Positions 1 to 64,000 of a stretch of 64,000 nucleotides of DNA are shown in pieces; within the stretch, counting starts at the first letter, position 1; every line of letters starts with the position of its first letter. The stretch is taken from positions 1 through 64,000 of IMG/VR virus record IMGVR_UViG_3300050123_000043, one strand, 5' to 3'. A program made the position numbers and the translations under genes. The notes beneath the pieces are model-generated. The model saw only the letters and a list, made by a program, of their open reading frames with translations, had not been told where the DNA came from and made no database searches. The stretch comes from a virus (lineage: Duplodnaviria > Caudoviricetes).

Positions 1-207
1 CATCCCCGGAAACCCGTGCATCCCCGTAAACCCATGCATCCCCGGAAACCCGTGCATTCCCGTAAACCCGTGCATTCCCGGAAACCCATGCATCCCCGGA
101 AACCCGTGCATCCCCGGAAACCCATGCATCCCCGTAAACCTGTGCATTCCCGGAAACCCGTGCATCCCCGGAAACCCGTGCATCCCCGGAAACCCATGCA
201 TCCCCGA
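1..207. repeat. 18-bp tandem repeat (CATYCCCGKAAACCYRTG, ~11 copies) encoding A(W/R/Q)V(S/Y)G(D/N) on the minus strand
   Basis: Directly visible period-18 repeat. Confidence 0.95.
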
Positions 208-346
208 AAACATTATCCTCTTTCTCTATAAAGCCGCCTTTCTCCCCTTTTTTACCCCATTTACAATCAATGGTTAATTCAATTCTGTATAAAGTTTTAC
301 CAAATAAATCAATAATTGTTTCTTTGGTTAATTTAAAATGTTTCAT
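1..346 (-). CDS. Hexapeptide-repeat (left-handed beta-helix-like) phage protein, runs off the window edge
   Basis: Not in the ORF track. Manual translation from ATG at 346: [61 protein letters not shown]..., the common phage LYRI...GG(F/W)IEKE + A(W/R)V(S/Y)G(D/N) repeat family. Confidence 0.85.
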
Positions 347-462
347 TGTTGTTTTAATTTAAAATAATGCGTAACCTATCAAAGCAATAGCTTCTAATAA
401 TAAAAATAATCCAATTGTAAGGAATGGATGCCTCTGCCAAAAACTGTATGGATTCCTCATAA

Positions 463-1371
463 TCAATTATTTATGTATACTTGAATGTATTGAAAGTAAT
501 TAATAGTTCCATCCTTATCAACTTCTTTGAGCCTAAAGATACCACTTTTTGCGTTAATGTCAAGGGGTATCTTTTGTTCGGTCTTGGTACATGATATAGT
601 TCCCAGAGTAAAGATGAGCATTGTAGCCATTGACATGAATACTTTTCTATTCTTTCCCAAGGATAGCAGTAACCCGATAATGAACATAATCACCAACCCC
701 GAAGCGATACCGGCCTGTAGTGACCCGTTAACGTTCCCAGTGGCATAGTAGACCGTTGAGGTATATGTTCTCTGTATCTGTGTATCTCCATAAGAATCAT
801 AATGGGCAACCATCCTTTCACTATTATCAGGCATAAGCTGCAACACTTCATAGTAGCTTACATTCTGCTCCATGCTTAGGGTCCAATCAAACTCAATCTT
901 ATTTAGTGCCTGATATGTTCCAGTAAAACTTAATAGATTGATTGGGAGGGCAAGACATTGATCAATAATACCATGTTGATTATAATGATATAGTCCGCTT
1001 GCCCATACCGTATTACCATACGAATCGTTTTCCGTACCGTATAGATTAGTTATGTAAGAGGGGACATTAATTTTAAATTCTGCGTCTCCAATTGCACCAA
1101 CTGAATCATTTAATCCATATGAAGTTTTCTTACTAAGGTTAATTGTAAGACTCCAAACAACAGGATTAGTATGAGTTATACTCTGACTCCCATCCTTTGT
1201 AGCATAGATATAGGCACTATAACCTTTACCTACTGACCAATCATCCATTTCCATTGTCATTGTATGATTTGCTGAACAGTATGCAAAAGGAACAATGTAA
1301 TGGGCTTCTGCTTCTGAGCCGATTAGAGTAGTCAATATAATTAGAATGACCCCCAAGATTAATTTTTTCAT
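463..1371 (-). CDS. Exported/membrane protein with a Bacteroidota-type Ig-like module interrupted by two hydrophobic segments
   Basis: N-terminal signal peptide; LPINLLSFTG...WTLSMEQN and FRLKEVDKDG motifs; TM-like segments lie between them. Confidence 0.6.
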   Translation of the reverse strand: MKKLILGVILIILTTLIGSEAEAHYIVPFAYCSANHTMTMEMDDWSVGKGYSAYIYATKDGSQSITHTNPVVWSLTINLSKKTSYGLNDSVGAIGDAEFKINVPSYITNLYGTENDSYGNTVWASGLYHYNQHGIIDQCLALPINLLSFTGTYQALNKIEFDWTLSMEQNVSYYEVLQLMPDNSERMVAHYDSYGDTQIQRTYTSTVYYATGNVNGSLQAGIASGLVIMFIIGLLLSLGKNRKVFMSMATMLIFTLGTISCTKTEQKIPLDINAKSGIFRLKEVDKDGTINYFQYIQVYINN

Positions 1372-1390
1372 TTGTGTTTTTTAAAGTGAA

Positions 1391-1570
1391 TTAATAACCG
1401 ATAAAGTGAAAGTTTTCTGGACAGCCCATATTCCGGACTTTCATATAGTCGTGTCCCTTTTCTTCGAACTTAACGTTAGGATCATGCTTTATAACTACAC
1501 ATGATGATAATGAGAATGATACTGAAAAGAGAAGTACCAATACCCACGCTGTAATAATTACCTTTTTCAT
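1391..1570 (-). CDS. Small lipoprotein (59 aa)
   Basis: Manual translation MKKVIITAWVLVLLFSVSFSLSSC...; lipobox LSSC; below the ORF-track size cutoff. Confidence 0.65.
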   Translation of the reverse strand: MKKVIITAWVLVLLFSVSFSLSSCVVIKHDPNVKFEEKGHDYMKVRNMGCPENFHFIGY

Positions 1571-1587
1571 TTTTGTTTGTTTTATGT

Positions 1588-1899
1588 TTAAAAGTTTTTA
1601 CTGTTTGTGTCCCCTGGCTTTGCTGCAAGTACCTTGTTGAAATTGAAAATATTGGTTGAATAAATATCGTCCTTCTGTTGCCACTTAACATCCTTACCAT
1701 CCCTAGATACAAAGGAAAGATCATACCCTAACACATTAATAACCGAAATAAGAACATCAACGCTATAGTTCTTACGATCCTTCTCCATCTCTAATATCCT
1801 ACGATAGCCAACGCCAGCCTTGTCAGCTAGATCGTATTGACTTAGTTTTTGCTCAATTCGTTTTTCTCGAATGAAGGAGCCGATATTAGTTTTGTTCAT
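1588..1899 (-). CDS. XRE/Cro-family HTH transcriptional regulator
   Basis: IREKRIEQKLSQYDLADKAGVGYRRILEMEK HTH pattern. Confidence 0.85.
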   Translation of the reverse strand: MNKTNIGSFIREKRIEQKLSQYDLADKAGVGYRRILEMEKDRKNYSVDVLISVINVLGYDLSFVSRDGKDVKWQQKDDIYSTNIFNFNKVLAAKPGDTNSKNF

Positions 1900-2129
1900 A
1901 AAAACGTATTAGCGTATTTAATTTGATCTTTACGATTTGCAATCTGAGCATAGATCGTATTCTTTTCAAGCGGTGACTTGCCTTGTAACTGCTCGTTAAG
2001 TTCTACTATAGTTTCCTCCAAATCTGAAATGAGAGAATGAGCCTTTTTCTTATTTAATATAACATTGTGTTTAATGAAATAAAGAAAATGTTTCTCTTCT
2101 TCTTCACTTAAAAATTCTGCTTCAATCAT
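1896..2129 (-). CDS. Hypothetical protein
   Basis: ORF in packed minus-strand run; start trimmed to MIEAEF to avoid overlap. Confidence 0.55.
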   Translation of the reverse strand: MIEAEFLSEEEEKHFLYFIKHNVILNKKKAHSLISDLEETIVELNEQLQGKSPLEKNTIYAQIANRKDQIKYANTFL

Positions 2130-2139
2130 AAAACTGATT

Positions 2140-2352
2140 TTATTTACCATTAACAAATCCTGTCCTTTGCCATTGACTTGTAAGATCAACTTTAACGAAC
2201 TTGTCATTGATCATGAAACCCTTTAGAACTTTAGTTTCACCTCTCTTTAATTTAATTGCTTCGGCTGCTTCCTGTCCGATTGCTTCTACTGAATAAGTGT
2301 CAGGCTGTGTACCATTGTGATGATTGACCTGGAAAACTGTTTTAACTTCCAT
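2140..2352 (-). CDS. Hypothetical protein
   Basis: ORF in packed run; probable start MEVKTV. Confidence 0.55.
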   Translation of the reverse strand: MEVKTVFQVNHHNGTQPDTYSVEAIGQEAAEAIKLKRGETKVLKGFMINDKFVKVDLTSQWQRTGFVNGK

Positions 2353-2386
2353 GATTGTATGTTTATAAATACATGCATCCCGCATG

Positions 2387-2662
2387 TTAGGCTAAATCAA
2401 ATTGTTTTATGTCTTCTAATAATTCACTGAGATCCATTGGTTCTTGTATTTCTACAAATCTACCAATATAATATGCCCACTCTTTACCACATGCAGCAAG
2501 ATCATTTATTATTTCTTCCAATAATACACACTGTCTATTTCCTCTTTTATGATTAGTTCCGTATCTAATACTTCTTATTGTATATATTGCGGATTTATCA
2601 AGGGGTTTGGTGTTAGGTAAATCTGTATTATCAATACATTTAACCAGTGATCCTACTTTCAT
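2387..2662 (-). CDS. Hypothetical phage protein
   Basis: MKVGSLVKCID N-terminus typical of small SH3-like phage proteins. Confidence 0.6.
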   Translation of the reverse strand: MKVGSLVKCIDNTDLPNTKPLDKSAIYTIRSIRYGTNHKRGNRQCVLLEEIINDLAACGKEWAYYIGRFVEIQEPMDLSELLEDIKQFDLA

Positions 2663-2664
2663 TT

Positions 2665-2862
2665 TTAAGGTTTTAATTTCATTCCTAATAAATATTCTCC
2701 TATCAGTTTCTCATAGTTTCTAATGAAACATGAACCATCTTCAACATAATAAATTCCTTCCGCTGCTATAACGTTGAAGATAGTGTCAGGGAATTCTCTT
2801 GATTGCTTTGTTGCGTCAGCAATTGCAGCCTTCTTTGTTGTGTGTTTTGCCTGATAACTCAT
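2665..2862 (-). CDS. Hypothetical protein
   Basis: ORF in packed run. Confidence 0.55.
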   Translation of the reverse strand: MSYQAKHTTKKAAIADATKQSREFPDTIFNVIAAEGIYYVEDGSCFIRNYEKLIGEYLLGMKLKP

Positions 2863-3002
2863 TTTGTTGGGGTTTTAAAGATTCTGTAAAATATATACAA
2901 TCCTAATCCTATAAAGGCAATACCCAACCAAGTTAACCGTTGTAAGGTATATACTCCTATCATTATAGAAGCCATAGCGGAAAGTAATGTGAATTTTTCC
3001 AT
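2859..3002 (-). CDS. Small two-TM membrane protein
   Basis: MEKFTLL... with two hydrophobic stretches. Confidence 0.55.
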   Translation of the reverse strand: MEKFTLLSAMASIMIGVYTLQRLTWLGIAFIGLGLYIFYRIFKTPTK

Positions 3003-3010
3003 TGTAGTGG

Positions 3011-3397
3011 TTAATAGGGGTAAAGATAAACAATAGTAATGTCTCTTTTCTTTGCACAATCGTAGATGGCTATCTGTTCATTTTCGAACCCTCTGCTATA
3101 TGCTTCATCAAACTCTTTAACGTTACGTACAACGTCTATGTATAATTCGTTATCATGTTTCCAACAACCCACAAAAGTATTTTCGCTGTCAATCAATACA
3201 TCAAATGTGTTCCTATCGAATAGGAATACCCTAACGTAATTTTTAAATTCTTCGAATGTTGCAGGGATAGGAAACTTTTGTTCGTGTCCTTTAGTGGCAA
3301 CCATATAGCCGGTTGTTGGGTTAAGTTCTCCAGTATTAACGTTGTAAGACGCACCACCGGAATTCTTAAGACTTTCCCACATGTGTTTAAAATTCAT
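3011..3397 (-). CDS. Conserved hypothetical phage protein
   Basis: GG-S..GYMVA..GxW..LYIDV..QIAIYD pattern recurrent in phage early genes. Confidence 0.65.
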   Translation of the reverse strand: MNFKHMWESLKNSGGASYNVNTGELNPTTGYMVATKGHEQKFPIPATFEEFKNYVRVFLFDRNTFDVLIDSENTFVGCWKHDNELYIDVVRNVKEFDEAYSRGFENEQIAIYDCAKKRDITIVYLYPY

Positions 3398-3404
3398 TGT
3401 AGTA

Positions 3405-3680
3405 TTATTTATTGATGTCCGAAAATATTGTTAATGCGTCCACTAAACTAAGTTCATCCAGTACATAGGAATTGTTACGGCCTAATAGGTGTACTCTGAA
3501 TGCGTCTACACCTGTTACCTTCCTTCCGTTGGTGTCCTCCCATATCTTATAAGAAAACATAACCTTGCCTTTTAATTCTCTTTTAATTGAATGTACAATG
3601 TTTTGCCTTAATTCTTCCTTGTCCGAAAATGGATCATTGTATTCTAAAAATGCTTGTTCGGGGGACATTTGCTTTAACAT
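3405..3680 (-). CDS. Hypothetical protein
   Basis: ORF in packed run. Confidence 0.55.
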   Translation of the reverse strand: MLKQMSPEQAFLEYNDPFSDKEELRQNIVHSIKRELKGKVMFSYKIWEDTNGRKVTGVDAFRVHLLGRNNSYVLDELSLVDALTIFSDINK

Positions 3681-3683
3681 AGC

Positions 3684-3860
3684 TTAATTTATTGTTCTTA
3701 AAATTTTAATTGCTTCTGCTACTTTTTTCTCAACCTCCCATAATTTCTCTTGGTTTATTCGGCCTAATATTATTAGCTTATGGTTCATTGTTTGACTGTT
3801 ATGCAGATTTTCCAATACTTTAGAAAGATGATTTGCATTGCTTTTGAATAATGATGGCAT
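3684..3860 (-). CDS. Hypothetical protein
   Basis: Start trimmed to MPSLFK to avoid overlap. Confidence 0.45.
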   Translation of the reverse strand: MPSLFKSNANHLSKVLENLHNSQTMNHKLIILGRINQEKLWEVEKKVAEAIKILRTIN

Positions 3861-3870
3861 ACAATAAAAT

Positions 3871-4158
3871 TTAAAATGTGAAATGCAATGGCTTTTCAAG
3901 TCCCACCCTATTGGCAGTAGTGTTAAGAAACTTGTTTGCCTTCTTACCATATTCAAGTTGTCTGTCTTCCTTGTTACGTATCTTCAATGTAAGTAGCAAA
4001 TCTTTCTCTTCCTTAGTCTTCTTAAAGGTATTGAAATCAATATCGTAAAAGACTCCAGGTGCGGCCATGTAGCCATTCTGAATGGCTGGAACTACTTTAA
4101 AGACTCCGTTAATGAATCCGCTTTGCTCAATTTTTGTGTTCGTTCTAATTGCTTGCAT
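3871..4158 (-). CDS. Hypothetical protein
   Basis: Probable start MQAIRT. Confidence 0.55.
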   Translation of the reverse strand: MQAIRTNTKIEQSGFINGVFKVVPAIQNGYMAAPGVFYDIDFNTFKKTKEEKDLLLTLKIRNKEDRQLEYGKKANKFLNTTANRVGLEKPLHFTF

Positions 4159-4168
4159 GTTTTTTATT

Positions 4169-4426
4169 TTAATAATCAATTAATAAATTTCCATCTTTAG
4201 ATATATAACCATTCTCAATTAAATTGGTTGCAGTCCTGCCATAAAATCCCTGCAATGACCAACATAGACCCGTTTTAATTAGATATGCCCATGCCTCTAA
4301 TTGTTCCCTAGTTGTTGCTCCTTCGCCTTCATTGAAACCTTCTGCATAAGCAGAAGCAAGATAAGGAGTGAATTGAATTTGTGTTTTGATATTCTCAGGA
4401 ATGCCGTTTTCTGCTATAATTTCCAT
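4169..4426 (-). CDS. Conserved hypothetical phage protein
   Basis: AWxxLIxTGxxWxLQGxYGRTA motif recurrent in phage proteins. Confidence 0.65.
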   Translation of the reverse strand: MEIIAENGIPENIKTQIQFTPYLASAYAEGFNEGEGATTREQLEAWAYLIKTGLCWSLQGFYGRTATNLIENGYISKDGNLLIDY

Positions 4427-4436
4427 AAAATTTAAT

Positions 4437-4772
4437 TTAGAATGTAAAAGGTAATTGTGTATCGGGCTGGTAATTTCTTTTAGTGCGTGGTTCCTTTACC
4501 TTTATAGGAATGTTTAAGATTCGTATTGCCTCCCTAATATCCCTATAATCGGGTAAGGTTTGATCTTTGGAGGTTTCAGAAATTACTATTTCATTCTCAT
4601 TAGAGACGGTGAATGTAGTAATTATTTTGGATTGAAACGTATGCCCATGCCGTCCCTCTGTTCGTCCCCTCCATGTAAAAGAGCCATCCTCATTTTTGTA
4701 AAGCTTACCAATTCTGTCATGTCCTCCATATCCCCAACCTCTCATCCAGTCAGAGCAAAATATTTGTTTCAT
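4437..4772 (-). CDS. Hypothetical protein
   Basis: ORF in packed run. Confidence 0.55.
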   Translation of the reverse strand: MKQIFCSDWMRGWGYGGHDRIGKLYKNEDGSFTWRGRTEGRHGHTFQSKIITTFTVSNENEIVISETSKDQTLPDYRDIREAIRILNIPIKVKEPRTKRNYQPDTQLPFTF

Positions 4773-4773
4773 G

Positions 4774-5490
4774 TTAAAAAGGATTTTCGTTTGTAAAAGG
4801 TTTCCATTCTGTTGTTGTATCGTGTTTCCTTAAATCTCTTATCCTACGATATGTGACCCAAGTGATTGCTTGTAATTGGTGCGGTAATATGTCTAACTGT
4901 TTTGCAGCCTGTATAAAGCAGCGTTGAAAGAAGTCATATTGCGCCCTAGTTAAGTCTCCATACTTTTCATTCAAAGCATAAACGTTATCAGGGTTCTGTA
5001 TACAACATGCTATAGCATGTCTGTCTATTGTTACGTCCGTAATTATATCAGGATTAATCATATTAAGGAAAAACCCCTTAGTTTTAAATCCTGCATTCGC
5101 AATTGAAAGGGCATTATAAATATCCGGTTCCGCACTCAAGTTAAGAATTCTCTTAGCTTTGTTCGTTTGAACTAGGGATTTAATACGTCTGGTTGGATTA
5201 TAAAGGAATGACAAGGCAAAGCGTTTATTTTCGACCCAACCGGTTTGGGGGCTGAAAGCTGCAATGATCCCAGCAGCCTGTTGCAAGCTTATTCCGAACC
5301 TTGATGCAAGTTCCCTGCAATACTTGTTGGCTTCATTATACCACGTTAAACCGTCCTTTAATTCGCTAAGGGAGGCAAGGGAATAAAACCGTAGTATTGA
5401 GTTAATGCACTTGCGTTCAGTCAGCAATTGATTTTTAAACCTTTGATTTTTCATTGAATATTTGTTTTGCCCATTGGTTGAAGTCTCCAT
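4774..5490 (-). CDS. Phage protein of a putative alpha-helical DNA-glycosylase-like family
   Basis: WYxxA..AGIIAAFSPQTGWxxN, KTxxF, VTIDRHA and LQAITW motifs; start METSTN. Confidence 0.5.
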   Translation of the reverse strand: METSTNGQNKYSMKNQRFKNQLLTERKCINSILRFYSLASLSELKDGLTWYNEANKYCRELASRFGISLQQAAGIIAAFSPQTGWVENKRFALSFLYNPTRRIKSLVQTNKAKRILNLSAEPDIYNALSIANAGFKTKGFFLNMINPDIITDVTIDRHAIACCIQNPDNVYALNEKYGDLTRAQYDFFQRCFIQAAKQLDILPHQLQAITWVTYRRIRDLRKHDTTTEWKPFTNENPF

Positions 5491-5612
5491 AATCGTCTGG
5501 TACTTCAATATGGTGGATTGTTTTGTTTGGCTTAATACCCTTTGGTTGCAGATAGGGATCATAACCAAACAATCTAATTAGGATTAACCGAATAGTTTTC
5601 TTTACCATAAAA

Positions 5613-5882
5613 TTATTTTAGGGGATTAAATGTAGTTGAAATAAATATCCATTCTGTTTTCCCTTCGCCCTTGCCTATAATTTCAAAGCCTTTTTTCTGC
5701 AACCACATCTTTGCATTTTCCCATACGGAGTAATCCCAATCATGATTTATAGTTATAGATTCACGAAATCGGAATGAAGATATTTTAATCCTTTCCCCAC
5801 GCGAATTAGATTCAGGAATATATTTTGCTGTGATAAGATGGAAATTAGGAAGGGAGAGGGCCTTCATATCTTTTAAATTCAT
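5613..5882 (-). CDS. Hypothetical phage protein
   Basis: ITAKYIPESNSRGERIKI motif. Confidence 0.6.
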   Translation of the reverse strand: MNLKDMKALSLPNFHLITAKYIPESNSRGERIKISSFRFRESITINHDWDYSVWENAKMWLQKKGFEIIGKGEGKTEWIFISTTFNPLK

Positions 5883-6040
5883 GATTTTTTATTTAATTGA
5901 ATGATGTGAAATATAATGAAGGCAATGATGTTTACCATATTGAGGTAAAGGAAAGAAAAAAGTGCAAGTGAAGTAAGCTATTAAGAAACCCATTACAGCC
6001 CCTATCAATATAACAGAGACATGTAGTAATATTCTTTTAA

Positions 6041-6277
6041 TCATTTCAATTTTGTTTTAAGTGAATCTAATTCCAGCCTTGTAAGATAATCTAATCCTAC
6101 TGTATCTTTGTCTTGAACAAAAATAACAGAGGTATACCCTCTATTATCTGTGATTTGTTTTATTATCTTGTTTGGGTTAATGTTTGTTTTTATACCAGTT
6201 AAGATCAACATTAGTGAAATAATTGGTGTAAGCAAAGCAAAAAGTAAGATTGATTCGTCTCTGTAAGTTTGTTTCAT
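6041..6277 (-). CDS. Small membrane-anchored protein
   Basis: N-terminal hydrophobic segment. Confidence 0.5.
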   Translation of the reverse strand: MKQTYRDESILLFALLTPIISLMLILTGIKTNINPNKIIKQITDNRGYTSVIFVQDKDTVGLDYLTRLELDSLKTKLK

Positions 6278-6295
6278 GGTAATGGGTTTTGGTTA

Positions 6296-6526
6296 TTAAA
6301 TAAGTTCGTACCGTTCATCATTTGGAATAATATGTTCTTCAACAAAAAAGATAAGATCAGCAATGGAAATAACTTTGGAATCATCATCTAAGTTATTATC
6401 TATAATATATTCCTTATAAAGTTCTGCATACATTTCAATTCTTTTCAGGGAAATGTTTTCCTTTTTTTTACTACTGCATGAATAAAAGGCAATTGGTGTA
6501 ATTACTTGTTTGATATAACTTTCCAT
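6296..6526 (-). CDS. Hypothetical protein
   Basis: ORF with A-rich upstream region. Confidence 0.5.
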   Translation of the reverse strand: MESYIKQVITPIAFYSCSSKKKENISLKRIEMYAELYKEYIIDNNLDDDSKVISIADLIFFVEEHIIPNDERYELI

Positions 6527-6548
6527 AAAATATTATTTAAGTGATTGA

Positions 6549-6586
6549 ATAAAAAAGAAAGGGAGAAATGTAGAAACATTCCCCCC
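6549..6586 (-). terminator. Intrinsic terminator
   Basis: Minus strand GGGGGGAATG-TTTCTA-CATTTCTCCC followed by TTTCTTTTTT. Confidence 0.75.
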
Positions 6587-7351
6587 TGTGTGTTAAAGAA
6601 ACCCATTGAAAACTAAAAGAATGACCGTCCGTAATAAGATAAAGCAAAGGTACTTGTTATTGGTGAAGTAGTGGCAATCTTCATCGTTGACACTTAGGAT
6701 TGTTATCTTTTCACTCTGTATACCTAAAGGTAGGTTTACCTTTGCTTTAAAGGTCTGGAAGGTATCAATTGAGACACAATAGCTAGTTCGAACTAATAAT
6801 TCTGAATTACTCCCAGACACACTATTCCCGAAGGAATAGATTTAAAGATCTTTAATTTTTCACGCCCTTTTAAACTTCGGAATAACATAATATTCGTACT
6901 AGGTCAGCGATTAGTTAACGCTTACTACTTTCCTGCAACCTGTAAAAACTCTATGTCGTTTTCACTATCTAATTGCCCGGATTTTATTCGCGTTCAAACA
7001 TTACCCGAATGCATCCTATGCATTCATAAGGGGTGAAAGGGAAATAAAATCTTTGGTTCGTCCCTTCCTTCGCTCCGCTACCGATAAACCAGCCTATTCG
7101 GTGGAATTATTTTCAGGTAACTCAATACGGGTAAAAATGACCCGCTCGCATACGCTTACTTTCAGTTTCAGCATTTCAACCGTTCCGTTTCGTTCTAAAA
7201 ATCCAGCTTGCACCCTGGTAACTACTTAACCATATACTCAATTACTGACTTAACAAGGTCAGATGAGAACATGGCCGGAATAATGATAAGAATTTAGCGA
7301 ACACACGATTCCCAGGATGGGAAGTGGGCATGTATACCCTCAACTCATTCG
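6550..7351 (-). ncRNA. Candidate large structured ncRNA (~800 nt)
   Basis: Bounded by a promoter and a terminator; no credible ORF; many stems, with UUCG/GNRA loops in minus orientation. Confidence 0.55.
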
Positions 7352-7357
7352 CATATA

Positions 7358-7389
7358 CAATATTACAACTATGCGCTGAAACGTACAAG
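7358..7389 (-). promoter_or_regulatory. Bacteroidota-type sigma-A promoter for the ncRNA candidate
   Basis: Minus strand cTTG-N20-TAATATTG versus consensus TTTG-N19-21-TAnnTTTG. Confidence 0.55.
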
Positions 7390-8253
7390 AGTAAAAGTAC
7401 TCATTCTTAAATAATAACCAATATATAGTTATCCACAATATTTGGAAGTCTCAATATTATTTCGTATGCGCTAAAACGTACTATGCGAATATCTTTGTAT
7501 ATGTGACAGGATATTTGATTGATCCTATTAGCCCCCTTTGGGGGTTGGGGGCTGTAGACAACCAGAAGGAATAAATAATGAATTCCCCCTCCCCGCTTCA
7601 ATCCATTACCGACAACCTGTCATAATCTTATGCGCTAAAATGTATATGCGCTATAACGTACATAGTATGGAATGGTTCTTATTATGGGGGTTTGGGCCTT
7701 TTAATAGACAATATTCTCTAATAAGGACCGCATTCCCAGGACGGTCCTATCCTCCCAAAACAAACCACCACCCCCATCCCCAGACTCATTCCGGTATGTA
7801 CACTTTAACGCATATACATTATAAATCATATTGGTTATGTCAACTACTATGTATTACCATGTATGTTTTAGCGCATATTCCCAATCCCCCCCTTATTTTT
7901 AAAATTGGACAGAATCTAGGATTGGGAATTGAAAACAGAATTGGGAACGATGCCGGGGGTGGGAGGGCAGTCCCAAAGTTGGACGGCAGCCAAGTTGATG
8001 GTGGGTCTATCTGAGGACCCCCACACCCTATTTCCGTTTCAAATCGGTTCAAATCACGAAACTTTAACATTTCATTGGGGATTATATTGATTTAAAAAGC
8101 GTATCTTTGCCACCGGCCTTCCGTACTAAGGCCCTAACAGGCCGCACAAGGACGGTAAGATGGGGGATACTATATAAAAGACCCCCCCCCCTCCATATTG
8201 GACACTTTGTCCAATAACAATGTACGCTCTAGCGCATATGCGTTAAAACGTAC
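7370..8253. repeat. Eight dispersed copies of a 17-bp motif, TATGCGCTAAAACGTAC, in both orientations
   Basis: Starts at 7370, 7465, 7629, 7645, 8237 (+) and 7798, 7861, 8222 (-). Confidence 0.85.
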
Positions 8254-8390
8254 TTGGACATCGTGTCCAACATAATGTCCGAGTTATGCTTTGTAGCTGG
8301 ATAAGGACTTTAAAGACAACCGGGAGGGGGAAAATTAAATTTGGATATTAAAAAAACTCTTGTTACCTTTATTCCTAAAATCATAACAGT

Positions 8391-8879
8391 ATGAAAGGAT
8401 TGGGAAGATTATGGAAAATGAAAAAGGATACCTCTTATTCTGAGGAGTCCAAGAACTCCTTTCAGTTCCTTAAAAGACAAAAGATATACCGGGAGACCGG
8501 GGATCTTTACCTGGATAGGTTGATTATAATTCGTTGTTTTCTGGGATCAATTATGTTTCATAAGATCTATCTGACGGACAGCGATTGTATGCATGACCAT
8601 TCCTGGAGCTTCAGAACTATCATTTTAAAGGGAGGATATTTCGAGCAGATTCCCCGGTTCAAAAAAGGTTGTTCATTTTGGCATAATGAACATATTGAAA
8701 AATGGTATAAACCAGGCACAATCCTCTATCGTCCAGCAGGTTGGGTTCATAGATTAAGGATTACAAAGCCAGCTTGGACCTTGGTATTCACCGGTCCCAC
8801 CAAACGGGAGTGGGGATTCTGGACTCCGAAGGGATGGCTCAAGTCAAACAAATATAAAAATGTTGGGAATTGTCAATAA
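8391..8879 (+). CDS. Cupin-fold phage protein
   Basis: HDHSWSF..ILKGGYFE and HR cupin motifs. Confidence 0.7.
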   Translation: MKGLGRLWKMKKDTSYSEESKNSFQFLKRQKIYRETGDLYLDRLIIIRCFLGSIMFHKIYLTDSDCMHDHSWSFRTIILKGGYFEQIPRFKKGCSFWHNEHIEKWYKPGTILYRPAGWVHRLRITKPAWTLVFTGPTKREWGFWTPKGWLKSNKYKNVGNCQ

Positions 8880-8993
8880 TTAAATGTATATTCGCATTAT
8901 GCTCAATAAGAACCTTTTAAATTTTACCCTGGTTGTTTTCTCATATGGTGCTATCTTATTGACAGTCTTATACTTAAAAGATAAATCGAAGAA

Positions 8994-9197
8994 ATGAAAA
9001 AAATCCTGATTGATTTCACAACTGTTTTAAAAAAGAAAGATAGATTTACAGATCATGCCGGGGTTGAACATAAGATAAAAGAAGTAACGTATGCCCCCTC
9101 CAACGGGACGGTATATATAGAGACGACAGAAGGGAAGATGATTAACCTTACTAAAGCGTTGATTAACAAAGATATATTATGTCTACTCAAGAAATGA
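8994..9197 (+). CDS. Hypothetical protein
   Basis: ORF in plus-strand run. Confidence 0.5.
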   Translation: MKKILIDFTTVLKKKDRFTDHAGVEHKIKEVTYAPSNGTVYIETTEGKMINLTKALINKDILCLLKK

Positions 9198-9474
9198 TTC
9201 GTTGGATACCTTTAGAAGAATATAAAATAATGCAACAATCTGAAGAGGAATGGAAAAAGATAAATTATAGAATATTCATGAGTACTTTTTGGGGTATGGA
9301 AATACCTAAACCATTAATAAATAAAGAGTTATGATTAACACCCTTCTTTGTTTTTTAGGTATTCATAGATGGCATTCCGTTAGAAATGGACCTAAAATCC
9401 CTTTTTCAAGATGTAGATATATTTTTTGTACTCGTTGCGGAAAACAAAAATAACACACTGATAAATAAAGACTT

Positions 9475-9738
9475 ATGAACTTTGCAAAACTCTTCTCTAT
9501 TGATGACGATACCCAGGTGCTTGTTAGGCTCGAAGATGGGTTTGATGAAACCACCGGAGAAGAAATTACAAACGTTACTCAAACAACTGAGTACAACGGA
9601 GTTACAATGGAATGTTCTAAAGGATTCCTGGAAGTAAAAGACGCTGAAGAATATTTTAAAAAGTTCTCCCTGGCTCTTGCCATTACTTTTCATGAGGATG
9701 CCCGGAAGGTTATTTTCGATATGGTGGAGGAAGGCTGA
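9475..9738 (+). CDS. Hypothetical protein
   Basis: ORF in plus-strand run. Confidence 0.6.
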   Translation: MNFAKLFSIDDDTQVLVRLEDGFDETTGEEITNVTQTTEYNGVTMECSKGFLEVKDAEEYFKKFSLALAITFHEDARKVIFDMVEEG

Positions 9739-9788
9739 TTTGGAATTGTGAAGGTTTTGTTATAATTTTATAACAAACTTTTATACCT

Positions 9789-9980
9789 ATGCCTGAATTA
9801 ACCTATGCCTTTCAAATCCTCACTGCAACTGATCTGATGGTCCTTCAAGATGATATGAATGACTTGGGTATCTGTGGATACACAGCGGTTGGGGGAGTGA
9901 CCTATTCCTTCTTTGATCCAAGCAGCCCTAGTGGATTTACCTACGTCCAGGTTATGAAATTAATAATAAAGAACTTTTAA
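9789..9980 (+). CDS. Small hypothetical protein (DUF1737-like pattern)
   Basis: L..DMN..G...GGV...YVQVM pattern. Confidence 0.45.
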   Translation: MPELTYAFQILTATDLMVLQDDMNDLGICGYTAVGGVTYSFFDPSSPSGFTYVQVMKLIIKNF

Positions 9981-10015
9981 CTTTTTGTTAACTTTAGATT
10001 ACCTATATTCGCATT

Positions 10016-10234
10016 ATGAATACTGAGAACTTAGACCGACCCATCGGTCCCCAAACACTACCAGGCACCCTTTCACCCAAGGCTGAATGCTTCATTCAAT
10101 TTGATAAGGATAGTCCTATTAAAATCTTTGAGGGGAGAGGAGACGTAAGATTCGATATATATCCAGGAGGAGAAATAAGTTGGGAGGATGGGAAGGGGAA
10201 GACATTTAGAATTTTTTTAAAAAAGAAGACATGA
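10016..10234 (+). CDS. Hypothetical protein
   Basis: ORF coupled to the next gene by ATGA overlap. Confidence 0.55.
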   Translation: MNTENLDRPIGPQTLPGTLSPKAECFIQFDKDSPIKIFEGRGDVRFDIYPGGEISWEDGKGKTFRIFLKKKT

Positions 10235-10707
10235 CAAAAATAAAACCAGACGGCACCGAAACCAAACCCTTCGTTAGCCATCCCCCCGGATCAAATGTAA
10301 CCTTAAATATTCCAAAAGGCCCTAACGGTTCAAATACAACAAATGTTGCAAGTGATCCCTCTAATTTGAAAGCCTTATTAAAACCTGATGTGCTTTTTTC
10401 TGATGAAGCTGGACAATTTGCAATAAATAAAAAAACTCTTAACACTGTTTTTAAAGATCCAGGTGAAATATTTAGAGCAAAATTTAAAAAAGAAAACTTG
10501 TATATCCTTAAAAGATTGGGTTTTGAAGAAAGAGAGAACTCCAGGTGGTATCATCCTGTTCTTGGAGAAGACTGGCAACACAACTGGCTTTGGTTTAATA
10601 TTGAAACTACAGATCCTGAATCTATAACTGCAATGCTTTATAAGACAGGGTTTGTTACGGGACAAGGATATATTCGCAGAGGTATTAAAAAATTACTTGA
10701 TCTTTAA
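10231..10707 (+). CDS. Hypothetical protein
   Basis: 158-aa ORF. Confidence 0.6.
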   Translation: MTKIKPDGTETKPFVSHPPGSNVTLNIPKGPNGSNTTNVASDPSNLKALLKPDVLFSDEAGQFAINKKTLNTVFKDPGEIFRAKFKKENLYILKRLGFEERENSRWYHPVLGEDWQHNWLWFNIETTDPESITAMLYKTGFVTGQGYIRRGIKKLLDL

Positions 10708-10720
10708 AAACAACAATTAT

Positions 10721-11047
10721 ATGTATAATTTTTTAAAAGCAACACTTGATAGTGTTAACCAGTTGAGTCCCAAACCAGAAGAGTATTTTATAACTACTAT
10801 AAAAGGAACCGAACACCTTCCATTGGCTGTTGTAAATTCAGAAGGTAAACAAGGGGTTCAATTTAATCTTTATAATGAAAATGGAATCTATATAGGATTT
10901 AAAACATTCTTTTTTAGTACTTTAATTAGCATAGAACATTATAAATCATTTCCTGTTAAACCCGAATCTTTTTTAGCTAAGGACACTCCAACAACCCTGG
11001 AACAACTCGTTAAAGGATGCGTAGATAGAAAATCTAACGGATTATAA
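10721..11047 (+). CDS. Hypothetical protein
   Basis: Start trimmed to MYNFLK. Confidence 0.55.
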   Translation: MYNFLKATLDSVNQLSPKPEEYFITTIKGTEHLPLAVVNSEGKQGVQFNLYNENGIYIGFKTFFFSTLISIEHYKSFPVKPESFLAKDTPTTLEQLVKGCVDRKSNGL

Positions 11048-11056
11048 ATCAATTAT

Positions 11057-11272
11057 ATGGCAGCTAAAAAAGAAACTAGAAAATCATTTTGTATTACGGC
11101 TAAAATTAGTATCACCACATGTATTGAAGTTTATGCTAATACTTTTACTGAAGCTGTAGATTTATCAAGAGGTTTAAGCATAGAGAATTTTGTTGAAGTC
11201 ATTGGAGATCAGATTGATAGTGACTTCGGTATAGAAGGTATTTCTGCTTTTCCTAACACAGCAACTCTTTAA
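11057..11272 (+). CDS. Hypothetical protein
   Basis: ORF in run. Confidence 0.55.
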   Translation: MAAKKETRKSFCITAKISITTCIEVYANTFTEAVDLSRGLSIENFVEVIGDQIDSDFGIEGISAFPNTATL

Positions 11273-11437
11273 TTATGTACGAAGATTTATTAAAGGACCC
11301 TCCCGACACTGAGGAGGACATTCCAGACATTCTTCAACCCCCAGGCCCCGGAGTTCCGGTAGCCGGTCTGTGCTTTGCTGAAAGATTATAACAAAACTCA
11401 GTGATAATTATCATTGGATTTTGTGATAAAAATAAAA

Positions 11438-11459
11438 TTATAACAAAATTTTGTTATAA
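11438..11459. promoter_or_regulatory. 22-bp palindromic operator-like site TTATAACAAAATTTTGTTATAA
   Basis: Perfect palindrome; copies or variants at 11386, 19348, 20304, 20344, 26063, 26085, 40783, 42231, 42302, 56364, 56427. Confidence 0.8.
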
Positions 11460-11461
11460 AA

Positions 11462-11493
11462 TTTGGTAGATTAAAAAATTCTTCTTAGGTTTG
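11462..11493 (+). promoter_or_regulatory. Bacteroidota sigma-A promoter upstream of tRNA block 1
   Basis: TTTG-N20-TAGGTTTG. Confidence 0.75.
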
Positions 11494-11511
11494 TAGTCTA
11501 AATGATTTTTT

Positions 11512-11637
11512 ATGGTAGTAGGTATAATAATTGGTTTCGTTGCTGGCTTTGTATTGGCATTTGGAATCTTTCATAATAACAAAGCTAAAGCTGATGCGCT
11601 TGTTACAACCGTAGAAGCTGAAGCAAAAAAAGTTTAA
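11512..11637 (+). CDS. Small single-TM protein (41 aa)
   Basis: MVVGIIIGFVAGFVLAFGIFHNNKAKADALVTTVEAEAKKV. Confidence 0.55.
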   Translation: MVVGIIIGFVAGFVLAFGIFHNNKAKADALVTTVEAEAKKV

Positions 11638-11668
11638 TCAAATGGGTGGAGACGCTTAAAATATTACA

Positions 11669-11764
11669 ATGCAACAATTTACAATGATAGTGGATAATAG
11701 AATTAATGCCGGAGGCAACGAGAAATCTGCCCCAGGGAATCTATTATTTGACACTAGAGGATAA
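11669..11764 (+). CDS. Attenuator leader peptide 1 (MQQFTMIVDNRINAGGNEKSAPGNLLFDTRG)
   Basis: Codons 6-19 encode only block-1 amino acids; overlaps the antiterminator arm. Confidence 0.75.
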   Translation: MQQFTMIVDNRINAGGNEKSAPGNLLFDTRG

Positions 11765-11783
11765 AAGTACATCAAATAATTTG

Positions 11784-11820
11784 AAACCCTGGGGCCAGAA
11801 AGCTCCGGGGTTTTTTGTTT
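11784..11820 (+). terminator. Attenuator terminator 1
   Basis: AAACCCTGGGGC-CAGAAA-GCTCCGGGGTTT plus U-tract; 5' arm also pairs with GCCCCAGGG at 11729-11737. Confidence 0.85.
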
Positions 11821-11825
11821 TATAT

Positions 11826-11898
11826 ACCCTTGTAGCAAACTGGCCGTAGGCAAGAGACTTTTAATCTCTGGGGTTTGGTTCGATTCCAAACGGGGGTA
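11826..11898 (+). tRNA. tRNA-Lys(TTT)
   Basis: Cloverleaf; AGAGA-CTTTTAA-TCTCT. Confidence 0.9.
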
Positions 11899-11925
11899 CT
11901 TTTTCAGTTTATAAGCTTAAAATCC

Positions 11926-11996
11926 TCCTCTGAAGCATTAAAGTGATGCTCCAGACTCTTAATCTGGAGAACTTGGATCGGTACCAGGCAGGGGAA
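11926..11996 (+). tRNA. tRNA-Lys(CTT)
   Basis: CCAGA-CTCTTAA-TCTGG; atypical T-loop ATCGGTA. Confidence 0.85.
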
Positions 11997-12041
11997 CAAA
12001 TGATAAAGATGCGGAGATTAAACCGGTTATTCTCCGCAAAC

Positions 12042-12113
12042 ACATCCTTAGCTCATCGGTAGAGTGGGGCTTTTACACGGCTTAGGTAGAGGGTTCAATT
12101 CCTTCAGGATGTA
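12042..12113 (+). tRNA. tRNA-Val(TAC)
   Basis: Acceptor ACATCCT/AGGATGT; loop TTTACAC; G-U-rich anticodon stem. Confidence 0.8.
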
Positions 12114-12169
12114 CATAATGACCGTCATAACGAACATTTTTAGGCGACAATGTTCGTTATAACAAACAT

Positions 12170-12240
12170 TTTCTCTTCGTTTAATGGAAGGACGACTCGC
12201 TTCTAACGAGTAGGCGGGGTTTCGACTACCTCAGAGAAAA
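12170..12240 (+). tRNA. tRNA-Arg(TCT)
   Basis: ACTCG-CTTCTAA-CGAGT. Confidence 0.85.
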
Positions 12241-12245
12241 CTTAA

Positions 12246-12316
12246 GGCTTGTTAGCTCAACGGCAGAGCGTCCGGTTGTTAACCGGTTGATAATTGTTCG
12301 ATTCAATTACTGGCCT
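12246..12316 (+). tRNA. tRNA-Asn(GTT)
   Basis: CCGG-TTGTTAA-CCGG. Confidence 0.85.
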
Positions 12317-12326
12317 CAAAAATTTA

Positions 12327-12358
12327 TTTGGATTTGACACATATTTATCCTATTTTTG
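12327..12358 (+). promoter_or_regulatory. Internal sigma-A promoter for the nuclease gene
   Basis: TTTG-N20-TATTTTTG. Confidence 0.7.
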
Positions 12359-12364
12359 TGTCAA

Positions 12365-13171
12365 ATGAAACTAAAATTCACAGAAGAAGGGCATTCGTAT
12401 GAGTCAATTCCAGCCGTTTCCTGGACTTCTGTGACTAAACTAGTAGAAAGCTACTGCAATCCTTTTGACGAGAAGGATCAAGCTCTGAGGAGTTCACAGA
12501 ATACGAAATCAAAGTGGTTTGGAATGGACCCAGTGGAGATTATCAAACTCTGGAAGGCTGAAAACCTTCGTTCCACTGATGCCGGAACCTGGGTCCACAA
12601 CAAATGGGAAAAAAATGTTAGCTCTTTAAAGCACAAAGAGTGGGAAGGGAAGAAATTAAAAGTTTTTCCTGGAAAATGGGAAGGAGAAACTAAAATTGCA
12701 CCAGCCCAGGAACTTGAAGAAGGGGTTTACTCTGAACATATTATATATAATGAAAATCTTCAGGTGTGTGGACAGGCTGATATTGTTAATGTTAGGGATG
12801 GTTTTGTAGATATTATTGATTATAAGACTAGTAAGGAGATTGAGGACCACTCTTATGGATTCAAGTATGGAAATGCGAGTATGATGTTGGAACCGGTGAA
12901 CCATTTAGAGGATTGCAACCTTTCTCATTATGTTCTTCAGCTTGGTATCTATATGAGGCTCATCCTGTTAAAGAATCCGGCTCTGAAACCTGGTAAACTG
13001 ATCCTCATTCATGTAAAAATGGATATTAATGAGCTTGATCAATATGGATTTCCTATCCTAAAAAGGACAAAAGAAAACGGATATAAAATTAAAAGAACAA
13101 AAAATTATAATATAAAATACATTGAGAATGAAGTTCGTAGTGTATTAAAAGATCATTATTTAAAATTGTAG
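12365..13171 (+). CDS. PD-(D/E)XK (Cas4/RecB-like) exonuclease
   Basis: SVT, GTWVH, CGQADIV, IIDYKT and YxLQLxxY motifs. Confidence 0.85.
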   Translation: MKLKFTEEGHSYESIPAVSWTSVTKLVESYCNPFDEKDQALRSSQNTKSKWFGMDPVEIIKLWKAENLRSTDAGTWVHNKWEKNVSSLKHKEWEGKKLKVFPGKWEGETKIAPAQELEEGVYSEHIIYNENLQVCGQADIVNVRDGFVDIIDYKTSKEIEDHSYGFKYGNASMMLEPVNHLEDCNLSHYVLQLGIYMRLILLKNPALKPGKLILIHVKMDINELDQYGFPILKRTKENGYKIKRTKNYNIKYIENEVRSVLKDHYLKL

Positions 13172-13316
13172 GGTGGCGAAATTGGTAGACGCAACCGCTT
13201 GTCTCGCGGTCGTGGATAAGGAAATAGATAGTAGATAGACGGTTGACCAGCAATGAATTAACTTCTTTTGTCTACTGTTGAATCCCCACTTAATGGTTCG
13301 ACTCCATTTTCTACAG
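13167..13316 (+). ncRNA. tRNA-like RNA (GTC anticodon) with an ~80-nt structured variable-arm insertion
   Basis: Acceptor TGTAGGG/TTCTACA, class-II-type D arm, ACCGC-TTGTCTC-GCGGT, T arm AATGG-TTCGACT-CCATT. Confidence 0.75.
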
Positions 13317-13322
13317 CTATAT

Positions 13323-13396
13323 TGCGGGATAGAGAAGTGGTCTATCTCAAGGGTCTCATAAGCCCTACATCGTCAGTTCGAATCTGGCTCCCGCAA
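13323..13396 (+). tRNA. tRNA-Met(CAT), initiator-like acceptor
   Basis: TGCGGGA/TCCCGCA; AGGGT-CTCATAA-GCCCT. Confidence 0.85.
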
Positions 13397-13401
13397 CTTT
13401 T

Positions 13402-13472
13402 GCGCCATACGCATTCCGGTAGTGTGCCTGGCTTCCAACCAGGATGAGTCGGTTCGATTCCGACATGACGCA
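13402..13472 (+). tRNA. tRNA-Gly(TCC)
   Basis: CCTGG-CTTCCAA-CCAGG. Confidence 0.85.
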
Positions 13473-13476
13473 CTAA

Positions 13477-13548
13477 GGGAGAAATGCGAGTTCGATTCTC
13501 GCTCTGTCGGCTTCGGCTGACGGATAGTCCAGTGGCTAAGACGCTCCC
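13477..13548 (+). ncRNA. Circularly permuted tRNA-like RNA (acceptor closed by UUCG, no anticodon loop)
   Basis: Order: GGGAG, T arm, TCTGTCGGC-TTCG-GCTGACGGA, D arm, CTCCC. Confidence 0.8.
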
Positions 13549-13555
13549 GTTTTTT

Positions 13556-13626
13556 GACGGGTTCTTATATTGGTAGTAATCTTGGCCTTCACCCAGGAAA
13601 AGACAGTTCGATTCTGTCACTCGTTA
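13556..13626 (+). tRNA. tRNA-Glu(TTC)
   Basis: CTTGG-CCTTCAC-CCAGG (C33). Confidence 0.8.
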
Positions 13627-13632
13627 CACTTT

Positions 13633-13707
13633 CGGAGATCGGTCCGGCCAGGAACGGATGTCGCCTTGTCACGGCGAAGACCGTGGGTTCAAATCCCACA
13701 TTTCCGG
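13633..13707 (+). tRNA. tRNA-Asp(GTC)
   Basis: TCGCC-TTGTCAC-GGCGA; G73. Confidence 0.85.
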
Positions 13708-13833
13708 CAATCCAACTCTCACGCCATAATTTTATGGCGCACCAGGAGAATGAATGAAGTACGACATAGGCCCCCGTAGGTCATTCACGGTGTTTTTAAC
13801 AATTTCACAAGGTTACGAAAAATTGTTTTCTAT

Positions 13834-13911
13834 ATTGGGATAATTCAGTCTGGTCAGAATGCCTGGCTTATATCCAGGTAGTCATTGGTTCAAATCCAAT
13901 TCCCAATACCA
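13834..13911 (+). tRNA. tRNA-Ile(TAT) with encoded CCA
   Basis: CCTGG-CTTATAT-CCAGG; ATTGGGA/TCCCAAT-ACCA. Confidence 0.85.
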
Positions 13912-13979
13912 GTTCGTACAAAGGCACGAATTATTAAAAGATTCGTGCAAATACACAATTTGCAAATTGCGAATTGCAC

Positions 13980-14053
13980 TGACCTATGGCGCAGTTTGGT
14001 AGCGCAGCACTCTGATAAGGTGAAGGTCCCTGGTTCAAATCCAGGTGGGTCAA
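13980..14053 (+). tRNA. tRNA-Ile(GAT)
   Basis: Loop CTGATAA; canonical D and T arms. Confidence 0.9.
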
Positions 14054-14114
14054 CTCTGTTCATATTTTTTCTCTGTTCACGGAAACGCGAACACAGAGAA
14101 AATGTGAACAACCT

Positions 14115-14188
14115 GGGGCCGCATGTTCCGTAGTGGCGAGTCTCACTTGCAATGAGACTGTGATAGGGTGCAACTCCCTTGGGTTCCA
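14115..14188 (+). tRNA. tRNA-Ala(TGC), atypical D and T arms
   Basis: TCTCA-CTTGCAA-TGAGA; G3:U70 present. Confidence 0.75.
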
Positions 14189-14263
14189 CTTATTTTTTTC
14201 CCAAATTTGGAAATGTGAAAAATTTTCGCTATATTGAAATCTTCACATCCAAATTTAAATAAT

Positions 14264-14755
14264 ATGTTAAAGTCCCTCCTAGACAATCCAGAGAAGACCT
14301 TTTTTGGCAAGCTTAGAAACATTGGTTTTGTATTTGCACTGGAATTAATTTACTTAAGTATCATTATTTTTTTATTAAAACAGTTCGATCCTTTTGATTT
14401 AGATAATTTTATACATTCATATAGTTTGCCACATGTAATAGACGCTAATGCTATCGGAATGGTTTTCTTTGCTTGCGTTTGGGCACCCATCTGGGAAGAA
14501 GCGGCTTTCAGGTATGCTCCTATTACGATTGCCAAGAACTTTGGACCCCAATATTTGCTCCCGGTTATAATTATTAGCAGCGTTTTATTTGGTTGGGGAC
14601 ATGGAGATGGGCCTATTAGCCTTCTTATACAGGGAGTTGGGGGATTCTTGTTTTCCCTTCTTTATATCAAAAACGGGTTTAGCTATAAATCTTCAGTAGC
14701 TGCCCACTTCCTTTGGAACGCCTTTCTCATGCTTGCGCTTCCAGTAATAGTTTAA
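14264..14755 (+). CDS. CPBP (CAAX/Abi) family intramembrane metalloprotease
   Basis: APIWEEAAFR, FGWGH and AAHFLWN motifs. Confidence 0.85.
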   Translation: MLKSLLDNPEKTFFGKLRNIGFVFALELIYLSIIIFLLKQFDPFDLDNFIHSYSLPHVIDANAIGMVFFACVWAPIWEEAAFRYAPITIAKNFGPQYLLPVIIISSVLFGWGHGDGPISLLIQGVGGFLFSLLYIKNGFSYKSSVAAHFLWNAFLMLALPVIV

Positions 14756-14811
14756 AATTTATTTTGTAATATCAATTCTTTTAAGTACTTTAGGGTCATA
14801 ATTTAGTTATT

Positions 14812-15588
14812 ATGGCCCTAATTGCTATGGCGGTATATTCCACTGAGGAGAACGGAAAAAATGAATATCTGGATAGAACTCTTCAATCATTAGAAGAGAC
14901 TGTAGATTTTACAAAACATCGTTTAATTCTATCTGTTAATGCTTACACAGCAGAAACTCTTTTGATTTTCAGGAAATTTAAAGGAATGTTTACTCTTATT
15001 TTTAATGATTATAATTTAGGAACCGCTGAAGCAATTAATCTTGCCTGGAAAGATCAATGGCCGAATGAGAATCTTATCAAGATGGACGATGATGTGATTT
15101 TTCACGCTAATGGATGGGTTGATCGCATGGAAGAAGCGATTCAGAGAGATCCAACGATAGGTCAATGTGGTCTAAAAAGAAGAGATTGTACAGAAACCCC
15201 CTGGAACCCCGATCCCTTTTATAAATCAAAACTTGAAATGCTTCCTCACTCTCCCGGTGAAAAGTGGATTGTGGTAGAAGAAGTATCCCACGTTATGGGG
15301 ACTTGCGTTATGCATTCCTCCGCACTACTTGACAAAGTAGGATACCTTTATCAACCAAAACTTTATGGCTTTGATGATTCGTTCATGAGTCTTCGGTCCC
15401 GGATCGCGGGATTTAGGAATGTATTTTTGCCTGGTATAGATATTGAACATATTGATAGAGGAGATACTGGGTTCCAAAAATGGAAAGAGAAACATGCTGG
15501 AGAGTGTTGGCAAGAATATATGCAAGTGGTAAGAGATTATACATCAGGTAAAAAAAGTGTTTATTATAATCCATTCGAAAATGAATGA
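14812..15588 (+). CDS. Glycosyltransferase family 2
   Basis: NLGTAEAIN, KMDDD and YGFDD motifs (GT-A fold). Confidence 0.85.
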   Translation: MALIAMAVYSTEENGKNEYLDRTLQSLEETVDFTKHRLILSVNAYTAETLLIFRKFKGMFTLIFNDYNLGTAEAINLAWKDQWPNENLIKMDDDVIFHANGWVDRMEEAIQRDPTIGQCGLKRRDCTETPWNPDPFYKSKLEMLPHSPGEKWIVVEEVSHVMGTCVMHSSALLDKVGYLYQPKLYGFDDSFMSLRSRIAGFRNVFLPGIDIEHIDRGDTGFQKWKEKHAGECWQEYMQVVRDYTSGKKSVYYNPFENE

Positions 15589-16267
15589 TACAATAGTTCT
15601 TACTGCGATATATCATGAGTTTTGGGGAACGCATCACTTTAGAAAATCTGTTGAGAGGGTTGGTCTTGATGTCTATAATGTATTTCCTCCAGATGTTCCA
15701 TTTAAAGGAAATGGTTTTATTTATCAATACTTTTACAAAGCTTTTTTAGATCTTAAAGATAAATACAAAACAGTTATTTATTCGGATGGAGCAGATACAG
15801 TTTTTCAAAAAGCATTTGTACCACCAACCGATAGAATAATTTATTCTGTTGAAAAAGCAATATGGCCTCCTCTTCCGCATCTTAAAGATCTTTATGAAAA
15901 TTATTATAATAAACCTTGGCGTAGAAATGATTGGCCCTGGAAATATTTGAATGGTGGAAATTGGTGTGGTCCTGTTGATCTTCTAATTGAATTCTATGAA
16001 AGATACGGATTGAAAGATTTGACTGGAGATATAAATGGTCAGAAGGAACAAGCTGAAGCATTTATGAAAGCAGATGAAAATTTATTTCCTATTACCTTTG
16101 ATCTTCGTTGTGAATATTTTCAAACAACAGGTTTTGAAAACGTAGGGGATTTTAGTTTAGCAGAAGACAGAAAATCAATTATAAATAACTTAACAGGCAC
16201 CACCCCATGTGTCTTACACGGTAACGGTCGAACCGATATGGGTCCTATTTATGAACGCTGGAAATAA
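15581..16267 (+). CDS. PLOD/procollagen-glycosyltransferase-like GT domain protein
   Basis: YSDGADT, SVEKAIWP, YLNGG and HGNG motifs. Confidence 0.7.
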   Translation: MNDTIVLTAIYHEFWGTHHFRKSVERVGLDVYNVFPPDVPFKGNGFIYQYFYKAFLDLKDKYKTVIYSDGADTVFQKAFVPPTDRIIYSVEKAIWPPLPHLKDLYENYYNKPWRRNDWPWKYLNGGNWCGPVDLLIEFYERYGLKDLTGDINGQKEQAEAFMKADENLFPITFDLRCEYFQTTGFENVGDFSLAEDRKSIINNLTGTTPCVLHGNGRTDMGPIYERWK

Positions 16268-16931
16268 ACCAAACATTGTTATCATCGGTGGTGGTAATCA
16301 TGCTCAGTATTGTATTGACATTATTGAAAGAGAAGGCAAGTACAATATCATAGGGATTATTGATTCAATCAAAAACCTTGGAGATGATGTATTCGGATAT
16401 AAGGTTATTGGAAAACAAGAACACGTAAATTCTCTTTCAGATACTTATGGTTTTACGGCAGGTATAATTACAGTAGGAGATAACTGGGCAAGATATAAAA
16501 TATATTCAGATATTATTGAAACTTATCCCTCATTTACATTTGTAAACGCAATTCATCCTTCAGTAATAATAGGCAATAATGTAAAGATAGGTAAAGGAGT
16601 AATAGCAATGGCGGGTGTAATATTTAATCCTGGAGCAAATATTGGAGATTTTACTTTCTTTGCAACAGGTGCTCAAGTGGAACATGATTGTTATATTGGA
16701 GATTTCGCAAGTATATCCGCAGGATCTGTTCTTGGTGGTCATGTTCATATAGGAGACTTTGCTGCTATTACTCTAGGAGTAACAATAGTTGATCGCGTTA
16801 CCATTGGAAAAAATACAGTAATTGGATCAGGATCTCTTGTAACAAAAGATATACCAGACAATGTTTTGGCTTATGGAAGTCCTGCGAAAATAATAAGAAC
16901 AAGAGAACCAGGCGAAAGATTTTTAAAATAA
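16251..16931 (+). CDS. NeuD/PglD-family sugar acetyltransferase
   Basis: IIGGGNHA, hexapeptide repeats, VEHDC, GSPAK. Confidence 0.9.
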   Translation: MNAGNKPNIVIIGGGNHAQYCIDIIEREGKYNIIGIIDSIKNLGDDVFGYKVIGKQEHVNSLSDTYGFTAGIITVGDNWARYKIYSDIIETYPSFTFVNAIHPSVIIGNNVKIGKGVIAMAGVIFNPGANIGDFTFFATGAQVEHDCYIGDFASISAGSVLGGHVHIGDFAAITLGVTIVDRVTIGKNTVIGSGSLVTKDIPDNVLAYGSPAKIIRTREPGERFLK

Positions 16932-16935
16932 TAAC

Positions 16936-17727
16936 ATGTCACCATCCCACGCAATAGAATTAAACCATAGAGGTTATACTATTATACCAAATTTGATACC
17001 GCCTATTATTGTTGATGGATTGAGATATGCGTTGAACTTTTCATTTGATAAACACAGACAGATACAAATTGATAATAATAATGATATAGTTACGGAAGGC
17101 GTTGCTCTACATGTTTTATTAGATAATAGAAGATTTATTGAATTCTTACAATATCTTATGTTTGATATTAAGTTGTATTCCTTTCTGGAAGAAAATTATT
17201 TTAAATCAAAATTCATATTGAATTCGATGAGTGGCTTGAATAACTTACCAAACCAACCAAACTTTTCGTCCATAGTTCACCGTGATTTGAGATTTTATAC
17301 TGGCGAAATACCAGTCATGATAAATGCCCTTGTGATGGTTGACGAATTCACTGAAGATAATGGTCCCACCTTGTTATTACCATATTCTCATATTGATTTC
17401 GAAGAAAAACCAACCAATGAATACTTTCGAAGAAGTTCAGTGAAAGCTCTCGGTGAAGCCGGTAGTGTTTTATTATTTAATGCAAACGTTTGGCACGCAT
17501 CTAGCTTAAATACTTCTCGTAACGGAAGAAGAGCATTACCAATAACATTCACTAAATCACTTATAAAGCAGTTATTGGATTATCCCAGGGCTTTAGGATA
17601 CGATAGAATGGAAAGCTTTAGCGAACCAATGCAACAGCTTCTTGGGTATCATGCCCGTGTACCAGCCAACTTAGATGAATGGTATCAACCTTTTGATAAA
17701 CGATTTTATAAAAAAAACCAAGATTAA
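16936..17727 (+). CDS. Phytanoyl-CoA dioxygenase-family 2OG-Fe(II) oxygenase
   Basis: HRD, FTEDNGPT..PYSH, WH..S.N and RRA motifs. Confidence 0.85.
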   Translation: MSPSHAIELNHRGYTIIPNLIPPIIVDGLRYALNFSFDKHRQIQIDNNNDIVTEGVALHVLLDNRRFIEFLQYLMFDIKLYSFLEENYFKSKFILNSMSGLNNLPNQPNFSSIVHRDLRFYTGEIPVMINALVMVDEFTEDNGPTLLLPYSHIDFEEKPTNEYFRRSSVKALGEAGSVLLFNANVWHASSLNTSRNGRRALPITFTKSLIKQLLDYPRALGYDRMESFSEPMQQLLGYHARVPANLDEWYQPFDKRFYKKNQD

Positions 17728-17737
17728 AATAAACCAT

Positions 17738-17983
17738 ATGCCAATATTAATTTCTCGAAAACAGAATATAGTTCGATCATATACTTTTGAACTTAATCCA
17801 ATAGAAACTCAAAAATTTGAAGATGAGATTTTGAGTAATTTTTGGGATGCAACCAAAATTCCTGAAGACGAAAGAGCAGAGTTCAAAGTAACGTATACTA
17901 TAGATTTTTATAAAAAACCAGTAGAAGAAGAACCCCAACCCCAGGATGGGTCACATATTATACTAGGATTACCTTCTATCTAA
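17738..17983 (+). CDS. Hypothetical protein
   Basis: Start trimmed to MPILIS. Confidence 0.5.
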   Translation: MPILISRKQNIVRSYTFELNPIETQKFEDEILSNFWDATKIPEDERAEFKVTYTIDFYKKPVEEEPQPQDGSHIILGLPSI

Positions 17984-17985
17984 TA

Positions 17986-18017
17986 TTTGGTAATTTCAAT
18001 TATTTTACATATATTTG
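17986..18017 (+). promoter_or_regulatory. Sigma-A promoter of tRNA block 2
   Basis: TTTG-N20-TATATTTG. Confidence 0.8.
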
Positions 18018-18021
18018 TTTT

Positions 18022-18090
18022 ATGAAACATATCAATTCATATTATTCACTGAGTCTACTCTTATCGTCTTACGATACGGACCTGGGATAA
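18022..18090 (+). CDS. Attenuator leader peptide 2 (MKHINSYYSLSLLLSSYDTDLG)
   Basis: 12 consecutive Ser/Tyr/Leu codons upstream of the Leu/Ser/Tyr tRNAs. Confidence 0.8.
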   Translation: MKHINSYYSLSLLLSSYDTDLG

Positions 18091-18125
18091 TATTGAATTA
18101 ACCGAACTGATTCGGAAAAGTTATT

Positions 18126-18159
18126 ACCCTGGGATTTTTATCCTGGGGTTTTTTGTTTT
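18126..18159 (+). terminator. Attenuator terminator 2
   Basis: ACCCTGGGAT-TTTT-ATCCTGGGGT plus U-tract. Confidence 0.85.
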
Positions 18160-18233
18160 AGGGATGTGCTGCAATTGGTAGATAGCTACGCCTCAAAAGC
18201 GCATGTGTGTGGGTTCGAATCCCTCCTTCCCTA
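18160..18233 (+). tRNA. tRNA-Leu(CAA), short variable arm
   Basis: Loop CTCAAAA. Confidence 0.8.
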
Positions 18234-18262
18234 CTAAAAGCGTTACTAACGCTTTTCAGTAT

Positions 18263-18342
18263 ACCTTCGTGACTTATACGAAATGGCACAGTTACCGGTC
18301 TTAGAAACCGGGTCCTTGTGGGTTCGACTCCCACCGAAGGTA
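18263..18342 (+). tRNA. tRNA-Leu(TAG), short variable arm
   Basis: CCGGT-CTTAGAA-ACCGG. Confidence 0.85.
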
Positions 18343-18379
18343 CAATGTTTCCCTTATTAATGAGGTAAACAATTTATAA

Positions 18380-18459
18380 CCCTCTGTGGCTTATAGAAAT
18401 AGGTACACTTAACCGACTTAAAATCGGAGCTTGTCATGGTTCGAATCCATGCAGGGGGA
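18380..18459 (+). tRNA. tRNA-Leu(TAA), short variable arm
   Basis: CCGA-CTTAAAA-TCGG. Confidence 0.8.
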
Positions 18460-18464
18460 CATAC

Positions 18465-18551
18465 GGAAGGCCCCAGTTGACTGAGGTACACGGTCCTGAA
18501 CACCGCTAGGAGGCTAATACCCTTGTAAGAGTTGGACTCTCTTGCTTTCCG
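18465..18551 (+). tRNA. tRNA-Ser(TGA)
   Basis: GGAAGGC/GCTTTCC-G; loop CCTGAAC; long variable arm. Confidence 0.75.
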
Positions 18552-18669
18552 CTTTATATCTTTTAACATATAAAATCAGTAATATATTACCGATTATATC
18601 TAATAACGTATAATAAGGTAGAATATTTTGCAACAATCGGCAATTTATTACCGATTTTGCCGAAAGTTT

Positions 18670-18753
18670 GGAAAGTTAATTAGCAAGAGCTAACCCTCCC
18701 CGCTAAGGAGTGGGACCGGGAAACTGGTTGTGGTTCGTGTCCACAACTTTCCG
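18670..18753 (+). tRNA. tRNA-Ser(GCT)
   Basis: GGAAAGT/ACTTTCC-G; loop CCGCTAA; long variable arm. Confidence 0.8.
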
Positions 18754-18765
18754 CAAGAGGAAACA

Positions 18766-18797
18766 TTTGGAAGTTTCCTCTTTATTTCGTATGTTTG
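18766..18797 (+). promoter_or_regulatory. Internal sigma-A promoter for the HNH gene
   Basis: TTTG-N20-TATGTTTG. Confidence 0.7.
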
Positions 18798-18801
18798 TAA
18801 A

Positions 18802-19248
18802 ATGAAAAAGATATGTTCAAAATGCAATATTGAAAAAGAAGTACAAGATTTCAATAAACGCACAAACAGTAAAGACGGATATGATCCAAGATGTAGAACT
18901 TGTACAAAAGAACGAGATGTTTTAAGATATACTAAAAATCCCAAACTTTTTAAAGAAAGGGCAAAAGTTAAAAACACTTTTATAAGAGATAGAAACAGAC
19001 AATTTTTAATTGAATATTTAATTGATAAATCATGTATTGATTGTGGAGAAACCGATGCTGTTGTATTGGAGTTCGATCATATAGAACCTTCAACAAAAAT
19101 TGATTGTATTTCAGAAATGATTCCACGATCAAGTATTGAAAATATTAAAACTGAATTAAATAAATGTGAAATAAGATGTGCAAATTGTCATAGAAGAAAA
19201 ACAGCTAAACAATTTGGCTGGAAAAGAAAACACCTGGAATTATGTTAA
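18802..19248 (+). CDS. HNH endonuclease with N-terminal Zn-finger
   Basis: CSKC/CRTC; CIDCG..LEFDH..CANCH. Confidence 0.85.
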   Translation: MKKICSKCNIEKEVQDFNKRTNSKDGYDPRCRTCTKERDVLRYTKNPKLFKERAKVKNTFIRDRNRQFLIEYLIDKSCIDCGETDAVVLEFDHIEPSTKIDCISEMIPRSSIENIKTELNKCEIRCANCHRRKTAKQFGWKRKHLELC

Positions 19249-19272
19249 GATTAGATAAAACTTTACTCTTAT

Positions 19273-19343
19273 TGATTGAATACCAGGGCAGTAGGCACTG
19301 TCTGTAAAACAGAGGCACGTAGGTTCGAGTCCTACTCAGTCAA
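19273..19343 (+). tRNA. tRNA-Tyr(GTA), short variable arm
   Basis: CTGT-CTGTAAA-ACAG; TGATTGA/TCAGTCA. Confidence 0.8.
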
Positions 19344-19370
19344 CAAATTATAACTGAATTTTGTTATAAA

Positions 19371-19402
19371 TTTGGAAATTTGAAAAAGTATTATTAAGTT
19401 TG
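19371..19402 (+). promoter_or_regulatory. Sigma-A promoter of tRNA block 3
   Basis: TTTG-N20-TAAGTTTG, abutting a 22-bp palindrome variant at 19348-19369. Confidence 0.8.
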
Positions 19403-19413
19403 CAGTTAAGATT

Positions 19414-19506
19414 ATGAAACAGACTATCAACACGCGATTTTTTTGGCATCAACCGACCCCTCAAGGTCCAAGGGCTAAAGTTATGCGTGATACAGATATA
19501 GGTTAA
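19414..19506 (+). CDS. Attenuator leader peptide 3 (MKQTINTRFFWHQPTPQGPRAKVMRDTDIG)
   Basis: 11 consecutive Thr/Arg(CGA)/Phe/Trp/His/Gln/Pro codons upstream of those tRNAs. Confidence 0.8.
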   Translation: MKQTINTRFFWHQPTPQGPRAKVMRDTDIG

Positions 19507-19534
19507 ATAATCTCTTTTCTGCTTGCAACTTTTC

Positions 19535-19570
19535 AACCCTTGATTTTTCTAAACCGAGGGTTTTTTATTT
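19535..19570 (+). terminator. Attenuator terminator 3
   Basis: AACCCTTGATTT-TTCT-AAACCGAGGGTT plus U-tract. Confidence 0.8.
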
Positions 19571-19646
19571 CTAGTAATGGAGGAGTCCGGCCATCCTCGC
19601 GTGCCCTGGAAGCATGAGAACCCAGGTTCAAATCCTGGTTACTAGA
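19571..19646 (+). tRNA. tRNA-Pro(TGG)
   Basis: CGTGC-CCTGGAA-GCATG; C1:G72, A73. Confidence 0.85.
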
Positions 19647-19651
19647 CAAAT

Positions 19652-19723
19652 TCCTCTTAAGCTTTAATGGTGAAGCTCCAGTTTTGTAAACTGGTGAATG
19701 GGGATCGTTACCTCAAAGAGGAT
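19652..19723 (+). tRNA. tRNA-Thr(TGT)
   Basis: CCAGT-TTTGTAA-ACTGG. Confidence 0.85.
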
Positions 19724-19807
19724 CGAAGCCGGTTACCAAAATGTAAAAAAGCCGCCAGAACGTGTCTGGTTACTTGTTAAGACAAGTTGTAAAAAAGTTT
19801 GGGTTAT

Positions 19808-19882
19808 GTGTCTTGGGCAGGTCTGGTGACATTGCATCCGTTTGAAGAACGGACTAACAAGGTTCGATTCCTTGAGGATACG
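19808..19882 (+). tRNA. tRNA-Phe(GAA)
   Basis: TCCGT-TTGAAGA-ACGGA (G37). Confidence 0.8.
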
Positions 19883-19887
19883 CTTAT

Positions 19888-19959
19888 TCCTGGATCGTAT
19901 AACGTGTAGTACAGCCGTCTCTGACACGGTTAGCAATTGTTCGACTCAGTTTCCGGGAA
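19888..19959 (+). tRNA. tRNA-Gln(CTG)
   Basis: GCCGT-CTCTGAC-ACGGT. Confidence 0.85.
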
Positions 19960-19964
19960 CTTAA

Positions 19965-20035
19965 ACCCCTTTAGCATAAAGGTAATGCTGGTGGCCTTGA
20001 CCCACCAGAAGTTCGGTCGGTACGAGCAGGGGGTT
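19965..20035 (+). tRNA. tRNA-Gln(TTG)
   Basis: GGTGG-CCTTGAC-CCACC. Confidence 0.8.
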
Positions 20036-20037
20036 CT

Positions 20038-20107
20038 GTGAATCTAGTTCAATGGTAGAACGGCTGGCTGTGAACCAGGCAATTAGGGTTCGATCCCCGG
20101 TTTCACA
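20038..20107 (+). tRNA. tRNA-His(GTG)
   Basis: CTGG-CTGTGAA-CCAG; lacks the G-1:C73 pair. Confidence 0.8.
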
Positions 20108-20153
20108 CAACGCATGAATTTTTAATAAAAATTCATGCAAAATATTAACATAA

Positions 20154-20225
20154 CCTCCTTTCGTTCAACGAATAGGACCTCTGGCAACGAACCAGAAAAT
20201 AAAGGTTTGATTCCTTTAGGGAGGT
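20154..20225 (+). tRNA. tRNA-Arg(ACG)
   Basis: TCTGG-CAACGAA-CCAGA (A33). Confidence 0.8.
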
Positions 20226-20230
20226 CAATT

Positions 20231-20299
20231 ACGTGCCAGGCTAAGGCAGCCAAGCAAACTCCAAATCTGTAGGAGATAGTTCGATTCTATCGGTGCGTG
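20231..20299 (+). tRNA. tRNA-Trp(CCA)
   Basis: Loop CTCCAAA; ACGTGCC/GGTGCGT-G. Confidence 0.8.
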
Positions 20300-20791
20300 C
20301 AAATTATAACAAAAAGCAATTATAATTACTTTTTGTGATAATATTCACACAAAATTTTGTGATAAATGTTGGAAGTGTCAAAAGTATTGTTTTACTTTGC
20401 ACCCAACTTTCACCAGTAAAGGACACGCCACCACGAAAAAACAATGATATGAAGTGGCGCAACTACGTCCTGCCAATCTATGGCCCCAGTTTGGGAGGGG
20501 GGCCGGGGGGAGGGCCTCAACCCTTCATATTATTGATTTATAATACGTTAAATGATTACTGGTTAAATAGTTGGCCTGGTAAAGCTTATAAATTTGGTTA
20601 TGTGCTTTGAATTACATATATTTACAGAGGTAAAAAGCACAAAAAATATAAAAAGAGATTCAAGGAATCAATTTAAGATATTACCATCAAAAAAACACCT
20701 ATCTGGTTATAATCAAAAAACGTAATCTGCGTCCATTTAAAACGTTTAAGCAGATGGCGGTGAATTAGGTGACACCGTTTCCCGGTGGTAT

Positions 20792-20820
20792 AAAAGATGC
20801 AATTTATTGCATCTTTTTTT
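20792..20820 (+). terminator. Intrinsic terminator
   Basis: AAAAGATGCAAT-TT-ATTGCATCTTTT plus T-tract. Confidence 0.7.
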
Positions 20821-20874
20821 ATTTAACATAGTCTTAACTTGGTTTTATAATAAAAAACTGTTACATTTGCAAGT

Positions 20875-21222
20875 ATGAGAGCGTTGAAGATAGAAAAAAA
20901 GACTGATTCGAAAACTCAACAGATAAAGCTTGTATTATCAATCATTTGTCTATTAAACAATATTAATCTCTCAGAAACAGACTATATAGTTCTTGCTTTT
21001 TTTATTCAATATAAAATGAGTCACAAAACCGATGATTTGATAATAAAGAGTGGGGTTGTAAAGAACTTGGATGTTTTAAGGAATGTTAAAACCAGGTTAT
21101 GTAAGAAGGGATTTTTAAAAAGAGATCTTAAAGAATACAAAACCTATGATTTAAACATGAGTGCGGGGGAGTTCAATTGGGAAGACAATGATATTCGATT
21201 AATTATAAAACTCAATAATTGA
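20875..21222 (+). CDS. Hypothetical protein, possible winged-helix DNA-binding protein
   Basis: LSETDYIVLAF..NVKTRLCKKGFL pattern; promoter-like TTG-N20-TACATTTG upstream. Confidence 0.5.
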   Translation: MRALKIEKKTDSKTQQIKLVLSIICLLNNINLSETDYIVLAFFIQYKMSHKTDDLIIKSGVVKNLDVLRNVKTRLCKKGFLKRDLKEYKTYDLNMSAGEFNWEDNDIRLIIKLNN

Positions 21223-21572
21223 AAAATATTGACTATATAATTTTGAAGACCTCCAGGGACATGGATATTCCTAAAGAAAAGGTTAAGGTAATAGTGGATG
21301 CCTATTGGGACGGAGTGTATAAAAAACTTTTAAATTTAGATTCTACAACTGTTTTTATAAGGAATGTGGGGCTGATAACAATAAGTAAATTTAAATTAAG
21401 AAAGTTTATTTATAAATTTATTGATAAAATAAGATTTTTAAATAAAGGAGATAATTATTCTGAACAACAAAAACAAAAACTCAATCCTCTTTATATTAAA
21501 AAATTGAGGAAGGCTCTTTTTCAAAGAAATATTATTGCTAAAGACTACGCTAAAAAATTTGGAAACACATGA
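21219..21572 (+). CDS. HU/IHF-like DNA-binding protein
   Basis: Helix-helix followed by VFIRNVGLI (HU-type VxIxxFGxF); TTG start. Confidence 0.55.
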   Translation: MKNIDYIILKTSRDMDIPKEKVKVIVDAYWDGVYKKLLNLDSTTVFIRNVGLITISKFKLRKFIYKFIDKIRFLNKGDNYSEQQKQKLNPLYIKKLRKALFQRNIIAKDYAKKFGNT

Positions 21573-21961
21573 GTTTAAGAAAAACTTTTGGTGAGTATTT
21601 GGAAATGGTGAAGAATGGTTTTAAAAACAAAGATAAGATCATTGAAGCAATGCAGGTTTCTGCTATGATAAAGAATGGTCTGGTAATTGGGGATGGATTG
21701 GAAGTTACTAATGAGGCTATTGCTGAGATACTTAAAAGGATAGATATTTGTGCTGAGTGTCCTTTCAATAGTAGACATGCAAAGAAAGGATCTTACACAT
21801 CCACTTTACCTTTTGAACATTGTACTCTTTGTAAATGCAGGATAGGATATGACGATAGCAAGGAATATTGTTTGAGTTGTAATTGTGGAGCCGAAGCCTG
21901 GAATGAAATGAATCCTGATATGGAACCGATGGAAGTGAAATGGACTGCATTTAAAAATTAA
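21569..21961 (+). CDS. Cys-rich Zn-binding protein
   Basis: RIDICAECP..CTLCKC..CLSCNC. Confidence 0.65.
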   Translation: MSLRKTFGEYLEMVKNGFKNKDKIIEAMQVSAMIKNGLVIGDGLEVTNEAIAEILKRIDICAECPFNSRHAKKGSYTSTLPFEHCTLCKCRIGYDDSKEYCLSCNCGAEAWNEMNPDMEPMEVKWTAFKN

Positions 21962-21972
21962 AAATAAATATT

Positions 21973-22308
21973 ATGTGCGTAGTTAGTATGATAGGAGATC
22001 ACTACTCCGATAAATTTAGGGATGATTGGTATAAAAGGTTTATTCCTTGGACCCCTCCTATTCCAAATAATCCTTATCCCTGGAGTGGAAATTCTACTAC
22101 AACATCTGTTCCTTCGGCAACAAAAGAAGAGTTTGATGCTTTAAAGAAAGAAGTTGAAGAAATGAAAAAACTTTTAATTAGAGCAAAGATATATGATGAA
22201 AAAAACAATGAACCAGATTGCGAAATAGACGCTAAGATAGAACTTCTTAAAAAGTTTGCAGAGATAGTTGGAATAGATTTAAGTGACATTTTTAAAAAAA
22301 TAACATGA
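21973..22308 (+). CDS. Conserved hypothetical phage protein
   Basis: MCVVSMIGDHY..AKIYD..EPDCE pattern. Confidence 0.65.
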   Translation: MCVVSMIGDHYSDKFRDDWYKRFIPWTPPIPNNPYPWSGNSTTTSVPSATKEEFDALKKEVEEMKKLLIRAKIYDEKNNEPDCEIDAKIELLKKFAEIVGIDLSDIFKKIT

Positions 22309-22790
22309 AAAAAAGCACAAAGATTATTTTATTTGTATTATTCCTTGTAAGTCTCATTTCTTTTAGTATCTTTGTATCAGCACAGCAACAAAATCCAATA
22401 AAGAAATTTCATCCAGCAACGTATGAAGCTGATAGTGTTATTTATGTTCGTGATGATCAAACTATTACTATAACCGATAGTATTAATGTAGTTTTTACAG
22501 ATACTGCAAACTTAGTAAGATTTGTTAATATAACTAAAAAACAAACTCTTAGTATTGAAGTAATACAACAGGCGGGATCAAAAACACTTGAACAATATAA
22601 TGAGAAAGGAGAAAAAGAAAATTTAACTGTAGTTTGGTTTTATTGTTTAGTAAATGGCGAACATCAAGAAGTGTTTACAATGTTGTCTCTTCCAGATGGT
22701 GAAGTTGCAGCGGTTGGTATAGGTACTCAAAGTTACTTTACAGTTATATCATTAAAAAGAAAGAAACAATACGATAAAAAACTTAAATAG
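22305..22790 (+). CDS. Exported hypothetical protein
   Basis: Signal peptide ending VSA-Q. Confidence 0.6.
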   Translation: MKKSTKIILFVLFLVSLISFSIFVSAQQQNPIKKFHPATYEADSVIYVRDDQTITITDSINVVFTDTANLVRFVNITKKQTLSIEVIQQAGSKTLEQYNEKGEKENLTVVWFYCLVNGEHQEVFTMLSLPDGEVAAVGIGTQSYFTVISLKRKKQYDKKLK

Positions 22791-22795
22791 AAATT

Positions 22796-23065
22796 ATGAC
22801 CACAGAAAGAACGCTTCCGGGTAAGCCCGATAAGCAAAGAATGCAGACCACACAGCAGATTTTTCATAATCTTCTGGAGATAGTGGAACTTTATCCTCAG
22901 TTTTCTGTGGCCCAACATGTGGCTGCGATAAGTCGGAGAAAAAGTTCAAATGGTAAAGAATTGTATTTTTGGTCTGATGATGAACTTCTTAAAAAGATTG
23001 AAGCTCACAAGACAGAACTCGAAGGAGAAGACATTATGAATTATGATGATGGTGAAATTGATTAA
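22796..23065 (+). CDS. Hypothetical protein
   Basis: ORF in run. Confidence 0.6.
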   Translation: MTTERTLPGKPDKQRMQTTQQIFHNLLEIVELYPQFSVAQHVAAISRRKSSNGKELYFWSDDELLKKIEAHKTELEGEDIMNYDDGEID

Positions 23066-23073
23066 CATATTTT

Positions 23074-23430
23074 ATGACCATAAAGAAAACGTTTTATATA
23101 GACATTTATAGTTGTAATGTGCATGTAACGGCGGCTGATGATGTAAGACGATCAATAAATTATTATTTAAAAAAACACGGAGAAAAAATCATAGATTATG
23201 ATGTAGAAGGACTTTTTTTCGTTCCTATAGATCAAGTCTCTGATTATTATTTATTTTTTAATCTTAAAGGCTTAGATGTAAATACTTTGAATCATGAAAT
23301 ATCTCATCTTATTGAAGAAATTTTAATACATCGTCATATTAAAGCATCAGGAGAACAGAGAGCATACTTACACGGATCTACATGTGAAAGAATATATAAT
23401 TTCTTTAAAAAGAAAAAATGTATTAAATAA
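23074..23430 (+). CDS. Small HExxH metallopeptidase-like phage protein
   Basis: HEISH and EQRAYL motifs. Confidence 0.6.
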   Translation: MTIKKTFYIDIYSCNVHVTAADDVRRSINYYLKKHGEKIIDYDVEGLFFVPIDQVSDYYLFFNLKGLDVNTLNHEISHLIEEILIHRHIKASGEQRAYLHGSTCERIYNFFKKKKCIK

Positions 23431-23431
23431 C

Positions 23432-23507
23432 GGCCAGGTACCCAATGCTGGACGCGGGGTTAGTCTGCAAAACTTACTTAACACCAGTTCGATTCTGGTT
23501 CTGGTCT
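23432..23507 (+). tRNA. tRNA-Cys(GCA), stand-alone
   Basis: GGCCAGG/TCTGGTC-T (U73); loop CTGCAAA. Confidence 0.8.
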
Positions 23508-23519
23508 CAAAAAAATAAT

Positions 23520-23963
23520 ATGCCAGCAAAGAAAAAAACAAATTTTGTATCTTACGAACTTGCTCGTCTTGATAAATATCTAAAACAACTTACTTCTTAT
23601 CTTGATGCTCATCCTCCCGATAAAATGGAGGATAGAATAGAATGGATTGAAACCCCAAGAGGTGGAGAAATTCCAAAAGTTATTTCCTCAATAGAAACAC
23701 AACTCAAAGTGTTTATGTCTACGCTGGAAAAGCTTCCAAAACTTTTATCAGATGTTAATGCTCTTCGTAAAGAAGTAGAGGGAGGAACAAAAGAAGTTGA
23801 ATTAAGAGGAGGAGCCGAACGCCCAGGGTTTATGGATAATGATGAACAAACAGGAGACGATTTTGAAGATATTCCAAACGATAAAACCCTTCCCCCTTCC
23901 ACTACAGAAGAAATTAAGGACCCGGAGTTTGATGATGAAAATTACTGGCAGGAGGATGATTAA
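23520..23963 (+). CDS. Hypothetical protein upstream of terL (possible terminase small subunit)
   Basis: Start MPAKKK after tRNA-Cys; position; RGG motif and acidic tail. Confidence 0.45.
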   Translation: MPAKKKTNFVSYELARLDKYLKQLTSYLDAHPPDKMEDRIEWIETPRGGEIPKVISSIETQLKVFMSTLEKLPKLLSDVNALRKEVEGGTKEVELRGGAERPGFMDNDEQTGDDFEDIPNDKTLPPSTTEEIKDPEFDDENYWQEDD

Positions 23964-23965
23964 TT

Positions 23966-26068
23966 ATGAGTATAATAACCAGTCCTGAATTTTTTATTAA
24001 TATAAAAAAGATTCCAGATAAAACTTCCAAAGAATATCTGCCTTTCTTCAGGGCAGAAATGAATAAAGTAAAACAAGGTATAACCATTGCTGGAGTAAGG
24101 ATTCCGGGATGGTTATATTGGCATATAAATCACTGGGTAATTGATATAGATGTTCCAGTACAAGGCACAAATATTAATTATGTTGAGCGTAGGCCATCAC
24201 ATCCCTTTTTAAGAGACAATGATTGGATTATTGCAGAGCTTATTGAAAGAGCAGAAAGTTTAAAAAAAGGTGTATTGCTTCTTGGTACTCGTCAGCTTGG
24301 TAAAAGCGAAATAGGAGCTTCTTATAACGGGCGAAGAGGTATTGCTTTTGAAAATAGTCAAAACGTTATTGCTGGTCTTTCTGATCCGGATTTAAAACTT
24401 CTCCTTGGTAAGCTGGATAGAGGATTTACAAATCTTCATTCATACTTTAAACCAATAAAAATAATAAACGACCCCAAAAAAGAAATTATTCTTGGATATA
24501 AAGATCCCCAGGGAGAAAGAGTTAAATATTCTGAATTCCTAATTCGAAATTTAGATTCAGGAAAAAATACTGAAAACTTAGCGGGTCCTACAACTTCTTC
24601 ACTTACTTTGGATGAGTGCGGTAAAGGAGATTTCCTTGAAGCGTTCATTGCTGCTAAACCTGCTCTTGAAACCGCGTATGGTTGGAGAGGTATGCCTTTA
24701 TTTATAGGAACTTCTGGTAGCTTTGATAAGGCTGAGGATCTTCAAAGGTTCCGAGAAAATCTTGACACTTATAATTTTATTGAAGTTGAACTTAAGGATG
24801 AAAAAAAACAGGATATATATTTTATTCCAGGTTGGATGTCTTCTCGTGCAAAGAGAAAAAAGATAAGATTATCTACTTATAAAAAAGTACCCAAGGGAAG
24901 CGAGCTTGATACAATTGCTATTCATGTTGTAGAAAATCCTGAAGAAGAGATACAAAAAATTTTAGATTATAGAGAGTCATTAAAAGTTGCGGGAGAAATA
25001 ACATTGATGAAGAAAGAGACAATGTATTATCCTTTAAATGAAGAGGAGTTATTTTTAATTGACGATAGTGATAATATATTTTCTGATGTAAAAGAAATAT
25101 GTAAAGCTCATTTACTTTATTTGGAAACTATTGAAGTTAGTGAAGAATACGGATGGATGACAAGGGATGATAATGGTAAACCAAAATTCGTTCCAACTAA
25201 GAATGCTTTTCCTATTAAAGACTTTCCTGCTGGAGAACATGAAGATAAAGACGCTCCTATTATTATATGGTCTCATCCAATGGAAGGGCAGGAATTCGGG
25301 ATTTTACATGTAGGTGGAATTGACCCTTATAACCAGGATGAATCATTTTATTCTCCTTCTCTGGGAACCTTATATATCTTCAGACGAACATACGATCCTT
25401 TAAAAGGCAATCATCAAGAATCATTTGTTGCTTCATATTCTGCTCGTACAAAAATTATAAGTAAATGGAGAGAACAAGTAAGACTTCTTTTAGAATATTA
25501 TGGTGCTACCGCTTTACCGGAAAATGAAGAACCTGGTCTTATTCGTTGGTTTGATGAAAAACATATTGGGCATTATCTTGAAGATGGACTTGATCTGGCA
25601 AAGGAAATAAATCCCGGTACTACCAGTAATCGAAACAAAGGATTATCAGCAACTACGGCAAACATAAGATATGGAAATGGTCTTTTAAAATCTCATATTA
25701 ACGAAGATCTTGTTATGGGCCAGAATCCTTTAAGTGGAGAGAATATAATAAAGAAAGGAGTAATCCGGATAAAGGATAAGGTTTTATTAAAGGAGGTAAT
25801 TGCTTATAAACCAGCAATGAGTATTAAAAGTAGGGCAGGAACCTCTTCTAATGCAAGAACCAAAAAGAAGGCTACCAACGTTGACCGGATTGTAGGGGCA
25901 AGACATGCCCTGATCCTGGCAAAGTTAAAAGATAAGTATTTTCCCCTGGCTAGAATAAAGAACCCTCTCTCCACAAATAAGCCTGAAAAAAAGGCTATTA
26001 AAAGTCCTTTTACCGGTATAAATAGTCCTTTCGGATCTCGAAGATTTCCCTTCGGTGGAAAATTATAA
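23966..26068 (+). CDS. terL: Terminase large subunit
   Basis: Walker A GTRQLGKS, Walker B LTLDECG, nuclease GGIDPY and NVDRI. Confidence 0.9.
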   Translation: MSIITSPEFFINIKKIPDKTSKEYLPFFRAEMNKVKQGITIAGVRIPGWLYWHINHWVIDIDVPVQGTNINYVERRPSHPFLRDNDWIIAELIERAESLKKGVLLLGTRQLGKSEIGASYNGRRGIAFENSQNVIAGLSDPDLKLLLGKLDRGFTNLHSYFKPIKIINDPKKEIILGYKDPQGERVKYSEFLIRNLDSGKNTENLAGPTTSSLTLDECGKGDFLEAFIAAKPALETAYGWRGMPLFIGTSGSFDKAEDLQRFRENLDTYNFIEVELKDEKKQDIYFIPGWMSSRAKRKKIRLSTYKKVPKGSELDTIAIHVVENPEEEIQKILDYRESLKVAGEITLMKKETMYYPLNEEELFLIDDSDNIFSDVKEICKAHLLYLETIEVSEEYGWMTRDDNGKPKFVPTKNAFPIKDFPAGEHEDKDAPIIIWSHPMEGQEFGILHVGGIDPYNQDESFYSPSLGTLYIFRRTYDPLKGNHQESFVASYSARTKIISKWREQVRLLLEYYGATALPENEEPGLIRWFDEKHIGHYLEDGLDLAKEINPGTTSNRNKGLSATTANIRYGNGLLKSHINEDLVMGQNPLSGENIIKKGVIRIKDKVLLKEVIAYKPAMSIKSRAGTSSNARTKKKATNVDRIVGARHALILAKLKDKYFPLARIKNPLSTNKPEKKAIKSPFTGINSPFGSRRFPFGGKL

Positions 26069-26173
26069 CAAAACTTAGTGATAATTATAACAAAATTTTG
26101 TGATAATTTGTTATAATTTAAAAATAATTGGTAATTTTGTAGTTACTTTAATTATAATTTGTTATAACTCAAT

Positions 26174-28834
26174 ATGTTACCTGAAAGTACACCAATAGAC
26201 TCGTTACCGGCCCAGATGATTTCTTATAAACAGAAGGTAGCGAAGAGTAAAAAATGGGGTAAGGCTTGCATGGATGCCTTGGAAACGTTAGGTCGTAGAC
26301 AATTCTATGAAAATCTGCGTTTTGTAGAGAACTATCAGATGGTGAATGGTAAATTTATGCCCCACCATTATATTGAGGAAGAAGGCTATAAGGATATGAT
26401 TACCCAGTTGACCAGGGAGTTCGAGATTCCGTCAACATTAAGACATTACGACATTATAGGTAAAGTCATCAATAATCTCACAGAAAAGCTTAGTGAATTC
26501 CCCGATGTATTCCGGGTTGAAGAAATATTCGAATCAGACTTAACGAACGAATATGTCCGTACTCAAACGGATCTTATGCATAAGTCGGTACAGGCCGACA
26601 TTAATAACGAAATAATGGCCCGTTTAGTGGCAGAAGGAATTGATCCCAATAAACAAGATTTTAAATCTGAAGACGAAGCTATGCAGTATCAGAAAGAGAT
26701 TCAGGACCTTAAACAGTCTATGACCCCTCCTCAGATACAGAATTATATGGCTACTTCCTGGCAAAGTCAGGGAGAAATATGGGGGGAACATCAACTTACC
26801 CTGGATCGTCAAAGATATAAACTGGATGATTTGGAACGCAAAGAGTTTAGAGATATGCTCTTTACTGATCGTTGTTTTCGTCATTATTTTCTTACTGCTG
26901 ATGGTTTTGAGCAGGAGACATGGAATCCGTTAAATACTTTTGTTCATCTTTCTCCGGAAGCCGATTGGGTTCAGGACGGAGATTATGTAGGACGTATATT
27001 CTATCTTACAAAGGCAGATATTATTAAAAGATATGGGTGGAGAATGAATGATAAGGATCTGAAGGCCCTGGAATCTTTGGATGCAGATGAGGCTGATAAT
27101 TTAGATTTTAGTGGTTATCCTTATAAAACGTATGCTCCTTTCGCTGATCATAAAGCTTATGACATTATAAGAAGAACAAGCGGTTATGATCCAATTCAGA
27201 ACATACCACTTCTCGGAGATGATACTCTTTTTCAAATAACTAACAATCTTCCTTTCGTAGATCGTCAGGCTGGATTATTTAGAGTAACTGAATCATACTG
27301 GCTTAGTCAAAAGAAAATTTCAAAATGGGTTTATATTGATCAGGAAACAGGGATGTTAACAAAAGATATTGTAGATGAAAATTTTGTTTTATCAGATGGA
27401 GCCGTTGAAGTAAAAGGGGATTATGTAGATGGTAGTGATGTCAATACATTATATACTACCTGGGCAGATGAGCTTTGGTTTGGAATAAAGATTTGTTTTG
27501 CTGTTAAGGATACAGATGCTATTTATCTGGGTCTGGAACCATGCGATTTTCAAATGAGAAGTGATGAAAATCCATTCTTGGCAAAATTGCCTGTATGTGG
27601 ACGTATATTCAATAATCGTAATGCTCAATCAATGTCTTTGGTAGACATGATTAAACCGCACCAGATTGGATATAATATGTGTATGAATCAAGGTTATCAA
27701 ATTCTTGAAAAAGAAATTGGTAAGTTTATGGTTTGGGATGTAGCCTTTTTTAACACATTAAAAGATTGGGGTGGAGAAGATAGTTTCCAGAAAGTGGCAT
27801 TGCTTGCTAAGGAACTCGGTCACGTATTCGGGGATACTTCTCCTACTAATATGAAAGGGGCTAATCCAGGAAATACTTTACCGAAAATGGTAGATATGGA
27901 TCTTACTGCTCAACTTATGAGTCGTATGAAAGTAGCAGATTATTTTGAACAAAAGGCACTTTCACAATTAGGTATTAGTGAACAATTTATAGGGCAAACA
28001 AAGGCTACTGAAACGGCTGAAGGAATAAAGAGTTCCATCAGTCAGACTCAGCTTACTGTTCAGAAATATTATACAGATTTTTTCCAGTATAAACAACAGT
28101 GTCTTTCAATGAATTTAGATATTGCTCAATATGTCCAATCTAAAAATAAAGATTTTACAATTAATTATACTAAATCTGATCAGAGCCGTGTATTTATTAA
28201 GATGCTTGGTACTGATCTTTTGTTAAGAGATCTTCATGTATATGTTGTTAATTCTCAACAACTATTGCAGCAAATGCAACAGTTGAAACAGTTATTCATG
28301 AGTAGTAACACAACAGGAGCTTCACCTCTTGATCTGGCAGAGGTTATTACTGCTACCTCTCCATCAGCTATAAAGGTCAAGCTCAAAGAATCTTTTGAAA
28401 AACAACAGCAGCAACAGCAGCAGGAATTCCAGCAGAAGCAAGATCAGATTAAGGGTGAACAAGACACCGCTATGGAGAAGGAAAATCGCCAGGATAATAG
28501 AAATGATCAAAACAATACAACTAAGATCCAGGTTGCTGAGATTTTGGCTACTAAGGGTTCTACTAAAGAAGCAGCCCCTGAACGTTATGATCAGCAAAGT
28601 CAGGGAGATTATGCCCGGTTCAATGCTAAGGCTCAGATTGATAGCGATAAAACAAATTTGCAGCGTGAACAAAACGAGATTCAAAGAGAAAAGAATACAA
28701 ACGATAAAGTATTAAAAGCTAAAGAATTAGATATAAAGAGGGAAGCAATCGCTGCTAAGAATAGAGAATCTAGTGCAAAAGTTCACGTAGAAAAAATAAT
28801 TCACAATAAGCGTGACCGAAAGACGAAACGATAA
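26174..28834 (+). CDS. Portal protein (crAss-like)
   Basis: 886 aa following terL; LRHYDII, SMSLVD and coiled-coil C-terminus. Confidence 0.85.
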   Translation: MLPESTPIDSLPAQMISYKQKVAKSKKWGKACMDALETLGRRQFYENLRFVENYQMVNGKFMPHHYIEEEGYKDMITQLTREFEIPSTLRHYDIIGKVINNLTEKLSEFPDVFRVEEIFESDLTNEYVRTQTDLMHKSVQADINNEIMARLVAEGIDPNKQDFKSEDEAMQYQKEIQDLKQSMTPPQIQNYMATSWQSQGEIWGEHQLTLDRQRYKLDDLERKEFRDMLFTDRCFRHYFLTADGFEQETWNPLNTFVHLSPEADWVQDGDYVGRIFYLTKADIIKRYGWRMNDKDLKALESLDADEADNLDFSGYPYKTYAPFADHKAYDIIRRTSGYDPIQNIPLLGDDTLFQITNNLPFVDRQAGLFRVTESYWLSQKKISKWVYIDQETGMLTKDIVDENFVLSDGAVEVKGDYVDGSDVNTLYTTWADELWFGIKICFAVKDTDAIYLGLEPCDFQMRSDENPFLAKLPVCGRIFNNRNAQSMSLVDMIKPHQIGYNMCMNQGYQILEKEIGKFMVWDVAFFNTLKDWGGEDSFQKVALLAKELGHVFGDTSPTNMKGANPGNTLPKMVDMDLTAQLMSRMKVADYFEQKALSQLGISEQFIGQTKATETAEGIKSSISQTQLTVQKYYTDFFQYKQQCLSMNLDIAQYVQSKNKDFTINYTKSDQSRVFIKMLGTDLLLRDLHVYVVNSQQLLQQMQQLKQLFMSSNTTGASPLDLAEVITATSPSAIKVKLKESFEKQQQQQQQEFQQKQDQIKGEQDTAMEKENRQDNRNDQNNTTKIQVAEILATKGSTKEAAPERYDQQSQGDYARFNAKAQIDSDKTNLQREQNEIQREKNTNDKVLKAKELDIKREAIAAKNRESSAKVHVEKIIHNKRDRKTKR

Positions 28835-28928
28835 TGCGAGTATATGTCAAAATATAGACTTGCTTTTATAATTTCAAAAACATTATATACTTTTACGATC
28901 TGCTCAACAAATTAAACCAACAAAGAAT

Positions 28929-30272
28929 ATGTTTGACAATTTATCAACTGCGGTAATACCCGCAACCGAAGAAGACATATTATCAGCCTTTGGTGATGAC
29001 CCAAAGGACAAAAAAGATAAGAAACCTGCTGATAAAAATCAAGACCCGAAGGATTCTAAAACAAAGAATCAACCTTCAGGTAAAACCAAAGATAAGAAAA
29101 CCGCATCTTTACCAGAAAATACTGATCTAGTAACAAAGAAAAATACTCTTACTGATTTTTCTGAAAAAGATGACAAAGATGTTTTTGAATCTCAGGATGA
29201 CGATGATGATGATGATGAACCAGAAGAGGATACAACTAAAAAGAAAGTTGTAAAAAAGAAAGACGATGAGGAAGAAACTTCTAATGACGATGATGAGGAT
29301 AATGAAGATAATGAGGATGCAGAAGACGATACTGAAAATAAAATTAATGATGACGATGAGGAAGAAGGTGCTGATGCCGTAGATGAGGAAGCTCAGATAA
29401 AGAATTTTTTGAAGACAAGGGCTGAATTTCTTATAAAGAATGGAGAATGGGTTGATTTTGAAGGTAGTGAAGACGTTGATTGGACTGAAGAAGAATTTGC
29501 TAAGATCGAAATTGATCAAAGAAATTATCAGAAACAACAAATGTCTGATGAAATCCTGGATAGCTTTGGACCAATCGGAAGAGACATTGCTACTTATGCT
29601 CAAAATGGTGGGGACCCTGATAAGCTCATTGATATTTTTAAAGAACAGCAGCGCGTTGAAAATCTTTCAGTTGAAACTGAAGATGGACAAAAAGCTGTAG
29701 TACTTAAGTACCAAACTGAATTCCTTAATCAGAAATCAGAACGTGTAAAAAAATATATTGATTCTCTGATTGCTGATAAAGATCTTGCTGCTGCTGCAAA
29801 AGAAGCTAAAGAAGAAATGGAAGGCATTTTGACTCAACAATCTGATGAATTACAGAAACAACAGGATGCTAAAATAAAATCTCAAAGAGATAACCAGAAA
29901 GCAAGTATTCAAAAGTTTTCAACAGACGTTACTAAACTCATAACAGAGGATGCTAACATTCCTGAAGATGAAAAGAAACAACTGATAAAAGTTCTTACAA
30001 AATACGATAAGAGACTTCCAAATGGAACTCCTGTAAATGAATTTTATCAAATATTTTCAGATTTAAAAAAAGATTTACCTGGTTATATAAAGTTTGTACG
30101 TTTCGCAATAAATCCTGCAAAGTATGAAAAGGCTTTGAAAACAAAAGGTAATAATGAAGCAACCGATAAAGATTTTAAATTGATTCGGACTGCAAATAAG
30201 ATAAAGAAAATTAAATCGAAAGACACCGCTCCTAAAAGCGGAAAGATTGGAACTAAATTCCAGTTATTATAA
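28929..30272 (+). CDS. Acidic scaffold-like protein
   Basis: D/E-rich low-complexity and coiled-coil sequence between portal and MCP. Confidence 0.55.
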   Translation: MFDNLSTAVIPATEEDILSAFGDDPKDKKDKKPADKNQDPKDSKTKNQPSGKTKDKKTASLPENTDLVTKKNTLTDFSEKDDKDVFESQDDDDDDDEPEEDTTKKKVVKKKDDEEETSNDDDEDNEDNEDAEDDTENKINDDDEEEGADAVDEEAQIKNFLKTRAEFLIKNGEWVDFEGSEDVDWTEEEFAKIEIDQRNYQKQQMSDEILDSFGPIGRDIATYAQNGGDPDKLIDIFKEQQRVENLSVETEDGQKAVVLKYQTEFLNQKSERVKKYIDSLIADKDLAAAAKEAKEEMEGILTQQSDELQKQQDAKIKSQRDNQKASIQKFSTDVTKLITEDANIPEDEKKQLIKVLTKYDKRLPNGTPVNEFYQIFSDLKKDLPGYIKFVRFAINPAKYEKALKTKGNNEATDKDFKLIRTANKIKKIKSKDTAPKSGKIGTKFQLL

Positions 30273-30291
30273 AAAGTAAAAGCAGAATAAT

Positions 30292-31944
30292 ATGTCAACT
30301 TTCTCTCTCCCAAGTTTCGCCTCACAGAATGGCTATACCGTCATTGCTCGCCATAAAATGGATTGGGGCAAATTTACAGACAGTAATCACATCTATCAGG
30401 CTCTTGGACAGCAAGCGTTCATTGATAACCTGGGGTTAGTAACTCCTTTTAATCAGTATGGTTTGGTGAATACACCAATTCTTAATCTGATTAATGTTAA
30501 GAAATCCGCATTATATCTGGATAATGTTGAAGGTAAATTTCGCTTCCAGATGCCGTATAAGCGCGGTCTTCCTTATGTTGTTGACACGTTTTATACAAGT
30601 ACTATTGAAAGACCAGGATTAGACGGTGCTCGTTTTATCATTAAATTGAGCGAACCATATACTAATGGTGATGTAATAAGCACAGATCTTCGTAATTCTC
30701 CTTCCTTGGTTGTAACTGAAGAAGAAGTTGTTTACGAACAAGATGGTTGGTTACATACTGTAGAAGTTGCTTCTCAGAATCGTAAGAATACTTACTACTC
30801 TAAGAAATGGCTTAAACCTGGATCACAGTTCATTAAAATTGATCACGCTATTGACGAATATTCTTCTCAAGGATCTTCTGTAACTTCTCAACGTTTAGGT
30901 TGGTTAGAAATGGAAGCAAATCTTGGTTCTGGAGAACGTAAAGTTGAACACTGGATTACTTTGCAAGGTGCTATCATGGCCCTGGCTGCTGACGATAAAT
31001 TGAAATCAAAAATCAATGGTCAGTATGACTTAACAAGTCTTGGTTCTATCCTGGCATTCTTTAATAAAGATAAGAAAGGTAAAAATATTCCTGGCTCTGG
31101 TTCATGGCTGGCTACTATTGATGCAATGGTACTTGCCGAACTTATGGCAATGCAGGAAATGAGTTTCATGTGGGGTAAAGGTGGTGAAGTAAGAGTTTCT
31201 GGTCGTAAGACTGTTAAACTTGGACTTGGTATCTACGAACAGTTGCGTACCGGTAACAGAATCACTTATTCTCGTGGACGTTTGAATTTGGATTTGATTG
31301 ATGCTGCAATTGCGAATTTGTACCGTGGTACAGGTATTCCAGTTGAAGATCGTAGAACAACTTTGGAAGTTGGTAGTGGTTTCTTAACTGAAATCTCTAA
31401 GCTTATCCAGTTGGAAGCTACAAGTAAAAATATTGGTATTATCAACTCTGATCAGTTGGGTATCGTTTCTGGTAAGGACCCGATGAATTTAACTTTTGGT
31501 TTCAGATTTACCTCATTGAGGTTCCCGAATGCCGGTCTAGTTGAATTCCGTTTGAACCAGGCTTTTGATACTGAATATGGACTTCGTAACACTGATCGTC
31601 TGTATGGTGAATTCCCTGACTATTCTTATTCAGCGGCTATTCTGGACGTAACTGATGCAAGGGCTTCAAACTCTGCAAAGAAATTTGAAAAGAATGACAT
31701 CCGTAACGCTACAGATTTTAACAAAGAAAGTAATTTCTATCTTGTTAAGCCACGCGCTGCATCTGAAGATTATTGGGGTTATATAGCTGGATCTGTTTCT
31801 CCTTATGGTCTATCAAGAACTAAGGGTGCTCTTCACGCTTCTAATAGACCTGGTTATGGTATGTTTGCTTACAACTTTGGTAACGTTTGGGTTAAAGATC
31901 CATCACGTACACTGTTGATTGAAATTGACGAACCTACGTTCTAA
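30292..31944 (+). CDS. Major capsid protein (crAss-like)
   Basis: 550 aa, biased codon usage, GLGIYEQL and WVKDPSR motifs, position, downstream hairpin. Confidence 0.85.
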   Translation: MSTFSLPSFASQNGYTVIARHKMDWGKFTDSNHIYQALGQQAFIDNLGLVTPFNQYGLVNTPILNLINVKKSALYLDNVEGKFRFQMPYKRGLPYVVDTFYTSTIERPGLDGARFIIKLSEPYTNGDVISTDLRNSPSLVVTEEEVVYEQDGWLHTVEVASQNRKNTYYSKKWLKPGSQFIKIDHAIDEYSSQGSSVTSQRLGWLEMEANLGSGERKVEHWITLQGAIMALAADDKLKSKINGQYDLTSLGSILAFFNKDKKGKNIPGSGSWLATIDAMVLAELMAMQEMSFMWGKGGEVRVSGRKTVKLGLGIYEQLRTGNRITYSRGRLNLDLIDAAIANLYRGTGIPVEDRRTTLEVGSGFLTEISKLIQLEATSKNIGIINSDQLGIVSGKDPMNLTFGFRFTSLRFPNAGLVEFRLNQAFDTEYGLRNTDRLYGEFPDYSYSAAILDVTDARASNSAKKFEKNDIRNATDFNKESNFYLVKPRAASEDYWGYIAGSVSPYGLSRTKGALHASNRPGYGMFAYNFGNVWVKDPSRTLLIEIDEPTF

Positions 31945-31952
31945 TAAAGAGA

Positions 31953-31981
31953 AGGAGGGTATCCGGATAGGTAACCCTCCT
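31953..31981 (+). terminator. Hairpin after the MCP gene
   Basis: AGGAGGGT...ACCCTCCT; weak U-tract. Confidence 0.5.
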
Positions 31982-32017
31982 GTACACTCTTTCATATAAT
32001 AAAAAAACAACAACAAA

Positions 32018-32884
32018 ATGGAATCTAAGATTATCATTAAACAAGTGGCTAATCCTGATAACCCACAGTTATCAGCAAAGTATGTTGGAGCAAAAGAATA
32101 TGCTACTCCAAAAACAGGTAAGGATGGAAAAATAATTACAGGGTTTGATGAAAACTCTTATGAAATTTTAAGTAATCCTGATGATGATACTAAAAAGAAA
32201 CAATCTGTTATAAAAAAGCAGAGAGAGGAACTTGAAAGACTTTTAAATGTTTCATTGACTACGGATTCGTCTTTTTGGAATGAGTTCTTTATAGTTCTTG
32301 AAGATGAAAGGACTCTTGATCCTTTGAATCCAAGGGATATTCTTCATGAGAAGTTTTTACTAGCCAATAAATATGTGGCTCCTTCTTTTGAAGCTGTTAG
32401 GACTGATCCTGAATATTTTAATTGTTTATTCTATATTTATAGAGAAAAAGAAGAGACAGCAAAGAAAGCCCAGGATCAACGTAAAGTTGATAAAGCGACT
32501 GCAATTCTTTCTAATCTTAGTGAGGAAAATCCGAATAAATTACAACAAGTTAGTGCTGATATATTTGGTTATGATGCTCATGAGATTTCGCCTGATGCTG
32601 CTTATATTAAACTTAAAGAGTATTTAGAAGCTTCTGATGAAACACTTCAGAAATTAAATATAGCTCGTTTCTTACTAACAGTCCAAAAGACTCCAGAAGA
32701 AATAGCAATAAAAAAGATTTTGGATAAAGGTTTAAAAAAGAGATTTGTTACTTCCAAAGGTAATGTATACCGTAGAGGGGATCTTATTTATGGAAATAAT
32801 TATGACGAAGCTCTGGAGTTTTTAGGATCACCGGAAAACTCTGGTGAATTGATTTCCTTGCAAAAGCAAACGGATAGAGCCTAA
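32018..32884 (+). CDS. Conserved crAss-like protein following MCP
   Basis: FWNEF..LDPLNPRD; synteny. Confidence 0.6.
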   Translation: MESKIIIKQVANPDNPQLSAKYVGAKEYATPKTGKDGKIITGFDENSYEILSNPDDDTKKKQSVIKKQREELERLLNVSLTTDSSFWNEFFIVLEDERTLDPLNPRDILHEKFLLANKYVAPSFEAVRTDPEYFNCLFYIYREKEETAKKAQDQRKVDKATAILSNLSEENPNKLQQVSADIFGYDAHEISPDAAYIKLKEYLEASDETLQKLNIARFLLTVQKTPEEIAIKKILDKGLKKRFVTSKGNVYRRGDLIYGNNYDEALEFLGSPENSGELISLQKQTDRA

Positions 32885-32887
32885 AAA

Positions 32888-33568
32888 ATGACAGTACAAG
32901 AATTATATAAGAGATTTTTATTAATGCTTAATAAAAATGATACCAATGAAGGTATCAATATTGCACCAGGGGTGTTTGTTCTTTTATATAATTCTGAAAT
33001 GTTGAGATGGTTAGATGAGGAATTAAAGAAGGATGAGGATAACATAGATGTAAATAAGATTGAATTTTTATATCAAGGTGATTTTCCTGTAGTTCCGTCT
33101 GGCCCTCCAGATAAAAGAAAAAAGTTCATTGAATTTACACTACCGGTTGATTTCTTCCAACTTTATGGATCTTATTCTTATGCTGATAAGGGAGATTGTA
33201 AAGGTGTTATAATTTGGAATTGGGAAAAGAAACCAGGTGAAAATATTGCTGCTCGTTCTGATGAAAATAGTAAACCTTCATTTGATTATCAAGAAGCACC
33301 ATTCGTGGTTGGTGCTGATAAGATGAAGATTTATTTTGATGATTATATTGTTAAAGATACATTCATAAATTATTACAGAACAGCAAGAAAGATTGATATA
33401 AAAGGATATATACATTTTGATGGAACTGCATCAGTGAATATTGATCCAGAATTAGATGATGATCTAACAATGGAGATACTTGAAAGAACGGTTTTGGAAG
33501 TAACTAGAGAGATTGTAGATGCAGAAGGGTTTCAACTTGCAAAAGACCGTAAAGACGAAAAATATTAA
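32888..33568 (+). CDS. Putative ring/head-tail adaptor protein
   Basis: MTVQEL..LNK, LPVDF, KPSF and YYR motifs; synteny. Confidence 0.6.
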   Translation: MTVQELYKRFLLMLNKNDTNEGINIAPGVFVLLYNSEMLRWLDEELKKDEDNIDVNKIEFLYQGDFPVVPSGPPDKRKKFIEFTLPVDFFQLYGSYSYADKGDCKGVIIWNWEKKPGENIAARSDENSKPSFDYQEAPFVVGADKMKIYFDDYIVKDTFINYYRTARKIDIKGYIHFDGTASVNIDPELDDDLTMEILERTVLEVTREIVDAEGFQLAKDRKDEKY

Positions 33569-33596
33569 GAATTTTAATAATTAAATTTAGATTAAC

Positions 33597-35540
33597 ATGG
33601 GAAACGCTAAATCGTTTAGAGACGTATTTGTTGTAAACAACCCCGCTCTCTTAGGATCAGGTGCAAGTTCAGACTCATTGGCAATTAGCCAAATCGGTAT
33701 TTTTAACTATGACGTTAAAAAGGATCGTTTGTCAACAAGTGCTCCGAATTATAATGTGGATAAAGCTATTCAGCTTATTGTTGGTACTCCTGAAGTACCT
33801 ACCAACTTGCTTGGTGCAATAGCTGATCAAAGTAAAGTTTCTAAACCTATTAAAGGTAAGAAAATTACAAGTTGGAGTGGTCGTGCTGCTCAACGTGGTC
33901 AAACTCAGATATTAACCGTTGGTTATGATGGTTTTGATACGTTTAAGACGATTCGTTCTCATTGTAATGAACATAAAACCGTGTTTTTGAAATTGTCTGG
34001 TGGACCAATTGACCAGGGATTCCATACTGAAGGTCGTGGCCTGGTACGTGAATATTCTATCTTCAGTGGTTGCTGTGATGATTGCGGAACTGATTGTGAT
34101 GATGTATCTGCTGAACGTATGGCTGAAGATTTAGTTCGCCAAATTAATACTGACCCTATTTTATCTTTGGGTTCAGCTACAAATCATCCCTATTCTCAAA
34201 AGAGCTTTACTAATAGATTAGTAAGAGCTAAAAAGATAACTGCCTCTGCTCCTCCAACTCCAATTTCAACATGTACTGGATATTTATTGCCAGTTTGTGA
34301 TAATGGTGATGATACTTCTCTCGGTGCAGTCCAGGCTCAATATCCTGGTGTACACATTAAAAGGCTAAGTAGACTTGGTTCTACCTCTACATATGGACAG
34401 GTAATTCCATCTACATCTCCGGCTCCGGCTGCTTTTAATGATTCTGGTATTCCTATCATTACTGATTGTCCTACATGTCCTTCTGGATATACTGAAGTAA
34501 ACGGACAATATGTTACTGAAGTTACTCGTGTGGATGCTGGTAATTCTGCTGCTTTGATTGCAGTAACTAACGCTTATGGTGCCACAGGTACAACTGCTGT
34601 TGTTTCTCGTATAATTTATCAATTCGGTACTTCTACTTATATTTTGGTTACTCCTTTTGAGATAACTTCTCCAATCGGAAGTGATAGTATATTAGAACTT
34701 GGTCTTACTCGTAATAGTTGCGTGTTGACTACTCCGATTACTATTCCTTGGAATGTTGGTGCCACCTTCAATGTATTTGGTAGAACATATTCTATAACTT
34801 TAGAAGATAATGTTTGCGGAGTAAGTCGTTTGGCTGAACTGCAAACTGCTTATCCTGATCTCGTGATCATAGATAATGGCCCTGGTACTGGTGGTGGTGT
34901 ATGCGTACACAATTTCTCTACCGTTGTATCTTCTAACTGTGTAGAACCTGGATGTCCAGCAGATGCTCCAATTTTTATTGCTCCGGATGCTTATCTGGGA
35001 ATTTCTTGGAAAAGAGCATTTGATGCTGATACCGCTACAGTAGTTGGTGTTGTTGTCGAAGCTGCATATGTTGACTTAATCGCCAGCGAGTGTGCATTCA
35101 TTTTCTGGAGATATGATGCTGAACCTGTGTTCATTGAAATTTCTCAACATAGCCAGAATTATAATGACAATCCAACAACTTGTCATGATGAATGGCCTAC
35201 AACTGAAATTCAGCCTGTTAAGTTACCAATAGGTGTTGGTAGCCAGGTTCGTGAAGAAGAAGCTTACTTCAAAGGATACGAAAGAAAGTACTGGGATATT
35301 AATCCTATCGTTCGTCAATATCAGGATTCTCTGTTACAGGCCGATCCGTTGAGATATTACGATCAGTACACAATTGGATTTGAATTTGATTACCACGAAT
35401 TCTGGTTCTCTGAAAAGTTTACTGACAGCTATCGTGTTGAAGTATATTTCCCAGAAGGAACCGGTGGTGAATTCCAGAACGCAATTAATTCATACGTTGC
35501 GAGTGTTGGAATTGACCTGGACCCTGTGGTTATTGTATAA
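33597..35540 (+). CDS. Virion structural protein (auxiliary capsid-like)
   Basis: 647 aa, Cys-rich, high-expression codon bias, GVGSQV..E..YDQY C-terminal motif. Confidence 0.55.
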   Translation: MGNAKSFRDVFVVNNPALLGSGASSDSLAISQIGIFNYDVKKDRLSTSAPNYNVDKAIQLIVGTPEVPTNLLGAIADQSKVSKPIKGKKITSWSGRAAQRGQTQILTVGYDGFDTFKTIRSHCNEHKTVFLKLSGGPIDQGFHTEGRGLVREYSIFSGCCDDCGTDCDDVSAERMAEDLVRQINTDPILSLGSATNHPYSQKSFTNRLVRAKKITASAPPTPISTCTGYLLPVCDNGDDTSLGAVQAQYPGVHIKRLSRLGSTSTYGQVIPSTSPAPAAFNDSGIPIITDCPTCPSGYTEVNGQYVTEVTRVDAGNSAALIAVTNAYGATGTTAVVSRIIYQFGTSTYILVTPFEITSPIGSDSILELGLTRNSCVLTTPITIPWNVGATFNVFGRTYSITLEDNVCGVSRLAELQTAYPDLVIIDNGPGTGGGVCVHNFSTVVSSNCVEPGCPADAPIFIAPDAYLGISWKRAFDADTATVVGVVVEAAYVDLIASECAFIFWRYDAEPVFIEISQHSQNYNDNPTTCHDEWPTTEIQPVKLPIGVGSQVREEEAYFKGYERKYWDINPIVRQYQDSLLQADPLRYYDQYTIGFEFDYHEFWFSEKFTDSYRVEVYFPEGTGGEFQNAINSYVASVGIDLDPVVIV

Positions 35541-35562
35541 TAATTTTATGATTTAGTTTTTG

Positions 35563-35609
35563 AGGCACTGTGGAAGTGGTATTTAACCTGACCACAGTGC
35601 CTTTATTTT
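35563..35609 (+). terminator. Intrinsic terminator
   Basis: AGGCACTGTGG...CCACAGTGCCT followed by TTATTTTT. Confidence 0.7.
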
Positions 35610-35662
35610 TAATATTATTTATTCATATTAAATTTTATCAGTTTTTTAAAACTGTTCTAGTT

Positions 35663-36367
35663 ATGCCAAAGATTTTAGATTTTCCATCTCAGTTGCATTT
35701 TCATACAGATTCAAGAAAATCTGTATTTTTAAGAGAACTTAAAAAGATTTTTATTTTTCTTGGAGTTCCTTTTTCTGATCCGTGTTGTGATAACAATCCC
35801 ACACCTCCGTCATATCCGGTTTGTACAGATGGTACTACAATACTAGGAAACGGTCTTGCTGGAAACTGTCTTCGTGTTGGTACTCCACCTCCTTCTTTTG
35901 GTGGACCATTTACTAATTTTTATGGTTTGACAGCAGGAACCGGTAATGGTGGTCCAACTGATTATGCTGCAACAGTTGCAGTTAAAACTTCAGTTGGAAC
36001 AGGTAGAGTTCCGTTTCCAAGAAGCGGTCCAACTACAGGTGCTGCAACTAATATTGATGGTTCAAGTTTTAATTTACCTAATATAGGAATATATGAAGTT
36101 ACTTTTGATGTACAAACTACTGAACCGGGTCAGTTAGAACTTGAGCTTAATGGTGCTGATTTACCAGCAACTGCTACAGGTAATCAGAACCCAACTTCTG
36201 GTGGACATCTATTCAGTGCTACATTTATTATTACAACTACTGTAATCAATTCAGTATTGGCTGTAATTAATCCTGAAGGTAACTCACCAGCGTTGACAAT
36301 TGTTCCTGCTGATGGATCAAGCACTCACGCAAATGCTCAGAATTTGATCATTAAACAGATTGGATAA
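35663..36367 (+). CDS. Fibre-like protein with BclA-CTD/C1q-like C-terminal domain
   Basis: VPFPR..FNLPNIGIYEVTF..GQLELELNG; paralogous to 37495-38529. Confidence 0.6.
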   Translation: MPKILDFPSQLHFHTDSRKSVFLRELKKIFIFLGVPFSDPCCDNNPTPPSYPVCTDGTTILGNGLAGNCLRVGTPPPSFGGPFTNFYGLTAGTGNGGPTDYAATVAVKTSVGTGRVPFPRSGPTTGAATNIDGSSFNLPNIGIYEVTFDVQTTEPGQLELELNGADLPATATGNQNPTSGGHLFSATFIITTTVINSVLAVINPEGNSPALTIVPADGSSTHANAQNLIIKQIG

Positions 36368-36448
36368 TAATATTTTTAAGCAGAAGATGTATGGTTTGAG
36401 AATCCGTTTAACTTCTTCTCCAAACTATACAAAGCAAAAATAATTAAT

Positions 36449-37033
36449 ATGCCATTAGGATTATATCGTAATAATTTAGATTTTGAGATATTAGAAACTG
36501 GAAATCCATCAACATTAGTTTTTGTAGATTCTTCACAATATATCGAACCTCCTGATAAACCTCTGCTTGAGGTTTTTATCCCAGGGTATTCTAAATACCT
36601 ACTCGTTAATATAATACCTAATCAGGTAAATACATTCAATTCTAGCACACTTAGATTATCAGAATCTTTAAGTATAAGTCATTTAACTATTCTTCCAGAT
36701 GGAGTTTGGAATTTTAAATATAAGATTTGTCCTTATGCCTATGTCTTTATTGAAAAGAGCACAATGAGAACAACTCTTATAAATAAAAAATTAGATAGAG
36801 CATATAATGAAATTGATCTTGAAAGATGTACTGATAAAACAAGTACATTTATTTTAGATCAATTAACAAGAGTTCAAATTTTAATTAGAGGATCAAAAGC
36901 AGTTGTGGAAAAGGATCAAAAAAGAGCGTCTGAATATTATAACCTGGCTGATAGATTATTGGATCAGGTATTAGATAAATTTTGTAAAAATTGTAGTCAA
37001 TGGGGTGCTCAACTTGCGGGAAACAGGGAGTAA
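36449..37033 (+). CDS. Putative tail hub/structural protein
   Basis: LPDGVWNFKY motif; synteny. Confidence 0.5.
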   Translation: MPLGLYRNNLDFEILETGNPSTLVFVDSSQYIEPPDKPLLEVFIPGYSKYLLVNIIPNQVNTFNSSTLRLSESLSISHLTILPDGVWNFKYKICPYAYVFIEKSTMRTTLINKKLDRAYNEIDLERCTDKTSTFILDQLTRVQILIRGSKAVVEKDQKRASEYYNLADRLLDQVLDKFCKNCSQWGAQLAGNRE

Positions 37034-37329
37034 GTCCTCAACCTTATCAGTTTAAATATGTCCCTAATAATCGGATACAGATAGAGCCTCAAGTTGATGA
37101 AAATTGTGAATACACAACAAGTCAACTTAATATATGGCTTTCTAAGTTAATTTGTTGTAAGGATACAGGTCTTTATGTAACATTAAAGATCAAGGCTTCA
37201 AATTTAAACAAATATTTGGGTATTGTAGGGTCGGCAATAAATTATAAATCCCATCCTTGTTGGTTTAAAAAAGAATTAGATAATATTGCGAATATAATAA
37301 TTATTATTGAAAATAGTGGGAAATGTTAG
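37000..37329 (+). CDS. Cys-rich structural/hypothetical protein
   Basis: MGCSTCG start. Confidence 0.55.
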   Translation: MGCSTCGKQGVSPQPYQFKYVPNNRIQIEPQVDENCEYTTSQLNIWLSKLICCKDTGLYVTLKIKASNLNKYLGIVGSAINYKSHPCWFKKELDNIANIIIIIENSGKC

Positions 37330-37508
37330 ATTTGAATCAAAAATTTATTTCATTAGCGGAAAGTGTGAGGGCAGAAGCTCTTTATGATATGGCTTTTATT
37401 ATTAGCGCGAATGAATTTCATTCATTAGACTTTTTTAAAGAACTATCTGATCAACGTAATTTAAACTTTAACATCTATACAAATCATATACAGAATGCTC
37501 CTTTGTGA
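37323..37508 (+). CDS. Hypothetical protein
   Basis: Small ORF coupled to both neighbours. Confidence 0.4.
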   Translation: MLDLNQKFISLAESVRAEALYDMAFIISANEFHSLDFFKELSDQRNLNFNIYTNHIQNAPL

Positions 37509-38529
37509 TAAATCGAAATATAATTGTGGATTAATAATTACTTCATCTTGTGTTCCTTATACGGGACATGATTTGACCGTATTAAGAGATCCTTCCTTAT
37601 TACCTTGTAATGCAAACATTAATGAGGTTATAGGAGTTTTTGATTTTGTTTTAAAAGAGGTTATAGATGGTAATGATCTTACAAATTTAAATGCAAGATG
37701 TTTAGCTTTTACTCCTTCTATTGTAAAAATAAATCAACTTCATCAAATTGAAATTGATCAGATTTGTGCTAATAGCGCGTCCTTAGCTTCGTTACAAACG
37801 CAATTTAATGACTTAAATATTGGTACAGAACCTATACAAATAAATTTGTTGTGTTTGACTCCAGCCGCTGCTGCTTGTTTGACACCGCCTAATACTTATC
37901 CATTAATTGCTGTATTAAATACATTTGTTAATGAAATTTGTACATTAATAACAGACGTTGCAAACATTTCAATACCTCAAATTTGTACAGACGGTGTTAC
38001 AATACTGGGAAATGGTACACTAGGTAACTGTCTTCGTACAGGAACCGTTCCTCCTTCTTCTCTGCCGTTTGCTGATTTCTTTGGATTAACAGCAGGAACG
38101 GGGAATGTTGGACCGACTGATTATCCGTCAACTATTCCGGTTAAAACGTCTGTTGGCACTGGTAGGGTTCCATTTCCAAGAAATGGAGCAACGATTGCTG
38201 GTGCGGCTACAAGAATTGATTCGTCAAGTTTTACGTTACCTAATGTTGGAACTTACGAAATTATATTCTCAGTTCATACAACAGAACCGGGTCAGTTGCA
38301 AGTTGAATTGAATGGTGTTGATATATCAGAATCGGTTACTCCGAACATGAATCCGACTGCGGGGGGACATCCTATCTTTGGTTATATTATTGTTACGACT
38401 ACTTTACCAAATGAAATAGTGGCAATAGTTAATGCTGACGGTAATTCAACAGCATTGACAATTACTCCTCCTAATGGGGCAAACACTCATGCGAACGCAC
38501 AAAGATTAATAATTAAACAAATTGCCTAA
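37495..38529 (+). CDS. Fibre protein with BclA-CTD/C1q-like C-terminal domain
   Basis: SSCVPYTG fibre motif, coiled coil, duplicated C-terminal domain. Confidence 0.6.
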   Translation: MLLCDKSKYNCGLIITSSCVPYTGHDLTVLRDPSLLPCNANINEVIGVFDFVLKEVIDGNDLTNLNARCLAFTPSIVKINQLHQIEIDQICANSASLASLQTQFNDLNIGTEPIQINLLCLTPAAAACLTPPNTYPLIAVLNTFVNEICTLITDVANISIPQICTDGVTILGNGTLGNCLRTGTVPPSSLPFADFFGLTAGTGNVGPTDYPSTIPVKTSVGTGRVPFPRNGATIAGAATRIDSSSFTLPNVGTYEIIFSVHTTEPGQLQVELNGVDISESVTPNMNPTAGGHPIFGYIIVTTTLPNEIVAIVNADGNSTALTITPPNGANTHANAQRLIIKQIA

Positions 38530-38544
38530 TTAAAGTTATATACT

Positions 38545-39315
38545 ATGTGGAACAATAATAATGGATTTTTACATTGCGACTCTTGTGGTGGAAGAGGCTG
38601 TGATCGTTGCCGTGGAAGTTATCCCTTTCCTGCTGAACCGTGTAGTCCACGTTTTTTATCATGTGGTAATGATGGATGTCCAATTTTATTAGATACTTCT
38701 TGTTCTATTTATCATAAAAATAAGAATCAAATTTCAGGTTTAATTAATTTGAATTTACCAAACGGATCTACTCTTCAATTAATACTTGAAACTATTGATG
38801 CTCAGTTAGGAAGCCTAAATGTTAATAATTGGAATATTCCTTTCTTAAGATCTGTTCCCTATACTATAAATAATTTGCCACAATTTGCTGGTGCCGTGGA
38901 TAGTGAATTTTCATTAATCGCTGGACAGATCGCTACTTTACAAGCTGATGTAAATATACCAAATACTTCTACAGATACTTCTACTGTTCATTTTGTTTTA
39001 ACGGGAACACTAAGTAGAAATATAAGTGCAGATGTAAAAGTATCGGCTGTAGCAGGTAATCAATTATCTATTCAACCGGATGGATTGTTCTCCCAGGCTC
39101 AAAATCTATCAATAGACTACATAGCCAAGACCTTGACCATTACAGACGGCAATACAGTAGACTTTTCATCTATTGTTAATGGTAATGCTGGCTTCTTAGG
39201 AAACTTTACGGGATCTGATCCAACGGCTACTGACGGACAATATTGGTATAGAACAGATACTACTCAATTGAAAATAAAAGTAGGTGGAGTTGTGAAAATA
39301 ATAACCATAAGCTAA
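38545..39315 (+). CDS. Tail fibre-like protein
   Basis: GCPILLDTSC, GNQLSIQPDGL and DGQYWYRTD fibre motifs. Confidence 0.6.
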   Translation: MWNNNNGFLHCDSCGGRGCDRCRGSYPFPAEPCSPRFLSCGNDGCPILLDTSCSIYHKNKNQISGLINLNLPNGSTLQLILETIDAQLGSLNVNNWNIPFLRSVPYTINNLPQFAGAVDSEFSLIAGQIATLQADVNIPNTSTDTSTVHFVLTGTLSRNISADVKVSAVAGNQLSIQPDGLFSQAQNLSIDYIAKTLTITDGNTVDFSSIVNGNAGFLGNFTGSDPTATDGQYWYRTDTTQLKIKVGGVVKIITIS

Positions 39316-39328
39316 ATTAATTAAAGAT

Positions 39329-40708
39329 ATGTGCTCAATTTGTGGACGGCCTGATTATGTAAGATGTGATTGTCAAAGCGCACAGCCTTTTTGTGACCAG
39401 TGTGCTGAGGATAGTGTATGTCTTGATAAATTAGATTCAGCATGTCTTATATATCATTTTGGTAATCCTGCTTTACCTACTCGTCTTATTAATTTAGATT
39501 TACCTAACGGATCATCTGCTCAAACAATATTTGAAGCTATAGATGCAGCACTCGGTAGATCTGGAAGTGGCCCATTATCATCAACCGATACTAATGCGAT
39601 TCATCTATTATTAGACGGCCCAGGTAATCGTCATATAACTGCTACTTTAATTCTTTCTGCACAATCAGGAAATACCGCTGTAATAAACAGTGATGGTTTA
39701 TTTGTTCCTCTCCCAAATAATTTATATAAGGTTCAAGTTGATGGAAGTCACATTCCATATTATCTTGAAGATGCTCTTATTGGAGGAACTGATGGAATTG
39801 TATCTCTTAGTTTTGAACCATCAAACGGAATATTGTTTGGATTACCGTCAATAAATATGACGGCTGTTGTAGATGCTATAACAGGAAATCAGGCATTGAT
39901 AGATTCTTTGTCGGGTTCTATACTAAATGATCTATTAAATAATCCTTCATATTTCTCTCAATTACTGGGTGCAATTGAAACTGGTATATTAAATGATCCT
40001 AATTTCATTACTGCTCTTACTCAGGCTATCTTGAATAACCCGGCAGCTAAAGCACTGCTTTGTAGCGAACTTGAAGCTTGTCTTAATCCAACAGGAAGCA
40101 CTTGTAATGCCCCTATAATTACTGATGCAACAACAATGATTTCAAGTACCGGAGGTACTGTTGTATTGACTATTACTTACACAGATGCTTCTCCATTACC
40201 TGATGACGGATACTTAGTATTCTATAGAAAGTTTGGAAGCTTGGGTGCATATACATCTGCTGGACCATTCCCTAATAGTTCAAGCCCGATTATAATACCT
40301 GGACTTTCTCCTTCCGATTATGAAGGTTATGTGGAATCTGATTGTGATGGATCATTCAGTAGTGGTGCAACATTTGTAACAAATGATTATTATAATGTTG
40401 ATATAACAAATGATCTTCCAAATCTGGTTATAACAAACGTCACTGGAATAGGAGGCTTCACATTTAGTGGACCGGTTCCAGTAGGTGGAAGAGATACAGG
40501 AGTTCATACAGCATTTACAGCAATTATTCAGGTTACTACAACAGGAATTGCGGCAATAACTGGAAATCTGGCACTCGTTAGAAACGGTATAGTTATAGAT
40601 TGTATAAATATACCTTCATCTACTACTCCAGGAGTATTAACCTTTACTTCACAAACCTTTGTTGGTACCGATCTTATACAGATTGAGCTTAATACAGGAA
40701 CTTGTTAA
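39329..40708 (+). CDS. Tail fibre-like protein with FN3-like domain
   Basis: GNTAVINSDGLFV; YLVFYRK..GLSPSDYEGYVESDC. Confidence 0.6.
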   Translation: MCSICGRPDYVRCDCQSAQPFCDQCAEDSVCLDKLDSACLIYHFGNPALPTRLINLDLPNGSSAQTIFEAIDAALGRSGSGPLSSTDTNAIHLLLDGPGNRHITATLILSAQSGNTAVINSDGLFVPLPNNLYKVQVDGSHIPYYLEDALIGGTDGIVSLSFEPSNGILFGLPSINMTAVVDAITGNQALIDSLSGSILNDLLNNPSYFSQLLGAIETGILNDPNFITALTQAILNNPAAKALLCSELEACLNPTGSTCNAPIITDATTMISSTGGTVVLTITYTDASPLPDDGYLVFYRKFGSLGAYTSAGPFPNSSSPIIIPGLSPSDYEGYVESDCDGSFSSGATFVTNDYYNVDITNDLPNLVITNVTGIGGFTFSGPVPVGGRDTGVHTAFTAIIQVTTTGIAAITGNLALVRNGIVIDCINIPSSTTPGVLTFTSQTFVGTDLIQIELNTGTC

Positions 40709-40758
40709 TAAATTAAAAGGACTGAGTTTTGTTGGTTTTTTCTCAGCACTCTTTATAT

Positions 40759-40784
40759 CCCCCGTTTCTACGGGGGTTTTTTTT
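40759..40784 (+). terminator. Intrinsic terminator
   Basis: CCCCCGT-TTCT-ACGGGGG plus T-tract. Confidence 0.85.
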
Positions 40785-40855
40785 ATAACACTTTTTTGTT
40801 ATAATTTCTTTGTTTTACCGATAATTGTATTATCTTTGTACAAAATGTGTTCATT

Positions 40856-42199
40856 ATGGGTAATAAGGAAACTTTACGTCAACAAGTTAATGAGTTTATT
40901 AAACAAAATCCTATAAAGTACAGAGAAAGAGGATGTTATAATGAATGTGCTGAGAAGTTTGGATTGACTGCTGAACAGGTTAGGAGAATATATAGAACTT
41001 TGAGGAAAAGAGCGTCTGTTAATTATTATCATGTGGAAATTCCAGAAAGTACTTTAACAACAGCTTCAAATAGTTTTAAAGAAAACGTTAAAACCGGAGA
41101 AGCTGATCTTATAACTGTCACTAATAAGCGTATCAAGACCCTGGGTGATCTTATAGCAATTTGCGAGATAGATCTTGAAATCTGGGACATAATTACATGG
41201 GAATGTAACAAATGGGAGGTCGGTGCCAAGAACGCAGCTAAAGAAATCGTTGTATCGCCCCTTTTCCAGGTCAAGGCGAAGTTATCTCGTAGGAAGATAG
41301 ATACTGACCTTCGTTTACAGAAAGAGGCCCTCCTTGAGGAGCTAAAGGGCTTTAAACCCAATTACGATCTGGATGTCATTAATCGTATACATACCGGGAT
41401 TCTGAGACCGGATAATCAAAGGCTCCTGGAGATCTGTATTTTTGATCCTCACTTTGGTAAGCTGTCCTGGAGAGAAGAAGCCGGGGAGGATTATGACATC
41501 AAGATCGCAGAAAAGAGGGTTAAGGACGCAATTAAAGATTTACTGAGCGAAGTTAACCTATCTACAGTTGAAAGAATCCTGTTACCCCTTGGTAATGATC
41601 TCATTAACGTAGACAGCAGCAATAATATGACTTTCGCTGGTACCCCACAGAGCACCGATGTAAGGTATCCTAAAATAATCAAGGTCGTTCGTAGAGTCCT
41701 GACCCAGATCATTTTAGATCTTTCCCTAATCGCTCCTGTGGATGTGGTAATTGTACCAGGGAACCACGATACGATCTCCTCCTTCATGATGGGAGAGATC
41801 CTGGACGCTACATTTTCCAGTAACCCGCGTGTAAACGTGGATAACGGTCCAAAATTAAGAAAATACTACAGATACGGTCTAAATTCTTTTCAATTTTCTC
41901 ACGGAAATGAAGAGAGGCATGAGGCTCTTGGATTAATCTTTGCTACAGAAGAAAAGAACCTTTGGGCGGCAACAAAGTTCAGATTCTCGCAACTCGGTCA
42001 TTATCATAAGAATAAGAAGATCAATTATGTTAGCGTGGATGAACACCAGGGATTCCAGATTCAGATTTTGCCCAGTTTATCGGGAGTAGATGCATGGCAC
42101 TACAAGAAGGGATACAAATCTCTTCATCAGGCCAAGGCATTACTTTACGATAAAGATAAGGGGCCAGTCGGTGAATTTACCACAACCTCAACCCTTTAG
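40856..42199 (+). CDS. Calcineurin-like metallophosphoesterase
   Basis: DPHFG, GND, PGNHD, HG and GHYH motifs. Confidence 0.85.
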   Translation: MGNKETLRQQVNEFIKQNPIKYRERGCYNECAEKFGLTAEQVRRIYRTLRKRASVNYYHVEIPESTLTTASNSFKENVKTGEADLITVTNKRIKTLGDLIAICEIDLEIWDIITWECNKWEVGAKNAAKEIVVSPLFQVKAKLSRRKIDTDLRLQKEALLEELKGFKPNYDLDVINRIHTGILRPDNQRLLEICIFDPHFGKLSWREEAGEDYDIKIAEKRVKDAIKDLLSEVNLSTVERILLPLGNDLINVDSSNNMTFAGTPQSTDVRYPKIIKVVRRVLTQIILDLSLIAPVDVVIVPGNHDTISSFMMGEILDATFSSNPRVNVDNGPKLRKYYRYGLNSFQFSHGNEERHEALGLIFATEEKNLWAATKFRFSQLGHYHKNKKINYVSVDEHQGFQIQILPSLSGVDAWHYKKGYKSLHQAKALLYDKDKGPVGEFTTTSTL

Positions 42200-42202
42200 A
42201 TA

Positions 42203-42232
42203 TAACCCCCTTTTAGGGGGTTTTTTATTTTT
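42203..42232 (+). terminator. Intrinsic terminator
   Basis: AACCCCCT-TTT-AGGGGGTT plus T-tract. Confidence 0.85.
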
Positions 42233-42331
42233 ATAACAAAATTTTGTGATAATTTTCCTAAATAAGAAAATATTCCATAATTTTGATCATTCTGATCAAA
42301 TTTATCACAAAATTTTGTTATAATTTTTATT

Positions 42332-43024
42332 ATGCCTACCGTTTCTCAAGTAATATCCGATGTAAGACAAGAATTAAATGCCGTAAGTCTGGATGGTTAT
42401 ATACCGGCTAAGTTCATACATTCCAAGCTGTTAGACGCTGCTAAACTATTTATTAAAAGAGAAGCCGATGATCGTAGGCTTTATTTATACCCAAATGTTT
42501 GGGTAACAATTGACGATCTTGAATTGGCCGAAACCGAACTCATAGGATGTGCCGATATTGCAGTTCCCTACTGCACCAAGATAATGAAGTCCACAGTTAG
42601 GCTTCCTGAGATCTATACTACCCGGTATGGTTATCTTTTAAATATTAGTTCAGTAGACTATACAAGGAACTATATTCAGACTACTCCCAAACAATACAAT
42701 TCCATAAAAAATAGAAAATATCAAGATCCTAATCTTAGATATTTTTGGATTTATAATAATCACCTGGTCATTCCGGAGGCAATGGTTAAGTCTGTTACTC
42801 TGAGGGCAATGTTCTGCGATAAGGCTCAAGGTCTTAGAATTGAAGGTTGTAAGGACCCAGGTTGTATTAAGACACTGGAACAGGAATTTACGGTACCCGG
42901 TCATCTTCTTGATAATGTTAAAGATTATACCGTACAAAAAATTGCAGGTGTTAAATTAAAAATACCTAAAGACGAATACCCTAATTTAAACGAAGGTAGA
43001 AAACAAGGGGACGAAACCAAATAA
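42332..43024 (+). CDS. Putative tail ring protein
   Basis: KIMKS..LP, YFWIYNNHL motifs; crAss-like synteny. Confidence 0.55.
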   Translation: MPTVSQVISDVRQELNAVSLDGYIPAKFIHSKLLDAAKLFIKREADDRRLYLYPNVWVTIDDLELAETELIGCADIAVPYCTKIMKSTVRLPEIYTTRYGYLLNISSVDYTRNYIQTTPKQYNSIKNRKYQDPNLRYFWIYNNHLVIPEAMVKSVTLRAMFCDKAQGLRIEGCKDPGCIKTLEQEFTVPGHLLDNVKDYTVQKIAGVKLKIPKDEYPNLNEGRKQGDETK

Positions 43025-43026
43025 TA

Positions 43027-43551
43027 ATGCCAGCCAAAGGATCAGTTCTAAAATACGGGAATAGAGATTACGTGGTTAATAAAGATTTCTATAATAAACT
43101 TATAGAAAAAAACGATATTGGCCTTTCCTATTCAGAGGTATCAAACGTTATAAAAGAACATACAAAAAACATAGCCGAAGTGGTCGAAGATGAGCTTGAT
43201 GGTTTTAAATTACCAAAGGGTCTTGGCTATATCTGTGTAGTCAAATACAAATCTACAAAGCTATCAATAAACTTTAGAAAGACAAAAGAGATTGGTAAAA
43301 AAGTATATTTTACTAATCTTGATACAATGGGTTTTTGCGTATCTGTAAAGTTATTTAGAGTAGGGAGACCAGGTAATAATTCTTTTTATGATCTCTTTAT
43401 GTTTAAGCCTTGTAAAAAGATAATGCAATCTGTTGTAAGAAAATTTAAATTGGGAAAAGTTTATTCAGATTATACTATTTCCGATTTTATGGAAAAAAGC
43501 CGATTAGAAAATTTATATTCTAAAAGGTATAGAAAAGATTTAAAGAAATAA
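43027..43551 (+). CDS. IHF/HU-like protein of the crAss-like tail module
   Basis: GFKLPKGLGYI, INFRKTKE..VYFTN. Confidence 0.6.
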   Translation: MPAKGSVLKYGNRDYVVNKDFYNKLIEKNDIGLSYSEVSNVIKEHTKNIAEVVEDELDGFKLPKGLGYICVVKYKSTKLSINFRKTKEIGKKVYFTNLDTMGFCVSVKLFRVGRPGNNSFYDLFMFKPCKKIMQSVVRKFKLGKVYSDYTISDFMEKSRLENLYSKRYRKDLKK

Positions 43552-43552
43552 T

Positions 43553-44503
43553 ATGGGAGTTATTAATCCAGAAAATACGCTTCAGTTTAGATCCACTGCA
43601 CAACTTTTCAGTAGGGTTAAAGATAAGCTGAAGTCATTTGATTCTCAAAACATGATTGATGAAGGAACCTTCTTTGATCATGTTGCTTATATATTGGGTC
43701 AATTGGGTGCTGCTGTTTATAAGGAATGTGAAGCTGTTATTGAGGTTAGAGATCACAGAGCGGCATTACCTTGTAATTTTAAATTGTGGTATGCAGCATA
43801 CAAATGTCATCGTGGTCATGAGGGACAAGGTGCTCCAGATATAAATGAACAAAACAATTTTGGTCAACCTTTTATATTTATACAACAGATAGAAGAATCT
43901 GTTATTTGTCCTGAAAATTGTTGTATAAGCTGCGATAGAGGTAATGAAAAATCAAGAATAGTTGTAAGAAACTTTGTAAACGGACATAGATTTGAAAATC
44001 ATTTTCATGAACCTATGCCTCTTATTCTTAGTCCAAACGTAAAAGATAAATGTGCTCCTGAGTGTATGAAAGTTGTTCATGCTGGATGGAATGAGGTTAC
44101 AATAGCTGATGGATTTATAAGAACGAAGTTTGACAAAGATTGTATTTATATGCAATACTTCGGTATACCGATTGATAAGGATTATCTTCCTATGATCCCA
44201 GATGAAGAAAGTATTGAAAAAGCAATCGAATATTATATTTACAAAATGCTTTTTGAAGAGTGGTATTTAAATTCAGCCGTTCAGAATATTGTTCAACAAC
44301 TACAATACGCTTCTGCTGAATATGATAAATATCTTACCCAGGCAAGATATTGGTGTAGACTTCCATCATTCCAGAAATGTTTACAGATGGTTAGAATTCA
44401 GAGACAGAATAACAAATTTTATCAATTCAATGTTGATAAAACAGTAGTAGGTTCAAATTATTTTGGATGGGGTGGTGAGCATGGAGGTTATCGTAGATTT
44501 TAA
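43553..44503 (+). CDS. Tail tubular/ring protein (P22 gp4-like)
   Basis: HRAALPCNF, PMIPD..KAIEYYI; directly before the muzzle gene. Confidence 0.65.
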   Translation: MGVINPENTLQFRSTAQLFSRVKDKLKSFDSQNMIDEGTFFDHVAYILGQLGAAVYKECEAVIEVRDHRAALPCNFKLWYAAYKCHRGHEGQGAPDINEQNNFGQPFIFIQQIEESVICPENCCISCDRGNEKSRIVVRNFVNGHRFENHFHEPMPLILSPNVKDKCAPECMKVVHAGWNEVTIADGFIRTKFDKDCIYMQYFGIPIDKDYLPMIPDEESIEKAIEYYIYKMLFEEWYLNSAVQNIVQQLQYASAEYDKYLTQARYWCRLPSFQKCLQMVRIQRQNNKFYQFNVDKTVVGSNYFGWGGEHGGYRRF

Positions 44504-44514
44504 AATAACAATTA

Positions 44515-47500
44515 GTGGCAAATCGTTCTAAAAGTATATCACAGACAATAAAGGGTATGATCTGGGACCTGCATCCAATGCACTTCTCAGACGGCATGTA
44601 TGCTTTTGCTCAGAATGCTGTTGTAGAGGGTATTGATGGTAATGGTTTTCCGGTTTTGCAGAACGAACCAAGTAATACGCTTGGTGTCAATTTTCCTTCC
44701 GGCTCTACTGTAGTAGGGTTTACTGTTGTTCCCGAACAAAGTCGTATTATTTGGATGTTAGCCTTTCCTGAAACAGGAATGTCTGAAATAGGAGAAACCC
44801 TAAATCCTGATATTTGTCGTCAGTTTGCTAAGAACGCCCTGGGAAGCTGTGATGATTGCTCTTTGAATTTATTGGAAACAACTCCTTTGGAAAGCGGTCC
44901 ACAAACCCCTTGTGCTAATTATACTACAATACAACCAGACGCATGTCTTAATTTTACTACTGCATTTCCTGTAACATCCAGTACATATAGGTTAACAGAC
45001 TGTACTTTACAATTGGTGTTTACTGATGCTAATAATGCAAGAAGATATTTGGAATTTAATTACGTAAATGATGATCCTACGCAAGGATTGGTTATAAGAA
45101 ACATTTTTTATCAAATAATTGGTTTTGCAAACCCTCCTTGTGATAATCCTATATATGGTCCTAATTTAGATTGTAATGCTTTAAACATACAGCCTAATTT
45201 TGAAACACCTTGTATTCAGTTTGACGGTTTAACGGGGGGAGGATCTAACCTGGCCGGGGTATATCAGTTCTTTATTGCAATGTCTGATATTAACGGAGTT
45301 ACCCTTTCTTCTTATTTATCGGCTACAAACCCAATACCTATTTTTACTAAGGCGGTTACTGTTGCTACAAATTATCCTACAGACCGGTCAATAAAGTTGA
45401 CGATTGAGAATTTGGACCCAACTGGAGCATTTCAATATTATACTCTTGCTGTTGCAAAAACTATTGATGGAGTAACTTCATTCTTTTTAGTGGGGAACTT
45501 CCCTGTTACTCAAACACTATATACCTACACAGGAAACAACCCATCTGAAATACCTTTAACAGCAGAGGTTATTTTTGCTTTATACCCATATTATGAAACT
45601 GCTGGAACAGTAGGGCAATCAAATGGTATATTGTTTTTTGGAAATGTTAAAGAATATCCTAGACCAAATCTTCAAAGGGTTGCAAATGAAATTATCCTTC
45701 AATGGCAAACAATTGCCATACCTGAAGAAGTTTATTATGACCCAAACAACGTTGTAGAGTTTAGGAGTGCCATGAGAGATGAGGTTTACCCTTATGGTAT
45801 TCAATTTATCTGGGCGTGGGGTGATGAATCAAACGCATATCATATACCGGGTCGTGTAGCAATAGCTTCTGATTTGGAAATAATAACTAATGATGACGTT
45901 GTATCCCCAGATAATTGTTCAGGAACCCCTTTAGATCAAAGATGGCAGGTATATAATACGGCTACTATTTTAGGTGGAGATCTTTCTATTTATAATGGTT
46001 GTATAGAATCTTGTTATCAATATGGAGATTTCTCTTATTGGGAATCAACCGAAACTTATCCAAACCTTCCTTTAATTTGGGGAGAACTTTGTGGTTTCCC
46101 TATTCGTCATCATAAATTTCCTGATTCATTAGTTACCCATATTCATAATCGTCAGAACGGGACTGTTGATGCATCTGGGGCAACTTTTCATCAGAATAAT
46201 ATTGTATATCCTATTGGGGTTAAGGTAGATCATGATAGTGTTAGAGCGGCAATAGCAAACGCGGTTACCCTGGGGTTAATAACGGCTACTGATGCTGCAA
46301 ATATAGTCGGTTACAGAATTTTGAGGGGGAACAGGGTTGGTAATAAATCGGTAATTGCAAAAGGTTTACTATATGATGTTAACCAATATCAAAGAGTTGA
46401 TATGGGGAATGGTAATAATTCTGTTGTTGACCTGGAACCTATTTTCTTTGCTAATTATCCATATAATGATTTAAGGTCAAATCCTTTTTTGACAAATAAC
46501 TTTGAGAACTATGCGTTAAATAATATACCAGAGGGTCCTGATTTACCTTTTACCTTTTCTAATAGATACACCTTCCATTCCCCTGACACTCATTTTAATC
46601 AACCTGGGCTTGGTACAGAGTTAAAATTGGAGACTGTAGAATACGGACAGTCACAAGGATTTTATAATAAATGTCAAAAACAACCTAAAGAAAAATTATT
46701 ATCTGAGTTTTCTTATGGTCTTGCTTTTACTGGCGGTACCGCTCTTGCGATAGCGAAATTGGCTCCTCCAAGAACCTCTTCATATACGGTAAAAGGAACT
46801 ATTGAAACAACAGGTACTATACCAGAGATGCAGTTTGCAGATGGTACTTCTTCTACCACCCTTCCATCAACTCCGGCAGATTATGATTTAATGGCAAAAC
46901 ATTTACCTCTTGCTGATAATACAATTTTGGATAGAGGGTTTGGTACTAAAACATATGATCCGTTAATTGCCGATGAGTATACTATTGTAAATACACCTTC
47001 TGCTGTGTTTCAAAATCTTAGCCCAACTGCGGCAGATGCTATTGGACAGGGTTCAGATAACCCTGATATGGCTGCTCTTGGGGTATTTGCTTCTGCACTG
47101 GGTATTATAGGTTTATTAGGAGGATTAGTATTTATACTTAGTCAGATATTATCTGAAATGACTGTGATACTTGATCTTATAGATGCTCTTGTTCCTTATA
47201 AAGATTGGGCGATTCAATATAATTCGATTGGAAAATATAATGAATATACAACAGTCGCAAACGATAATGGAGTTAAAAGAAGAGTTATTTCAGCTTGGGA
47301 TTATTTAGATGATACAAATCAATTTGTAAATGAACCAGTAGATCCAATAACAGGATTATTTGATGCTATTAAATTTAATAACCTATATAGAGAAGACTCT
47401 GTTTATTTAAAATACGCAGGAGACGCTTTTCCAGATGCGGGAACATCTTCTGGAATTGTAGATACAAGTAGGACGAGATTATCTGATTTCCCTTTTAATT

Positions 47501-49584
47501 GTACACTAAATGTTCCAAAGTATGAACCAATTTCTTCTTATTATGCGTCTATTAAAAATTATATTCCCGATCAATATGGGACGATTTATAATATTCAATA
47601 TTTAAGAACAGGTTCTTGTGCGTTCGATATGAATGTTCCGAATAGTTTATGTCGCGGAGTGTATGGTGGGGATACTTTTATAAGTAGATTTGCGCTTAAA
47701 ATAAAAGTTCCTTATTTTTTATCAACTGCTTTTGAGCTTCCTGATGGAACAGATTTTGATTATTCTCAGATAACAAATCTTGCTTATCCAAGATATTATT
47801 TTAATAATACACCAACCGTAGGATCTGGTATAGCTGGTTTATCTATTGCTACTTTTACAAGTATTATTTCCAGTATAGCGTCTATTTATGAAGCATTAGG
47901 AGGCCCAAGTAGTATAAGAGATTGTGCAAGTTCGAATTTATTTGAACAGATTGGATATATTTATCTATATCATTATGGTATTCCATTCTTTTTTGCTGAA
48001 TCCGATTATGATGTTGATTATAGATATGCGATAGATAATTTAGCAGGGGACTTTTACCCTCATCAGGGAGATCTTGATTTTTGGTTACAGGAAATAAACG
48101 TTCCTATAACTGAACCAAATCAGTATCATTATAATAATACTTATTCTAAACAGAATACAGAAACTTCAATTGCCATAGACGCTCCTAACTTTATGCCTGG
48201 TAGAGCGTGTACTGTGAATTTTCCAAATAGAATTATTTCATCGGATAATCAAAATTGGTTTACATTTCCGGCAAATGATTTCTTTGATAATCCTTTAACC
48301 GATGGTACTATTATTTCCATAGACGGTATAGAAAACCAAACAGTGCTTGTTCGTAGTTTAAATAAAACAAGTATTTTTAAATCAATTTTAAGAACAGTAG
48401 TAGATGGGCAGACGGTCCAGATTGGAAACGGGGGAGTATTCGCCAACCCTCCACAAGACTTTGGTACAACAACGCTAGGTTATATTGGAACTCAAAACAG
48501 AGGAATCTTACATACTGAATATGGTCATATTTGGGCAGATGCAAAAAGAGGCCAGGTATTTAATATGGCAACTGGAGCATCAGGGGTAGATGAAATTTCT
48601 AAAGATGGAATGAAAAACTGGTTTAAAGAGAATTTACCGTTTCGTTTGCTTAGAGACTTCGCTAACATGCCTGAAACCGATATAGATAATAACTTTGTAG
48701 GAGTCGGATTAATTTATTCTTTTGATAAAAGAAATAATAAATTCGCAATGACAAAGCGTGATTGGAGTGTTACTAATCCAAATGTATTCTATGATTCTAC
48801 CTTAAAACAATTTTATATTTTATCAGGTAATACCCACATACCGGTAGCGTTAGGAGATCCAAAATTCTTTAAGGACTGTTCGTGGACGGTCTCTTATAAC
48901 TTCTTTACTAAGTCTTGGGTATCGTTCCATTCATATAAACCAGATTACTATATTGACTTTATTGACTTCTTTAGTTCAGGTATAAACACACCTACCGGTA
49001 GCAGTTATTGGATACATGATTTATTTAATGGAAGTTACCAGGTGTTTTATGGAAAACTGTTTCCTTTTATTGTGGAACCTGTGGCTAAGTTTGAAGAACA
49101 ACTGAAAATGCTTGGTAGCCAAGAGTTTGATACAGAAGTGAGACGTTATTCAAATGAATTTGATTATACACTTAAAAAGGACATTCCTGGATTCAATAAA
49201 GCTATTGTATATAATGATTTTTATAATAGTGGTTTAAACCACTTAGTAAAGGTAGATAAAAACGACTTTAGTAAATCAGGATCATATCCGATAAAAGGAT
49301 TTAATCACTGGGATATTGAAGTTGCTGCCGCAAATTATAAATGGAGATTTAACCAGTTTTATGCTTTAAATAAAGATAACACCGAAATTCCATTCTGGCT
49401 ATATGCTGGCAATAATGAAGAAAAGACATTAAATCATTTAGCGTTTAACTATCTTAAAAACGATTATGATCTTTCCCGGTTAAGAGGACAGTGGTTTAAG
49501 ACAAGACTTATAAATGATTCATTGAGTAATTATAAGATCATTTTTAAATTTAATAAAAACGATCAAACCTTACAATTTAGATAA
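44515..49584 (+). CDS. Tail stabilization/muzzle protein (P22 gp10-like)
   Basis: 1689 aa; NEPSN, MRDEVY, IRHHKFP, GGDTFI and WVSFHSY motifs; GTG start. Confidence 0.75.
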   Translation: MANRSKSISQTIKGMIWDLHPMHFSDGMYAFAQNAVVEGIDGNGFPVLQNEPSNTLGVNFPSGSTVVGFTVVPEQSRIIWMLAFPETGMSEIGETLNPDICRQFAKNALGSCDDCSLNLLETTPLESGPQTPCANYTTIQPDACLNFTTAFPVTSSTYRLTDCTLQLVFTDANNARRYLEFNYVNDDPTQGLVIRNIFYQIIGFANPPCDNPIYGPNLDCNALNIQPNFETPCIQFDGLTGGGSNLAGVYQFFIAMSDINGVTLSSYLSATNPIPIFTKAVTVATNYPTDRSIKLTIENLDPTGAFQYYTLAVAKTIDGVTSFFLVGNFPVTQTLYTYTGNNPSEIPLTAEVIFALYPYYETAGTVGQSNGILFFGNVKEYPRPNLQRVANEIILQWQTIAIPEEVYYDPNNVVEFRSAMRDEVYPYGIQFIWAWGDESNAYHIPGRVAIASDLEIITNDDVVSPDNCSGTPLDQRWQVYNTATILGGDLSIYNGCIESCYQYGDFSYWESTETYPNLPLIWGELCGFPIRHHKFPDSLVTHIHNRQNGTVDASGATFHQNNIVYPIGVKVDHDSVRAAIANAVTLGLITATDAANIVGYRILRGNRVGNKSVIAKGLLYDVNQYQRVDMGNGNNSVVDLEPIFFANYPYNDLRSNPFLTNNFENYALNNIPEGPDLPFTFSNRYTFHSPDTHFNQPGLGTELKLETVEYGQSQGFYNKCQKQPKEKLLSEFSYGLAFTGGTALAIAKLAPPRTSSYTVKGTIETTGTIPEMQFADGTSSTTLPSTPADYDLMAKHLPLADNTILDRGFGTKTYDPLIADEYTIVNTPSAVFQNLSPTAADAIGQGSDNPDMAALGVFASALGIIGLLGGLVFILSQILSEMTVILDLIDALVPYKDWAIQYNSIGKYNEYTTVANDNGVKRRVISAWDYLDDTNQFVNEPVDPITGLFDAIKFNNLYREDSVYLKYAGDAFPDAGTSSGIVDTSRTRLSDFPFNCTLNVPKYEPISSYYASIKNYIPDQYGTIYNIQYLRTGSCAFDMNVPNSLCRGVYGGDTFISRFALKIKVPYFLSTAFELPDGTDFDYSQITNLAYPRYYFNNTPTVGSGIAGLSIATFTSIISSIASIYEALGGPSSIRDCASSNLFEQIGYIYLYHYGIPFFFAESDYDVDYRYAIDNLAGDFYPHQGDLDFWLQEINVPITEPNQYHYNNTYSKQNTETSIAIDAPNFMPGRACTVNFPNRIISSDNQNWFTFPANDFFDNPLTDGTIISIDGIENQTVLVRSLNKTSIFKSILRTVVDGQTVQIGNGGVFANPPQDFGTTTLGYIGTQNRGILHTEYGHIWADAKRGQVFNMATGASGVDEISKDGMKNWFKENLPFRLLRDFANMPETDIDNNFVGVGLIYSFDKRNNKFAMTKRDWSVTNPNVFYDSTLKQFYILSGNTHIPVALGDPKFFKDCSWTVSYNFFTKSWVSFHSYKPDYYIDFIDFFSSGINTPTGSSYWIHDLFNGSYQVFYGKLFPFIVEPVAKFEEQLKMLGSQEFDTEVRRYSNEFDYTLKKDIPGFNKAIVYNDFYNSGLNHLVKVDKNDFSKSGSYPIKGFNHWDIEVAAANYKWRFNQFYALNKDNTEIPFWLYAGNNEEKTLNHLAFNYLKNDYDLSRLRGQWFKTRLINDSLSNYKIIFKFNKNDQTLQFR

Positions 49585-49585
49585 G

Positions 49586-50665
49586 ATGCCAGATACTAGC
49601 GGAACAAATTATAGTTTTTTAAATGATTATATTTCTAAAATAATTGGAGACTCTGATAAAGTTGACAACAATGTTTCAGAAGAGGATGATGATCATTTTT
49701 ATGATGTTCCTGATGAGGATGACACCTCTGATGAGAATAATGATATTCAGTATAGTATGAATTCTAATGAGGATGACAATTCTGATGAAGGCGCAAGATT
49801 AGCTAATGATTATCTTCATGAAACTGGTGATCCGGATACTACCGATAGTGACTATGACACTGAAGATGATACTGATCAGGATTCTATTTATGGGCAAGGC
49901 GATACGGGAAGTTATTCTGATAGTGCTCCTTCAAACCCTGACTATTCATACGTTAGTAGAAATGAAGATCCTGAAAACAGCGATTTAGGCTCTAAGATAG
50001 CGTCTAAAGAAAGTCAAGGGAAATATGCAGCGTTTAATTCAGCCGGTGGTGGGGCAGGGGCCGTTGGTAAGTATCAGTTTAGATGGAATATTTGGAAAGA
50101 TTCTATCCAAAAGGTAACCGGAGTAAAAAGTAAAGATGAGTTTTTAAATAACCCTAAAGCCCAGGAAAAATATTACGGTTGGTATGAAAAGAATTATTTA
50201 ATACCTGTTGCAAGGAAGTTACAACCTTATAATAAGAAAGGATTATCTGAAGACCAGATGGCTGAATTAGTTCATTTTAGAGGTGAAGACGGTGCCAAGA
50301 AGTATTTACAAGGAACTGCTTCAGATAAGCCAGAGAGGTATAATATGTCAACCTCCAAGTACATAGCTACTAAGCAACATGGTGGTGGGGGTGGAGGAGG
50401 AATGGGGGGAGGAGGCGGTGGACACGCAGGAGGTGGGGGAGGAATGGGCGTAGCAATGAGTGCTTCGGCTCAACATACTGGTTTAAACAATCCATCCTTT
50501 GATCATATGCTGTTTCCAATGCATGGTGAAAATGAATTTAGGGGATTGGATGATGGATCAGAAGTATACTTGGAGGATGAGTATGGGAAGAAGAAAAAGC
50601 TGAAAGGAAAGCATCATAAAACAACGATGAGAGGTCACGTATTTGAAACTCGTTTAAATAGATAA
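49586..50665 (+). CDS. Cargo protein with lysozyme-like domain
   Basis: IASKES.G.Y..N..GAVGKYQF..FLNNPKAQE; acidic N-terminus; poly-Gly linker. Confidence 0.7.
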   Translation: MPDTSGTNYSFLNDYISKIIGDSDKVDNNVSEEDDDHFYDVPDEDDTSDENNDIQYSMNSNEDDNSDEGARLANDYLHETGDPDTTDSDYDTEDDTDQDSIYGQGDTGSYSDSAPSNPDYSYVSRNEDPENSDLGSKIASKESQGKYAAFNSAGGGAGAVGKYQFRWNIWKDSIQKVTGVKSKDEFLNNPKAQEKYYGWYEKNYLIPVARKLQPYNKKGLSEDQMAELVHFRGEDGAKKYLQGTASDKPERYNMSTSKYIATKQHGGGGGGGMGGGGGGHAGGGGGMGVAMSASAQHTGLNNPSFDHMLFPMHGENEFRGLDDGSEVYLEDEYGKKKKLKGKHHKTTMRGHVFETRLNR

Positions 50666-50667
50666 TT

Positions 50668-52149
50668 ATGGCAAAGAAATGGAAACGTCAAACAGGCGGT
50701 AATAAAAGAGATGTACATTTTATAAAAATGAGCATATCTCAGGCACAACAGGGGGGTTTTGTACCTAAAGAAGATCCTAATAATCCAGGGTTTGATCTGC
50801 AAGGTAATCCTATTACCCGTTCTTCTCAAGATTATCCAGAATTAGAACAAAATCCAGATGCCAATATAGATGTTACAGGTAATCTTGCAGCACAACAAAG
50901 ACAACAAAGACAACAGCAGGGGAATGCTCCTAATCAGCCTCCTAAAAAAATAGCTTTTCTTGATAGTCCTCAAGGTAAGACCCTTAATCAAGGTATTAGA
51001 GGAATTACTGATGTGTCTAATTCTATTCAAAATAACAAATTACAACATCAGGAAAAACTTCAGTTAAATGAAAGCATGACTCCTAGATTCATGCCTAATC
51101 CTAACTCCCAGGGGGCTAATAACGCTCCTGCCTATACGAAGTATGGTGGGGAAATGAAGATGGGAGGTCCGATTTCACACGGTTCACCAATAGGGGTTGT
51201 TGATTCTAATTCAGGCGGTCCTGGACTAGATGAATCAATGTACGAAGGTATTAATCATGATAGTTTTTATGGACAGGATATGATTTATAGTGGAGAAATG
51301 CCAAGATACCGGGCAGGTGGTACTGTTTCTGCTGATAAAGCTAAAGAAATCCTTCGTGACGGTACAGCCCAGGGACATCCTTTGACTGATAAACAGAAAA
51401 GATATTTTGGATGGATTGCGGGTGGTTCTAAACAAGCAGGTGGATATTACGCTCAAAACGGAACTCAGGCACCGCCTCCAGCAAATGTCCCAGGAGGACA
51501 AGACGTTGTTGATCCTTCTAAACTTACTGATGAATATTATATTCAAAATCAACTACTTCAACAGGATAAAGAGATGCTTAATAATAAATTAAAAGCAAAA
51601 AATCCTCAAGGATACGCTAAATATTTTTCAGGAATGCAAGCCTCTGAAAAAGCGGGTCATAGTCGTGAAGATTATGTTCAAGGTTCTGATTACAATGATT
51701 ATTTATCCCCTGAAGAGGTAAAAAGCGCATTTCCTAATCCTAATGATTATAATAAATATATTAATAGTTTAAAGTCTGTAAATAGTTTCAATGTACAACA
51801 GGGACAAAAACCCCTGTATGGTAATATTGAAGGTGAACAACAAGATCCCACTAAGATTAATTATGGAAGAAGGGCTGCAAGTGTTCAAACCTCTCATCAA
51901 TATGCTCAAAAGATTGGAAATTATAATAGAGATTATAAATATAATCCTCAAACACAAGGGGTTGATATTAGCGAAAGCGGTGATCTTTCTAAAAGACCTT
52001 CACAGTTTAAACCTATACAGCAACCTCAGCAACAGCAACAAGTTGCATCAAGACAAACCGGAGGATACTCTGTTGGAGATGAAGTTGAATTAAGTGCTCA
52101 GGAAATTAAGGAGTTGAAGAAACAAGGATACAAAATAGAAAACATATAA
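50668..52149 (+). CDS. Putative cargo/ejection protein
   Basis: Q/N-rich, repeated xxGG motifs; position. Confidence 0.55.
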   Translation: MAKKWKRQTGGNKRDVHFIKMSISQAQQGGFVPKEDPNNPGFDLQGNPITRSSQDYPELEQNPDANIDVTGNLAAQQRQQRQQQGNAPNQPPKKIAFLDSPQGKTLNQGIRGITDVSNSIQNNKLQHQEKLQLNESMTPRFMPNPNSQGANNAPAYTKYGGEMKMGGPISHGSPIGVVDSNSGGPGLDESMYEGINHDSFYGQDMIYSGEMPRYRAGGTVSADKAKEILRDGTAQGHPLTDKQKRYFGWIAGGSKQAGGYYAQNGTQAPPPANVPGGQDVVDPSKLTDEYYIQNQLLQQDKEMLNNKLKAKNPQGYAKYFSGMQASEKAGHSREDYVQGSDYNDYLSPEEVKSAFPNPNDYNKYINSLKSVNSFNVQQGQKPLYGNIEGEQQDPTKINYGRRAASVQTSHQYAQKIGNYNRDYKYNPQTQGVDISESGDLSKRPSQFKPIQQPQQQQQVASRQTGGYSVGDEVELSAQEIKELKKQGYKIENI

Positions 52150-52153
52150 CATA

Positions 52154-52558
52154 ATGAAAAAACAAAAAACCATAATAGAAATTGTTCCTTTAAATAAACA
52201 ACGTTATGAAACTTTGGGGGATTATTTTTATGATAAACAAGGTGTTAGACATTTTAAAATAACAGATACTGGCAATGAATTCTATAATGATCTAATTCTT
52301 GTGCATGAATTAATCGAAGAAATTCTTACAAGAGCAAAAGGTATAAGCGAGAAGACAATTTTAAGACATGACTTGGAATTTGAGAAACTTTTGAAAGACG
52401 GAAAAGTTGGTCCAGATGAAGAACCAGGAGAACATAAAAATTCTCCTTATAGACAAGAACATTTATTAGCAGAAATTGTTGAGAAGTTAATGTTGAATCA
52501 TTTGAATAGAGAAACATTTAAAGAGTATAACAGCAAACTTTATAAAATATTTGAATAA
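52154..52558 (+). CDS. HExxE metal-binding/peptidase-like protein
   Basis: RYETLGDY, VHELIE, EPG..SPY..H motifs. Confidence 0.55.
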   Translation: MKKQKTIIEIVPLNKQRYETLGDYFYDKQGVRHFKITDTGNEFYNDLILVHELIEEILTRAKGISEKTILRHDLEFEKLLKDGKVGPDEEPGEHKNSPYRQEHLLAEIVEKLMLNHLNRETFKEYNSKLYKIFE

Positions 52559-53847
52559 TGGGAACAGTTGAAATGATACCAGAGGGACTTAAAATTGACT
52601 TAAAAGAAAAAGTTGCTTTGGTTTATGACAATGGCTTGTTTGTGGAAATTGCTAAAACCCTTTCAAAGTCTTTTAAGAAAGTTTATTATTATATGCCCTG
52701 GAAGAACGGTTTCCCAAAATCAAATCAATATATAGTTGGTCAAGGTATTGAAGGGATAGAAAGAATTCATGACTTTTGGGATTATGTTGATAAAGCAGAT
52801 ATTTTTATTTTTCCTGATATTTACGATGGGGATCTTCAATTGGAGTTAGTAAGACAAGGTAAGAATGTATGGGGTGGTAGAAAGGGAGAAGACATGGAGC
52901 TTTATAGAGATCGTATGAAACGTTATATGAAAAGTGTTGGACTTTATGTAACTCCCTGGGTTTCTATAAAAGGTCTTACTAATTTAAGAGAATATTTAAA
53001 AGACAACCCTGATGTTTGGATAAAACAAAATGTAACGAGAGGGGATTTTGAAACAGCCCAGTCTAAATCATATGAAGAATTCGAACCTGTTCTTGATGAA
53101 TGGGAACACATGTTGGGAAAGGTAAAGGAGAATAAAGTATTTATTGTAGAAAAGAATTTAGAAGCTGTGGAAACAGGTCTTGACTGTTATACAATAGATG
53201 GGCAATATCCGAGTCAGACGTTATGTGGTATAGAAGTAAAAGATTTAGGTTATGTTGGCAAAGTTATGCCGTATGATGAAATCTCTGATAAGATTACGGA
53301 TTTTAATGATAAAATTATTGGTGCATTTAAAGCTTATAATTACAGAGGGTTTTTTAGTACTGAAATAAGAGTTAGCGAAAACAAACCCCCTTATATGGTT
53401 GACTTTTGTGCTCGTGCGGGTTCTCCTCCAAGTGAACTTTATCAGCTTATGTATAAAAATCTTGCTGAAATTATTTGGTACGGTGCTCAAGGTTTTATGA
53501 TTGATCCTATTGTTAAACACGCTTATGGCGTTGAGGCTCTTATTCATTCTTCCTGGGCAGATAAGAACTGGCAGAAAATTACTTTTCCACCGGAATATAG
53601 AAACAATATTAAATTAAGAAATGCTTGCGTTATTGATGGATGTTATTATGCGGTTCCGCAATCTGTGGGTCTTCCTGAGATTGGTGCCGTTGTTGGGGAA
53701 GGGGATACTATGGAAGAGGCTATTGAGCAGGTTAAGAAAATTGCTCAGACTATTTCTGGTCATTACGTAGAAATAAAAATTGAATCAATAGATAAAGCAC
53801 TTGAACAGTTTAATGAATTAAAAAAGTTTGATATTAAAATTATATAA
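52558..53847 (+). CDS. PurD-like ATP-grasp ligase
   Basis: ELYR..MK, FIVEK, YRGFFSTEIR, DFCARAGSPP motifs. Confidence 0.7.
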   Translation: MGTVEMIPEGLKIDLKEKVALVYDNGLFVEIAKTLSKSFKKVYYYMPWKNGFPKSNQYIVGQGIEGIERIHDFWDYVDKADIFIFPDIYDGDLQLELVRQGKNVWGGRKGEDMELYRDRMKRYMKSVGLYVTPWVSIKGLTNLREYLKDNPDVWIKQNVTRGDFETAQSKSYEEFEPVLDEWEHMLGKVKENKVFIVEKNLEAVETGLDCYTIDGQYPSQTLCGIEVKDLGYVGKVMPYDEISDKITDFNDKIIGAFKAYNYRGFFSTEIRVSENKPPYMVDFCARAGSPPSELYQLMYKNLAEIIWYGAQGFMIDPIVKHAYGVEALIHSSWADKNWQKITFPPEYRNNIKLRNACVIDGCYYAVPQSVGLPEIGAVVGEGDTMEEAIEQVKKIAQTISGHYVEIKIESIDKALEQFNELKKFDIKII

Positions 53848-53888
53848 TATGCAATAAATTTGTTATATTGTGACAAACTTTAAATATT

Positions 53889-54389
53889 ATGGGTAAAACT
53901 AAAAATACAACAGTTAAATGTAAAGAATGTAATAAAAAGTTTAGAAAACATTCTTGGACTAATCAAAGATTTTGTTCTCAACGTTGTTATTTTAAATATA
54001 TTAAAAAGAAAAAAAGAGTTGTTACTAATTGTGAAGTTTGTAATAAAGAATTAAGTCTTCATCGTTCTTTGATTAAGAGAAATAATTTGAATTATTGTAG
54101 CAGAGAATGTTATGACAATAGAAGAAAAGAAAATCTTAAAAGATTAAAAAGAGGAACAAAATATTATGATGATTTATTATCACTTTCTAAATGTAAATGT
54201 GGGGAGAATAAAAAATATTTATTACAAATACATCATGTAAATGGTAACCATAATGATAATTCTCCTATAAATTTAGAAATAGTTTGTGGGAATTGTCATA
54301 TAAAAAAACATTTAAAGAAAAATAAAAATAATGAGTGGTGTTATCATCCTAAATCATTAACTCCTTTAAAAGAGTTAAAAAATGTATAA
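53889..54389 (+). CDS. HNH endonuclease with Zn-ribbons
   Basis: CKEC/FCSQRC; IHHVNGNHNDN..NLEIVCGNCH. Confidence 0.85.
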   Translation: MGKTKNTTVKCKECNKKFRKHSWTNQRFCSQRCYFKYIKKKKRVVTNCEVCNKELSLHRSLIKRNNLNYCSRECYDNRRKENLKRLKRGTKYYDDLLSLSKCKCGENKKYLLQIHHVNGNHNDNSPINLEIVCGNCHIKKHLKKNKNNEWCYHPKSLTPLKELKNV

Positions 54390-54391
54390 TC

Positions 54392-56362
54392 ATGAAAGTA
54401 AGAATTGCGGGGATTCCTAAAATTGTAAATGCTACAAAAAAAGTTAGAATAACAAAGGTTCCCAAAGCTAAAACAGGGAATTGGATAAAAGGCGCGGTTA
54501 ACCCCGCCCACCGTGGATATTGCACACCTATGACTAAGGCGACTTGCACTCCCGCAAGAAAAGCATTTGCTAAAAGAGCTAAAGCGCACAAACTTCAATC
54601 AGGTGGTGATACTCCTATTACACACGGTCTTCCAGAAGATCAGCATCATTTAGCTAATATCGAAGCTGAAGGTGGGGAAGTTTATCAGAATCAGCAAGGT
54701 GGATTTAGGAAGATAGCAGATAGTGCTCCAGATCATGAACAAGGGGGTGTAATGATTCCTGATGCTGAACGTGTTTTAGAAGATACAAGTACTTCAAGGA
54801 AAGATAAATATTCTAAGAAATTAAAAATGTCTCCGACTGAGGTTGACACAATTTTTGGATTTAAACCAAAGAGACCGTTATCTCATGCTGAAGCTTTTGA
54901 TTCTGTAAATGAACATTACGATAAAGAAGTTGATAAATATAATGGTAAATTAAAAAACACCAATGATGAAGAAACTTTGGATAAACTTAGTGCAAACACG
55001 GTAAGATTGAATATGCTCAATAGAGATATTGTTCCTGGAAAACAGGATGTGTTTAATACTCTATTTGAACATCAAGAAGCTATAAAAGCAGTTCATCAAA
55101 TTCCAGATGATGGTAAACAAAAATATGGTGGGTTTAAACCAAGAATCAAAGTTCAAACAGGCGGTGACGCAACCGATAATCCTGATCTTGGGCTTTATAG
55201 AGGTCCTAAGAATCCTGCTAATAGATTTACTCCGACCGGAAAAACTTCTGAAGCGAAGTTAACTGATAAGCAAATTGTAGATTCCTACAAAGCAGCCGGT
55301 GTTGATTTTGGTACTGCAAGAGGATCAGATTTACAGGACAAGATATATAATTATCTTATAGAAAATCAGCCCGAAGTTCTCAAGGCATCCCTGAAGGAAT
55401 ACGGTGCAAACAAAAAAGCTTTACAGGCCGGTAAGGGTAAGATTAAGGCTTTTAGTGATCCTGATAATGCTACAAAAGAAGATTTAAAAGCTGCATTACC
55501 GTATCTTAAGGATTCTATGCTTGGGGCCAGAATTCCTATACCTACTACAGAATCATCTCAAACTCCGGGTCCGGGTGGTAACGCTGCTCCTCCGGCAGCG
55601 GATCGTCCGTTTGTTCCAAAAACAGGAACTCCTGATGCTACTGGGAACCCTCAATCTGTTAAAGAACCTGAAAATAAGTTCCATGAAGGAACTCATTGGT
55701 ATGATATTGCTCCGGCTGCTGCTGAACTTGCAGATTCGCTTAGAAGGGACCCTGAGCTTTTTAACCCAGTTCAGTATCATCAATTAAAGTATAAGCTACT
55801 GAATCCATCTGCTGCTCTGTACGCTAACCAGGCTGACTATGAGGCGGGTTTACATTCCCTAGAGGGTCAAAACCTTGGTTCGGGGGTAAATGCCGCTAAT
55901 GTGTCTAATTTGACCGCACAGAAGTATAAGGCAAATAACCAAGTTTTAGGACAGTATGAAAATCAGAATACAGAGATCCAAAATAAGGAAACTGAGTACA
56001 ATACCCAGGTAAGAGACAAGCAATCAATGTCCGATGCCGCAACAAGGGCTAATTTTTACAGTAATGTATTGAAATCCAGAGATAATCAGAGAATACAGAA
56101 GCTTCAGGCTATCCAAGATCTTAGCCGTGTACAGCAATTAAAGGCTCGTCAGAACACTAGTGGGAATTTAGTATCCAAGTTAAGCCCTGCTTTCGATCAG
56201 AGCGGTGAATACAATGGTTATCAATACGTTCCAGTAATTGACCCTGAGACAGGGGAAACCCAATCATACATGAAGAAACCAGGTAAGTCCAAAACTACGA
56301 CTACGACTAGTTATAAGATTGGAAACCGTAATATAAGAAGCGCAACTACAGATTCTCAGTAA
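54392..56362 (+). CDS. Putative cargo/ejection protein
   Basis: WIKGAV..H, ANIEAEGGEV..HEQGGV motifs; helical Q/N-rich C-terminus. Confidence 0.6.
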   Translation: MKVRIAGIPKIVNATKKVRITKVPKAKTGNWIKGAVNPAHRGYCTPMTKATCTPARKAFAKRAKAHKLQSGGDTPITHGLPEDQHHLANIEAEGGEVYQNQQGGFRKIADSAPDHEQGGVMIPDAERVLEDTSTSRKDKYSKKLKMSPTEVDTIFGFKPKRPLSHAEAFDSVNEHYDKEVDKYNGKLKNTNDEETLDKLSANTVRLNMLNRDIVPGKQDVFNTLFEHQEAIKAVHQIPDDGKQKYGGFKPRIKVQTGGDATDNPDLGLYRGPKNPANRFTPTGKTSEAKLTDKQIVDSYKAAGVDFGTARGSDLQDKIYNYLIENQPEVLKASLKEYGANKKALQAGKGKIKAFSDPDNATKEDLKAALPYLKDSMLGARIPIPTTESSQTPGPGGNAAPPAADRPFVPKTGTPDATGNPQSVKEPENKFHEGTHWYDIAPAAAELADSLRRDPELFNPVQYHQLKYKLLNPSAALYANQADYEAGLHSLEGQNLGSGVNAANVSNLTAQKYKANNQVLGQYENQNTEIQNKETEYNTQVRDKQSMSDAATRANFYSNVLKSRDNQRIQKLQAIQDLSRVQQLKARQNTSGNLVSKLSPAFDQSGEYNGYQYVPVIDPETGETQSYMKKPGKSKTTTTTSYKIGNRNIRSATTDSQ

Positions 56363-56449
56363 TTTATAACAAAATTTTGTTATAAATTTCGGATTTACAG
56401 GAAATTATAATAAATTTGTGTGATAAATCTCACAGAATTTTGTTATAAA

Positions 56450-57175
56450 ATGATAGGTATTTATAAAATAACGTCTCCGAGTGGAAAAGTCTATATTGGA
56501 CAGAGTTGGACTATTGAACTTAGGTTGTCTAAATATAAGCAGACTAAATGGGACAAACAACGGAAATTATACTGTTCTTTTAAAAAATATGGTCTTGAAA
56601 ATCATAAATTTGAAGTTGTTCATGAATTACCGGTAGATGTGGAACAAGAAGTGCTTGATAGGTATGAGCAATTGTATATGGATCTTTATAGGGATTGTGG
56701 AATCGAATTATTGAATTTGAGGGAGGGTGGAAGTAGAGGAAAACTTAGTGAAGAAAGTAAAAAATTAATGTCTGATTCTCGAAAGGGTACAAATTTAGGA
56801 CATACTTTTAATAATGGCAGAAAGCATTCTTATGAAACTAAACAAAAACATAGTGAAATTTCCAAAATAATTAATTCTACTATTGAATATAAGGAAAACA
56901 TGAGAAAGTCTATTATAAATAGCGAAGCTCATAAAAAATATAGAGAACGATTAAAAGAAGAAGGAAGATTAGGAATACATAAAACATACGATAGGAATGG
57001 ATATACTAAACCTGTTTTACAATTTAGTAAAAATGGAAATTTTATAAAAGAATGGACTTCTGCATCTGAATTTCAAAAACATAATAATATTATAGGAAAA
57101 GGTAATATAGGAAGTTGTTGTAAAGGAAAATTGAAAACAGCTTATGGTTTTACCTGGAAATTTAAAAATAATTAA
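56450..57175 (+). CDS. GIY-YIG homing endonuclease with NUMOD domains
   Basis: GIYKIT..VYIGQS; HSYETKQK; C-terminal CC.GK..TAYGFTW. Confidence 0.9.
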   Translation: MIGIYKITSPSGKVYIGQSWTIELRLSKYKQTKWDKQRKLYCSFKKYGLENHKFEVVHELPVDVEQEVLDRYEQLYMDLYRDCGIELLNLREGGSRGKLSEESKKLMSDSRKGTNLGHTFNNGRKHSYETKQKHSEISKIINSTIEYKENMRKSIINSEAHKKYRERLKEEGRLGIHKTYDRNGYTKPVLQFSKNGNFIKEWTSASEFQKHNNIIGKGNIGSCCKGKLKTAYGFTWKFKNN

Positions 57176-57177
57176 TA

Positions 57178-59877
57178 ATGGCTATTTCAAGTGCGAGTAC
57201 GAGACAATTTATTGCCGCTGATCCGGTTATGGAAACCGACTTACAATTATTGGCCAAGGTCAATACTTACCAGCAAGATAAATTCGACCAGGGTGAAAAA
57301 TCACTTCAGGATGAGGTGAATAATTGGAGTATGCTTGGGAACGTAGCAAAAGATCAGGATAAGCAATATATAAATCAGAAATTGAATTCTGTTGTTGGTA
57401 AAATAAGGAATATGGGAGGGGTAAACCTTGCAGATCCTAACAATGTCAATACTCTAAAAAGCCTGGGATATAATATGTATGGTGATGACAATGTTATGAA
57501 GCCGGTTATAACAAGTAGAGCAAGACAACAACTTATTCAAAATATACAGACAAACACAACGGGTAAAAATGCTAAGGATTACGATTCCGTTTATGGTGAA
57601 TATTTATTGCATCAATATGATGACTGGTTAAATGATGGTAAGCAGGGAACTGGTTTTAATGGACCCACTTCTCTTCCTCAAGGTTCTTTTGATGGTTATA
57701 CTAAAAAAATAAATGATTATGTTTCTAAATTGAAACCTGATGCGAATGATGCTCCTTTAGATAGTAAGGATGCAGATTTAAATTATTATCAAGTTGGAGA
57801 TAAATTTATAAAGAAAGAACGTATTAATGCAGCTATTGACGCTAATACAAGTTCTCAAGATAGAGATATTCTTTCAGCACATGCTTGGAAAAGTACACTA
57901 GGTAGATCTGATGCTGATCTTATTCATTTACAAGCTAGTGATTATGATAGTAAGATAAAAGACATGCAGGATAATGTAAACACTCTTCAATATGACAAGT
58001 CTTTAACAGGAGATTTTAAGCAGAAACAATTATTTGGATCTCAAATAGAACAATATAACAACGCTATAAAGGCCACTAATGATAAAAAAGCAGGTCTTTT
58101 ATCCCAGGGTCCTAACCTAGATAAAGATAGTAGACAACAACTTGCTGATAATTTATTTTATAATTCTTTTAAGGATCAATTTTCTGCTTCAGCCGCTTAT
58201 GATCAGAAAAAAGTTGAACTAAAATCAAATACTGCTAAGATTGAAAATCTAAGGATTGCTAAGGAAGACTTTTGGCATGGTAAGAATTATGATCTTCAAA
58301 TAAAGAAAGATAAGGACGAATTAGCTATAAAACAAGGTGATTTAGATATAAAAAAGAGAGCAGAAGATTTTAAGGAAGACACAGCATTTATGAAATATTA
58401 TGGAATATCTAATGGTTCATATGGTCCTCTTAATGGTCCTGCTCAAAAAGCACCCCTTAGTCTTGTTACTGATTTAGGAAAAGAAGGTACTGTTAAATTA
58501 GACAATAATACAATTACTCAGGCAGATGCAAATTATACTTCTGCATCTAAGAATTTTTATGAACAAGGGTATAATTATTTAATGGGTAAAGATCCTACTA
58601 TCTATGGAAATTATTTAACTCAGGATGCTGATGGGAACTGGGTTCCTAAAGATGACAAATCTGCTAATATTGTTAATAAAGGGTTACAATCTTTTATTCA
58701 AATGTATGGTAATATTGCAAACATGTCAATAAAAGAAAGAGCCGGTTTAAAATTTGATGATGATAGTCAGCAACTTTTTCAAAAATCAAAAGATTTAGAA
58801 GAAGCAGGTCTTTATAAAGGCCAGATTAAAGATATTACAGCAGATGTGTTTAGACAAGCTGGTAAAGATGATCCGAATACTAAAAATATAAATATATCCT
58901 TTGGTAAAGGAAGTAAATTTGGTGATCATGTTACTTTAAGTTATTCTAAATTAAAAGAGATGATTGATAAAAAAGATCCTCTTTTAGATGAATGGAGAAA
59001 GAATGCTAATGTTGATATACCTTCTTTCCCTGGTGGATCAATGACTCCGGGATCTTTTAATGCACCTACACAATATAACGGTGTAGCGACTGCTATTAAT
59101 ACAGTAAGTGATTATTATGCTGATCCTGCTATTGATAAGGCATGGACTGACGTAAGTAAAAGAGTTAACCCATATGGAAGAGTAGTTTCTTTACCGCACT
59201 TAAAGAATGGAAAACTTCCTGATGAACAACAAAAGATTTTATCAGACGCTATTACAGATACTAGAATTAAAGCAGATGTAACTATTGATGATGTTGATAT
59301 AGCTAAGGCATGGGCAGTATATGATCCTAAAACATTAGAAGCTAAATATATGGCCCAGGTAAGATATAAGAAAGCGTCTAAAGGAAAAGATACTAAACTA
59401 GATAAGGGAGATAAATATACTATAGTAGATCTTACAAAGGATGTAAACTCACAATATGAAAATGGAGGAGGGTGGATTAGTAATCTTTATTCTCCTGATA
59501 ATGCTGCTGTTGTTTATGGGCTTGCTTTGCAAAATCAAGGCAAAACACCATTTGATCCTAAGACAAATTATGAAGGAGCACTTCAGACACATGGAGAACT
59601 TACTCATAAATATCAAATAGTAGCGGTTAAAGATCCAAAAACAAAGGGAACGACCGGATATAAAGTGTTCGTAGCAATTCCTCTTGGTAAAGATGATTCA
59701 GGAAATCCTAAATTTCAAACTATACCTGTTCCTAATTTCCATAGTGATCCTTCTGGTGCAACAACAACTTTCCCTGCTAGTTTTGATGGTGTAAGAGTGT
59801 ATATGGAAGGTGCATTTCAAGATACAGCGTCAACCAAAGACTTTTATCAAAGAATGGGAATTCCTTGGAATGAATAA
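57178..59877 (+). CDS. Large cargo/ejection protein
   Basis: 899 aa helical protein before the giant ORF; crAss-like synteny. Confidence 0.6.
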   Translation: MAISSASTRQFIAADPVMETDLQLLAKVNTYQQDKFDQGEKSLQDEVNNWSMLGNVAKDQDKQYINQKLNSVVGKIRNMGGVNLADPNNVNTLKSLGYNMYGDDNVMKPVITSRARQQLIQNIQTNTTGKNAKDYDSVYGEYLLHQYDDWLNDGKQGTGFNGPTSLPQGSFDGYTKKINDYVSKLKPDANDAPLDSKDADLNYYQVGDKFIKKERINAAIDANTSSQDRDILSAHAWKSTLGRSDADLIHLQASDYDSKIKDMQDNVNTLQYDKSLTGDFKQKQLFGSQIEQYNNAIKATNDKKAGLLSQGPNLDKDSRQQLADNLFYNSFKDQFSASAAYDQKKVELKSNTAKIENLRIAKEDFWHGKNYDLQIKKDKDELAIKQGDLDIKKRAEDFKEDTAFMKYYGISNGSYGPLNGPAQKAPLSLVTDLGKEGTVKLDNNTITQADANYTSASKNFYEQGYNYLMGKDPTIYGNYLTQDADGNWVPKDDKSANIVNKGLQSFIQMYGNIANMSIKERAGLKFDDDSQQLFQKSKDLEEAGLYKGQIKDITADVFRQAGKDDPNTKNINISFGKGSKFGDHVTLSYSKLKEMIDKKDPLLDEWRKNANVDIPSFPGGSMTPGSFNAPTQYNGVATAINTVSDYYADPAIDKAWTDVSKRVNPYGRVVSLPHLKNGKLPDEQQKILSDAITDTRIKADVTIDDVDIAKAWAVYDPKTLEAKYMAQVRYKKASKGKDTKLDKGDKYTIVDLTKDVNSQYENGGGWISNLYSPDNAAVVYGLALQNQGKTPFDPKTNYEGALQTHGELTHKYQIVAVKDPKTKGTTGYKVFVAIPLGKDDSGNPKFQTIPVPNFHSDPSGATTTFPASFDGVRVYMEGAFQDTASTKDFYQRMGIPWNE

Positions 59878-59887
59878 AAATTATTAA

Positions 59888-62800
59888 ATGCCTGATTTCA
59901 ATAAATATGCGGCAGACGTTCCGAACGTAAGACCGGAACAAGTTATCGGATTGTCACAAATCGTACAACCTAAATACGATTATGTAAATACATTTCCTCC
60001 AACTGCCGATCTTAATAGCGGTGCTTCTCCAGAAGCCGCACAACAGAATACAAAAGGATTTTGGGAAAAGGATTCAAAAAAATTGAATCAACTGTTTGGA
60101 GGTGTTCCAACCTCCCCTGGTGCGGTTACGCCATATAATGAAGCAAAGAGATATAATAGTGATACACTTGGTTTTTTACCTGATCGTGATAATGAAGATT
60201 TATATGCTGAGAAGCAGGGATTCTTTAATAGTGTTGGTTCTGGTCTTGGAAGACTAGTGGGGCTTACAGTTACCAAAACGGGAACTGGCTTAGGTTATCT
60301 TGCTGGTCTTGTAGGTGTTGGAAATGATTCTGAAAAATATGGCAGTGGGTTTGGAGCATGGATTGCAGGAGCCGGGGATAATGGTATTTCAAAATGGTTT
60401 CAAAGTATTGAAGATGATAAGATAAAAACTGATTGGTTGCCAATTTATCAAAAAGCTTCTGAAAAAGATCATGGTCTTTTTCGTTCTCTGGGAGATTTAG
60501 ATACTTGGACAGATAAACTTGTTGATGGGGCAGCATTTATGGTGGGTGCATTTGTTCCAGGTATGGCAATTTCTAAATTGAAACTGGGAGCTAATGTTAT
60601 TGAAGGATTAAGTGCTCTACAAGGCATAGGACGTACTGAAGAAGCTGCTGCTTTAGCCACAGAAGGTGTAAGTGGTACTGTTGCATCTAAGGCTCTGGAA
60701 ACCGAAGGACTTGGTGCTACTATTGAGACTCCAGAAACTGCTGGAACCATTCGTCCGGAAAAGGGTGCCACATTCAAGATGAATGGTGGTGTTCCGACTG
60801 GTGCCGATGCTCTTCAACATATTCCAAGAGCCTTAAAATGGATTAATAATGCAAAACTTGCTCGTAGTATAGATGTTGGAGCAACTAGTATTATAAATAC
60901 AGCGTCTCAAGCAATGTATTCAGCAAATGATTCTAAGAATAATGCTTATCAGTCTCTTATAAATCAAAAAGATCAAAACGGAAATAATAAATATTCCGTT
61001 GAACAAGCAAATCAAATCTCTGCAAAGGTTGCAAGGGATAATTATTTAATGAATCTTGGTGCTTTGTCTTTGATGAATTTATGGGAAGCTAATTTTATGT
61101 TTAAAAAACCAAATCTTTCTAATACATTTGGTAAACAAGAATTTGGTATTAATGGACTTTTTGGAGATGCTACTCTTGCAAAACAGACTTTTGGTGAAAG
61201 AGCGTATAGTGTGATAAAAGGGCCAGCCAAAGGCGTTCTTACTACTGGTGTTTGGCTTGGTAACATGCAACTTGCAATTGACAGACTTAATAATAATCCA
61301 GATAATTTTAATTTAGATTTTGGTGATAAATTGAAAGCAGTTGGTAGACAATATGTAACACAATTGGGGAATGCTATTGTTGGAGATGATCCCGAAGCAG
61401 CTAAATCTATAGGTATTGGTGGTCTTCTTGGGGGAATTGCTGGTAAACTTTTGGGTCATAATGAAAATAAAGAAGTTAAAAAAAACCTTTCAGAACTAAA
61501 TAAACAAGTTAGTGCTTTTAGAGAAATTGGAAACATATATAAGACAGACGATGCTGGTAAATTAATTCTTGAAGACGGAAACCCTGCTTTAGATCAGGAT
61601 AAGGTAAAGTCATGGGTTGCCTCTTTTAATAAGATTTTAAGCTTAAACCAGGTTGGAAAAAGTTTTGAAAAGCGCGGAGTTAATGAAATGGCTAAATTAT
61701 ACGGAGATGAAGTTTTTTCAAGATTTGCGAAAGCTCATTTTGATTCTGGTATGGGGGATCTTCTTTATCAGAAATTAAGAGATGTATCTGGTATAAGCAA
61801 GGAAGATTTAGCTTTACTTGGTTTTGATCCGGACAGCAAAAATAAAGAAACAACTGAACTTCTAAATAATTATACAAAGAAAGCTCAAAATTTAGAAGAA
61901 TTATATAATAATATTCATGGAAATTATGTATCTACGGATATACCTAATACAAAAGCAGGACAAAAAAAGCAGTTTGATATAACTGATAAAATGTTTTATC
62001 TTTCTGCTCGTAGTCAAACTCTTTCTGAAATTATTAAAAATTCAAAGGATACCTATGAACGTGTAAAAGCGAATGCTGATACTTTTAATCAGTCATTTAA
62101 TTCATTGACCGATGGAGTTGTTGATCAATATAATGAACTCTTCGAGAACACTTACTCTGCTGGTAAACAACCGCCTATTCATCCCGATTTATATGAAGCT
62201 GAAGCAGATTATACTAAAATAAATCAAACAAGGGATGAATCAAAAGATAAACTTGATGATTTTGTTAAAAATAATAAGGAGGTTTTAGAAAAGCTTAAAA
62301 AAGATTCTCGTGGTCGTTATATGTACGAGATTGCAAATAAGAATCTTTTACCTTCTGCTAAAGAAATGGAACGTCAGCAGATTGTTCAGGCTGAAACAAC
62401 TCTTGCCAGAAATGCTACTATGAATGTTCTTAGTAGACTTGCTGATCCTAAATTTGGAGTTAAATATTATGATCAGGTTTATTCTAAGGAACTCGAACGT
62501 CATGCTCAGGAATCAGGAACATATGATGACATAACTAAAGAGGATGACGTTGCTACAAAACAAACAAAGGAATTTTATGCTGATCCCAAAAAGGATTTGA
62601 CTAAATTAAGTTCTACGGTTACTCCCGAAGAAGTAAATGATGCATATGCTCAAGCGGTTGATGAAAATAAAATTGATAATAAAGAACAAATAGCAGACTA
62701 TATCGCAGAAAAGATTTCAAAAGGACAGAAGCTTACTGATCAGGAAGAAGTTATTCGTAAATCATTAGGTCAAGAGGTTGAAGACAACCTTCAAAAAAGA

Positions 62801-64000
62801 GCTAAAAAATCTGATTTAAATGAGTTGGGTAGCCAAATGGATGACTTGATTAGACAGCGTGATGCTTTGGAAGGTAAAGAAGATCGCAGTGCTGATGAAG
62901 AAACAGATCTTGAAAATTTAAATAATCAAATTGAGGCATTACAGGATCAACGGGATGCTAAGTTTGATGAAATGGATGTTCAGGATAAAGTTGCAAGTAG
63001 TCCGAATATAAAACCGGAAGATCGTGAAAAATATAACGATGTTCTGAATAAAATAAATCGTGAAAAGAAAAGAGTCGTAAAATTTGATGATCGTTATCAG
63101 GTGGATGGTCAGGACTATAGAAAGGTTACCGATCTTATTGGGGATACTATTTCTGATGAACAACGTCAGGACCCCAGAACCCAGGCCGCTGTAAGTATAG
63201 GTAATACTATTGATAGTGTTACAAAGGCATATTTTGCCAATGGTTTAACCCAGGAATTTAAAGATTCTGTTTCTGATAAAATGACTCCAGAGACATTTAC
63301 TGGTATAGTTAAATCACTGGATAAACTTAAAGCCGATCTTGAAAGAAAAGGAATCAACATTGTATCAAGTAACGTTTTTGTTACCGATCCTACTTTAAAG
63401 GTTGCTGGTGAAATTGATTTACTTGGTGTTGACAAAAACGGTAATTTCAAGATATATGAAATCCAGGCCAGAAGAGGGGACGTTTACAGACAATATGGTA
63501 AGAGGGGATTGGGGGTAAAACTTCGTGATATTGATGGAAAGAGGCTTAGTATGTACCGCAATATGTTTGCTAATCAGTACGGGTCTATCCCTGATGAGAT
63601 TGCGGTTAAATTTCCATTCGAAGTAAAATATGACAAGACAAACCCTAACGGGTTTATCGAAAATGCCAAGATCAGAGAAGAGATTCGTTTTAATCCTCTT
63701 AAGAATGTTGAGATTAAAATGAAAAACGCGGAACCTTTGAGAATTGGTTCTAAATACAGCAGTGTAGACATGAACCGGATCTTTCTGGATACATTCTTAC
63801 CTACAAAGGAAAGCGGTGATAAACTTAAGTTCCTTTTTAGAAACATATCATTAAAAGAGTTGACAAACGGAATGAAGTTGACTGTAAGAGAAGCCCTGCC
63901 CGAATTTAAAGCAAAATATGAGCTTCAGCGTAAGGCCCTGGCAAAAGAACCCGTTGACTTTAACATTAGAAAATTCAGAGATTACAAAAACAAAGACGAA
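59888..64000 (+). CDS. Giant virion cargo protein, runs off the window edge
   Basis: Not in the ORF track because it has no stop. Starts MPDFNKY; the same frame reads as protein at 63362; TM-like Gly-rich segments and a degenerate PD-(D/E)XK motif. Confidence 0.75.
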   Translation, partial: MPDFNKYAADVPNVRPEQVIGLSQIVQPKYDYVNTFPPTADLNSGASPEAAQQNTKGFWEKDSKKLNQLFGGVPTSPGAVTPYNEAKRYNSDTLGFLPDRDNEDLYAEKQGFFNSVGSGLGRLVGLTVTKTGTGLGYLAGLVGVGNDSEKYGSGFGAWIAGAGDNGISKWFQSIEDDKIKTDWLPIYQKASEKDHGLFRSLGDLDTWTDKLVDGAAFMVGAFVPGMAISKLKLGANVIEGLSALQGIGRTEEAAALATEGVSGTVASKALETEGLGATIETPETAGTIRPEKGATFKMNGGVPTGADALQHIPRALKWINNAKLARSIDVGATSIINTASQAMYSANDSKNNAYQSLINQKDQNGNNKYSVEQANQISAKVARDNYLMNLGALSLMNLWEANFMFKKPNLSNTFGKQEFGINGLFGDATLAKQTFGERAYSVIKGPAKGVLTTGVWLGNMQLAIDRLNNNPDNFNLDFGDKLKAVGRQYVTQLGNAIVGDDPEAAKSIGIGGLLGGIAGKLLGHNENKEVKKNLSELNKQVSAFREIGNIYKTDDAGKLILEDGNPALDQDKVKSWVASFNKILSLNQVGKSFEKRGVNEMAKLYGDEVFSRFAKAHFDSGMGDLLYQKLRDVSGISKEDLALLGFDPDSKNKETTELLNNYTKKAQNLEELYNNIHGNYVSTDIPNTKAGQKKQFDITDKMFYLSARSQTLSEIIKNSKDTYERVKANADTFNQSFNSLTDGVVDQYNELFENTYSAGKQPPIHPDLYEAEADYTKINQTRDESKDKLDDFVKNNKEVLEKLKKDSRGRYMYEIANKNLLPSAKEMERQQIVQAETTLARNATMNVLSRLADPKFGVKYYDQVYSKELERHAQESGTYDDITKEDDVATKQTKEFYADPKKDLTKLSSTVTPEEVNDAYAQAVDENKIDNKEQIADYIAEKISKGQKLTDQEEVIRKSLGQEVEDNLQKRAKKSDLNELGSQMDDLIRQRDALEGKEDRSADEETDLENLNNQIEALQDQRDAKFDEMDVQDKVASSPNIKPEDREKYNDVLNKINREKKRVVKFDDRYQVDGQDYRKVTDLIGDTISDEQRQDPRTQAAVSIGNTIDSVTKAYFANGLTQEFKDSVSDKMTPETFTGIVKSLDKLKADLERKGINIVSSNVFVTDPTLKVAGEIDLLGVDKNGNFKIYEIQARRGDVYRQYGKRGLGVKLRDIDGKRLSMYRNMFANQYGSIPDEIAVKFPFEVKYDKTNPNGFIENAKIREEIRFNPLKNVEIKMKNAEPLRIGSKYSSVDMNRIFLDTFLPTKESGDKLKFLFRNISLKELTNGMKLTVREALPEFKAKYELQRKALAKEPVDFNIRKFRDYKNKDE

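What the first reader, a model, noticed from the sequence alone, without database searches (positions are those of the whole stretch)
18022..18159. Attenuator 2: SYYSLSLLLSSY leader using ten different Ser/Leu/Tyr codons ahead of Leu3-Ser2-Tyr tRNAs
Codons 6-17 (18037-18072) are TCA TAT TAT TCA CTG AGT CTA CTC TTA TCG TCT TAC. Such spread of synonymous codons is unexpected in an AT-rich genome and suggests that individual isoacceptors are sampled. TTG is absent although tRNA-Leu(CAA) is in the block. CCTGGGATAATA (18081-18092, spanning the stop codon) can pair with TATTACCCTGGG (18122-18133), sequestering the terminator 5' arm. The ATG lies 5 nt after the -7 promoter element, so the transcript may be leaderless.
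Basis: partly seen in the sequence, partly recalled or inferred. Interest (0 to 1): 0.88.

Follow-up and report, generated by a model that had tools for sequence, protein, structure and literature searches.

The report
Leader-peptide attenuator gating phage tRNA genes
A tiny gene spelled almost entirely in serine, leucine and tyrosine codons, followed by a switchable transcription stop, sits directly in front of this phage's serine, leucine and tyrosine tRNA genes, so the phage probably makes these tRNAs only when ribosomes read those codons slowly.

Summary
The window is part of a 97.8-kb phage distantly related to crAss-like phages.

The unit at 17986-18159 has these parts:
- a Bacteroidota-type promoter motif;
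- a 22-codon ORF, MKHINSYYSLSLLLSSYDTDLG;
- three mutually exclusive helices (1:2, 2:3, 3:4);
- a U-run that ends one base before tRNA-Leu(CAA).

The Ser/Leu/Tyr run of 12 ties for the longest among 195,652 six-frame codon positions of the genome.

I found 20 units of this build in 8 phages, two of them cultured (Cellulophaga phage phi17:2 and Leptolyngbya phage Lbo-JY46). Leader composition follows tRNA content wherever genes moved between blocks: Thr, Asn, Gly, Cys, Asp, and the whole repartition in phi17:2. Arg codons follow the Arg anticodon of the block.

My best reading is trp-style ribosome-mediated attenuation used to gauge decoding and gate tRNA genes (confidence 0.8). Nothing is shown experimentally.

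Three sub-claims are weak:
- sampling of isoacceptors;
- a leaderless transcript;
- the 2:3 helix of this unit taken alone.

Ten literature searches found no account of such control of tRNA genes. This scan has noted the same kind of unit before on other phage DNA.

The parts
17986..18017 (+). Promoter-like motif TTTG-N20-TATATTTG (-33 and -7 elements of the Bacteroidota type)
   Evidence: Sequence. One of 14 such motifs in the genome, and 6 of the 8 on the + strand have an ATG 4-11 nt downstream. The consensus is recalled, not tested. No TSS data.
18022..18090 (+). Leader ORF, 22 codons plus TAA: MKHINSYYSLSLLLSSYDTDLG
   Evidence: Homologous ORFs stand before the Leu/Ser/Tyr block in L005, L001, L009, L015 and L022.
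18037..18072 (+). Sensor run: 12 consecutive Ser/Leu/Tyr codons, 10 of them different
   Evidence: Ties for the longest Ser/Leu/Tyr run among 195,652 six-frame codon positions. Codon diversity P = 0.028.
18033..18048 (+). Region 1 (CAATTCATATTATTCA), pairs with region 2
   Evidence: RNAduplex -10.8 kcal/mol. Present in the MFE fold and in the RNAalifold consensus of 6 leaders.
18080..18100 (+). Region 2, spans the stop codon; pairs either with region 1 or with region 3 (antiterminator)
   Evidence: 1:2 uses 18084-18100 and 2:3 uses 18080-18093. Shuffle test for 2:3 alone: z -1.75, 11 of 200 shuffles as good.
18102..18115 (+). Small spacer hairpin CCGAA-CTGA-TTCGG inside the antiterminator loop
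   Evidence: Folds.
18121..18136 (+). Region 3: 5' arm of the terminator, also the 3' strand of the antiterminator
18139..18159 (+). Region 4 (3' arm of the terminator, 18139-18150) and U-run TTTTTGTTTT (18150-18159) ending one base before the tRNA
   Evidence: 10-pair stem, 5 G-C pairs; 3:4 helix -15.4 kcal/mol. The 16-mer GGGGTTTTTTGTTTTA is identical at 11807 and 18145 and found nowhere else exactly.
18160..18234 (+). tRNA-Leu(CAA), 75 nt
   Evidence: ARAGORN; Rfam 37.7 bits.
18263..18345 (+). tRNA-Leu(TAG), large D-loop and short variable arm
   Evidence: Found only at relaxed ARAGORN thresholds (18272-18343). The anticodon loop CTTAGAA aligns with relatives' Leu(TAG).
18380..18460 (+). 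tRNA-Leu(TAA)
   Evidence: Relaxed ARAGORN misfolds it as Ser(CGA). Alignment with 5 relatives shows the conserved loop CTTAAAA.
18468..18554 (+). Ser(TGA)-like tRNA gene, divergent (C33, T-loop TTGGA); possibly decayed
   Evidence: Not called by ARAGORN even at -ps80, nor by Rfam at E <= 1. Homology alignment.
18670..18754 (+). tRNA-Ser(GCT)
   Evidence: Relaxed ARAGORN.
18755..19248 (+). Inserted cassette: terminator-like hairpin (18755-18782), promoter-like motif ending in TATGTTTG, and an HNH endonuclease gene (18802-19248)
   Evidence: (phrog_2255, E 2.2e-37). Ser(GCT) or Ser(TGA) and Tyr are adjacent in L005, L001 and L015.
19273..19344 (+). tRNA-Tyr(GTA), 72 nt, no long variable arm
   Evidence: ARAGORN. 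Rfam 27.4 bits, below the gathering score of 29.
11669..11825 (+). Sister unit 1: leader MQQFTMIVDNRINAGGNEKSAPGNLLFDTRG, terminator 11783-11814, then Lys, Lys, Val, Arg(TCT), Asn ... Ala
   Evidence: antiterminator GCCCCAGGG/CCCTGGGGC, z -6.2, 0 of 200 shuffles.
19371..19570 (+). Sister unit 3: promoter-like motif, leader MKQTINTRFFWHQPTPQGPRAKVMRDTDIG (19414-19506), terminator 19535-19562, then Pro, Thr, Phe, Gln, Gln, His, Arg(ACG), Trp
   Evidence: (the run of 11 is the longest in the genome for that amino-acid set).

Best explanation
The stretch 17986-18159 is a ribosome-mediated (leader-peptide) transcription attenuator that gates the phage's Leu/Ser/Tyr tRNA genes.

Proposed working (all inferred):
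- Transcription starts at or just before the ATG.
- A ribosome translates the 22-codon leader while RNA polymerase moves towards the hairpin.
- If Ser, Leu and Tyr codons are decoded fast, the ribosome reaches the TAA, which lies inside region 2. It masks region 2, the 3:4 hairpin with its U-run forms, and the transcript ends one base before tRNA-Leu.
- If no ribosome loads, helix 1:2 holds region 2 and the terminator forms as well.
- If the ribosome stalls in the Ser/Leu/Tyr run, it covers region 1. Region 2 then pairs with region 3, the terminator cannot form, and polymerase reads into the tRNA genes.
- The products are the tRNAs that read the leader's codons, so the circuit would be a negative feedback on decoding capacity. 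The two sister units in this genome would work the same way.

Shown here: the anatomy, its conservation, and the covariation of leader and tRNA content. Inferred: translation of the leader, termination, antitermination, the direction of the response and the physiological signal. That signal could be shortage of host tRNA, cleavage of tRNA by host defences, or amino-acid limitation.
For: 1. Anatomy in the window.
- ORF, sensor run, helices and U-run sit at the stated places.
- Helix energies: 1:2 -10.8, 2:3 -11.2, 3:4 -15.4 kcal/mol.
- RNA left free by a ribosome stalled mid-run folds into 2:3. RNA left free by a ribosome at the stop codon folds into 3:4.

2. Improbability.
- The Ser/Leu/Tyr run of 12 ties for the longest among 195,652 six-frame codon positions of the genome.
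- The run of 11 in unit 3 is the longest for its amino-acid set.
- Both lie within 140 nt upstream of the matching block.

3. Conservation. In total 20 units in 8 phages.
- 18 units in 7 phages (the window, L005, L001, L009, L015, L003 and Lbo-JY46/L022) have an ATG-started ORF of 21-36 codons. All 18 have a hairpin of -10.5 to -21.8 kcal/mol with a U-run, and 57-69 nt from stop codon to first tRNA.
- Two more units in Cellulophaga phage phi17:2 have gaps of 62 and 61 nt.
- The six Leu/Ser/Tyr leaders keep SYYSLSL-like runs. Codon changes are synonymous or stay within Ser/Leu/Tyr.

4. Antiterminator.
- In 18 of 18 units a G-rich segment in the 3' part of the ORF pairs with the 5' arm of the terminator (z -1.7 to -6.3).
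- 12 of 18 units are matched by at most 5 of 200 shuffles; the rest by 6-14.
- The arm sequences differ between units and the partner differs with them.
- RNAalifold on the 6 Leu/Ser/Tyr leaders recovers the 1:2 helix and the terminator. 6 of 19 pairs show compensatory changes.

5. Match of leader and block.
- In 17 of 17 leaders from genomes with two or more units, the longest run is the one for the leader's own block.
- In the loci tested, the leader run is the longest or tied in 9 of 11 informative tests.

6. Covariation where tRNA genes moved.
- L015 has Cys, Asn, Thr and Gly in a fourth block with its own leader (run NTTNNTCGG). Its leader 1 run lacks Asn and Gly, and its leader 3 run lacks Thr.
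- Lbo-JY46 has two tRNA-Cys genes in block 1 and 7 Cys codons in leader 1.
- L003 has Asp with Pro, Phe and Gln, and a leader with FQDQPD.
- phi17:2 block A is Pro, Glu, Gln, His, Leu, Leu, Arg(ACG), and its leader has QRLHLQELEQP.

7. Codon level.
- In-run Arg codons are CGN in 7 of 7 leaders whose block holds Arg(ACG). CGN is 35% of Arg codons in the phage.
- They are AGA in 5 of 7 cases where the block holds Arg(TCT).

8. No room for a promoter. The U-run ends 0-3 nt before the first tRNA, so these tRNAs can only be made by read-through.
Against: No experiment or expression data bear on it.

This unit taken alone:
- The 2:3 helix is not significant (z -1.75, 11 of 200 shuffles as good).
- 2:3 is weaker than the terminator (-11.2 against -15.4 kcal/mol), so antitermination would have to be kinetic.
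- Codon diversity is only mildly unusual (P = 0.028). Cover of all five codon boxes is expected by chance (P = 0.72).
- Presence of TTG does not follow presence of Leu(CAA): 2 of 4 leaders with the tRNA have TTG, against 1 of 2 without it.

Mismatches elsewhere:
- The Lbo-JY46 leader 2 keeps Tyr and AGY codons, but no tRNA-Tyr or Ser(GCT) was detected in its block.
- The L003 leader has Thr, Cys and Ile without matching tRNAs.
- L005 leader 1 has Val, Thr and Cys without detected tRNAs.
- phi17:2 unit B has no ATG start. Its antiterminator is not better than shuffles (39 of 200).

In the window itself:
- The Ser(TGA)-like gene looks decayed.
- tRNA-Tyr lies behind a hairpin, a promoter-like motif and an HNH gene, so it may no longer be under this attenuator.

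Limits of the counts:
- The genomes are related, so counts of units are not independent events. Only the relocations are.
- Block contents were partly read by hand or at relaxed thresholds.
- Whether the unknown host couples transcription and translation tightly enough is not known.
Confidence: 0.8

Rival explanations
1. Same attenuator hardware, but the signal is amino-acid supply, as in biosynthetic operons, and not the tRNA pool. The leader would report starvation for Ser, Leu or Tyr, and tRNA output would merely follow the nutritional state of the host.
For: Stalling at hungry codons is caused by lack of charged tRNA, whatever the reason. The architecture cannot tell the two apart.
Against: More tRNA does not relieve amino-acid starvation, so the circuit would give no benefit. 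The codon-level match of Arg codons to the Arg isoacceptor in the block points to tRNA species and not to amino acids. So does the fact that leaders follow relocated tRNA genes.
Confidence: 0.1
2. The hairpin with U-run is a constitutive, leaky terminator or a processing and stabilising element for the tRNA precursor. The small ORF encodes a peptide, or is translated, without any sensing role.
For: tRNA precursors often carry 5' structures. The hairpin tail is identical at two blocks, as expected of a generic signal. The 2:3 helix of this unit is weak on its own.
Against: This does not explain why leader composition equals block content in 17 of 17 comparisons and follows relocated tRNA genes. 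Nor does it explain the complementary segment inside the ORF in 18 of 18 units, or the conserved 1:2 helix.
Confidence: 0.06
3. The leader acts as untranslated RNA. Its row of codons pairs directly with the anticodons of the tRNAs, like a multi-specifier T-box, to switch the terminator.
For: The codons are complementary to the anticodons encoded downstream.
Against: No T-box or other known leader family matched at E <= 1. An ATG, an in-frame stop, a conserved ORF length and synonymous changes point to translation. No T-box-like acceptor-binding element is evident. Isolated triplet pairing without a ribosome or a T-box scaffold is weak (established knowledge).
Confidence: 0.02
4. Chance ORF next to an ordinary terminator of the upstream gene 17675-17983.
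For: Short ORFs abound in AT-rich DNA (234 ORFs of at least 20 aa in 15 kb).
Against: The run ties for the longest in the genome. The ORF is conserved down to 41% TerL identity with synonymous changes. The same build occurs at 20 places.
Confidence: 0.01

Closest known systems
Multivalent leader-peptide attenuators of enterobacterial amino-acid operons (thr leader with Thr and Ile codons; ilvGMEDA leader with Leu, Val and Ile codons). Recalled textbook knowledge, not read here.
   Same: A short translated leader with a run of codons for several amino acids. Alternative 1:2, 2:3 and 3:4 helices. An intrinsic terminator before the first structural gene. A stalled ribosome favours read-through.
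   Different: The genes controlled here are tRNA genes, not biosynthetic enzymes. The codons name the tRNAs encoded downstream, down to the Arg isoacceptor. The element belongs to a phage with Bacteroidota-type promoter motifs and a near-leaderless ORF. No sequence or Rfam similarity was found.
trp, his, leu and pheA leader-peptide attenuators. The model is described in PMC3082878 (passages read). PMC1183508 was seen only as an abstract in the listing.
   Same: The logic of ribosome position deciding between antiterminator and terminator. Use of rare codons: the window's leader uses CTA, CTC, CTG and TCG, each 3-8% of its amino acid's codons.
   Different: Those have a single amino acid per leader and an enzyme operon downstream. 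Here there are three amino acids and tRNA products, which makes the loop autogenous.
T-box riboswitches
   Same: They sense the tRNA state and switch an intrinsic terminator upstream of translation-related genes.
   Different: A T-box binds one uncharged tRNA directly and needs no ribosome. No T-box match was found at E <= 1 in 10000-25000. The element here has an ORF and many codons.
The trn operon (long tRNA array) of Anabaena sp. PCC 7120. PMC8421152: passages read. PMC10272220: abstract read.
   Same: An accessory tRNA gene array that is silent by default and induced when translation is impaired.
   Different: Control there is by a protein repressor (TrcR) that binds direct repeats at the promoter. 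The words 'attenuat', 'leader' and 'terminator' do not occur in the main text of PMC8421152.
Phage tRNAs as a counter to host tRNA depletion or cleavage. PMC10264068 and PMC11555353: titles and abstract openings seen in the listing only.
   Same: This gives a reason why a phage would want to gauge the tRNA pool.
   Different: Those abstract openings concern what phage tRNAs do. None mentions a leader-peptide gate. I did not read the papers.

Membership tests
Ribosome-mediated (leader-peptide) transcription attenuators | Short ORF with start and stop codon in the transcribed leader | tested here: met
   22 codons, ATG to TAA, 18022-18090. Conserved in 5 relatives at the same place.
Ribosome-mediated (leader-peptide) transcription attenuators | Run of regulatory codons cognate to what the downstream genes supply | tested here: met
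   12 Ser/Leu/Tyr codons ahead of Leu, Ser and Tyr tRNA genes. The own-block run is the longest in 17 of 17 leaders. It is met in a new sense, since the products are tRNAs.
Ribosome-mediated (leader-peptide) transcription attenuators | Intrinsic terminator between the leader ORF and the first structural gene | tested here: met
   In silico only. 10-pair hairpin plus U-run at 18126-18159. Present in all 20 units. Termination itself was not measured.
Ribosome-mediated (leader-peptide) transcription attenuators | Antiterminator that shares a strand with the terminator and is controlled by ribosome position | tested here: inconclusive
   For this unit alone: -11.2 kcal/mol, z -1.75, 11 of 200 shuffles as good. 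Across units the pairing is present in 18 of 18, and 12 of 18 are matched by at most 5 of 200 shuffles.
Ribosome-mediated (leader-peptide) transcription attenuators | Protector helix 1:2 that forms when the leader is not translated | tested here: met
   18033-18048 pairs with 18084-18100, -10.8 kcal/mol. It is in the RNAalifold consensus of 6 leaders.
Ribosome-mediated (leader-peptide) transcription attenuators | Read-through rises when the cognate charged tRNA is limiting | not testable with these tools
   Needs reporter or Term-seq experiments.
Ribosome-mediated (leader-peptide) transcription attenuators | Downstream genes encode amino-acid biosynthesis enzymes or an aminoacyl-tRNA synthetase (all classical members) | tested here: not met
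   tRNA genes follow. I therefore file it as a new variant, not as a member of a described leader family.
Rfam leader families (Leu, His, Thr, Trp leaders and others) and T-box | Match to the family covariance model | tested here: not met
   cmscan of 10000-25000 at E <= 1 gave no match at 18022-18159. A weak L10_leader match at 11691-11826 (27.3 bits against a gathering score of 44, E 0.48) is taken as chance.
crAss-like and related Bacteroidota phages (taxonomic placement of the genome) | Large terminase related to that group | tested here: met
   phrog_6681 at E 4.7e-53. tblastn: Lbo-JY46 40.8%, Cellulophaga phi17:2 29.5%, crAss-like cr55_1 25.3% identity. Only TerL was tested.

The most novel reading that the evidence does not exclude
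The three leaders would be gauges of the tRNA pool, not of amino acids. The phage would then run a modular, self-tuning decoding supplement. Its tRNA genes for 19 amino acids are sorted into three blocks. Each block would be switched on only when ribosomes slow down on the codons that this block reads, for instance after host tRNAs are depleted or cut by defence nucleases, and switched off again by its own products. The module is old and portable. It occurs from peat-metagenome phages to cultured Cellulophaga phage phi17:2 and Leptolyngbya phage Lbo-JY46, with leaders rewritten whenever tRNA genes move between blocks. By this scan's other notes, which I did not check, it also occurs in unrelated giant phages.
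Probability: 0.55. Interest if true: 0.9.

Novelty: new variant of a known kind. Interest (0 to 1): 0.85.

Why it matters
How phages regulate their tRNA genes is largely unknown, and why they carry them is still debated: codon compensation, or replacement of tRNAs lost to host shut-off or defence.

A leader-peptide gate in front of each tRNA block would have several consequences:
- It would show that the phage measures decoding speed codon by codon and supplies tRNAs on demand.
- It would extend a textbook mechanism (attenuation) to a new class of target genes with an autogenous feedback.
- It would give a sequence rule, 'the leader lists the tRNAs behind it'. That rule can be used to find tRNA operon boundaries and odd tRNA genes that the programs miss.

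The same build is present in two cultured phages, Cellulophaga phage phi17:2 and Leptolyngbya phage Lbo-JY46, so the idea can be tested directly at the bench.

Tried and rejected
- DNA similarity to known phages. blastn of 17000-21000 against 50,697 phage records gave only two tRNA-sized matches. It was of no use for homology.
- TerL as a single query in viral contigs found nothing. The TerL alignment in genome contigs found nothing.
The many long Logan and JGI contigs that hold TerL relatives (183 proteins, best 120 listed) could therefore not be fetched. I worked with 6 informative loci from the search for related loci and two GenBank phages.
- Expression. No RNA holder is listed for 11400-20400.
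- Laying the contigs of 4 DNA runs gave strain differences, but the table was cut before the leader. It gave no information on RNA ends.
- The sigma-70 promoter scan is uninformative: 49 sites against 54.9 +/- 7.1 in shuffles.
- A 23-codon ORF behind a promoter-like motif at 40809 was checked as a possible further leader. It is only the start region of a 450-aa gene.
- The isolated tRNA-Cys (23432) has no leader. It follows a 118-aa ORF directly, as in L001, L009 and L007.
- phi17:2 gp078 was considered as a third leader. I rejected it because it overlaps a tRNA-Ser(TGA) gene.
- I recalled that the E. coli tRNA-Phe genes might have an attenuator-like leader. The K-12 sequences upstream of pheV and pheU show about 10 nt between a promoter-like sequence and the tRNA, and no leader ORF. 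I rejected the recollection.
- Literature. Ten searches gave no paper on leader-peptide control of tRNA genes and no paper on Lbo-JY46. Old scanned papers and subscription journals are not searched, and supplements were closed, so an earlier description cannot be excluded.
Full report
**What the window is.** The window is the first 64 kb of a 97,828-base single-contig genome with 35.5% G+C. It encodes a large terminase (23966-26068; phrog_6681, E 4.7e-53) and an HNH endonuclease (18802-19248; phrog_2255, E 2.2e-37). By tblastn the terminase is nearest to Leptolyngbya phage Lbo-JY46 (40.8% identity). Next come Cellulophaga phages phi17:2 and phi4:1 (about 29%) and crAss-like gut phages (about 25%). 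DNA runs that hold the stretch are labelled peat or permafrost metagenomes. With relaxed detection the genome has 26 tRNA genes for all 20 amino acids, 25 of them in three blocks.

**The observation.**
- The ORF is at 18022-18090 and its 12-codon Ser/Leu/Tyr run at 18037-18072 uses ten different codons. TTG is absent.
- The two complementary dodecamers and the hairpin 18126-18149 with its T-run end at 18159. tRNA-Leu(CAA) starts at 18160.
- TATATTTG ends four bases before the ATG.
- In all six frames of the genome (195,652 codon positions) the longest Ser/Leu/Tyr runs are two of 12. One is this run. The other is antisense to an acidic low-complexity region. The next longest runs are 9.
- Ten or more different codons in such a run has P = 0.028 under the phage's codon usage (59 long ORFs, 24,256 codons). 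Presence of all five codon boxes is expected (P = 0.72).

The 'Leu3-Ser2-Tyr' block needs qualification.
- Default ARAGORN and Rfam call only Leu(CAA) and Tyr(GTA).
- Leu(TAG) and Ser(GCT) appear at relaxed thresholds.
- Leu(TAA) is misfolded by relaxed ARAGORN, but it aligns with relatives' genes and shares the loop CTTAAAA.
- The Ser(TGA)-like gene is called by no program and carries C33 and an altered T-loop.
- tRNA-Tyr lies behind an inserted hairpin, a promoter-like motif and the HNH gene.

**Structure of the unit.** Folding gives the three helices of a classical attenuator.
- 1:2 pairs 18033-18048 with 18084-18100 (-10.8 kcal/mol).
- 2:3 pairs 18080-18093 with 18121-18134 (-11.2 kcal/mol).
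- 3:4 pairs 18125-18136 with 18139-18150 (-15.4 kcal/mol) and is followed by the U-run.
- The untranslated leader folds into 1:2 plus 3:4.
- RNA downstream of a ribosome stalled mid-run folds into 2:3 before the 3' arm is made.
- RNA downstream of a ribosome at the stop codon folds into 3:4.
- On its own the 2:3 helix of this unit is not better than chance by much (z -1.75; 11 of 200 shuffles as good).

**Relatives.** I therefore aligned 21 terminases and scanned viral and metagenome contigs. I also fetched Lbo-JY46 and phi17:2 from GenBank. Six loci hold tRNA arrays upstream of the terminase:
- L005 (64% TerL identity);
- L001, which is the same contig as L006 (56%);
- L009 (67%);
- L015 (43%);
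- L003 (38%);
- L022, which is Lbo-JY46.

In every one, each block is preceded by a short ATG-started ORF and a G+C-rich hairpin with a U-run that ends 0-3 nt before the first tRNA. This gives 18 units with ORFs of 21-36 codons, hairpins of -10.5 to -21.8 kcal/mol and a gap of 57-69 nt from stop codon to tRNA. phi17:2 adds two units with gaps of 62 and 61 nt.

The six leaders ahead of the Leu/Ser/Tyr blocks are:
- window: MKHINSYYSLSLLLSSYDTDLG
- L005: MTNINSYYSLSLSLLSANGETM
- L001: MKRLSSYYLSLSLYAASGDSMFIS
- L009: MIMNTFTSYYSLSLSLLRAQGFTMVG
- L015: MKQFNTYLLSLSSLSLGIGGDVYLC
- L022: MKNFNTYYSLSLSLSQPTQELYLCAY

Between the window and L005, the first seven run codons differ at four bases, all synonymous. 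The next four codons change only among Ser and Leu.

**Antiterminator across units.** In 18 of 18 units the best partner of the terminator's 5' arm is a G-rich segment in the 3' part of the ORF or, in the window's own unit, spanning the stop codon. Its start lies 8-48 nt upstream of the stop codon. The z-scores run from -1.7 to -6.3. 12 of 18 units are matched by at most 5 of 200 shuffles, and the others by 6-14. The arm sequences differ between units and the partner changes with them, for example GCCCCAGGG/CCCTGGGGC, GAGAGGG/CCCTCTC and CAGGAGC/GCCTCC. phi17:2 unit A gives 3 of 200 and unit B 39 of 200. RNAalifold on the six Leu/Ser/Tyr leaders recovers the 1:2 helix and the terminator. 6 of 19 pairs keep pairing through changes on both sides, although the alignment is rough.

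**Leader composition follows block content.** Block contents came from ARAGORN at default and relaxed thresholds, from 87 Rfam tRNA matches in six loci, and from hand reading of anticodon loops for genes with odd T-loops.

In the 17 leaders from genomes with at least two units, the longest run made only of a block's amino acids is always that of the leader's own block: 7-14 residues, against 0-7 for other blocks. In the loci tested, the leader run is the longest or tied in 9 of 11 informative tests. It is third of 83,842 positions in phi17:2 unit A and second in L003. The 14-amino-acid set of phi17:2 unit B is uninformative.

The relocations are the strongest evidence, because they are independent events.
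- In L015, Cys, Asn, Thr and Gly tRNAs form a fourth block with its own leader, MQSRSINTTNNTCGGYNNVGSRVCCIC. Its leader 1 run DRMEDVIIADEKR has no Asn or Gly. Its leader 3 run HRPFQWFQPF has no Thr. The other five leaders of that type do have Thr inside the run.
- Lbo-JY46 has two tRNA-Cys genes in block 1 and seven Cys codons in leader 1. The window has none there, and its single tRNA-Cys stands alone without a leader.
- L003 groups Asp with Pro, Phe and Gln, and its leader holds FQDQPD.
- phi17:2 partitions differently. Block A is Pro, Glu, Gln, His, Leu, Leu, Arg(ACG), behind MKIQRLHLQELEQPIISGGTGV. Block B is Ala, Lys, Ile, Gly, Met, Asp, Thr, Val, Arg(TCT), Met, Tyr, Ser, Ser, Asn, Trp, Phe, behind ...TKTGITVIDKTKGARAY....

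At codon level, the in-run Arg codon is CGN in 7 of 7 leaders whose block has Arg(ACG). It is AGA in 5 of 7 cases where the block has Arg(TCT). CGN is 35% of Arg codons in the phage.

**What does not fit.**
- The Lbo-JY46 leader 2 keeps Tyr and AGY codons without a detected tRNA-Tyr or Ser(GCT).
- L003 has Thr, Cys and Ile, and L005 leader 1 has Val, Thr and Cys, without detected tRNAs.
- phi17:2 unit B lacks an ATG.
- Presence of TTG does not follow presence of Leu(CAA).
- The window's tRNA-Tyr is probably uncoupled by the HNH insertion.

**Mechanism.** The geometry is that of trp or his attenuation. A stall in the run frees region 2, so polymerase reads through. A ribosome at the stop codon, or no ribosome at all, gives termination. 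Because the products read the leader's own codons, the loop is a negative feedback on decoding capacity. I take shortage of usable tRNA as the likeliest signal, whether from a mismatch with the host pool, host shut-off or defence nucleases. Translation, termination and the signal are all inferred. No RNA data were available, and this is listed under Tried and rejected only.

**Comparison with what is known.** The unit works like the multivalent thr and ilv leaders (recalled). It is not a member of any described leader family: no Rfam match, and its targets are tRNA genes.
- T-boxes also sense tRNA, but without a ribosome.
- The only regulated accessory tRNA array I found in print, the Anabaena trn operon, is controlled by the repressor TrcR at its promoter.
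- E. coli pheV and pheU have no leader ORF.
- Ten searches found no account of leader-peptide control of tRNA genes. Old scans, subscription journals and supplements were not covered.
- This scan's own notes describe the same kind of unit on other phage genomes, with the same negative literature result. I did not check those notes.

**Verdict.** It is a new variant of a known mechanism, of high interest, and directly testable in two cultured phages.

Noticed in passing
window 11438-11459, 19348-19369, 26063-26106, 40783-40804, 42231-42252, 42302-42323, 56364-56385: A 22-base palindrome (TTATAACAAAATTTTGTTATAA and variants) occurs 8 times on the + strand, against 0 expected. It lies just upstream of promoter-like motifs, including the one before leader 3 and the one before the small ORF ahead of leader 1, but not before leader 2. 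It looks like an operator or phage-specific promoter element, and so a second layer of control on units 1 and 3. Similar palindromes precede leader 3 in L005, L009 and L001.
   Followed up: partly
L001 2010-2081 and 4102-4174; L015 1660-1730 and 3651-3724; L005 6641-6718; L009 1836-2020: Several tRNA genes of the relatives (Ile-GAT, Phe, Asp, His, Gln) carry a non-canonical T-loop (GGCAGTACC or GGCAGAACC instead of GGTTCGAATCC). Rfam finds those in L001 and L015. ARAGORN misses them all; those in L005 and L009 were read by hand.
   Followed up: partly
window 18160-18234, 18263-18345, 19273-19344: Leu and Tyr tRNAs, normally class II with a long variable arm, are short here (75 nt, about 80 nt with an enlarged D-loop, and 72 nt). 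Relatives L005, L001 and L015 have an 83-86 nt tRNA-Tyr.
   Followed up: no
window 18755-19248: An HNH homing-endonuclease cassette with its own promoter-like motif (ATG 4 nt after TATGTTTG) is inserted between Ser(GCT) and Tyr. It splits the block that the leader presumably controlled. It is absent at this place in L005, L001 and L015.
   Followed up: partly
window 11750-11764, 18073-18090, 19489-19506; L005 1383-1400; L023 15371->15351: Leader peptides end alike: FDTRG, YDTDLG, RDTDIG, YDTDAC and, in Cellulophaga phage phi17:2, GDTVIG. This points to common descent of the cassettes, or to a role of the nascent C-terminus or the GAYACN sequence at the stop codon.
   Followed up: no
L022 (PP438436.1) 1771-1838, 5340-5390, 6080-6119: Leptolyngbya phage Lbo-JY46 is recorded with a cyanobacterial host. 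Its leader promoters nevertheless carry the TTTG-N19-21-TAnnTTTG motif that I recall as typical of Bacteroidota.
   Followed up: no
L023 (NC_021798.1) 13428-13529 and 15351-15470, minus strand: In phi17:2 the annotated gp078 overlaps an unannotated tRNA-Ser(TGA). gp077 is the leader ORF of block B, annotated from an upstream TTG. A tRNA-Lys(TTT) at 15134-15062 is also unannotated.
   Followed up: partly
window 11716-12048: In contigs of three other DNA runs, the stretch from mid-leader 1 through both tRNA-Lys genes is replaced by 98 other letters (table 5). Strains therefore differ in the 3' half of leader 1 and its first tRNAs.
   Followed up: no
window 1-100: The contig starts with tandem copies of an 18-base unit (CATCCCCGGAAACCCGTG and variants), seen when printing the ends.
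   Followed up: no
L001 also has over-long Asn (88 nt) and Met (93 nt) calls.
   Followed up: no

Follow-up and report, generated by a model that had tools for sequence, protein, structure and literature searches.

The third block of tRNA genes in the phage genome studied here is preceded by an element that is likely to be a ribosome-mediated (leader-peptide) transcription attenuator – one whose regulated genes are the tRNA genes themselves. Judged from the sequence, the tRNAs of the block are probably made only if ribosomes run short of them. The case is built upon features that can be read directly from the DNA: the parts of the element and their spacing, the match between the leader and the tRNAs encoded behind it, the co-variation of the two across phages, and the complementarity of alternative helices.

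The stretch analysed (hereafter the window) is the opening 64 kb of a 97,828-base IMG/VR virus record with an estimated completeness of 75%. Its large terminase matches PHROG 6681 (E 4.7e-53). In a tblastn search with this terminase, in which 62 records matched, the closest named phage was Leptolyngbya phage Lbo-JY46 (40.8% identity), followed by Cellulophaga phages phi17:2 and phi4:1 (~29%) and then by crAss-like phages; a megablast comparison of 11000-21000 of the window with the phage collection gave no match. Three blocks of tRNA genes lie between 11.4 and 20.3 kb, and the element under study precedes the third. Four DNA runs were examined for variants of the window and showed none, and hence no compensatory change of natural origin.

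The element before the third tRNA block

The element, which we call unit 3, and the genes that it would control occupy 19348-20300 of the window and are made up as follows.

19348-19369, no strand assigned: palindrome of 22 bp directly 5′ of the promoter, operator-like in appearance and a putative operator in function (regex scan)
19371-19402, plus strand: Bacteroidota-type promoter, -33 TTTG and -7 TAnnTTTG (pattern scan)
19414-19506, plus strand: leader ORF, 30 codons and a stop, with homologous ORFs similarly placed in relatives
19432-19464, plus strand: regulatory run, codons 7-17, with only Thr, Arg, Phe, Trp, His, Gln and Pro
19431-19447, plus strand: region 1, predicted to pair with region 2 in naked RNA (MFE)
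19458-19504, plus strand: region 2, upstream strand of the putative antiterminator, containing CAAGGG (19469-19474) and AAAGTT (19477-19482)
19527-19542, plus strand: region 3, AACTTT and the terminator 5′ arm with CCCTTG, the alternative partners of which are region 2 or region 4
19535-19562, plus strand: predicted intrinsic terminator hairpin (regions 3:4), -9.9 kcal/mol
19563-19570, plus strand: T-tract 3′ of the hairpin, its last base adjoining tRNA-Pro
19571-20300, plus strand: the putatively regulated block of eight tRNA genes, Pro-TGG, Thr-TGT, Phe-GAA, Gln-CTG, Gln-TTG, His-GTG, Arg-ACG and Trp-CCA

The promoters of this and other units were classed by the pattern TTTG / TAnnTTTG, which we take to be the Bacteroidota consensus. 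In unit 3 the promoter ends 11 nt 5′ of the ATG, and the mRNA should therefore be nearly leaderless. The pattern scan gave 7 matches on the plus strand of the 64-kb window, 5 of them within the tRNA region, and none inside the tRNA block (19571-20300), which also holds no protein-sized gene. An earlier sequence-only reading of this DNA had described the block as free of internal genes and promoters, and so it proved. The same reading had placed an 11-residue run, TRFFWHQPTPQ, at codons 7-17 (19432-19464), with CAG and ACT as codons 3 and 4; both are there as read. Taking as run score the longest stretch of a leader made up solely of amino acids carried by the downstream tRNAs, unit 3 has a run of 11 and a coverage of 1.00: all seven amino acids of the block are in the run, as had been claimed, and no other residue is.

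The eight tRNA genes said to lie behind the leader were also recovered. ARAGORN at default settings calls seven (Pro-TGG at 19571, Thr-TGT at 19652, Phe-GAA at 19808, Gln-CTG at 19888, Gln-TTG at 19965, His-GTG at 20037 and Arg-ACG at 20154), and the eighth, Trp-CCA (20231-20300), at a relaxed threshold only; the Rfam tRNA model does not recognise this last gene even at E<=1. Several tRNA calls in this work needed the relaxed threshold, and some are uncertain. The pairing proposed between CAAGGG and CCCTTG (19537-19542), together with AAAGTT/AACTTT, holds by position, by duplex folding and by constrained folding. The putative attenuator anatomy – promoter, short ORF, run, antiterminator, terminator and genes, with no second promoter – thus lies where that reading had put it.

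The hairpin ends 8 nt upstream of tRNA-Pro. At -9.9 kcal/mol it is the third weakest among the 29 units tabulated below, which is a point against attenuation, and it was left unlisted by a consensus terminator scan because its apical part is larger than the loop limit of that scan; the same scan picked up the terminators of both sister units (11783-11814 and 18126-18149). A G-rich run of ~35 nt (20480-20520), inside an ORF-like stretch, follows the tRNA block and a further promoter-like region.

The arrangement suggests how such an element would work. Transcription would begin just upstream and the 30-codon ORF would be translated at once, codons 7-17 demanding exactly those charged tRNAs that are encoded downstream. 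Were one cognate tRNA scarce, the ribosome would wait on the run and leave free the segment of the ORF behind it, which could then pair with the emerging 5′ arm of the terminator; with that arm occupied, the polymerase would read through into Pro-Thr-Phe-Gln-Gln-His-Arg-Trp. Were all cognate tRNAs plentiful, the ribosome – heading for the stop codon – would cover the segment, the terminator hairpin would form, and transcription would stop 8 nt before tRNA-Pro. The outcome would be a block-wise negative feedback on tRNA supply with an 'any one of seven' logic. Translation of the leader ORF, termination at the hairpin and the direction of the switch are the steps that we infer. Natural triggers may include a mismatch in codon usage, decay of host tRNAs after shut-off, and the cutting of tRNAs by host defences: the last is speculation, prompted by passages in PMC10264068 and PMC11555353 that concern phage tRNAs as an answer to tRNA-cutting host enzymes.

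Two sister units precede the other tRNA blocks of the window.

11669-11820, plus strand: sister unit 1, with its leader ORF at 11669-11764 and its terminator hairpin core at 11783-11814
18022-18149, plus strand: sister unit 2, with its leader ORF at 18022-18090 and its terminator at 18126-18149

Behind the leader of unit 1 come Lys, Lys, Val, Arg-TCT, Asn, an exonuclease-like gene, Met, Gly, Glu, Asp, Ile, Ile and Ala. This leader has a run of 14 with a coverage of 1.00, and its antiterminator (-21.5 kcal/mol) was equalled by 0/200 shuffles. Unit 2, which is followed by Leu, Leu, further long-arm tRNAs, Ser, an HNH gene and Tyr, has a run of 12 composed solely of Ser, Tyr and Leu. The promoter regions of units 1 and 3 share 81% identity across 62 nt. 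An identical 22-bp palindrome is found directly 5′ of promoter patterns at 11438-11459, 19348-19369, 40783-40804 and 56364-56385; it resembles an operator for a dimeric phage regulator and, if it is one, would constitute a second layer of control.

Each of the two genes inserted among the tRNAs – the exonuclease-like gene (PHROG 298; 12356-13171) in block 1 and the HNH endonuclease gene (PHROG 2255; 18730-19248) in block 2 – is accompanied by a promoter pattern, at 12327, just 5′ of the exonuclease-like gene, and at 18766, just inside the listed HNH start. The tRNAs behind them (Met to Ala in the one case, Tyr in the other) may for this reason escape the attenuators. Just before tRNA-Met, both in the window (13167-13317) and in the related locus L008 (659-811), is a tRNA-like stretch that is called only with an insert of 64-70 nt and that differs in identity between the two; it could be an intron-bearing, a long-arm or a decayed tRNA. 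The tRNA-Cys of the window (23432-23508) has no leader-terminator unit.

Units and their leaders in related phages

Relatives were sought by way of the terminase. A search of viral contigs with the single terminase protein found none, and an alignment of 30 terminases led to the retrieval of 80 IMG/VR loci. When Lbo-JY46 (L007) is added to them, fourteen loci have at least three tRNA genes upstream of the terminase. Two loci, L011 and L028, were left out because their tRNA spacing duplicates that of L010 and L026, and twelve remain. At least one unit is present in 11 of the 12; the twelfth (L047) is cut off by the end of its contig and retains only the last part of a block, so that a leader would lie beyond the sequence. 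The three units of Lbo-JY46 are ordered as they are in the window. Cellulophaga phage phi4:1 has three as well, on the strand opposite to the terminase gene, and the annotation lists two of their leaders as hypothetical proteins. Five additional units came from two metagenome relatives that are closer, their terminases being 64% and 67% identical. The first tabulation comprises 29 units from 13 sources, and the full set 34 units from 15 sources: the window, the IMG/VR and metagenome relatives, Lbo-JY46 and phi4:1. A leader was taken to start at the first ATG behind the promoter or, for one phi4:1 unit, at the annotated start.

In the gut crAss-like phage cr55_1 neither of two lone tRNAs has a leader-terminator unit (0/2), and the arrangement is therefore not universal among phage tRNAs. 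In another locus (L056, 3030-3142) a promoter pattern is followed at once by a tRNA-Met, without a leader; an initiator tRNA, should it be one, would escape sensing through the stalling of elongation.

A short ORF right behind the promoter is common to the 29 tabulated units, and a hairpin with a T-run is found in all of them (29/29). Stop codon and hairpin are a median 25 nt apart. From hairpin to tRNA the median is 8 nt, with 28/29 units between 2 and 13 nt; in the outlier, where the distance is 83 nt, an uncalled tRNA-like stretch lies between. The closeness of the hairpin end to the tRNA 5′ end in those 28 units lends itself to a post-transcriptional explanation, in which the hairpin serves RNA processing or stability, and the ribosome on the leader governs how efficiently the first tRNA is released by RNase P or other nucleases, and not the stopping of the polymerase. 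A second arrangement fits this explanation too: in L026 (2584-2664) and L045 (5527-5595) a Glu-rich short ORF with its own promoter enters a lone tRNA-Glu by 14-29 nt, and there is no terminator between ORF and tRNA. Translation can therefore touch a tRNA precursor directly in this phage group, and with the Glu-rich ORF, perhaps a variant element, the ribosome may act on the folding or processing of the tRNA itself. But a G+C-rich hairpin with an immediate T-run, seen in 29/29 units, is the signature of an intrinsic terminator, and the post-transcriptional explanation gives no role to the co-varying leader segment complementary to the 5′ arm, which is described below. We consider it unlikely.

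Attenuation, as put forward in the sequence-only reading, is favoured by the decisive comparative test: in relatives, leader composition changes with the downstream tRNA genes. For unit 3 itself, the longest run against its amino-acid set among 1373 background small ORFs from the same loci was 10, so that 0/1373 reached 11, and a match between this leader and its tRNAs by chance is excluded. The match of leader to block has p<0.05 in 26/29 units, p-values that overstate independence since the units are related by descent. Within phages, a leader is strictly best for its own block in 24/26 comparisons, and the two failures are units with uncalled Ser and Tyr tRNAs.

Independent evidence for the co-variation is that of several distinct tRNA rearrangements. 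Asp and Asn tRNAs are in block 1 of the window, L007 and L012, and the first leaders there have Asp and Asn; in L015 and L048 the same tRNAs are in the Pro block, the leaders of which have Asp and Asn, and the first leaders are without them. Between these two sets of phages Arg-ACG was relocated oppositely to Asp and Asn, and the CGN codon went along. Where tRNA-Cys is in block 1 (L007 and L012) the first leader has six and four Cys codons, respectively; block 1 of the window has no tRNA-Cys and its leader no Cys codons. Counting against the pattern, the first leaders of L015, L048 and L089 have one or two Cys codons though tRNA-Cys is elsewhere. In L026 and L045 the tRNAs are regrouped into a Pro-Gln-His-Arg-Leu-Ser-Tyr block and a large second block, and the leaders follow: the second leader of L026 opens with a run of 23 residues in which each of the 13 amino acids of its block occurs and no others do, and in L045, where the second block is without Met, Ile and Val tRNAs, the leader core is without Ile and Val. 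Phage phi4:1 shows another partition, into three differently composed blocks, each with a matching leader.

In a count that took in 34 units from 15 sources, codons 2-20 included a given amino acid in 189/197 cases where the block encodes its tRNA, and in 164/449 where it does not, an odds ratio of 41. For Trp the split across the 34 units is perfect (12/0 versus 0/22).

At the level of codons, strict wobble has 247/314 run codons read by the tRNAs of the block and 67/314 unread, the latter nearly all in four-codon boxes with a single U34 tRNA; the test gives no discrimination except for Arg, which is the sole amino acid here with two separate tRNA classes. For Arg, blocks with only Arg-TCT have AGR in 8/8 Arg codons, and in 8/8 units with Arg-ACG as their sole Arg tRNA the leader's first Arg codon is one of CGA, CGT and CGC. 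Both codon classes are present in the 2/2 units whose blocks have both tRNAs. The Arg codon in the run of unit 3 is CGN, which agrees with its Arg-ACG tRNA.

These comparisons bear upon a further explanation, namely that the small ORFs encode peptides active in themselves and are only incidentally placed, or else that the match reflects chance together with shared ancestry. The annotation of two phi4:1 ORFs as hypothetical proteins would fit active peptides, as would some conservation of the C-terminal parts of the leaders within the window. But it is the composition of the run that is conserved and that tracks the tRNA genes, while the order of its residues is not; composition follows the tRNA genes when they move; and the observed run is reached by no background ORF. 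Active peptides, or chance and ancestry, are in our view highly improbable.

Folding of the putative switch

Central to attenuation is a segment of the leader at about codons 16-21, just behind the run, that across units is complementary to the 5′ arm of the terminator. Pairing of a leader with its own arm is stronger than every cross-phage pairing in 14/29 units, and is equalled by at most 10 of 200 shuffles in 22/29 (mean z -3.1). In the window, L089 and L008 the leader segment and the terminator arm change together, and in L090 they do so less. Unit 3 is among the weaker cases. Its antiterminator duplex comes to -10.2 kcal/mol versus -9.9 for the terminator, 6/200 shuffles and 2/26 foreign leaders do as well, and the antiterminator core is of 6 bp only, a further point against attenuation.

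The effect of ribosome position was modelled by masking a stretch of 29 nt, with thermodynamic folding and an assumed footprint. For naked unit 3 RNA the model gives the terminator an equilibrium probability of 0.91, the run being paired with the segment behind it. Placing the A site on any of codons 4-11 lowers this probability to 0.22 or less: a ribosome stalled early in the run covers region 1 (19431-19447), and with the A site on codons 7-11 the segment 19458-19504 pairs with 19509-19560, taking up both arms of the terminator. From codon 12 onward, and at the stop codon, the probability is again at least 0.83, so that in equilibrium only the first five codons of the run (7-11) flip the switch. 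If the ribosome stalls at codons 12-17 (His, Gln, Pro, Thr, Pro, Gln), the terminator is still the favoured fold, which counts against the proposal. A full equilibrium switch is seen in 11/29 units only, and three units fold as the antiterminator without a ribosome.

The behaviour of codons 12-17, and that of the three units which adopt the antiterminator fold unaided, would fit a reversed logic – that is, one in which smooth translation of the leader opened the switch and stalling closed it, giving a commitment switch that delivers tRNAs only when translation works. Against this, the stop codon is a median 25 nt from the hairpin, too distant for a terminating ribosome to melt it, and the antiterminator strand lies within the ORF, so a moving ribosome destroys the antiterminator. 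Further evidence comes from a proxy for co-transcriptional folding, in which the transcript is cut upstream of the 3′ arm of the terminator. With a ribosome on the run the 5′ arm is sequestered with a mean of 0.74, and with a ribosome 2-6 codons beyond the run with a mean of 0.39; in 26/28 units the arm is freer after the ribosome passes the run. The values for unit 3 (0.69 versus 0.54) are less sharp than those of most units. Reversed logic seems to us quite unlikely, and the folding models support, although they do not prove, the direction in which a stall gives read-through. None of the three rival explanations – post-transcriptional action, reversed logic, or active peptides and chance – accounts for the co-varying antiterminator and the terminator signature together.

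Known attenuators and the control of phage tRNA genes

Attenuators that respond to more than one amino acid are known from enterobacteria: the thr leader reads Thr and Ile, and the leaders of ilvGMEDA and ilvBN read Leu, Val and Ile. The element described here is like them in having a short leader ORF whose regulatory codons stand for two or more amino acids and, by computation, a mutually exclusive terminator and antiterminator decided by the position of the ribosome. It is unlike them in several respects. The thr and ilv attenuators regulate enzymes, whereas here the genes are those of tRNAs; the run of unit 3 samples seven amino acids (and those of sister units 3 to 13); the run is rebuilt whenever the tRNA set changes; and the mRNA is nearly leaderless, has a Bacteroidota-type promoter and matches no Rfam leader family. 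What is new by comparison with the thr and ilv systems is that tRNA genes are the target, that a single leader spans 3 to 13 amino acids, and that evolution has evidently rewritten the leaders.

Another related system is the pheST attenuator of E. coli, in which a leader with Phe codons precedes the genes of phenylalanyl-tRNA synthetase. As proposed for the phage element, leader-peptide attenuation there acts on a gene of the translation apparatus and reports the supply of charged tRNA. The pheST leader senses one amino acid, whereas the element in the phage would sense several, and because the pheST product is a synthetase its feedback is on charging and not on the amount of tRNA. T-box leaders bind uncharged tRNA directly through RNA-RNA contacts and need no ORF. 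They resemble the phage element as terminator/antiterminator leaders that report the state of a specific tRNA and control translation-related genes; unlike a T-box, the phage element has an ORF and is without specifier or T-box motifs. The T-box model gave no match at the Rfam gathering score or at E<=1. The gathering score was reached by tRNA only, and nothing, neither a leader family (Thr, His, Leu, Trp and similar) nor any other Rfam model, overlapped 19414-19570 even at E<=1. Unit 1 drew a match to the L10 leader at E 0.42, which we regard as fortuitous.

Passages of a preprint on mycobacteria (bioRxiv 10.1101/834739) describe leaderless poly-Cys short ORFs as Cys-responsive attenuators. 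As presented in those passages they share with the phage leaders a leaderless short ORF, the codon content of which senses an amino acid, and control over downstream genes; they differ in sensing a single amino acid, in serving cysteine-related operons, and in belonging to another phylum and mechanism class. A full-text literature search, with subscription journals largely outside it, turned up no description of tRNA genes under the control of a leader peptide, and nothing about phage Lbo-JY46.

It is a long-standing question what purpose tRNA genes serve in phages and how they are controlled. We lean towards the view that phages of this group carry a programmable 'codon test strip' before each tRNA block: a leader peptide, rewritten in evolution so as to spell out the amino acids of its block, that turns the block on when any of its charged tRNAs is short in the infected cell. 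If this is true, tRNA genes would for the first time be known to be under leader-peptide control, and the strip would sense tRNA loss directly, also when that loss is due to tRNA-cutting defences of the host or to host shut-off. A leader that reads the codons served by its own tRNAs would mean that supply is driven by demand, with only the deficient block switched on; the decoding capacity of the cell would be measured codon by codon. Attenuation would be extended from amino-acid synthesis to the tRNA pool, with up to 13 amino acids per leader. The parts of such attenuators could also serve as reporters for the supply of single tRNAs. As the leaders are short and modular, and are present in the cultured pair of Cellulophaga baltica and phage phi4:1, the idea is directly testable.

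Two observations on the leaders and their promoters may be added. In Lbo-JY46 a Bacteroidota-style promoter pattern stands before the leaders (1780-1830, 5345-5390 and 6075-6120), as it does in the window, and the host of record of this phage is the cyanobacterium Leptolyngbya: either a phage factor reads the pattern, or the host record merits a second look. The last five or six codons of the three leaders in the window (19486-19506, 18073-18090 and 11747-11764) are alike, being Asp/Thr-rich with a Gly-stop end, and one phi4:1 leader has a similar ending; these shared ends could reflect a common RNA structure or slow release at the stop codon.
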